Notes under the pieces: generated by a model
What the model was told of the DNA's origin: nothing
The model's database searches: none
What the model saw: the letters and a program-made list of their open reading frames with translations, nothing else
NCBI GenBank assembly: GCA_038231435.1
Contig: JBBRLJ010000065.1
Coordinates: 1 to 20,978 of the forward strand
Direction: 5' to 3'
Source of the DNA: Planctomycetota bacterium
Lineage (GTDB): Bacteria; Planctomycetota; UBA11346
Length of the DNA stretch: 20,978 nucleotides
Shown here: positions 1-20,978 of the stretch, in pieces
How positions within the stretch are numbered: position 1 is the stretch's first letter
Layout of the letters: every line of letters begins with the position of its first letter
Program-made: the position numbers and the translations under genes

Positions 1-74
1 ACGGCCTCCAGCTTGAACTCCTTGGTGTATTGCCTCCGGGTCTGCCTTCCTGCCTTCTCCTTAAAGCTGCTCAT
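1..74 (-). CDS. IS3-family transposase OrfA, N-terminal fragment (truncated by window edge)
   Basis: Hand translation from ATG at 74: MSSFKEKAGRQTRRQYTKEFKLEAV, the typical 'RRxYTxEFKxEAV' start of IS3 OrfA. GGGGAGAAG RBS upstream. Not in the ORF track. Confidence 0.85.
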   Translation of the reverse strand, partial: MSSFKEKAGRQTRRQYTKEFKLEA

Positions 75-140
75 GCCTTCTTCTCCCCTGCGACATCGTC
101 TGTCGCTTATCTGGGAGTCCACCAAAGCGGGGGAAGATCA
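1..140 (-). mobile_element. IS3-family insertion sequence, left end (element continues beyond window start)
   Basis: Minus strand from 140 reads TGATCTTCCCCCGCTTTGGTGGACTCCC, resembling the IS3 left inverted repeat (TGATCTT...GTGGAC). An OrfA start follows 66 nt inside. Confidence 0.85.
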
Positions 141-508
141 CCGACATGAGCCTCTATGCAGCGATGACTCTTATCCTCGATCCATCCACTTCCAAGTCGA
201 TGTGCGAGTCATCGAGGGTGTGCTAGCGCAATGGTAAGCTTTTGGAGCATCTCAGTGCGGAGCATCGCTCATCCAGGTGGCTTCGGTTCCGACCCAGCAG
301 GCATTTCGCAGAGAGGCGTCTGCACGCCTTCGCTCGGACGGGATCCGAATTTGGTACTGCAGGCTCACGGGCTCTGCCAGATGAATGATGGAATTGGTCT
401 CTCATCCGGCCTAACCTGCAGCCGATGACCCACGCGGAGGCCGCTGATCTGGATTACTATAACCGGAGGGGTGCCACTTGGCTGGCGTTGTCGAGGTATC
501 TCGGCGAG

Positions 509-1774
509 ATGGAGGCATTGCCCCGGTTTCACCATCGCCGAATCGGATACTTTCTCATTCGCGCCGCCGCAGTGATCGCCGCCGCTTCAATCTGCATTTC
601 CATTGTGGCCATGAATGTCGCTATGGCATTGGCGGCGCTCGGTTGCTTGTTGTCGCGACCACCGCTGCATCGGATTCCGTGCTTCGCCGTCGGTGCGCTG
701 TTTTCCGGGTGGATTTCGGCCACCATCGTCATCGGCATCGGGCTCGGGGCGGTTGCATCAGACGTGCGGATCAGCGGCCTCATCCACACGTGGACGATCT
801 TTCTGGTCGGCATGATCGCTTTCGCCGATCGTAGAACCCTCCGCGCCGCGGCATTGGCCATGGCATCAGCGTCGTTGATCTCGGCAGCATTGGCCTCAGC
901 GCAGTTCTTCGGCGGTCTGGGTACCCGGGCCCCATTGAGGTTCGACCCTTCCGGGCCCAGGCTTGTCACAGGCGTGGGTTTTTTCTCGATCCACCTGACT
1001 CAGGGCTATGTCCTGGCCATCGCCATGCTGGTCTTCACGGCATCGGGGAACCGGATCTCGGTTCGTGCCCGTCTCGTCGGAGGAGTAGCGGCCGTGGCAG
1101 CCGTCGCGTTGAGCGCCTCTCGCGCGGCATACCTCTCACTGGCGATGGGAATCGGGGCGATGATCGCATCCCGAGGCGCGCGGCATATCATATTCGGTGG
1201 TGTGATAGGCTTGCTCTTGCTGGGTGTTTTCGCGTTGTTCCTGGGCGAACTCGATGGGCGCCTGGTCCGGCCGAGCGCGGTGACGACGGACGGACGCTGG
1301 GCGATCTGGCGTACGTCGCTTCAGATCGTGCGGGAGCATCCAATGTTGGGAGTGGGGGGATCGGATGCGTTCAAGGCAGAGTACGCGCGGGTATACCCCC
1401 TGGTTGAGCCGATCGTCCCGAATGAATTTCCGCAGGGAGCTCCCCATGCGCATAACAGTTTCTTATCGATAGCCGCCGAGCACGGCATCCCCGCACTCGT
1501 GCTGTATGTGGCCCTGATGATCGCCGTGCTCGTCGCCATCAGGAAAAAACAGGCCTCGGGCAGGGGATGGAGCTTAGCCGTTGGAGTCGTCGCTTCGACC
1601 ATGACGGCAGGCTGCTTCGAGGACATCGCGGGCCACAGCATACCGGCCTATGCATTCTTCCTTGCCCTCGCGTTCGCTTACTGGCTGCCTGGCGATATGG
1701 CCGAAAAAGAGGCGAGCGGACGGATCACCGATTCAAGTCCCACGCGAATGCAAAAGGCAGCGAAAAGCGCATAG
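509..1774 (+). CDS. O-antigen ligase/polymerase family (WaaL/Wzy_C-like) membrane protein
   Basis: Multi-TM protein with SASRAAYL, 'RWAIWRTSLQIVREHPMLGVG' and 'HAHNSFLSIAAEHGIPALVLY' motifs. Start uncertain (ORF open from 425; ATG 509 chosen). Confidence 0.85.
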   Translation: MEALPRFHHRRIGYFLIRAAAVIAAASICISIVAMNVAMALAALGCLLSRPPLHRIPCFAVGALFSGWISATIVIGIGLGAVASDVRISGLIHTWTIFLVGMIAFADRRTLRAAALAMASASLISAALASAQFFGGLGTRAPLRFDPSGPRLVTGVGFFSIHLTQGYVLAIAMLVFTASGNRISVRARLVGGVAAVAAVALSASRAAYLSLAMGIGAMIASRGARHIIFGGVIGLLLLGVFALFLGELDGRLVRPSAVTTDGRWAIWRTSLQIVREHPMLGVGGSDAFKAEYARVYPLVEPIVPNEFPQGAPHAHNSFLSIAAEHGIPALVLYVALMIAVLVAIRKKQASGRGWSLAVGVVASTMTAGCFEDIAGHSIPAYAFFLALAFAYWLPGDMAEKEASGRITDSSPTRMQKAAKSA

Positions 1775-1839
1775 GAGTCGAATGGCTGCTCTTGGAGACT
1801 GATCGGCACCGGTAGCGAAATCACGTGGCAGCAGGGTGG

Positions 1840-2889
1840 TCAGCGACCATCAGCGCTCGCTGGAGACACGGGGGCCCTTATCGAGGAGCCAGGTTCATCG
1901 GGCCGAACGGCGGCCGGCCCTTCCTCACAACCGAAATTGAGGCGTGCTTGTTCAGTGACCAGCGGGCGTTTGCGAACCTGGAAATGGATCGCGCTGACGT
2001 ATTCGCCCAGAATTCCGAAGAAGAACATCTGAATTCCGGAAAAGAAGAAGATCGCGACGATCAGCGTGGGGATTCCGGGAGGGGCCAGGGTTCCCAGGTA
2101 GATGAAATTCGCGATCAGGGTGATGCAGGCGAAGGCAATGCTCAGCCCAGCGAGGATGAAGCCGAACAACATGCACATGCGCATGGGAAGATTGGTGAAT
2201 GAGATGAGTCCATTGAGTCCCTGGTCGACAAGATGGAAAATGCGGTTTTTCGAAAACCCACGCTTTCGAGCTTTCCAGGTGTAAGCGACGCCAATGGTGC
2301 GGAAACCGCAGCTGGCGATCATGCCCCGGATATAGGGATAGTGGTCATCGAATTTGCGCAGCGCGGTGATCACGCAACGGTCGACGAGTTGGAACTCGCC
2401 CACATCGGGCGGGATGTGGATGTCGGCGAATCGGCTCACCGCGCGGTAGTAGACTTTGCGCACGATGCGCATCAGCAGACCCTCTTCGCGGTTGGCGCGG
2501 ATACCGTAGATGACCTGATGGCCTTCTTCCCACTTGCGGACGAAGTTGATGATGATCTCGGGAGGATCCTGGAGGTCTGCGGCGAGCAGGACGACCACCG
2601 CATCTCCACTGGTGGCGAGGACCCCATTGAAGGTGGAGCGGAAGGGGCCGAAGTTTCGGGCGTTGAAGATCACCTTCACACGCGGATCCTCAAGAGCCAT
2701 GCGACGCAGCGTGGCGGGTGTGCCGTCGCGCGAAGCATTGTCGCAGAAGATGTGTTCGAAGTCGTAAGTCGGGAGGCTCTCAGCGAAGATCCGTGCCACC
2801 ACCCGGTGGCACTCCTCGACGTTGTCTTCCTCGTTGTAGCACGGAGTGACGATGCTGATGAGCTTGGGACGCTCGGGGTGGTGGTTCAT
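1840..2889 (-). CDS. GT2 polyprenol-phosphate glycosyltransferase (GtrB/DPM-synthase-like), copy 1
   Basis: ISIVTPCYNEEDN, DNASRDGT, RNFG, AADLQDPPE, two C-terminal TM helices, GILGEYV, RKRP. ATG at 2889 aligns with the start of copy 2. Confidence 0.9.
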   Translation of the reverse strand: MNHHPERPKLISIVTPCYNEEDNVEECHRVVARIFAESLPTYDFEHIFCDNASRDGTPATLRRMALEDPRVKVIFNARNFGPFRSTFNGVLATSGDAVVVLLAADLQDPPEIIINFVRKWEEGHQVIYGIRANREEGLLMRIVRKVYYRAVSRFADIHIPPDVGEFQLVDRCVITALRKFDDHYPYIRGMIASCGFRTIGVAYTWKARKRGFSKNRIFHLVDQGLNGLISFTNLPMRMCMLFGFILAGLSIAFACITLIANFIYLGTLAPPGIPTLIVAIFFFSGIQMFFFGILGEYVSAIHFQVRKRPLVTEQARLNFGCEEGPAAVRPDEPGSSIRAPVSPASADGR

Positions 2890-3088
2890 GCCGTTGCCTC
2901 GAGAAATGAACAACCATGGGTATCTGGATATGTCATAAGGAATATGCAGTCACTTCGGAGCGAACTGGTGATCACGTACCTGTTCTGGAAAATAGGCCCT
3001 CTGAACGCCATGTGGAATGGTAGCATTGTCGAAGAGCGTGTGGCGGCAAACGGAGAAACGGCTTCGGTAGAGTCCCCTGCGTACTACC

Positions 3089-4543
3089 TTATCCTCGCGG
3101 ATCCAACGCCTTCGACCCCTCGGGCACCTTGCGTGTCGACCCGGTGTGCGGCGCCGCATTGACGAATTCGCTGTCGGCGCAGGCTTCGCGATTGACCTCG
3201 TTGAACGCCGCGATGATGGCGTCGAGGCTGGCCTTGGACTCGGTCTCGGTCGGCTCGATGAGCATGCTGTTGTGCAGGTGCTTGGGGAAGTATACGCAGC
3301 CCGCTCCGACCAGGGTGGGAGGATGGATGCCGAGGTCGATCAGGCGCTTGGCGAAGCTGTAGGGGGTGATCGGTAGAGACCTGCCAGATAGCAGGCATTC
3401 GTGCATGCAGTGCTTGTCGAAGGCGGGTGGCAGGATCCCGCGCAGGTGGTGCTGCAGGTAGTTGGCGTTCAGCACCGCATCCTGGGATGCCTCGCGCAGT
3501 CCATCGGGGCCCATCGAGAGGATGTAGCAGTAAGCGCGGATCAGCACGCCGATGTGACCCAGATGCGACTTCATCCGGCCGATCGAGTCGCGCATGCCAT
3601 CGTCTAGCGAGAAATGGCCCTGGGCGTCGAGGCGCACCACCGGCTTTGGGAAATGCTCGGCGAGGAAGCGCTTCACGCCCACCGGGCCGGCCCCCGGGCC
3701 GCCGCCGCCGTGCGGGGTGGACAACGTCTTGTGGGTATTGATGTGCACGACATCGAAGCCCATGTCGCCCGGACGGACCAGGCCCATCAGCGCATTGAGG
3801 TTCGCGCCATCGTAATACAGCAGTCCGCCCTTGGCGTGGACCATCGCGGCGATGCGCGCGATGTTGGATTCGAACAGGCCCAGCGTGGAAGGATTGGTGA
3901 GCATCAGCCCAGCGATGCCCCCGCCTTCGAGCGCGCGCGCGAGCGCGTCGAGATCCATCAGGCCGGACGCGTCGGTCGCGACGATGCGGCAGGTGAAGCC
4001 GGCCATCGACGCTGACGAGGGATTGGTACCGTGCGCCGAGTCGGCGATCAGCAGGATGTCGCGTTTTTCTCCGCCTTTCGCCGCGAGTTTCTCGAAATGC
4101 TTCTTGATGATGAGCAGGCCGGTGAGTTCGCCATGTGCGCCGGCCGCCGGCTGCAGGCAGACTTCGTCGACGCCGGTGAGTTCGGCGATGTGCCGCGCGA
4201 GCGCGTGCAGTAGTGCGAGCACGCCTTGGATGGTGGACTCGGGCTGCAGGGGGTGGACGTGGCGGAAGCCCGGCAGGTTGGCGTTCGCGTCATGGCGCTT
4301 CGGGTTGTACTTCATCGTGCAGGAGCCGAGCGGATAGGCCCCGTTGTCGACGCCGTGGCTGCGGCTGCTGAGCTGGGTGAAATGGCGGACGACTTCGACC
4401 TCGGCGACCTCGGGCAGGGCAAGCGACGTGACGCGACGCGGCAAATCGCCGAGGTCGGGCTCGGCGTCGGCCGGAAATTCACCGTCGCGCACCCAGGCGC
4501 CGCCGGCTCCGGGCCGGCTACTCTCGATCAGGGTGGGCTTCAT
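3089..4543 (-). CDS. gcvPB: Glycine dehydrogenase (decarboxylating) P-protein subunit 2-like, PLP-binding
   Basis: YPLGSCTMKYNP, QPAAGAHGELTG, SAHGTNPSSA, LMLTNPSTLG, YYDGAN, HINTHKTLSTPHGGGGPG (PLP Lys), IEPTETESK. TGATG overlap with the gcvPA stop. Confidence 0.92.
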   Translation of the reverse strand: MKPTLIESSRPGAGGAWVRDGEFPADAEPDLGDLPRRVTSLALPEVAEVEVVRHFTQLSSRSHGVDNGAYPLGSCTMKYNPKRHDANANLPGFRHVHPLQPESTIQGVLALLHALARHIAELTGVDEVCLQPAAGAHGELTGLLIIKKHFEKLAAKGGEKRDILLIADSAHGTNPSSASMAGFTCRIVATDASGLMDLDALARALEGGGIAGLMLTNPSTLGLFESNIARIAAMVHAKGGLLYYDGANLNALMGLVRPGDMGFDVVHINTHKTLSTPHGGGGPGAGPVGVKRFLAEHFPKPVVRLDAQGHFSLDDGMRDSIGRMKSHLGHIGVLIRAYCYILSMGPDGLREASQDAVLNANYLQHHLRGILPPAFDKHCMHECLLSGRSLPITPYSFAKRLIDLGIHPPTLVGAGCVYFPKHLHNSMLIEPTETESKASLDAIIAAFNEVNREACADSEFVNAAPHTGSTRKVPEGSKALDPRG

Positions 4544-5919
4544 CACGCCACCGCCTTCGCGAATGCGGCGGCCATGCGCTCGAGTTCAGCCCTGGTCTTG
4601 GTTTCGGTGACCGCCACCAGGATGGTGCCGGGGCGGCCGAGCGTCGCGCCATCGAGGCCGCCGAGGATCCCGCCGTCGAGCAGCCGCGCGAGAGTCTCGG
4701 TCGATCTGGGTACGGTGACCAGGAACTCGTTGAAGACCGGCGCGCCGCAGGCCCGGCGCACGCCCGGGATGCGCGTGAGCGCGTCCGCGAGGAACTGGGT
4801 CTTGGCGGCGATGATGCGCGCGAGGCGGCGCAGCCCGGTGTCGCCGAGCAGGCTGAGGTAGATGGCGGCGCGCACGCTGCACAGTGCCTGGTTCGAGCAG
4901 ATGTTGCTGGTCGCCTTCTCGCGCGCGACGTGCTGCTCGCGGTCCTCGTGCACCAGCGCGTACGCGGGATTACCGTAGATATCGGCGACCTTGCCCACCA
5001 GGCGCCCGGGCATGTGCCGGCGCAGATCCTTGCGGCAGGCGAGGAAACCCAGTGTCGGTCCGCCGGCGCACAGCGGGATGCCCAACGGCTGGCCTTCGCC
5101 GCAGACGATGTCGGCGCCCTGCTCGCCGGGCACCTGCAGCAGGCCGCTGAGCAGTGGATTCCACGACACCGCGGTGATCGCGCCGTGGCGGCGGCAGACT
5201 TCGGAGATCTTCGCCACGTGCTCGATCACACCAAAGCGATTGGGAGACTGCACCAGCACCACCGCCGGCGATGAGGCAGCGAGGAGGCGTTCGAGCGCCG
5301 CCAGGTCGACCCGCCCAGACTCTGCTTCGCAAGGCAGGTCGGCGAGGTCGACGCCACGGCCATACATGTAGGTACCCAGGACCTCGCGGTGCTGCGGCCA
5401 AAGCGTGGCGGCGGCGATGACCACGGGCGTGGCGCCTGATCCGGCTTTCATCGCCAGTGCCTGGCGTCCCACCCACGCCGCGTCGGCTAGGGCGGTGGCG
5501 CCATCGTAGGATGACGAGTTGACCACCGGCAGGCCGGTGATCGCGCCGATTGCCTGTTGGTACTCGGCCAACGCCTGCAGCAGGCCCTGGCTCATCTCGG
5601 GTTGATAGGGGGTGTACGCGGTCAGGAATTCGCCGCGGCTGGCGATGGCATCGACCACCGCAGGGACGTGATGATCGTACATCCCGCCGCCGAGGAAGCT
5701 GAGGTGCGTGCGGGTGGTGGCATTGCGGTCCGCGAGGGCACGCAGATGGGCGTCGAGCGCCCATTCGGACATCGCGGCGGGGACATCGAGCGCTCTGGAG
5801 AAACGCAGGTCTTTGGGGATGGCGGTGAAGAGATCATCGATCGAGCCGAGGCCCATCGACGTCAACATCGCATCCCGGTCGCTGGGCAAGTGGACGATGT
5901 AATTGGCCAGATCGGCCAT
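4543..5919 (-). CDS. gcvPA: Glycine dehydrogenase (decarboxylating) P-protein subunit 1-like
   Basis: FLGGGMYDHHVP, EFLTAYTPYQPEMSQGLLQ, YDGATA, GEGQPLG, MPGRLVG, REQH..REKATSNICSNQAL. Confidence 0.92.
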   Translation of the reverse strand: MADLANYIVHLPSDRDAMLTSMGLGSIDDLFTAIPKDLRFSRALDVPAAMSEWALDAHLRALADRNATTRTHLSFLGGGMYDHHVPAVVDAIASRGEFLTAYTPYQPEMSQGLLQALAEYQQAIGAITGLPVVNSSSYDGATALADAAWVGRQALAMKAGSGATPVVIAAATLWPQHREVLGTYMYGRGVDLADLPCEAESGRVDLAALERLLAASSPAVVLVQSPNRFGVIEHVAKISEVCRRHGAITAVSWNPLLSGLLQVPGEQGADIVCGEGQPLGIPLCAGGPTLGFLACRKDLRRHMPGRLVGKVADIYGNPAYALVHEDREQHVAREKATSNICSNQALCSVRAAIYLSLLGDTGLRRLARIIAAKTQFLADALTRIPGVRRACGAPVFNEFLVTVPRSTETLARLLDGGILGGLDGATLGRPGTILVAVTETKTRAELERMAAAFAKAVA

Positions 5920-6175
5920 CTGAGGTCGCTCCGGTCACCGATCCGAGGCTGCCGCGAATGCGAGCGCTGCACCAGTACGGCTACAGGCGGCATGTTTGAC
6001 GAGGTGTCCGGAGTGTCAACCGCAAACCACGAGAAAACCAGCTCTTGCGGACGTCCGAGCCAGAGTGGCGCGAGCGCACCGCTTGCGCACGACACCACGC
6101 GTCCATACCGTGCGTCCCGCCCCCGACAGCGTGGGGACGTGGCCGGAAAGGCCGATTCCTCCGGAGGGATGCACG
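5920..6175. promoter_or_regulatory. Divergent promoter region between gcvPA and the asnB-like gene
   Basis: 256-bp gap between head-to-head genes. Contains TTGAC-N14-GTCAA (5996-6019), whose right half is a perfect TTGACA on the minus strand. GGAGG lies upstream of ATG 6176. Confidence 0.45.
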
Positions 6176-7924
6176 ATGTGCGGCGTTGCAGGAGTGGTAG
6201 GCAGCAGGTCGGCCGAGCCGGCGCAGGTCGCCGAGATGATCGCATGCATCCGCTACCGCGGCGTCGACGAGGCGGGCGTCGAGGACCTCGGCCACGCCAT
6301 CCTCGGCCACGCGCGCTTGGCGGTCGTCGATCCGAAGAACGGCCACCAGCCGATGTCCAACACCGACGATTCGGTGTGGGTGGTGTTCAACGGCGAGATT
6401 TACAACTACGTCGAGCTGCGCGAGGAGCTGAAGGCCAAGGGCTACGTCTTCAAATCCCGTTGCGACACCGAGGTGCTCGTTCACCTGTGGCGCGAGGAAG
6501 GCGAGGCGATGCTGCAGCGCCTCATCGGCATGTTCGCATTCTTCATCTGGGACAAGACGGCGAATACCGGCATCCTAGTTCGCGATCGATTCGGCATCAA
6601 GCCGATGTTCATCGCCGACCACCAGGGCGGCACCGCCTTCTGCAGCGAGATCAAGGGCCTACTCTCGCTGCCCGGCATGCGCAAGGAGATCGACCGCGAC
6701 GGCCTGGTGCAGACCTTCTCATTTAACTACTGCCCGCCACCGCGCACTTGCTTCGCCGGCATCCGCCACCTTGAGCCTGGTACTTTCCTGCGCTTCAAGC
6801 CGGGCAAGCCCACCGAGCAGGTGCGCTGGTGGAACTGGCCCTTGTTCGACGAGCGCCGCGAGCCGGGCTTCGATGAGCTCAAGTCTCTGCTCGACGACGC
6901 GGTGCGCATGCAGATGCGCTTCGACGTCGAAGGCGGCCTCTACCTCAGCGGCGGCATCGATTCGTCGGTGGTGGCGAGCCACCTGCGTACGCAGTGGAAC
7001 CGCCCGCGCCTGCCGGCCATCGGCCTGCGCTTCAAGGAGCAGGACTACTCCGAATACGATTATTCGCAGCAGGCCGCATCGATCCTGGGCATCGATCTCG
7101 AGCCAGCTGACATCGAGTGGTCGATGATCCCCGAGATCGCCGACCAGGTCGTGCGTCATGCCGAGCAGCCGCACGGCGACTTCTCGTTCTTCCTGTTCTA
7201 CGTGCTCGCGCGCAAGGCGAATCGCCAGAAGAAGATCGTGATGTTCTCAGGCGACGGCCCCGATGAGGCACTGTTCGGCTTCAACCACAACGTCAATTTC
7301 TTCCACGCCAACGCGCGCACCAATTTCCCGCTCAAGGCCTACTTCGATACCATCTGCTACATGGACGAGGGGGCCCGGGCACGCCTGCTCTCTCCGGATC
7401 TCACCCGCGGCACCACCGATCCCCTCGACCGCTTCGGCGAGATCATCGAACCGTGGCAGGATCTCGATCCCGTCGAGCAGGTGATCGCCTACGAGTGCAC
7501 GTCGCTGATGCCCGGCAACAACTTGGTCAAGGGCGACCGCATGGGCGCCGGCTGGTCGACCGAGGGCCGCTCGCCATTCCTCGACCACCGCGTGATGGAG
7601 TTGTTCACCCGCCTGCCGGTCGGCCGCAAGATCCAAGAGGGCGTGGGCAAGGCCTACTTGAAGGCCTACGCCGCGAAGATCTTTCCCGAGCAGTTCGTGT
7701 ACGGTAAGAAGCGCATGCCCACTACGCCCATCGGCAACTGGCTGCAGGGGCCGCTCTACGGTTGGGCCAAGTCGGTCATCGAAAGCGAGACCAACGGCAT
7801 CTTCAACCGTCCCGCGGTCTCGGCGCTGCTCGAGGAGCACCGCTCGGGGGCGGCGAACCATACGCGTTCGCTGCGCACCATCCTGATGGCTCATCTGTGG
7901 CTGAAGGCATTCTTCCCCGCCTGA
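6176..7924 (+). CDS. asnB: AsnB-like class II (Ntn) glutamine amidotransferase / ATP-dependent amide synthetase
   Basis: Starts MCGVAG (catalytic Cys). GHARLAVVD, FNGEIYNY, DTEV, GMFAF, RDRFGIKP, LSGGIDSS, SGDGPDE, RSPFLDH. True start is ATG 6176, not 5996. Confidence 0.9.
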   Translation: MCGVAGVVGSRSAEPAQVAEMIACIRYRGVDEAGVEDLGHAILGHARLAVVDPKNGHQPMSNTDDSVWVVFNGEIYNYVELREELKAKGYVFKSRCDTEVLVHLWREEGEAMLQRLIGMFAFFIWDKTANTGILVRDRFGIKPMFIADHQGGTAFCSEIKGLLSLPGMRKEIDRDGLVQTFSFNYCPPPRTCFAGIRHLEPGTFLRFKPGKPTEQVRWWNWPLFDERREPGFDELKSLLDDAVRMQMRFDVEGGLYLSGGIDSSVVASHLRTQWNRPRLPAIGLRFKEQDYSEYDYSQQAASILGIDLEPADIEWSMIPEIADQVVRHAEQPHGDFSFFLFYVLARKANRQKKIVMFSGDGPDEALFGFNHNVNFFHANARTNFPLKAYFDTICYMDEGARARLLSPDLTRGTTDPLDRFGEIIEPWQDLDPVEQVIAYECTSLMPGNNLVKGDRMGAGWSTEGRSPFLDHRVMELFTRLPVGRKIQEGVGKAYLKAYAAKIFPEQFVYGKKRMPTTPIGNWLQGPLYGWAKSVIESETNGIFNRPAVSALLEEHRSGAANHTRSLRTILMAHLWLKAFFPA

Positions 7925-8003
7925 TTCCCGCCCGAATCTGTCCGATTCCGACCCGACCCGACCTCGACAATAGTGCAGTCACAACGTCCCAAAGAGGCCC
8001 CTG

Positions 8004-9299
8004 ATGCTGAGCTCGATCGCGAAGTCCGAAAAGATCGACTACTTCCTGGTCAGCTTCGTCGACCTTGCCGGCGTCATGCGTTCGAAGCTCGTCCCGGCCC
8101 GCGCCATCGACATCATCGCCGGTGAAGGCGCCGCCTTTGCCGGCTTTGCCACCCACCTCGACATGACGCCAGCTTTCCCGGACATCGTGGTGATGCCCGA
8201 CGAGTCGACCCTCACCATGCTGCCGTGGCGAATTGGGGTCGCCTGGTTGACCGGTGACCTGATGATGGATGGCAAACTCGTCGAGCACGCCCCGCGCGCG
8301 GTGCTCGGACGCCAGCTCGAGGCGGCCACGGCCGCTGGCCACGTGATGAAAACCGGCGTCGAGCCCGAGTTCTTCCTGCTCGCGGCCGATGGCTCGGGGC
8401 CCGCCGATCCGCTCGACGCGGCCGCGAAGCCCTGCTACGACCAGGCGGCGCTGATGCGGCGATTCGATCTCATCAAGGAGATCTGCGATGCCATGCAGTC
8501 GCTCGGCTGGCAGCCCTATCAGAACGATCACGAGGACGCCAACGGCCAGTTCGAGATGAACTGGAAGTACGCCGACGCGCTGGTCACCGCCGACCGCCAC
8601 GCATTCTTCAAGTTCATGGTCAGGTCGCTTGCCGAGAAGCACGGGTTGCGCGCGACCTTCATGCCCAAGCCGTTCTCGCACCTCACCGGCAATGGCTGCC
8701 ATTGCCATGTATCTCTGTGGGACAAGACAGGAAAAAAGAACCAGTTCGTCGACCAGAAGGGTGATCTCGGGCTGTCGCAGCTCGCCTACCATTTCCTGGG
8801 TGGCGTCCTCGACCACGCGCAGGCGTTGTGCGCGGTCACCAACCCCACTGTGAACAGCTACAAGCGCCTCAACGCGGCGCGCACCGACTCCGGTTCAACC
8901 TGGGCTCCGCGCACCGTGTCCTACGGCGGCAACAACCGCAGCCACATGGTGCGAATTCCCGCCGGCGACCGCTTCGAGTTCCGGCTCGGCGACGGGGCCG
9001 CGAACCCGTACCTACTCCAAGCCGGCCTGCTCGCCGCGGGGCTCGATGGCGTGCGCAAGAAGACCGCTCCCGGCAAGCGCATGGACATCAACATGTATGA
9101 GAGCCGCGATCTGGGTGGCGCCAAGCTGCTGCCTGGAAACCTGCTCGACGCGCTGCGCGCGTTCACCGCCGATCCGGTGCTGCGCGCTGCTCTCGGCGAG
9201 CGCTTCCACGAGACCTACCTTCGCCTGCGCATGGGGGATTGGAACGGTTCGATGGCCCAGGTCAGCGAGTGGGAACGGAAGCAGCTGCTGGACGTCTGA
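8004..9299 (+). CDS. glnT: GlnT-type (type III) glutamate-ammonia ligase / gamma-glutamylmethylamide synthetase (GmaS)-like
   Basis: YFLVSFVDLAGVMRSKLVP, FAGFATHLDMTP, GVEPEFFL, KPCYDQ, YQNDHEDANGQFEMNW, ATFMPKPF, TGNGCHCH, NSYKRL, NNRSHMVRIP, RFEFRLGDGAANPYL. These match the GlnT/GmaS subfamily rather than GlnA type I. Confidence 0.85.
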   Translation: MLSSIAKSEKIDYFLVSFVDLAGVMRSKLVPARAIDIIAGEGAAFAGFATHLDMTPAFPDIVVMPDESTLTMLPWRIGVAWLTGDLMMDGKLVEHAPRAVLGRQLEAATAAGHVMKTGVEPEFFLLAADGSGPADPLDAAAKPCYDQAALMRRFDLIKEICDAMQSLGWQPYQNDHEDANGQFEMNWKYADALVTADRHAFFKFMVRSLAEKHGLRATFMPKPFSHLTGNGCHCHVSLWDKTGKKNQFVDQKGDLGLSQLAYHFLGGVLDHAQALCAVTNPTVNSYKRLNAARTDSGSTWAPRTVSYGGNNRSHMVRIPAGDRFEFRLGDGAANPYLLQAGLLAAGLDGVRKKTAPGKRMDINMYESRDLGGAKLLPGNLLDALRAFTADPVLRAALGERFHETYLRLRMGDWNGSMAQVSEWERKQLLDV

Positions 9300-9350
9300 A
9301 CTCGCTGGTTGATTCCTGGCAGAACATGTGAACCAGGGAGTAGCGCTCGA

Positions 9351-10340
9351 TCACCTCGGCGGTTCCACCGCCGGAGTGTCGGTAAAATTCAACCGCCCCT
9401 GCTCAGTCACCAACGGTCGTTTGCGCACCTGGAAGTGGATGGCGCTGACGTATTCGCCGAGGATGCCGAAGAAAAACATCTGGATGCCCGAGAAGAAGAA
9501 AATCGCCACGATCAGAGTAGGGATGCCGGGAGGAGCCAGCGTGCCCAGGTTGATCAGATTGATGATCAGGGTCGCGATCGCGAAGGCGATGCTCAGTCCT
9601 GCCAGGATGAAGCCGAGGAGCATGCACATGCGCATGGGCAGGTTGGTGAACGAGATCAGGCCGTTCAGGCCCTGGTCGACGAGATGGAAGAGCCGGTTCT
9701 TCGAGAAGCCGCGCTTGCGCGCCTTCCAGGTGTAGGCGACGCCGGTGGTGCGGAACCCACAGCTGGCGATCATGCCGCGGATGTACGGATAGTGGTCGTC
9801 GAATTTCCGCAGCGCAGTGATCACGCAGCGGTCGACGAGTTGGAATTCGCCCACATCGGGCGGGATGTGGATGTCGGCGAAACGGCTCACCGCTCGGTAG
9901 TACGCCTTGCGCACGATGCGCATCATCAACCCTTCTTCGCGGTTGGCACGGATGCCATAGATCACCTGATGGCCTTCCTCCCACTTACGGACGAAGTCGA
10001 CGATCACTTCCGGGGGGTCCTGCAAGTCGGCGGCGAGTAATACGACCACCGCGTCGCCGCTGGTGGCGAGCACGCCATTGAACGTGGATCGGAAGGGGCC
10101 GAAGTTGCGCGCGTTGAAGATCACCTTCACTCGCGGGTCCTCGAGCGCCATGCGACGCAGCGCTTCCGGCGTCCCGTCTCGAGAGGCGTTGTCGCAGAAG
10201 ATGTGTTCGAGGTCATAGCCCGGCAGGCTGTCGGCGAAGATCTTCGACACCACCCGATGGCATTCCTCGACGTTGTCCTCCTCGTTGTAGCAGGGAGTGA
10301 CGATGCTGATGAGCTTGCGTCGCTCTGGTTGATCGGTCAT
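9351..10340 (-). CDS. GT2 polyprenol-phosphate glycosyltransferase (GtrB-like), copy 2
   Basis: Same motifs as copy 1. ATG at 10340 overlaps the GtrA-like stop (ATGA). The ORF-track extension to 10805 is spurious. Confidence 0.9.
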   Translation of the reverse strand: MTDQPERRKLISIVTPCYNEEDNVEECHRVVSKIFADSLPGYDLEHIFCDNASRDGTPEALRRMALEDPRVKVIFNARNFGPFRSTFNGVLATSGDAVVVLLAADLQDPPEVIVDFVRKWEEGHQVIYGIRANREEGLMMRIVRKAYYRAVSRFADIHIPPDVGEFQLVDRCVITALRKFDDHYPYIRGMIASCGFRTTGVAYTWKARKRGFSKNRLFHLVDQGLNGLISFTNLPMRMCMLLGFILAGLSIAFAIATLIINLINLGTLAPPGIPTLIVAIFFFSGIQMFFFGILGEYVSAIHFQVRKRPLVTEQGRLNFTDTPAVEPPR

Positions 10341-10738
10341 GTCGCGGCCTTGTCCGGAAATACGAAGGCGCGCAGCGCGCCCCAAGTTGCGATAACCACG
10401 ATCGGCAGGCACAGCAGCTGCGCCAGCAACGGATCGGCGATCCAGGCACCGCGCACGATCCTGAGCAGTCCCAGGTTCAGCAGGTATGACCCCGTGTACA
10501 CCAGTAGAAAACGCGCGAGGGCCCCGTATCCCCGCGCGCGGAATACCAGCGTGCGGGCGATGGCGAAGTTGAATGCCACGCCTACGCAGGTCGCGAGGAG
10601 CAAGGCGGCGGATGCCGGCGAGCCCGCGAGGATCAGTAGCGCATAGATACCGTAGCCGATGGCGGTATTCAGCGCGCCGACTACGAGGAAGCGCACGAAC
10701 GGGCGTTCCCAAGCAACGGACGCGATCATCCGCATCAT
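10337..10738 (-). CDS. GtrA-like polyprenol-phosphate sugar translocase
   Basis: ~130 aa, about 4 TM segments, 'FVRFLVVGALNTAIGYGIY', 'FNF...RTLVFR', C-terminal 'RAFVF'. Coupled to the GT2 gene. Start uncertain (10729-10756). Confidence 0.88.
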   Translation of the reverse strand: MMRMIASVAWERPFVRFLVVGALNTAIGYGIYALLILAGSPASAALLLATCVGVAFNFAIARTLVFRARGYGALARFLLVYTGSYLLNLGLLRIVRGAWIADPLLAQLLCLPIVVIATWGALRAFVFPDKAAT

Positions 10739-10881
10739 GCTCGCGATACCGGACAACGAGCCATACGGAAACGGTCACATGGTGGCATACCGGTTCCAAC
10801 AGCATTGGCCCATCCTCAGGACGTGCAAACGCAGAAGCTCCAGAATGGGATCAGGGATCGCTCCGTCCGTCCTGGACAGGG

Positions 10882-12714
10882 TCACTCCACGGTCACCGAT
10901 TTGGCCAGATTGCGCGGCTGGTCGACGTCGCAGTCGCGGCGGCGCGCCACGTGGTAGGCGTAGCGTTGCAACGGCAGGATCGAGAGGATCGGCTGCAGCA
11001 GGTCGTCCTTGGCCAGGGCGACCGGGAAGAGGTGGTCGCTGAGGTCGAGCAGGGCGCGATCGCCGTCCTGGCCGACGGTGATGATGCGGCCGGAGCGGGC
11101 GCGCACCTCCTGCAGGTTTGAGAGCATCTTCTCGTACATCGAGTCGCGCGGGCAGATGCACACCACCGGCAGCTGGCGGGTGACCAGGGCGATCGGGCCA
11201 TGCTTGAACTCGCCAGCGGGGTAGCCGATGGCGTGGACGTAGGCGATCTCCTTGAGCTTGAGCGCGCCCTCGAGCGCGGTCGGGTGCTCGCCGCCGCGAC
11301 CGAGGAATACGGTGGCGTCGGCCGAGGTGAACAGGTCCGCTGCCTCGGCGACCGCGTCCTCGCACAGCGGCAGGGTGGCGGCGGCCTGCTCTACCACCAG
11401 CCTGGCTGAGGACAGCGCGGTCTCCTCGGCTTCCTGGGTGAGCAGGCCCTTGGCGCGGGCCACTTGCAGCGCGAAGAGGTAGAGCGCCATGATCTGCGCG
11501 GTATAGGCCTTGGTGCTGGCGACGCCGATCTCGGGGCCAGCCATCAGCGGCATCACGCCGTTGGATTCGCGGGCGATGGTCGAGGTGACGACGTTCACCA
11601 GGCCCACCACCGGGATGAACTTGGCGCGCGCCAGGCGCAGGCCGGCGAGGGTGTCGGCGGTCTCGCCGGACTGGCTGATCGCCACCACCAGGGTGTCGCC
11701 CGAGGCGATGGGGTTGCGGTAGCGGTATTCGCTCGAGATGTCGACCTCGACATGGACGCGCGCCAGCTGCTCGAGGAAGCGCTTGCCGAGCAGCGCCGCG
11801 TGCCAGCTGGTGCCGCAGGCGAGGAAGACGATGTGGTTGACCCCGGCGAGATCGAGGCCGAGGTCGGGCTCGACCAGGTGACCGGCGCGCAGGCGGCTGT
11901 CGAGCAGGCGTGCGAGCACCGACGGCTGCTCGGCGATCTCCTTCGCCATGAAGCTGTCGTAGTCGCCCTTGCTGACTGCATCGGCGGTGATCTCGATGGT
12001 CTTGAACGTCTCGGGCACGGCGGCACCGGCGAAGGTGGAGATGGTCACCCGGTCGCCGTCGAGATCCGCGTAATGGCCGTCCTCGAGGAACATCACCTCG
12101 GTGGCATGCGGCAGCAGCGCCGGCACGTCGGAGGCGACCAGCAGCTCCTTCTTGCCGCGTCCCACCAGCAGGGGAGAGCCCTGGCGGGCGGCGAGGATGC
12201 GGTCGGGCTGGTCGCTGAACACCGCGGCGAACGCGAACTGCCCATGCAGGCGCTTGACCGCCTCGCGCACCGCCGCGGCCGGGTCGCCCTTGCAGGTGGT
12301 GGCGTAGAGTGTCGCGACCAGCTGCGGGATGACCTCGGTGTCGGTCTCGCTGACGAAGATGCAGCCGCGCTCCTGGAGCTCGCGGCGCAGCGTCTCATGG
12401 TTCTCGATGATGCCGTTGTGCACCACCGCCACCTTGCCGTCGGTGCTGGTGTGCGGATGGCAGTTGATCTCGGTGGGCGCACCGTGGGTGGCCCAGCGGG
12501 TGTGGGCGATGCCGCAATGTCCCTCGACGGGGTACGCCTCGATCTTGTCCGACAGCGCCTTGAGCTTGCCCGCGGCCTTGCGCAGATGGATGTCCCCGCC
12601 ATTGAGGATCGCCATGCCCGCCGAATCGTAGCCCCGGTACTTGAGCCGCTCGAGCGCGACGATCAGCACCTGATCCGCGACTTTATGACCGATATACCCG
12701 GCTATTCCGCACAT
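10882..12714 (-). CDS. glmS: Glutamine--fructose-6-phosphate aminotransferase (isomerizing)
   Basis: MCGIAGY, YRGYDSAG, HTRWATHG, HNGIIEN, ETDTEV, ISQSGETADT, GVASTKAY, EGALKLKEI, KHGPIAL, PRNLAKSVTVE. Confidence 0.97.
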   Translation of the reverse strand: MCGIAGYIGHKVADQVLIVALERLKYRGYDSAGMAILNGGDIHLRKAAGKLKALSDKIEAYPVEGHCGIAHTRWATHGAPTEINCHPHTSTDGKVAVVHNGIIENHETLRRELQERGCIFVSETDTEVIPQLVATLYATTCKGDPAAAVREAVKRLHGQFAFAAVFSDQPDRILAARQGSPLLVGRGKKELLVASDVPALLPHATEVMFLEDGHYADLDGDRVTISTFAGAAVPETFKTIEITADAVSKGDYDSFMAKEIAEQPSVLARLLDSRLRAGHLVEPDLGLDLAGVNHIVFLACGTSWHAALLGKRFLEQLARVHVEVDISSEYRYRNPIASGDTLVVAISQSGETADTLAGLRLARAKFIPVVGLVNVVTSTIARESNGVMPLMAGPEIGVASTKAYTAQIMALYLFALQVARAKGLLTQEAEETALSSARLVVEQAAATLPLCEDAVAEAADLFTSADATVFLGRGGEHPTALEGALKLKEIAYVHAIGYPAGEFKHGPIALVTRQLPVVCICPRDSMYEKMLSNLQEVRARSGRIITVGQDGDRALLDLSDHLFPVALAKDDLLQPILSILPLQRYAYHVARRRDCDVDQPRNLAKSVTVE

Positions 12715-12736
12715 AGTGCTGCGACGTTATGCCTGA

Positions 12737-12812
12737 GGGAATGACGGGAAATGGGTAATCGGGGAATGTGTGGTGTAGGGTGTATGGTTTTCTGCCACCA
12801 CGCACCAAGCAC
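12737..12812. repeat. Degenerate 7-8 nt tandem repeats forming an imperfect inverted repeat
   Basis: GGGAATG/GGGAAATG/GGGTAATC/GGGAATG run, then GGTGTAG GGTGTAT GGT facing ACCACGC ACCAAGC AC. Confidence 0.45.
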
Positions 12813-12842
12813 GGCCCAGCAAACACGCGGCGCTGCGCGCCG

Positions 12843-15800
12843 CTAGAACTCCTGCCCCAGTTGTCGCCTCACCAGCTCGCGTTGCGCTCCAGCCGCGATC
12901 ACTTTCAACAGCTCGTCTCCACCCGGCAGATCCATGCCGGCGAGGCGCTCGCACACCTGGGCCATGCGGTTCTCGGCCTGCAGGTAGGTGGACAGGGTGT
13001 CCCACAGTCGGTTCTCGGTCAGGTAGGTCTTGCACCAGGTGAGGCCTTCCTTGTAGACCATGCGGCTGGCGAGGCGCTTGGAGAGGATGGCGACGCGATG
13101 CGGGCGCGGGATGCGCGTCTCGATGCGCTCCCGCCAGCGCTCGACCAGGAGCGGCGGGCAGTGCGCCTGGAGATGCCGCGTCCAGGTCTCGGCCATGTCC
13201 GGGTCGGCGAGATGCGCGTCGATGGCCGGCTCGAGCAGGCCGCTGACGCGGTTGATCTCCTCGCTCAGCTGCTGCGACAGATCGCTCAAGCGCGCCGCAT
13301 GCCCGCGGCGCTTCCAGGCGGCGATCAGGGCCTGGGCCTCGGCGCGCGCGCGTTCGCGGATGATCTCGAGCACCTCGGCGACGTAGCGTTCCTTGACCGC
13401 GATGAACTCATCGTCGCTGAGCACCAGGCCGGCGAGCACCTCGTAGCTCGAGCAGATCACCCCGCCCTTGTTGGCGGACGAGTCCTTGATGTCGATCAAG
13501 CCTGCGTCCTCGAGATGGCGCCGCGCCGCCGGGGTCAGGAAGATGTTCGCGCCCTCGACCATCGCGCGCGCGGTCGGCTTCCCATCAGCGCCAAGGAATT
13601 GCTTCCAGTTCTCGTCGTTGATGGTGTAGGGACGTCCTCCGCACGGCACGAACAGGTCGGCTGGAACGGTGTTGTGCAGCGAATTGCGCAGGTCCTCGCC
13701 TGCCTTGTCGGTCGCGGCGGTGACCTTGCCCTCGCGCGACAGGCGCGCGGCGTTGAAGCGCGCGATGCCCTGGCTCTCGCGCACCAGGCGCAGCAGCTCC
13801 TTCCAGTCGAGGCCCTTGGGATCAGTCGCGCTGCCGGTGCCGTCGGCGATCGCAACCACCTTGGCGCGCGAGCCGTGCTCGCGCTCGAGCACCTTGATCA
13901 GGTTGCCGCCGACGTCGCCGTCGGGGCCGCCGGTGATCTTGACCGTATACGGCTTCCCTTCGGGGATGCCGACCAGCGGCAGCACCAGGCTGATCCAGCG
14001 GAAAATGCCCTCGGAGGTGACGCCGAATTCCTTGTGGTTGATCCCCGAACCGGGCTTGGACGACATCAGCGTGGCGTGGTGCGGCAGGCCGCGCGATTTT
14101 GCGCGCGCCGCCACCCACGAGATGCGTTCCGGCGTCATGTTCTCGTCGGGACCGAGGAAGATCAGGTCCGCTTCGCGTTTCTCGCCGTGCGCGCCGACCA
14201 CATCGGGCACCGACTCGGGCGGCAGGATGAGGTCGAGCAGCGAATCGACCAGCTGCCTGACCGCGCCGTCGGCGTTGCCGCCGGGCTCGACCAGGGCGAT
14301 GCACTTGCTGCCGCCCTCGGGTATGTCCTTGTTCTTCAGCTGCTGGGCCCAAGCGAGGTCGTAGACCTCCTTGAGCACTCCATCTCGCGCGCGCTCGTAC
14401 TGGCCGGGATTGCGTGGGATCAGCACGCGCAGCCCGCCACGCGCCGAGGCGCGGAAGCGGATGTGGAAGCCGCGCGCCTGCGGACCATGGAAGTAGAACA
14501 TCCCGTACGGGCGATGGGTGAAGCGCGCCGCAGGCAGCACCTCGGGATCGAGCTTGAACGCGAGTCCGAGACGTTCGGGGCGGAAGGCGTTGGTCAGGCG
14601 CATCGCCCCGACGAACGCGAGCATGCCCTCGAGCACCGCGGCATGGCTGCGCGGCTCGATCGCATGGGCCTTGGCCAGCGCCGCTTGCTGGCGTTTCTCC
14701 CACGTGGCGCTTCCGGGTCGCGCGCCCGGATGGAAGCGCGCCGAGATCAGATCGCACAGCTCGCGGCAAAGATCGCCCTGCGACGCGACCACCTCCTCGC
14801 CGACCTCGGTGACATCGAGGTACGGATAGTCGTGGGCGAGCAGGTAGGTCGAGAAGCCGATCGCGGCGCGCAGGAGCGCCAGCTGATCGAGGCCATAGCT
14901 GCCATCGAGGTAGCGCGCCGCCAGGCCATCCTGGTATTGCCGGCGCACCTGGCGCAGATCGTCTTCGACCAGGCCGATGAGCTTGTCGCCGAGCGTCTTG
15001 CCCGCGGCGGTGGTGACGTAGATGGTGGCGATGATCGCCTTGGCGCCGCCCGCGACCGCCGGCACGTAGTCGAGGTAGCCCCGTGCGAGCGTCAGTCCGT
15101 GCCGACGCATCACGCGCGCGGCATGGCCGAGGAGCTCCCAGGGCGTGACGCCGGCGGTGGCCACGAGGATGCGGGTGGCGTGGTCGTCGCCGTGGTCGTG
15201 GGCGAGGTGGATGTCCTCTTCGGAGGCGAGCGAACTCCAGGCGCGGATGTGGCGGACCACGCGTTCGACGTTCGAGCGCGCGAGGTAGCCCGGATCGACC
15301 GCGTCGAGGAACCGCCCGGCGACGGTCGAGCAGCCGTCATCGCCAGCGCACGCCGCTTCCAGGATCTTGGCGCGATGGGCGGCCAGATTCGGAGTGGCGG
15401 GCAGCTGATCCTTACCGTAGCAGAACGCGTAGAGGAATAAGCCGCGATCGCGGCTGGTGTGCAGCTCGACGCGGTGGATCAGGCGTTCGGAGAAGCCCTT
15501 GGTGTCCGCTCCCCGGGTCTCGACCAGCGCCATCACGTCGAGCAGCGAATGCAGGTCGGGTTTGCCGAACACCAGCAGCTTACCGCTCGAGCTGTCGTCG
15601 ATCACGCTCAAGCGCGGTTCGTCCGCGCGCCTGACCATATGGATCATCTCGAGATGGAGGGCCTGCTCGCCGGGGCTGGTGACCTGGAAGTAGGTCTGTG
15701 GCATCTGCGCGTAGAACCATCGCACCGTGGTCTCGAGGTCGCCCAGGATGTGCTCCTGGATGCGCGCGAGCATGGCGGCCGCCTGCGGCCCGGCGGCAAC

Positions 15801-15845
15801 GCTTCTGGCGGACGATCCCGAAGACTGCCCACTGCGTGAAGCCAT
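12843..15845 (-). CDS. Large (~1000 aa) NAD-specific glutamate dehydrogenase
   Basis: GFHIRFRASARGGLR, KNKDIPEGGSK, FLGPDEN, SSKPGSGINHKEFGVTSEG, GGPDGDVG, PCGGRP, VEGANIF, KDSSANKGGVICSSYEV. ATG 15845 follows a GGGGG RBS; ORF open from 15902. Confidence 0.9.
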   Translation of the reverse strand: MASRSGQSSGSSARSVAAGPQAAAMLARIQEHILGDLETTVRWFYAQMPQTYFQVTSPGEQALHLEMIHMVRRADEPRLSVIDDSSSGKLLVFGKPDLHSLLDVMALVETRGADTKGFSERLIHRVELHTSRDRGLFLYAFCYGKDQLPATPNLAAHRAKILEAACAGDDGCSTVAGRFLDAVDPGYLARSNVERVVRHIRAWSSLASEEDIHLAHDHGDDHATRILVATAGVTPWELLGHAARVMRRHGLTLARGYLDYVPAVAGGAKAIIATIYVTTAAGKTLGDKLIGLVEDDLRQVRRQYQDGLAARYLDGSYGLDQLALLRAAIGFSTYLLAHDYPYLDVTEVGEEVVASQGDLCRELCDLISARFHPGARPGSATWEKRQQAALAKAHAIEPRSHAAVLEGMLAFVGAMRLTNAFRPERLGLAFKLDPEVLPAARFTHRPYGMFYFHGPQARGFHIRFRASARGGLRVLIPRNPGQYERARDGVLKEVYDLAWAQQLKNKDIPEGGSKCIALVEPGGNADGAVRQLVDSLLDLILPPESVPDVVGAHGEKREADLIFLGPDENMTPERISWVAARAKSRGLPHHATLMSSKPGSGINHKEFGVTSEGIFRWISLVLPLVGIPEGKPYTVKITGGPDGDVGGNLIKVLEREHGSRAKVVAIADGTGSATDPKGLDWKELLRLVRESQGIARFNAARLSREGKVTAATDKAGEDLRNSLHNTVPADLFVPCGGRPYTINDENWKQFLGADGKPTARAMVEGANIFLTPAARRHLEDAGLIDIKDSSANKGGVICSSYEVLAGLVLSDDEFIAVKERYVAEVLEIIRERARAEAQALIAAWKRRGHAARLSDLSQQLSEEINRVSGLLEPAIDAHLADPDMAETWTRHLQAHCPPLLVERWRERIETRIPRPHRVAILSKRLASRMVYKEGLTWCKTYLTENRLWDTLSTYLQAENRMAQVCERLAGMDLPGGDELLKVIAAGAQRELVRRQLGQEF

Positions 15846-15983
15846 CTGAACCCCCATACAAGTATACACCGCCGCCAGGGTTGCGACAGATGCCATGCGC
15901 ACTCGCCTCGACGCTCAAAGCCCGGCCTGCTGGCCCCGTGGACATGGACTGGAGCTGGCCGCGGACTACGATCGGAGACCCTC

Positions 15984-16595
15984 ATGGATCCGCTCGTGGT
16001 CTTCTCTGCGTGCGGCTCGGTCATCGGCGCGCTGCTGGTGTTCTCCTGCCTGGTGCTGTTCGGCGTGTGGATCGTGCGCGTGCTCGCGCTGCCGCAGGAT
16101 CTGCCGCTGCCGCTGCGCTTCGAGCCCGCGCCACCACCTGTGCGTCCGCGCGGGGATCGCGCCGAGGCGGCCGTGACCGCCGCTAGGCAGTCGCGGCTGC
16201 GCGCGGTGCAGGCCCAGGCGCTGATGGCGACGCAGTTCGCGCACGCCTGCCAAGATTTGCTGACCCAAGCCGAGAGCCTCGCCCCCGGAGCTGTCTCCGC
16301 GGAACCGCTCGCGACCCTGCGCACCGCCGAGTCCGTCGCGCGCGTCGCGGCCGAGAACGCGGAGCGCGGGCGCGCCGGCGATCTCGAGGCCGGCGAGGCC
16401 GACGCTCCGGGATGGGTCGCCAGCGCGCGCGAGGCGTATGAGCGGGCCGCTACCGCGGCGGCGTCGCTGCCGCAGGAGTCATCGCGCCGCAAGTGGCTGC
16501 TGCTGGCGATCGCGGTGCTGGCGATCGCCTGGCTGGCGGCCATCATCCTGTACGGACACCTGCATGCCCCTGGCGCTGGAAGCTCAGCTTATTGA
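15984..16595 (+). CDS. Hypothetical membrane protein (N- and C-terminal TM helices, Ala-rich helical middle)
   Basis: GGAG RBS before ATG, strong GC3 codon bias, two hydrophobic stretches. 3' end overlaps the radC start. Confidence 0.7.
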   Translation: MDPLVVFSACGSVIGALLVFSCLVLFGVWIVRVLALPQDLPLPLRFEPAPPPVRPRGDRAEAAVTAARQSRLRAVQAQALMATQFAHACQDLLTQAESLAPGAVSAEPLATLRTAESVARVAAENAERGRAGDLEAGEADAPGWVASAREAYERAATAAASLPQESSRRKWLLLAIAVLAIAWLAAIILYGHLHAPGAGSSAY

Positions 16596-17502
16596 CCGGC
16601 CCGAGCCGACGCGCCGCTTCCTGCGCGCCGCGGTGGCTCTGGACGAACCCACGGTGCCGGCGCTGGTCGGAGCAGGCGTGCCGCATTGGGATGCCAGCGA
16701 GTTCATCCGCCGCCTACAGAGCGCTGGCGAGATGTGCGCGTCGCGGTGGCTCGACGAGGCGCGGACCTCCTACGAGACACTGATCGCCACTCCTGACGAG
16801 GCGGGTGAGGGATCCCGGGCGGATGGCTTCCCGGCCGGCGCCGAACGGCCCCGCGAAAAGGCCCTCGCGGGCGGCATCGGATCGCTCACCGACATCGAGC
16901 TCATGGCGCTGCTCTTGCGCACCGGCTCGGCCGAGGAGGGGGTGCTCGCGTTCGCCGAACGGCTGCTGCGCGATCACGACGGCCTGGTCGGCCTGGCCCG
17001 GCGCGGTGTCGAGGACCTGGTCCGCGACGACGGCCTGGGGCCGGCGAAGGCCGGCGAGCTCGCGGCCGCCTTCGAACTCGCACGACGCTTGGCGCAGAGC
17101 AGCCTGCGCGAGCGGCCGACGCTGAAGACGCCCGAGGCGGTCGCCGAGCTGCTCGGCCCGTTGGCGGTCAGCCTGGCCCACGAGGAGCTGTGGTGCCTAC
17201 CGCTGGATCCGCAGAGCCGGCTGATCGGCAGGCCGCGGGTGATCTCGAAGGGCGACGTCGACGGAACCGATGCTGGGCCACGGGCCTTCTTCCGACTGGC
17301 CCTGGCGGCGGGAGCCACCAGCTGCGTCGCCGTGCACAATCATCCGGGCGGCGATCCCGCGCCATCGGCGGCCGATCGCGGCGCCACCCGCCGGCTCGCC
17401 GAAGCCGGCCGCGTGCTCGACCTGCCCTTGGTCGACCACGTGGTGCTGGGTTCGGCGGGGCGTTACGCGAGCATCAGGCGCCTGCATCCGGAATGCTTCT
17501 GA
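16564..17502 (+). CDS. radC: RadC/JAB (MPN+) domain protein with N-terminal extension
   Basis: ERPREK, LTDIELMALLLRTG, GLGPAKA, ELARR, HNHPGGDPAPSAAD, LVDHVVLG. ATG 16564 is the most plausible start. Confidence 0.88.
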   Translation: MPLALEAQLIDRPEPTRRFLRAAVALDEPTVPALVGAGVPHWDASEFIRRLQSAGEMCASRWLDEARTSYETLIATPDEAGEGSRADGFPAGAERPREKALAGGIGSLTDIELMALLLRTGSAEEGVLAFAERLLRDHDGLVGLARRGVEDLVRDDGLGPAKAGELAAAFELARRLAQSSLRERPTLKTPEAVAELLGPLAVSLAHEELWCLPLDPQSRLIGRPRVISKGDVDGTDAGPRAFFRLALAAGATSCVAVHNHPGGDPAPSAADRGATRRLAEAGRVLDLPLVDHVVLGSAGRYASIRRLHPECF

Positions 17503-17572
17503 TCGGTGACAGGCTGAGCGGACTTGGGGTACGAGTCGAGTAGCTCCGTCGTGCCTGAGCAGGACGAAGACG

Positions 17573-19195
17573 TCATCGAGGCGTCATCGGACACGCATCC
17601 ACCACCAGGAGATCGTGGATCCATGCATCGAAACGTGTCTCGTCAACGCGCTCCCAGAACATCGCCGACATCACGGCGTATACGCTGGGAAGCCGATCCG
17701 CGTGGATTTCCACGCGCACGCGCGGATCCCGGTGGCGATAGTTGTTCACGTTGAAATTACCTGGGATGAAGTCATGGAGATCGGGGATCTCCGTGCCCGT
17801 CTCGTCCAGATTGCGAGCATACCTGGTCTCATCCGCGAAGACCATCTTCATCATTCCGCAATATTCATAGAACCGAAACACCTGATCCAACGGGTTGAAA
17901 TCGTTGGTCAGGTCGTTGATCCAGAATGAGGTGTTCCGTCTGATGAGATCGTTGCTGGACATGCTCCGCATGACCGCGAGCTGCTTATACCAGTCGCGTT
18001 GGTACTCGAGATGCCGGTGCATGGTCATCGTGCCGGCAGCGAGGACCGATGCGATGAGCAACGCATGTTTGAGTCTGCGCAACGCGGGCGATCGATCCAG
18101 CAACGCAGCGAGTCCGAAACAAATGATGAAGGAGATGCCGAGAGGCATGAGCAGTTGGTGGCGATCGTCCCAGTCGAACGGTCTCGGGATCTTTCCGACG
18201 GCAACGTACGGATAGATTCCGAGGATGAGCATGACTCCCCCGAGGGACATGAGGAGCAGGCAGGTCCCGGTGTCCGCCACGAAGCGTTTCCGGAACGGCC
18301 AGAGGGTGATCAGGGCGACGCCAGCGAACAGGATATACGCGGTACGCCGGGGCCACTCCGGGAAGATGCCGTAGCACATCCCATAGAGCAGGTGGTTCAG
18401 CGTGCGTTCGATACCTTCGGCATTCCTCAATCCGCCGAGCGTGATGTGGTTGTAACCCGCGTCCTCAGGCTTCCAGAACGCCAGCCGGAAGACCGAATAT
18501 ACGAGAGGAAGGAGCAGGAAATCCAGGTGACGGACCGCAAGGCCGAATGCCGCGCGCCGGCCTGTTCTCAATGCGGCGACGTTACGGTAGATCAGATATG
18601 CGACGATCAGCGGATAGAATGCCAGCAAGGACATGGTTGAGAAGGACAGTGCGGCGAGCGCCAGTACCGCCAACCGCCAGCCGAGGCGCCCGCTGCTGGT
18701 GAAGCGCGAGGCGCACCAGAATGCGCTGAAGAACAGCAGATAGCAAACCGCGTAATGGAAGCAGGCGATGGAGATTCGAGCGGTATTGACGGGGATCAGG
18801 GCGAAGAGCGAGCACACGGCCAAGCGCGTGACCGGATCGATCTGATGCATGGTGCGCAGGATGGAATAGAGTGCCAGCGCGGCACCGAGATAGCACCCGA
18901 AGGTGGCGATCCGGTATGCGGCTACAGGCCAGGGCAATGCCGAGAAGAAGCCATGGAGACTCGAGAGCAGCGGGATCCCCAGCGAATCGAGATGATTCGC
19001 GACCAGGAGCGGGTCGCACCCGACGATACACCAATCGTCCCAGTACAGACCATGATTGAGCAGCATCACGCCGTGGAACAGGCTGTAGACGATGGTCAGG
19101 AGCCACGCGCCATGGGATGCTGCGAGCTGCGCCGGTTTCCAGTCTGAGCCATGCATCCGATCGATTTCCGGGGATGCCTGATGAATGTCAATCAT
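17573..19195 (-). CDS. Polytopic GT-C-like membrane protein (GtrC/GtrII-type candidate)
   Basis: 540 aa. First TM is followed by the acidic YWDDW loop, then ~11 TM segments and a soluble C-terminal domain. ATG 19195 overlaps the upstream stop (ATGA). Family is inferred from architecture only. Confidence 0.6.
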   Translation of the reverse strand: MIDIHQASPEIDRMHGSDWKPAQLAASHGAWLLTIVYSLFHGVMLLNHGLYWDDWCIVGCDPLLVANHLDSLGIPLLSSLHGFFSALPWPVAAYRIATFGCYLGAALALYSILRTMHQIDPVTRLAVCSLFALIPVNTARISIACFHYAVCYLLFFSAFWCASRFTSSGRLGWRLAVLALAALSFSTMSLLAFYPLIVAYLIYRNVAALRTGRRAAFGLAVRHLDFLLLPLVYSVFRLAFWKPEDAGYNHITLGGLRNAEGIERTLNHLLYGMCYGIFPEWPRRTAYILFAGVALITLWPFRKRFVADTGTCLLLMSLGGVMLILGIYPYVAVGKIPRPFDWDDRHQLLMPLGISFIICFGLAALLDRSPALRRLKHALLIASVLAAGTMTMHRHLEYQRDWYKQLAVMRSMSSNDLIRRNTSFWINDLTNDFNPLDQVFRFYEYCGMMKMVFADETRYARNLDETGTEIPDLHDFIPGNFNVNNYRHRDPRVRVEIHADRLPSVYAVMSAMFWERVDETRFDAWIHDLLVVDACPMTPR

Positions 19196-19833
19196 ACCGC
19201 CGAGGCCATCGCGGCCGCCTGCACCACCGCCGCCTGCGCCGGATCGAGATCCACCAGCGCGGTGCCGCGCCACGCCAGGCGTGCGGGCAGCCCGCGCGGA
19301 TCGCGTTCGAGCAGGACCTTCACGAAGCAGCAGGCCGCCGCATAGCTGCCGAGCGGGGCTGCGTGGCGCCGATCGGAAGGGTCGTACAGCGGCAGTGCCG
19401 GCTCGCGCTCCAGGGCCCGGCTCCAGGCCCGGGCCGCGGGCACGCCATCGATCCCCAGACTCTCTTCGGCAGCCGCGTAGGCCTGGTTCATGGGCGTAGC
19501 GTTCTCGGGATGGTCCTGCTCGGGCCAGACCTCGTAGAGTAGCGGACGGGCTCCGCCGGCGCGCGCGAGGTCGGCCAAAGGCTCCAGATCGCGCAGCAGC
19601 GCCGCCGTGCCTGGAAATGGATGCGAGACCTGCTGGAAGGACACGGCGTCGAAGCCGCCGAAGCGCAGCGCATCGAGCGTCATGGGCTGTCCGCGATGCC
19701 ATTCGAGGCTCATGCCGCCAACGGTGAGCATGGTAACATCGATGGGCGCGCCGATGGACGCAGCCAGGGCCGCGACCTGCCAGGGCAGGGCGTTGCAGAA
19801 TGTGTGGCTGTTGCCGACGAAGAGGACGCGCAT
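19192..19833 (-). CDS. SGNH/GDSL hydrolase-family protein
   Basis: MRVLFVGNSHTF (block I Ser), GGMSL, FDAVSFQQ, DRRH (DxxH) followed by GSYAAA. True start is ATG 19833; the upstream ORF-track portion is antisense to carB. Confidence 0.8.
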   Translation of the reverse strand: MRVLFVGNSHTFCNALPWQVAALAASIGAPIDVTMLTVGGMSLEWHRGQPMTLDALRFGGFDAVSFQQVSHPFPGTAALLRDLEPLADLARAGGARPLLYEVWPEQDHPENATPMNQAYAAAEESLGIDGVPAARAWSRALEREPALPLYDPSDRRHAAPLGSYAAACCFVKVLLERDPRGLPARLAWRGTALVDLDPAQAAVVQAAAMASAV

Positions 19834-20091
19834 GACAGGGACGTAAGGGGGGTGGGAGCAGGTACAATCCGCAAGCCTGCGGCCGGTCGCACGCGGGGTC
19901 GCTGACGGCCTGGAGAGTCCTCTCGCGAACGCTCCCGGACGAGTCCTGCTAGTACCGCCCCTCCATGCGGTTAGGAACATGAGCGCGGTTGTCGAAAGCC
20001 GCTCTTGCGTACGCGACATCGCACCTAGCCTTGCGCGAGTTTTTGCACCGGGAGGACCGCTGAGGCCCGTCTCGAACCACAGCTGGAACCC

Positions 20092-20978
20092 ATGCCCAAG
20101 CGCACCGACCTCAAGAGCATCCTGATCATAGGCTCGGGGCCGATCATCATCGGCCAGGCGTGCGAATTCGACTATTCCGGCACCCAGGCATGCAAGGCGC
20201 TGCGCGAGGAAGGCTACCGCATCGTCCTCGTGAATTCGAATCCGGCGACCATCATGACCGATCCGGAGATGGCCGACGCGACGTATGTCGAGCCGATCAC
20301 CCCCGAGACGGTGCGCAAGATCATCGCCCGCGAGCGCCCGGACGCGGTGCTGCCGACCCTGGGTGGCCAGACGGCGCTGAATACTGCCTTGTCGCTGTAT
20401 GAGACCGGCGCCCTCACCGAGTACGGCGTCGAGATGATCGGCGCCACTGCCGAGGTCATCAGGCGCGCCGAATCGCGCGAGGAGTTCGCGGCGATCATCA
20501 AGGGTCTGGGCCTGCATATGGCTCGCGCCGAGAAGGCCACCACCCTCGAGGAAGCCATTGCCGCGCGCAAGCGCATCGGGCTGCCATGCATGATCCGTCC
20601 ATCGTTCACCATGGGTGGATCCGGCGGTGGCTTAGCCGCCACCGAGGAGCAGTTCGAAGCCATCTGCCGGCGCGGCCTGGCGGCGTCGCGCACCCACGAG
20701 CTGTCGATCGAGGAGAGCCTGTACGGCTGGAAGGAATTCGAGCTCGAGGTGATGCGCGACCGCAAGGACAACGTGGTCATCATCTGTTCGATCGAGAATC
20801 TCGATCCGATGGGCATCCACACCGGTGACTCGATCACCGTCGCGCCGATCCAGACCCTCACCGACCGCGAATACCAGCGCATGCGCGACGCGTCGCTCGC
20901 GATCATCCGCGCCGTGGGCGTCGAGACCGGCGGCTGCAACATCCAGTTCGCCGTCAACCCGCAGGACGGCCGGGTCAT
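20092..20978 (+). CDS. carB: Carbamoyl-phosphate synthase large subunit, 5' part (runs off window)
   Basis: Hand translation: [41 protein letters not shown]...[10 protein letters not shown]...[10 protein letters not shown]...RPSFTMGG...GWKEFELEV...[13 protein letters not shown]. Absent from the ORF track because no stop falls in the window. Confidence 0.97.

Follow-up and report, generated by a model that had tools for sequence, protein, structure and literature searches.

We analysed a 20,978-nt contig (JBBRLJ010000065.1, assembly GCA_038231435.1) from a member of the Planctomycetota (UBA11346), the whole of which we call the window. The window carries a four-gene cassette in which gcvPA and gcvPB, encoding the two subunits of a P-protein, and a pair formed by an asnB-like gene and glnT diverge from a single intergenic region, as the initial annotation had described, and all four ORFs are intact (Table 1). 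The gcvT, gcvH and mgs genes reported as missing from the window are indeed absent among the 13-14 longest ORFs scanned. The flanks encode two GtrB-like paralogues sharing 86-92% amino acid identity, GtrA, a Wzy_C-family protein and GlmS. An asterisk (GcvPA*, GcvPB*, GcvP*, AsnB*) denotes members of the cassette-associated clades.

Table 1. Cassette genes and flanking features in the window
Feature	Position	Strand	Remarks
Wzy_C-family membrane protein (ligase/polymerase type)	425-1774	+	any link to cassette putative; context
GtrB-like GT2, left flank	1840-2889	-	paralogue of right-flank copy; context only
gcvPB (GcvPB*)	3089-4546	-	intact ORF; 595 bits vs cut-off 441
gcvPA (GcvPA*)	4543-5919	-	intact ORF; alpha subunit; 497 bits vs cut-off 364
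Divergent spacer	5920-6175	.	256 bp between gcvPA and asnB-like
asnB-like (AsnB*)	6176-7924	+	intact ORF; TIGR01536 382 vs 267; Cys1 present
glnT	8004-9299	+	intact ORF; predicted GmaS-type glutamate--methylamine ligase; TIGR03105 621 vs 469.6 bits
GtrB-like GT2, right flank	9351-10340	-	context only
GtrA, right flank	10337-10756	-	context only

The divergent layout reflects a local rearrangement; other genomes have a colinear operon, with gcvPB immediately preceding asnB in the same orientation in 55/55 genome loci that carry both genes. Contigs from three of four runs, one run coming from a second study, span the divergent junction, so the layout is not an assembly error and we dropped that explanation. 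This layout and the gtrA/gtrB/ligase context, both present in the window, are peculiar to this genome, in which Wzy_C representatives of related loci found no match at E 1e-6. An Rfam search of the window returned no match, with no riboswitch found in the spacer, and a sigma-70-like promoter search of positions 2800-9500 found none, spacer included. Genome-wide family searches placed gcvH, gcvT and a single glutamate-synthase-domain gene on other contigs, and a separate housekeeping gcvP is also present, which removes the case that the window holds the sole gcvP of its genome. The assembly is 88% complete, so gene absences in it are provisional.

To define the distribution of the cassette we relied on clade motifs, as single-protein locus searches had recovered one relative in 160 loci. 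Among 68 genome loci with the AsnB* clade, gcvPB occurs in 55, glnT in 51 and both in 49, and gcvT, gcvH and the glutamate-synthase domain (mgsC) occur in none. The two control sets behave differently: gcvP or glnT adjoins 0/79 other asnB genes, and 79 housekeeping gcvP loci include gcvT in 76 and gcvH in 41. The predicted co-localisation without gcvT, gcvH or mgsC therefore stands far above controls, and across all gcvP* or asnB* loci gcvT/gcvH appear in 0/105. Gene order is strict across phyla, and the four genes form a conserved unit travelling together in unrelated bacteria, although 39 of the 49 full loci, all with a GlnT from a single Burkholderiales-type branch, cannot be counted as independent cases. 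Cultured carriers are Polaromonas aquatica and Acidovorax benzenivorans; a plasmid search for gcvP* found none, and no description of the cassette was found in the literature searched. Five genomes with gcvP* and asnB* and no local glnT all have an MgsC-type gene, compared with only 2 of 36 other genomes tested, and four of the five encode gmaS elsewhere, a pattern of complementation. Both gcvP* and gmaS are missing from another five AsnB* genomes. Conversely, asnB* is missing from 36/80 gcvP* loci, 33 of which also lack glnT; in three ATP-grasp clusters gcvP* stands next to glnT without asnB.

The P-protein subunits form dedicated clades (tree values 0.999 for GcvPA* and 0.997-0.999 for GcvPB*), as does AsnB* (1.0), whereas GlnT is drawn from two separate GmaS lineages, so that the expectation of four dedicated clades held for GcvP and AsnB only. 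GcvPB*, the PLP-binding subunit, keeps the PLP lysine K273 and GcvPA* retains YTPYQ and REQH..R.KA. The region that we take to be the H-protein docking site, comprising the HIRR motif and the RRxDEVxAAR tail, is altered in both subunits: canonical LQxREQHIRR has become HEDREQHVAR, with the HIRR-motif Arg replaced by Ala in 88% of the clade, and the basic C-terminal tail of GcvPB* is gone, although most second P-protein copies fetched retain it. GcvPB* further contains an LVGAGC insertion at 412-417 whose Cys is invariant in the clade. An AlphaFold model of GcvPB (pLDDT 82, insertion block 62) has a fold that matches P-proteins. A second P-protein is present in 28/38 gcvP* genomes tested; in four single-chromosome Verrucomicrobiota, gcvP* is the sole P-protein, gcvH is present and no gcvT scores above cut-off. 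P-protein can release methylamine from glycine independently of H-protein; the literature passages searched contained no statement of this reaction.

GlnT is predicted to be a glutamate--methylamine ligase, and its earlier assignment to the GmaS type is borne out by its TIGR03105 score and by identity at 17/17 catalytic and amine-pocket residues checked against RhGmaS, including K30', Y147, Q175, D177, E179, E186, N188 and R312, which are the same in every full-length cassette copy aligned. The best PDB match of the window protein is GmaS 7CQL (E 1e-164), and that of the Polaromonas copy is glutamate--methylamine ligase 9QUR (E 2e-147). A search of the source genome for the glutamate-synthase domain yielded no MgsC, the only gene with this domain sitting in a 1534-aa frame, and we dropped methylamine catabolism as an explanation; the lack of an MgsC-type gene here and in 34 of 36 other tested genomes points to biosynthetic rather than catabolic use.

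AsnB* is a class II amidotransferase/ATP pyrophosphatase with the Arg/Asn/Gly/Asp glutamine-binding residues and the SGGxDSS loop, and is the only full AsnB of the source genome. Its glutaminase motif reads YRGxDE (YRGVDE in the window) in place of HRGPD, a His-to-Tyr change beside the glutamine site that is found in 90% of the clade, compared with His in 98% of 45 other AsnBs. This change tracks the presence of gcvP/glnT: where gcvP*/glnT are local and the position is readable, 56/56 loci have Tyr27, and in metagenomes gcvP*/glnT accompany 29/33 Tyr-type and 0/11 His-type AsnB* genes, the remaining four Tyr-type loci having neither gene in view. The His state arises in at least four separate branches; of the five AsnB* genomes without gcvP* and gmaS, one (L172) has Tyr27. 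Searched against the PDB, the AsnB* profile matches best a hydroxyamidotransferase, 7YLZ, which is likewise non-His at that position. A WbpS/WbqG-type uronamide synthase, as first proposed, finds no support in a TIGR03108 score of 381 against a cut-off of 817; AsnB* is instead sister (0.981) to ordinary AsnBs linked to an aldolase, and the two groups have synthetase motifs in common.

The glycan setting anticipated for the cassette was confirmed as loci of legionaminic-acid (Leg) type that bear an HpcH-type aldolase, present in 49/68 AsnB* loci and absent from the other 19 within the available DNA. Only PGT, MurJ, gcvP or glnT genes part 46 of these 49 aldolases from asnB*. A search on the aldolase alone gave 13 loci, ten with an asnB no more than a few kb away (eight ordinary, two AsnB*) and three with none nearby; no gcvP or glnT adjoins the ordinary aldolase-linked AsnBs in six genome loci. 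The constant company of the aldolase is a phosphoglycosyl transferase and an AsnB, as would suit a branched sugar amide that initiates the repeat. We annotated 111 of 244 singleton neighbouring ORFs from 47 loci and 90 cluster representatives, and a UDP-sugar dehydrogenase appeared once (L218), counter to the uronic acid acceptor of the initial annotation. In the source genome an aldolase/Leg locus without asnB lies on another contig, C24, and WbuX was not found. C24 and the window together encode a candidate shewanellose-type set (aldolase, amidotransferase, 4,6-dehydratase, PGT and a Leg-type pathway); no structure-solved reference cluster turned up among the records searched. GFO-NeuA-SDR we take to be an 8-epimerase trio. 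Shewanellose, a C4-branched (pyruvate-branched) sugar bearing a carboxamide, accompanies an 8-epi-Leg derivative in the O-polysaccharide of Shewanella putrefaciens A6 (PMC4052302). The parts of the literature searched gave no gene-to-structure link for it, and no Shewanella or Morganella is named among the best 120 of 3394 aldolase homologues. From gene content, the set probably fits shewanellose, with the aldolase product as acceptor.

Judged from these sequence features, the cassette very likely encodes one functional amine relay, and methylamine is its likely amine. GcvPA*/GcvPB* would decarboxylate glycine and protonate the intermediate rather than pass it to H-protein, releasing methylamine; GlnT, whose active site is near-identical to that of characterised GmaS, would join methylamine and glutamate into gamma-glutamylmethylamide; and AsnB* would cleave this carrier and transfer its methylamine onto a carboxylate activated by adenylation. 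The best candidate for that carboxylate is a pyruvyl branch placed on a 4-keto-6-deoxy-HexNAc by the co-encoded aldolase, in which case the product would be the N-methylamide of a shewanellose-type sugar, residing in an O-antigen or capsule repeat with a (8-epi-)legionaminic acid derivative. In the source genome the window cassette may act in trans on the locus of C24. Taken as a whole, we lean towards a biosynthetic relay that N-methylates a shewanellose-type sugar amide without SAM. This relay leaves unexplained the gcvP* loci lacking asnB*, most of which adjoin response regulators or chemoreceptors. A wider reading, which we hold tentatively and at somewhat less than even confidence, is that the widespread gcvP* clade comprises stand-alone glycine decarboxylases making free methylamine, the invariant Cys of the inserted loop possibly donating a proton in place of the lipoyl arm. 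They would be plugged into at least three modules: the GmaS and AsnB* route to the surface sugar, a gamma-glutamylmethylamide-derived small molecule (GmaS, ATP-grasp, dioxygenase, carbamoyltransferase), and signalling (response regulator, chemoreceptor).

The same relay could serve another acceptor, either a nonulosonic acid (as a Leg5AmNMe7Ac-like N-methylacetamidino group or a C1 N-methylamide) or a uronic acid. NeuA/B/C genes occur in 43/68 AsnB* loci and WbuX in 34/68, N-methylacetimidoyl-Leg occurs in Campylobacter and Legionella (PMC3958885, PMC9912281), and a Tannerella AsnB has a proposed, putative role as acetamidino former (PMC6120980). We consider this unlikely. The association of AsnB* with the aldolase is closer than that with Neu genes, and its acceptor-domain motifs are those of aldolase-linked AsnBs; 33/49 full loci already have WbuX-HisH-HisF for making an amidine; and a uronate-forming dehydrogenase was seen once among the annotated neighbours. 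That the aldolase instead makes a ulosonic acid PEP-independently, the product being the amide of another acid and the branched-sugar reading wrong, is very improbable. In its favour, solved HpcH enzymes are no more than distant relatives of the aldolase (best E 0.002); against it, NeuB is already encoded in 37/68 loci and the aldolase keeps company with the phosphoglycosyl transferase and AsnB.

With relay and acceptor unchanged, GcvP* might act on alanine or serine to give an N-ethyl or N-hydroxyethyl amide. The inserted loop and the changed residues of the GcvP* clade could favour this. YTPYQ, GSCTMKYNP, HGTN and HK, presumably the functional motifs of glycine-specific P-proteins, are nonetheless matched, and local glnT is missing specifically in genomes with an N-methylglutamate-type pathway, so another amine seems rather unlikely, even though RhGmaS also takes ethylamine and propylamine (PMC7948447). 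Improbable, too, is that GcvP* works with GcvH (and T) encoded elsewhere as a source of one-carbon units or of ammonia, from which an ordinary primary amide would be made by GlnT and AsnB*, or that GlnT scavenges outside methylamine with gcvP* as a passenger. This would suit the gcvH/gcvT of the source and most other genomes, the curated GcvPA/PB scores, locus L393, where glnT and a His-type AsnB* occur without gcvP*, and the ability of GmaS to use ammonium, if poorly (PMC7948447). Against it, Ala48' and Trp300 of GlnT replace the catalytic Asp50' and Glu304 of glutamine synthetase; ordinary aldolase-linked AsnBs do without gcvP and glnT; gcvT/gcvH never accompany the cassette genes; the four Verrucomicrobiota chromosomes have no true gcvT; and gene order is strict across phyla.

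If the relay is correct, a textbook component of a multi-enzyme system would by itself give aerobic bacteria a new way of turning glycine into methylamine, glycine C2 would supply a glycan methyl group with neither SAM nor folate involved, and an undescribed sugar is predicted, with first candidate genes for shewanellose named. The gcvP gene serves as a marker of glycine cleavage, and gmaS marks methylamine consumers (PMC7948447); in cassette genomes either marker would mislead. Cultured carriers open every step to ordinary biochemistry and NMR.

GcvP* resembles the glycine cleavage P-protein in its two-subunit PLP fold, PLP lysine, core motifs and curated NCBIfam scores, and differs in forming a separate clade, never beside gcvT/H and usually a second copy, with an inserted Cys-bearing loop and lost basic residues. 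GlnT likewise has the residues and TIGR03105 score of GmaS from the N-methylglutamate pathway (gmaS-mgsABC-mgdABCD), but, the five glnT-less genomes aside, the cassette is found largely without MgsC. N-methylation of a nonulosonate-containing glycan would be shared with Campylobacter and Legionella, which use a methyltransferase, Campylobacter PtmH being the SAM-dependent methyltransferase for acetamidino-legionaminic acid; the nitrogen also differs in our best reading. Passages on glutamyl-carrier relays to AsnB homologues describe TsnB9 (trichostatin, hydroxylamine; 7YLZ) and FzmN/FzmA (fosfazinomycin, hydrazine), which similarly combine an AsnB fold, an N-substituted glutamine donor and a carboxylate acceptor (PMC6133997, PMC11160463, bioRxiv 2026.09.23.753898); the cassette would differ in drawing methylamine from a P-protein, using a true GmaS ligase and modifying a cell-surface sugar. 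That AsnB* may likewise take an N-substituted glutamine as donor is indicated indirectly, by its linkage to GmaS and by the covariation of Tyr27. Closest in predicted product is the O-polysaccharide of S. putrefaciens A6, whose C4-branched carboxamide with 8-epi-Leg suits the aldolase, PGT, AsnB, Neu and GFO/SDR genes; the known amide is unsubstituted, and the N-methyl form is our prediction.

The four reading frames, 256-bp spacer and gtr/Wzy_C flanks described in the initial annotation were all confirmed on re-examination of the window, and the four-gene cassette of gcvPA, gcvPB, asnB and glnT is a real, conserved pathway module that is very probably an alkylamine relay. Homologue searching revealed an AsnB clade, with 237 of the 8000 scored proteins reaching E ≤ 1e-100 (56–67% identical for the best 120 of 237), and likewise a GcvPB clade; members are termed cassette-type below. 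Scanning 185,579 species genomes for exact DNA motifs yielded 68 cassette-type AsnB loci and 96 cassette-type GcvPB stretches, 80 of which were analyzed with surrounding DNA. The predicted co-occurrence of gcvP, glnT and asnB lacking gcvT and gcvH was borne out: gcvPB lies in 55, glnT in 51 and both in 49 of the 68 AsnB loci, with gcvT, gcvH or a glutamate-synthase domain in none, whereas gcvP or glnT occurs in 0 of 79 other asnB loci and gcvT in 76 of 79 housekeeping gcvPB loci. Gene order is gcvPA-gcvPB-asnB-(glnT) in 55/55 loci, spanning Burkholderiales, Alphaproteobacteria, Nitrospina and Verrucomicrobiales by record headings; 39 of the 49 full loci have GlnT from a single branch and are related, not independent. 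Polaromonas aquatica and Acidovorax benzenivorans are cultured bacteria that carry the cassette.

The initial annotation asked whether all four proteins form dedicated clades; three do. GcvPA and GcvPB each form one clade separate from housekeeping copies, including second copies in the same genome (FastTree support 0.997–0.999), as AsnB also does, and cassette GlnT falls into two GmaS clades (support 1.0 each), both intermixed with catabolic gmaS; for GlnT, therefore, function and not lineage is conserved. Nor are the window gcvP genes the only ones in the 5.2-Mb host genome, as the initial annotation had considered: a single-chain gcvP (957 aa, 37–39% identity) lies on contig C4, with gcvH on C67 and gcvT on C30. 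A second P-protein occurs in 28 of 38 cassette-type gcvP genomes tested; in four single-chromosome Verrucomicrobiota the cassette-type protein is the sole P-protein, gcvH-like genes are present and no gcvT scores above cut-off. In cassette-type GcvP the PLP lysine is retained, as are the motifs YTPYQ, GSCTMKYNP and HGTN. Compared with 27 housekeeping proteins, it carries a diagnostic LVGAGC insertion (Gly-Ala-Gly-Cys in 100%), replaces LQxREQHIRR with xEDREQHVAR and lacks the basic C-terminal tail; the basic residues altered or lost are presumably the H-protein docking surface. Cys417 in the inserted loop is a candidate proton donor. Hiraga and Kikuchi are said to have observed slow methylamine release by P-protein alone. 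Apparent GcvPA–GcvPB fusions in one frame of ~900–960 codons occur in several lineages (L173, L180, L193, L194, L207, L234, L287, L309).

Window GlnT matches Rhodovulum GmaS (7CQL) at E 1e-164, and Polaromonas cassette GlnT matches glutamate–methylamine ligase 9QUR at E 2e-147. All 17 GmaS residues compared, taken from excerpts of PMC7948447, are identical in 67 of 74 aligned sequences, including every cassette copy, the seven exceptions being non-cassette. Of five genomes with cassette-type gcvP and asnB and no local glnT, four carry gmaS elsewhere and all five have an MgsC-type match, versus 2 of 36 others (41 genomes), the MgsC-type call being an interpretation of model coverage, with gmaS adjoining such a match in five genomes. 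The host's single glutamate-synthase-domain gene lies within a 1534-aa frame, and so MgsC is absent from this 88% complete genome.

Cassette-type AsnB keeps Cys1 and the ATP loop intact. Immediately before Arg28, 90% of the clade has Tyr, compared to His in 98% of 45 other AsnBs. Tyr is present in 56 of 56 readable loci with local gcvP/glnT; the 11 loci lacking them have Tyr in five (four with gmaS elsewhere), His in five and Phe in one. In an independent set of metagenomes, 80 loci included 53 members of the clade, 44 of them readable, some on short contigs. There gcvP/glnT accompanies 29 of the 33 Tyr-type genes and none of the 11 His-type genes, and His-type proteins occupy at least four separate tree branches. 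The best PDB match of the cassette-type AsnB profile is hydroxyamidotransferase 7YLZ, in which the equivalent residue is Cys.

Gene neighborhoods point to the acceptor. Cassette-type asnB is accompanied by an HpcH-type aldolase (49/68), a short phosphoglycosyl transferase (PGT; 46/68), NeuA/B/C (43/68), a GT-B protein (43/68) and WbuX (34/68), further neighbors being a MurJ-like flippase, SDR and GFO oxidoreductase, and only PGT, MurJ, gcvP or glnT separates aldolase from asnB in 46 of 49 loci. The Glu and Asp that bind the metal in HpcH enzymes are conserved in the aldolase. Pyruvate would be added onto a 4-keto-6-deoxy-HexNAc, and amidation would then yield shewanellose, a sugar reported from S. 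putrefaciens A6, where it accompanies a derivative of 8-epi-legionaminic acid (PMC4052302). Morganella morganii also includes shewanellose producers. The aldolase, used alone as the query, led to 13 loci: five among 401 Gammaproteobacteria-class genomes, six among 300 genomes from the host phylum and two on plasmids carrying the same protein. Eight of the 13 have an HRGPD AsnB of the ordinary type nearby, two have cassette-type AsnB and three have no asnB. The ordinary AsnBs found this way group as sister to the cassette type (support 0.981, 69 sequences) and have in common with it the synthetase-domain motifs QPHGDxSF, GDGxDE and PGNNLxKxDRM, which argues that the two may use the same acceptor and different donors.

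In the host genome, PGT immediately adjoins GT on contig C24, the spot occupied by the cassette in Burkholderiales and, in one same-family genome, by an ordinary asnB. The host has no full AsnB besides the window gene, and no WbuX was detected in the 88% complete assembly. Contigs in three of four sequencing runs span the divergent junction, and one junction-spanning contig from another study shows 43 differences in 637 bases. Cassette-type AsnB did not turn up in the other 47 family genomes searched (best matches 36–40% identical), and two gtrB-like paralogues bracket the cassette; together with the junction evidence, this suggests a recent local arrival.

Features in the window and in related loci
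Location	Strand	Feature
Window 1840-2889		gtrB-like paralogue; direct orientation with 9351-10340, similarity confined to coding region
Window 3089-4546	-	gcvPB
Window 4543-5919	-	gcvPA
Window 6176-7924	+	asnB
Window 8004-9299	+	glnT
Window 9351-10340		gtrB-like paralogue
Window 12843-15902	-	Glutamate dehydrogenase-like, ~1000 aa; large NAD-GDH catalytic domain matched only partly
Window 16555-17502	+	RadC/JAB protein, ~95 additional N-terminal residues
Window 17573-19198	-	541-aa membrane protein, no Pfam/NCBIfam match; two 38%-identical paralogues in genome; at a guess, could be GtrC-like partner of GtrA/B genes
Host C24:46-65 kb		Dehydratases, LegC-, NeuC-, NeuB-, NeuA-like genes, MurJ, aldolase, PGT, GT
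Host (G000) C24:67.7-75.5 kb (L357)		NTP transferase, dehydratase, DegT-family enzyme, TPP enzyme, another HpcH aldolase, SDR; gene content reads as second branched-sugar module
L393 (genome G538) 4786-9036		glnT, GT-like gene, His-type cassette-clade AsnB beside aldolase

Some loci fit this scheme less well. Cassette-type AsnB shares a contig with 43 of the 80 GcvPB loci; the other 37 were treated as lacking asnB, a class that includes L293, with a truncated cassette-type AsnB at the contig end, and L267, which shares an assembly with AsnB locus L225. Among these 37 (L241–L313, e.g. L244, L248, L308, L255), gcvPA-gcvPB is followed by a response regulator in 23, and a Cache/HAMP chemoreceptor or Che-type cluster is present in 13. 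Such loci contain neither glnT nor asnB, gmaS was found in 0 of nine tested genomes of this type, and they do not fit the relay model; possibly they form a glycine/methylamine signaling module. Neither cassette-type gcvP nor gmaS occurs in five of the cassette-type AsnB genomes; these show a glutaminase motif partly back to canonical and probably make a plain amide. The near-complete genome carrying L393 has no cassette-type gcvP, and this locus may draw on outside methylamine. A carbamoyltransferase–PhyH dioxygenase–ATP-grasp–gcvP–glnT–exporter cluster with gcvP of the cassette type, in Pseudomonas caricapapayae, Paraburkholderia and Gynuella (L307/L394, L309, L287) looks like a small-molecule pathway based on gamma-glutamylmethylamide. 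In Polyangium (L250, L281), cassette-type gcvP lies upstream of fused D-proline reductase PrdA/B, proline racemase and an amino-acid permease.

For the cassette itself, we modestly favor the full mechanism, in which glycine-derived methylamine passes via a glutamyl carrier to a glycan target. The pathway is apparently undescribed so far: the literature searched contained no description of the cassette and no precedent for the glycine-derived methylamine source or the glycan target. The carrier logic has precedent in TsnB9 and FzmA, homologues of AsnB to which a glutamyl carrier delivers hydroxylamine or hydrazine (PMC6133997, PMC11160463 and bioRxiv 2026.09.23.753898).

Follow-up and report, generated by a model that had tools for sequence, protein, structure and literature searches.

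Exchange of asnB for a four-gene cassette with a divergent glycine decarboxylase in surface-glycan clusters suggests transfer of glycine-derived methylamine to a sugar acid

In this study, we analyzed a complete contig of a Planctomycetota bacterium (JBBRLJ010000065.1, 20,978 nucleotides, hereafter the window), which encodes divergent forms of both glycine decarboxylase subunits, GcvPA* and GcvPB*, together with an AsnB-type amidotransferase and a GmaS-family enzyme. Comparison of gene neighbourhoods suggests that the four genes form a cassette that replaces plain asnB in surface-glycan clusters and may bring methylamine from glycine onto a sugar acid. No description of a GcvP* cassette was found in the literature searched.

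Results

Gene organization

Two intact reading frames on the reverse strand encode the two subunits of a glycine decarboxylase from a divergent clade, alpha (gcvPA*, 4543..5919, 458 aa) and the PLP-carrying beta (gcvPB*, 3089..4546, 484-485 aa). Both subunits still pass the canonical HMM cut-offs (NF001696, 496.5 bits vs. 364; NF003346, 595.4 bits vs. 441), which counts against an altered function. A divergent intergenic region (5920..6175), in which a promoter scan found no sigma-70-like site, separates gcvPA* from asnB* on the forward strand (6176..7924, 582 aa; TIGR01536, 381.7 vs. 267.1), and gmaS lies on the same strand at 8004..9299 (431 aa; TIGR03105, 621.2 vs. 469.6). The flanks carry GT2 glycosyltransferase genes on the reverse strand, at 1840..2913 (PF00535) and at 9351..10340 (with gtrA and glmS upstream), and these two copies share 84% DNA identity across 951 bp.

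Neither gcvT nor gcvH was found anywhere in the window, and asnB* is located upstream of gcvPA* in divergent orientation. The preliminary description had called gcvPA-gcvPB an orphan pair, which is correct for the window but proves little alone, because the housekeeping gcvP, gcvH and gcvT occupy three separate contigs in this genome. A canonical fused GcvP, the second copy that the preliminary description had proposed to look for, is encoded apart from the cassette. Such a separate gene is present in 5/7 cassette genomes, in one of them in pieces. GcvH was detected in 6/6 cassette genomes searched, two of these without gcvT, and this counts against H-independence. Two genomes of unstated completeness (G432 and G630) kept the cassette, and gcvT and canonical gcvP were not found in them.

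GcvPA* and GcvPB* belong to a distinct clade

As control, 79 canonical loci, nearly all from Bacillota, were collected by a scan of genome contigs, which also returned one clade locus (L006). The altered GcvPA motif noted previously (LVHEDREQHVAREK, 4915-4956) proved to be real. It belongs to a remodelled loop (PA residues 316-337, 4909..4974, reverse strand), which was matched to the human positions in PMC7259800. Position 325 is E in 29/29 clade sequences and Q in 78/78 canonical ones, while position 332 is A/S in the clade (non-R in 29/29) and R in 78/78 canonical sequences. The net charge of the loop is -0.45 in the 29 clade sequences (-1 in the window GcvPA*) vs. +3.8 in the 78 canonical ones. 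The GcvPB insertion was likewise borne out: in HPPTLVGAGCVYFP (3284-3325) the six residues LVGAGC (PB residues 412-417, 3296..3313, reverse strand) are added, with an invariant Cys, and an insertion of this length is found in 119/119 non-self top homologs and in 0/79 canonical loci. The canonical PB C-terminal motif is missing in 119/119 full-length homologs, on which this point was judged because tblastn matches end early and thereby cause the C-terminal gaps in the clade/canonical alignment. As stated in the preliminary description, the motif of the PLP lysine is intact: it reads HINTHKT, and its lysine, K273 (3728..3730, reverse strand), is shared without exception by 38 clade and 79 canonical sequences. 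NSSSYDG in place of NASMYDG, also listed there as an altered motif, was rejected as a clade marker, as 31/78 canonical sequences likewise have S at this site and clade members differ from one another at position 137. Judged from the alignments, the GcvPA and GcvPB changes mark a distinct clade, here designated GcvP*; chance is excluded by the invariant columns, since E325 and A/S332 separate it fully from the canonical Q and R.

In a model of the human P-protein, Q366 and R373 are positioned at the H-protein interface, as assigned by ClusPro docking and not by a structure, and T894-W897 in the active site (PMC7259800). PA residues E325, D326, V331 and A332 correspond to human Q366, T367, I372 and R373, so that of the basic H-docking loop (these four and K376) GcvPA* retains K335 (K376) alone, a position that is K/R in 28/29 clade sequences. 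In contrast, all 11 annotated active-site positions checked (human Y161, Y164, C382, T559, G618, H651, T698, H753, H760, T894 and W897) are kept, ten invariantly and W897 as F/Y. The insertion sits between the equivalents of T894 and W897; the AlphaFold model of PB alone is uninformative there because its pLDDT is 59 over residues 411-420 and no coordinates were available. The substitutions were not found in gcvT/H-linked canonical proteins and fall on the modelled H-interface (in the docking model) and the active site; of the findings that the preliminary description named as refuting it, none that could be checked was observed.

The response-regulator group described below forms one side of a branch with a support of 99 in a GcvPB* tree, a quick version with long-branch warnings that does not establish monophyly of the whole clade. 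The GcvP* motif pattern was absent from the 47 class relatives and 400 phylum genomes searched (overlapping sets), and none of the best 15 of 38 matches in a plasmid search resembled the clade. Cultured hosts are Nitrospina gracilis 3/211, Cerasicoccus spp. and Sorangium sp., the first two known from GcvPB* alone.

GmaS and AsnB* are conserved partners

The conserved GmaS and AsnB partner pair was absent from the preliminary description. Among 47 GcvP* loci, asnB is present in 30, gmaS in 21 and both in 20, a combination seen in 0/79 canonical loci. Adjacency to gcvT/H shows the opposite pattern (0/47, including 0/22 whose upstream sequence extends for 1.5 kb or more, vs. 78/79 canonical loci). 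Loci with both partners are mostly glycan clusters, and glycan genes occur in 21/23 asnB-bearing loci that have flanking genes. In 12/47 loci a response regulator follows gcvPB* without asnB or gmaS; one locus (L094) has an APC permease and another (L095) gmaS directly.

The best PDB match of GmaS is 7cql (E 1e-164). The 11 residues named for RhGmaS (catalytic, pocket and GS-distinguishing) are kept in 18/18 cassette copies, and D177, E186, R312, the amine pocket, Ala at the GS Asp50 site and Trp at the Glu flap are all present. Synthesis of gamma-glutamylmethylamide is a demonstrated activity of this family (PMC7948447). The Km of RhGmaS is 27 uM with methylamine, whereas with ammonium it is 8.7 mM. 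A search of the window genome (87.6% complete) for the N-methylglutamate pathway identified a single Glu_synthase match, located in a frame of 1534 aa; the SoxD search matched no control genome and was uninformative. An anabolic carrier role for the cassette GmaS is inferred because mgs/mgd-like genes are not among the families called in GcvP* loci, and an amine source and an amidotransferase adjoin.

AsnB* possesses the N-terminal Cys, NGEIYN and the PP-loop. It is the sole AsnB found in the window genome and groups with other cassette copies in a clade of its own. Its best PDB match is TsnB9 (7ylz, E 1e-49), a rank that reflects the small number of AsnB structures rather than orthology. Cassette and plain AsnB differ in 11 group-specific columns within the first 100 residues, which are not attributable to donor choice, while 95 columns do not vary among the cassette and plain AsnB proteins of aldolase glycan clusters. 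Assignment as NAGGN amidotransferase (TIGR03104) or XrtA amidotransferase (TIGR03108) was rejected, as both models score below cut-off.

The slot following the aldolase and PGT genes was compared in 37 fetched aldolase-containing glycan clusters of one family. It holds plain asnB in 27, the whole cassette in 4, gcvPA* at a contig end in 1, and neither or a cut end in 5; plain asnB and cassette together were found in 0/37. Class relatives with the aldolase carry plain asnB directly after PGT in 4/5 cases, and in the window genome a MurJ-aldolase-PGT-GT-NeuB cluster on another contig lacks asnB, leaving the slot empty. A gene set matching shewanellose, with plain asnB, was found in two near-identical plasmid loci.

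Discussion

It is tempting to propose that gcvPA*-gcvPB*-asnB*-gmaS acts as a mobile cassette by which a carboxylate of the surface glycan is converted to an N-methylamide independently of SAM. Glycine would be decarboxylated on PLP by GcvP*; owing to the remodelled H-docking loop the carbanion would be protonated, with E325 or C417 as candidate proton-donating acids, rather than handed to lipoyl-H, and methylamine would be released. GmaS would join methylamine and glutamate to gamma-glutamylmethylamide, which Cys2 of AsnB* may hydrolyse to pass methylamine to an adenylated carboxylate, by analogy with FzmA and TsnB9. As acceptor we presume the compound that plain AsnB amidates in clusters of this kind. 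A pyruvate-aldol adduct of a 4-keto-6-deoxy-HexNAc is the most likely candidate and would lead to an N-methyl shewanellose-type sugar; alternatively, the carboxyl group could belong to a uronate or nonulosonate. This last step is the weakest, and our acceptor assignment could as easily be wrong as right. The route as a whole, ending in an N-methylamide on a glycan carboxylate, perhaps of a shewanellose-type sugar, is the best and a reasonably probable reading; it builds on the observed clade, residues, linkage and slot exchange, from which the reactions are inferred. The response-regulator loci count against it, as does the aldolase, which is visible in just 10/30 asnB loci and in the window genome lies on a different contig. 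Release of a free amine, as the preliminary description had proposed, gains strong contextual support from the GmaS and AsnB pair, whereas its other option, a substrate other than glycine, appears less likely than glycine.

This second option would leave the cassette unchanged with another amine: the insertion would reshape the pocket, and alanine (to ethylamine, via theanine) or serine (to ethanolamine) would be decarboxylated to yield an N-ethyl or N-hydroxyethyl amide. GmaS does not fix the identity of the amine, because RhGmaS handles ethylamine (Km 58 uM) nearly as well as methylamine; the insertion falls between two positions of the active site, and ethanolamine amides occur on Campylobacter capsule uronates. 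However, the 11 active-site positions are kept, the changes cluster on the H-docking loop, and the GmaS amine pocket equals that of the methylamine enzyme at every residue checked, which makes this reading unlikely. The presence of GcvH, even in two genomes without gcvT, would fit a GcvP* that still loads a lipoyl-GcvH encoded elsewhere, with aminomethyl-H (or derived ammonia and formaldehyde) feeding GmaS and AsnB*. GcvH has a lipoylation role too, which weakens this argument. The K376 equivalent is retained, and hydrogenase maturation offers an example of aminomethyl-lipoyl-H serving a process other than glycine cleavage (PMC11736057). Nevertheless, we regard loading of GcvH as quite improbable, given the replacement of the R373 and Q366 equivalents in 29/29 sequences, the reversed loop charge and the presence of gcvH in 0/47 GcvP* loci; moreover, formation of methylamine from aminomethyl-lipoate, which stands at the level of formaldehyde, would presumably need an extra reduction.

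The response-regulator loci, L094 and L095 could indicate that the product of the cassette is a small N-alkylamide or a signal, and that its location among glycan genes is an insertion hot spot. The exact, mutually exclusive swap with plain asnB in one slot, the 95 shared invariant columns and the empty slot in the window genome leave this with little likelihood. Least credible is an ordinary, redundant P protein of glycine cleavage under neutral drift with unrelated neighbours: both equivalog cut-offs are passed, but the changes are invariant clade-wide, gcvT/H linkage is absent, the four-gene unit is conserved and canonical GcvP is separate.

If true, release of methylamine by GcvP would extend a textbook family by a new activity and constitute a new biological source of methylamine, accompanied by an anabolic role of GmaS and a new surface-glycan modification. 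gmaS serves as marker gene for methylamine consumption (PMC7948447); this use and gcvPA/PB annotations would mislead in cassette genomes. From a natural P protein that works without H, one would learn why the canonical enzyme waits for lipoate, and the three-enzyme route from glycine to N-methylamides might find use in biocatalysis. The enzyme is amenable to testing because cultured clade hosts exist. The chances seem evenly balanced that a P protein has turned into a stand-alone, methylamine-making glycine decarboxylase, that SAM-independent N-methylamidation swaps through glycan clusters across phyla, and that the response-regulator subclade serves signalling.

Comparison with known systems

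GcvP* shares with split GcvPA/GcvPB (PDB 1wyt, Thermus thermophilus) the fold, the division into two subunits, the PLP lysine and the annotated residues of the active site. It differs from this family (NF001696/NF003346) by the H-docking loop substitutions Q>E and R>A/S, by the six-residue insertion with its Cys, by D86 and H331 in PB, by the missing canonical C-terminal motif, by the absence of gcvT/H linkage and by being a second copy beside canonical GcvP. The cassette GmaS agrees with known GmaS (TIGR03105; PDB 7cql; PMC7948447) in its score above cut-off and all 11 residues; however, known GmaS acts in catabolic uptake of external methylamine, whereas the cassette enzyme is linked to a source of the amine and to an amidotransferase. 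Precedent for the carrier logic is provided by FzmN/FzmA of fosfazinomycin (PMC6133997; PMC13622209) and by TsnB9 of trichostatin, in which a nucleophile other than ammonia reaches an AsnB-like enzyme on a gamma-glutamyl carrier. In those relays the cargo is hydrazine or hydroxylamine and the recipient a peptide or polyketide; in the cassette, an alkylamine drawn from a GcvP paralog would be delivered to a sugar. Shewanellose, a C4-branched carboxamide HexNAc paired with an 8-epilegionaminic acid in Shewanella putrefaciens A6 (PMC4052302), has a structure that fits the dehydratase, HpcH-like aldolase, AsnB and nonulosonate genes, a gene-to-sugar link drawn from gene content; it carries a primary amide, whereas the cassette product would be N-methyl.

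Results

The preliminary description had proposed that an orphan gcvPA-gcvPB pair with altered conserved motifs might encode an H-protein-independent decarboxylase. Both genes are intact, lie on the minus strand (gcvPA, 4543-5919; gcvPB, 3089-4546) and score above the NCBIfam cut-offs, and the altered motifs were located at 4915-4956 and 3284-3325. The window, a complete contig (C65), indeed contains neither gcvT nor gcvH, but this says little by itself, as the genome (87.6% complete) carries gcvP, gcvH and gcvT on contigs C4, C67 and C30, respectively. The GcvP on C4 is a canonical fused protein of 979 aa; therefore, the pair in the window is a second copy.

Among 120 listed homologs, with identities of 56-69% (a few at 54-55%), a six-residue insertion was present in all 119 non-self proteins, and it was found in none of 79 canonical loci. 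We compared 47 loci of this divergent clade (GcvP*), namely 46 metagenome loci retrieved by the insertion pattern and locus L006; the insertion is thus present in the retrieved loci by construction, while PA residues and gene context were unselected. When 29 clade PA sequences of alignable length were aligned with 78 canonical ones, a control set almost entirely from Bacillota, position 325 was Glu in 29/29 and Gln in 78/78, and position 332 was Ala or Ser in 29/29 and Arg in 78/78, which answers the concern that such substitutions might be common in canonical P proteins. Position 331 is Val in all 29 clade sequences, and the mean net charge of PA residues 316-337 is -0.45 in the clade versus +3.79 in the canonical set. 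Five PDB sequences and the genome's own fused GcvP keep Gln and Arg and lack the insertion. The motif NSSSYDG, also listed as altered, was not diagnostic of the clade in this alignment. The 38 aligned PB sequences form 30 groups at 90% identity. PA and PB are fused in 8/47 loci (L105, L106, L113, L118, L121, L124, L126 and L127) as a single frame of about 900 aa; these fall within the GcvP* clade and are apparently distinct from canonical fused GcvP.

Positions were transferred from PDB 6i33 to human numbering by an offset of 43, obtained by counting; with it, the listed variants fall on matching residues. E325, D326, V331, A332 and K335 correspond to human Q366, T367, I372, R373 and K376, all marked as H-protein interface in the available text on the human P protein, where R373 and K376 are modelled as salt-bridged to H-protein; this assignment comes from a docking model, in which the authors deem the loop uncertain (PMC7259800). 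The insertion sits between the equivalents of T894 and W897, both marked there as active site, and 11/11 active-site positions of the available table are kept in the clade, with W897 as Phe or Tyr (PMC7259800). The substitutions thus map to the modelled H-interface, and the insertion between two active-site residues. Judged by sequence, GcvP* appears to combine a retained catalytic core with an altered entrance.

Divergent from gcvPA lie asnB* (6176-7924), encoding an AsnB-type amidotransferase, and gmaS (8004-9299), encoding a TIGR03105 protein whose best structure match is the gamma-glutamylmethylamide synthetase GmaS (7cql); elsewhere, the cassette genes are co-directional. The window gmaS keeps all 11 residues named in the available text for catalysis, amine binding or difference from glutamine synthetase, as do 18/18 cassette copies (PMC7948447). 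Among the 47 GcvP* loci, many on contigs that end early, 30 have asnB, 21 have gmaS and 20 have the two together. In the 79 canonical loci asnB, gmaS and the combination were each found in none, and gcvT/gcvH in 78. Two GT2 genes of the same orientation (1949-2899 and 9400-10350), 84% identical over 951 bp, bracket the cassette in the window, a possible trace of insertion or rearrangement. A membrane protein without Pfam or NCBIfam match (17573-19867, minus strand), perhaps a membrane glycosyltransferase, adjoins a GtrA/GT2 set, has paralogs on contigs C1 and C37 and shares about 26% identity with genes that neighbour the cassette in L118 and L124. A 1019-aa glutamate dehydrogenase-like protein (12843-15902, minus strand) is matched only partially by large bacterial NAD-GDH models.

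An HpcH-like aldolase occurs in 10/30 asnB-bearing GcvP* loci. Used as query on 301 genomes of the family of L006, it gave 38 matches, and 37 loci were compared, leaving out the genome of L006 itself. These clusters are largely collinear, mostly with aldolase, phosphotransferase, a variable slot, GT-B and nonulosonate genes; coming from one family, they are kin and not independent counts. The slot holds asnB alone ("plain") in 27/37 clusters, the whole gcvPA*-gcvPB*-asnB*-gmaS cassette in four (L144, L145, L150 and L157) and gcvPA* at a contig end in one (L152); five have neither or are cut by the contig, and plain asnB and cassette occurred together in 0/37. Cassette (15 rows) and plain (26 rows) AsnB separate in a FastTree phylogeny with support 100 and have 95 invariant columns in common. 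In two near-identical plasmid loci asnB adjoins the aldolase without gcvP or gmaS. The own genome carries the same cluster on contig C24 with an empty slot (aldolase 48%, phosphotransferase 60% identity), and the window asnB* is the only AsnB found in this 87.6% complete genome. Five class relatives carry the aldolase; in four of them plain asnB directly follows the phosphotransferase, the fifth having no asnB nearby; the insertion pattern was found in 0/47 class relatives. The cluster of MurJ-like, HpcH-aldolase, phosphotransferase, asnB, GT-B and nonulosonate genes is itself widespread (L136:13677-19069, L138, L140-L176; 38/301 genomes of one family), and no genetic description of it was found.

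A response regulator follows gcvPB*, without asnB and gmaS, in 12/47 loci (L090, L096, L101, L109, L112, L114, L115, L116, L122, L129, L131 and L134); the ten included in a quick tree, which gave long-branch warnings, are all on the same side of a branch supported at 99. These regulators are single-domain and lie near MCP/CheW/CheR, STAS/anti-sigma or histidine-kinase genes. In L094 an APC amino-acid permease (L094:2161-3219) follows the pair, consistent with a free-amine decarboxylase, and in L095 gmaS directly follows gcvPB*; therefore, the use of GcvP* is not uniform. The L094 order resembles decarboxylase-antiporter pairs, and its gcvPB* is broken into two frames in its contig.

Discussion

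We consider it probable that the cassette leads from glycine via methylamine and gamma-glutamylmethylamide to an N-methylamide, the simplest chain employing all four genes. GcvP* would decarboxylate glycine to methylamine, with E325 or the invariant C417 as candidate proton donors; Cys360 of ornithine decarboxylase is an analogue for the latter. Canonical P protein without its partners slowly yields methylamine. GmaS would then form gamma-glutamylmethylamide, which AsnB* would use to make the N-methylamide. As to the acceptor, a 4,6-dehydratase acting with a pyruvate-type aldolase and an amidotransferase could potentially produce the C4-branched carboxamide of shewanellose, a sugar described in the available text as occurring with an 8-epilegionaminic acid derivative (PMC4052302). 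The gene set of the MurJ-like/aldolase/asnB/nonulosonate cluster is consistent with shewanellose biosynthesis.

RhGmaS takes ethylamine nearly as well as methylamine, according to the available text (PMC7948447), and a cassette that handles another amine is thus conceivable, if unlikely. A non-glycan product seems very improbable. Glycan genes accompany asnB in 21/23 asnB-bearing GcvP* loci having flanking genes; they comprise a MurJ-like flippase, a sugar phosphotransferase, NeuA/B/C, WbuX with HisH/HisF, and glycosyltransferases.

Dependence of GcvP* on H-protein would agree with the presence of GcvH in 6/6 cassette genomes searched, and we regard it as improbable. A separate canonical fused GcvP gene occurs in G000, G423, G583 and G606, and in pieces in G505. 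In the cassette genomes G432 and G630, of unstated completeness, neither canonical GcvP nor gcvT was found and gcvH is kept, which fits a GcvH serving lipoylation only. That GcvP* is an ordinary P protein is hardly credible; beside the exchanged residues 325 and 332, gcvT or gcvH was found in 0/47 GcvP* loci, including 0/22 of those whose contig extends 1.5 kb or more beyond gcvPA on the upstream side. In databases, clade proteins carry the label of ordinary GcvPB.

A literature search, whose coverage left aside the majority of subscription journals and with them much of the work on carbohydrate structures, returned no account of the GcvP* clade, of the four-gene cassette or of an N-methylamide sugar made in this way. 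In its predicted logic, the cassette works like the glutamyl-carrier amidation relays, in which, according to the available texts, a gamma-glutamyl carrier brings hydrazine (FzmN/FzmA) or hydroxylamine (TsnB9) to an AsnB-like enzyme (PMC6133997, PMC13622209). GcvP* is homologous to the P protein of glycine cleavage, yet lacks two of the features that define it.
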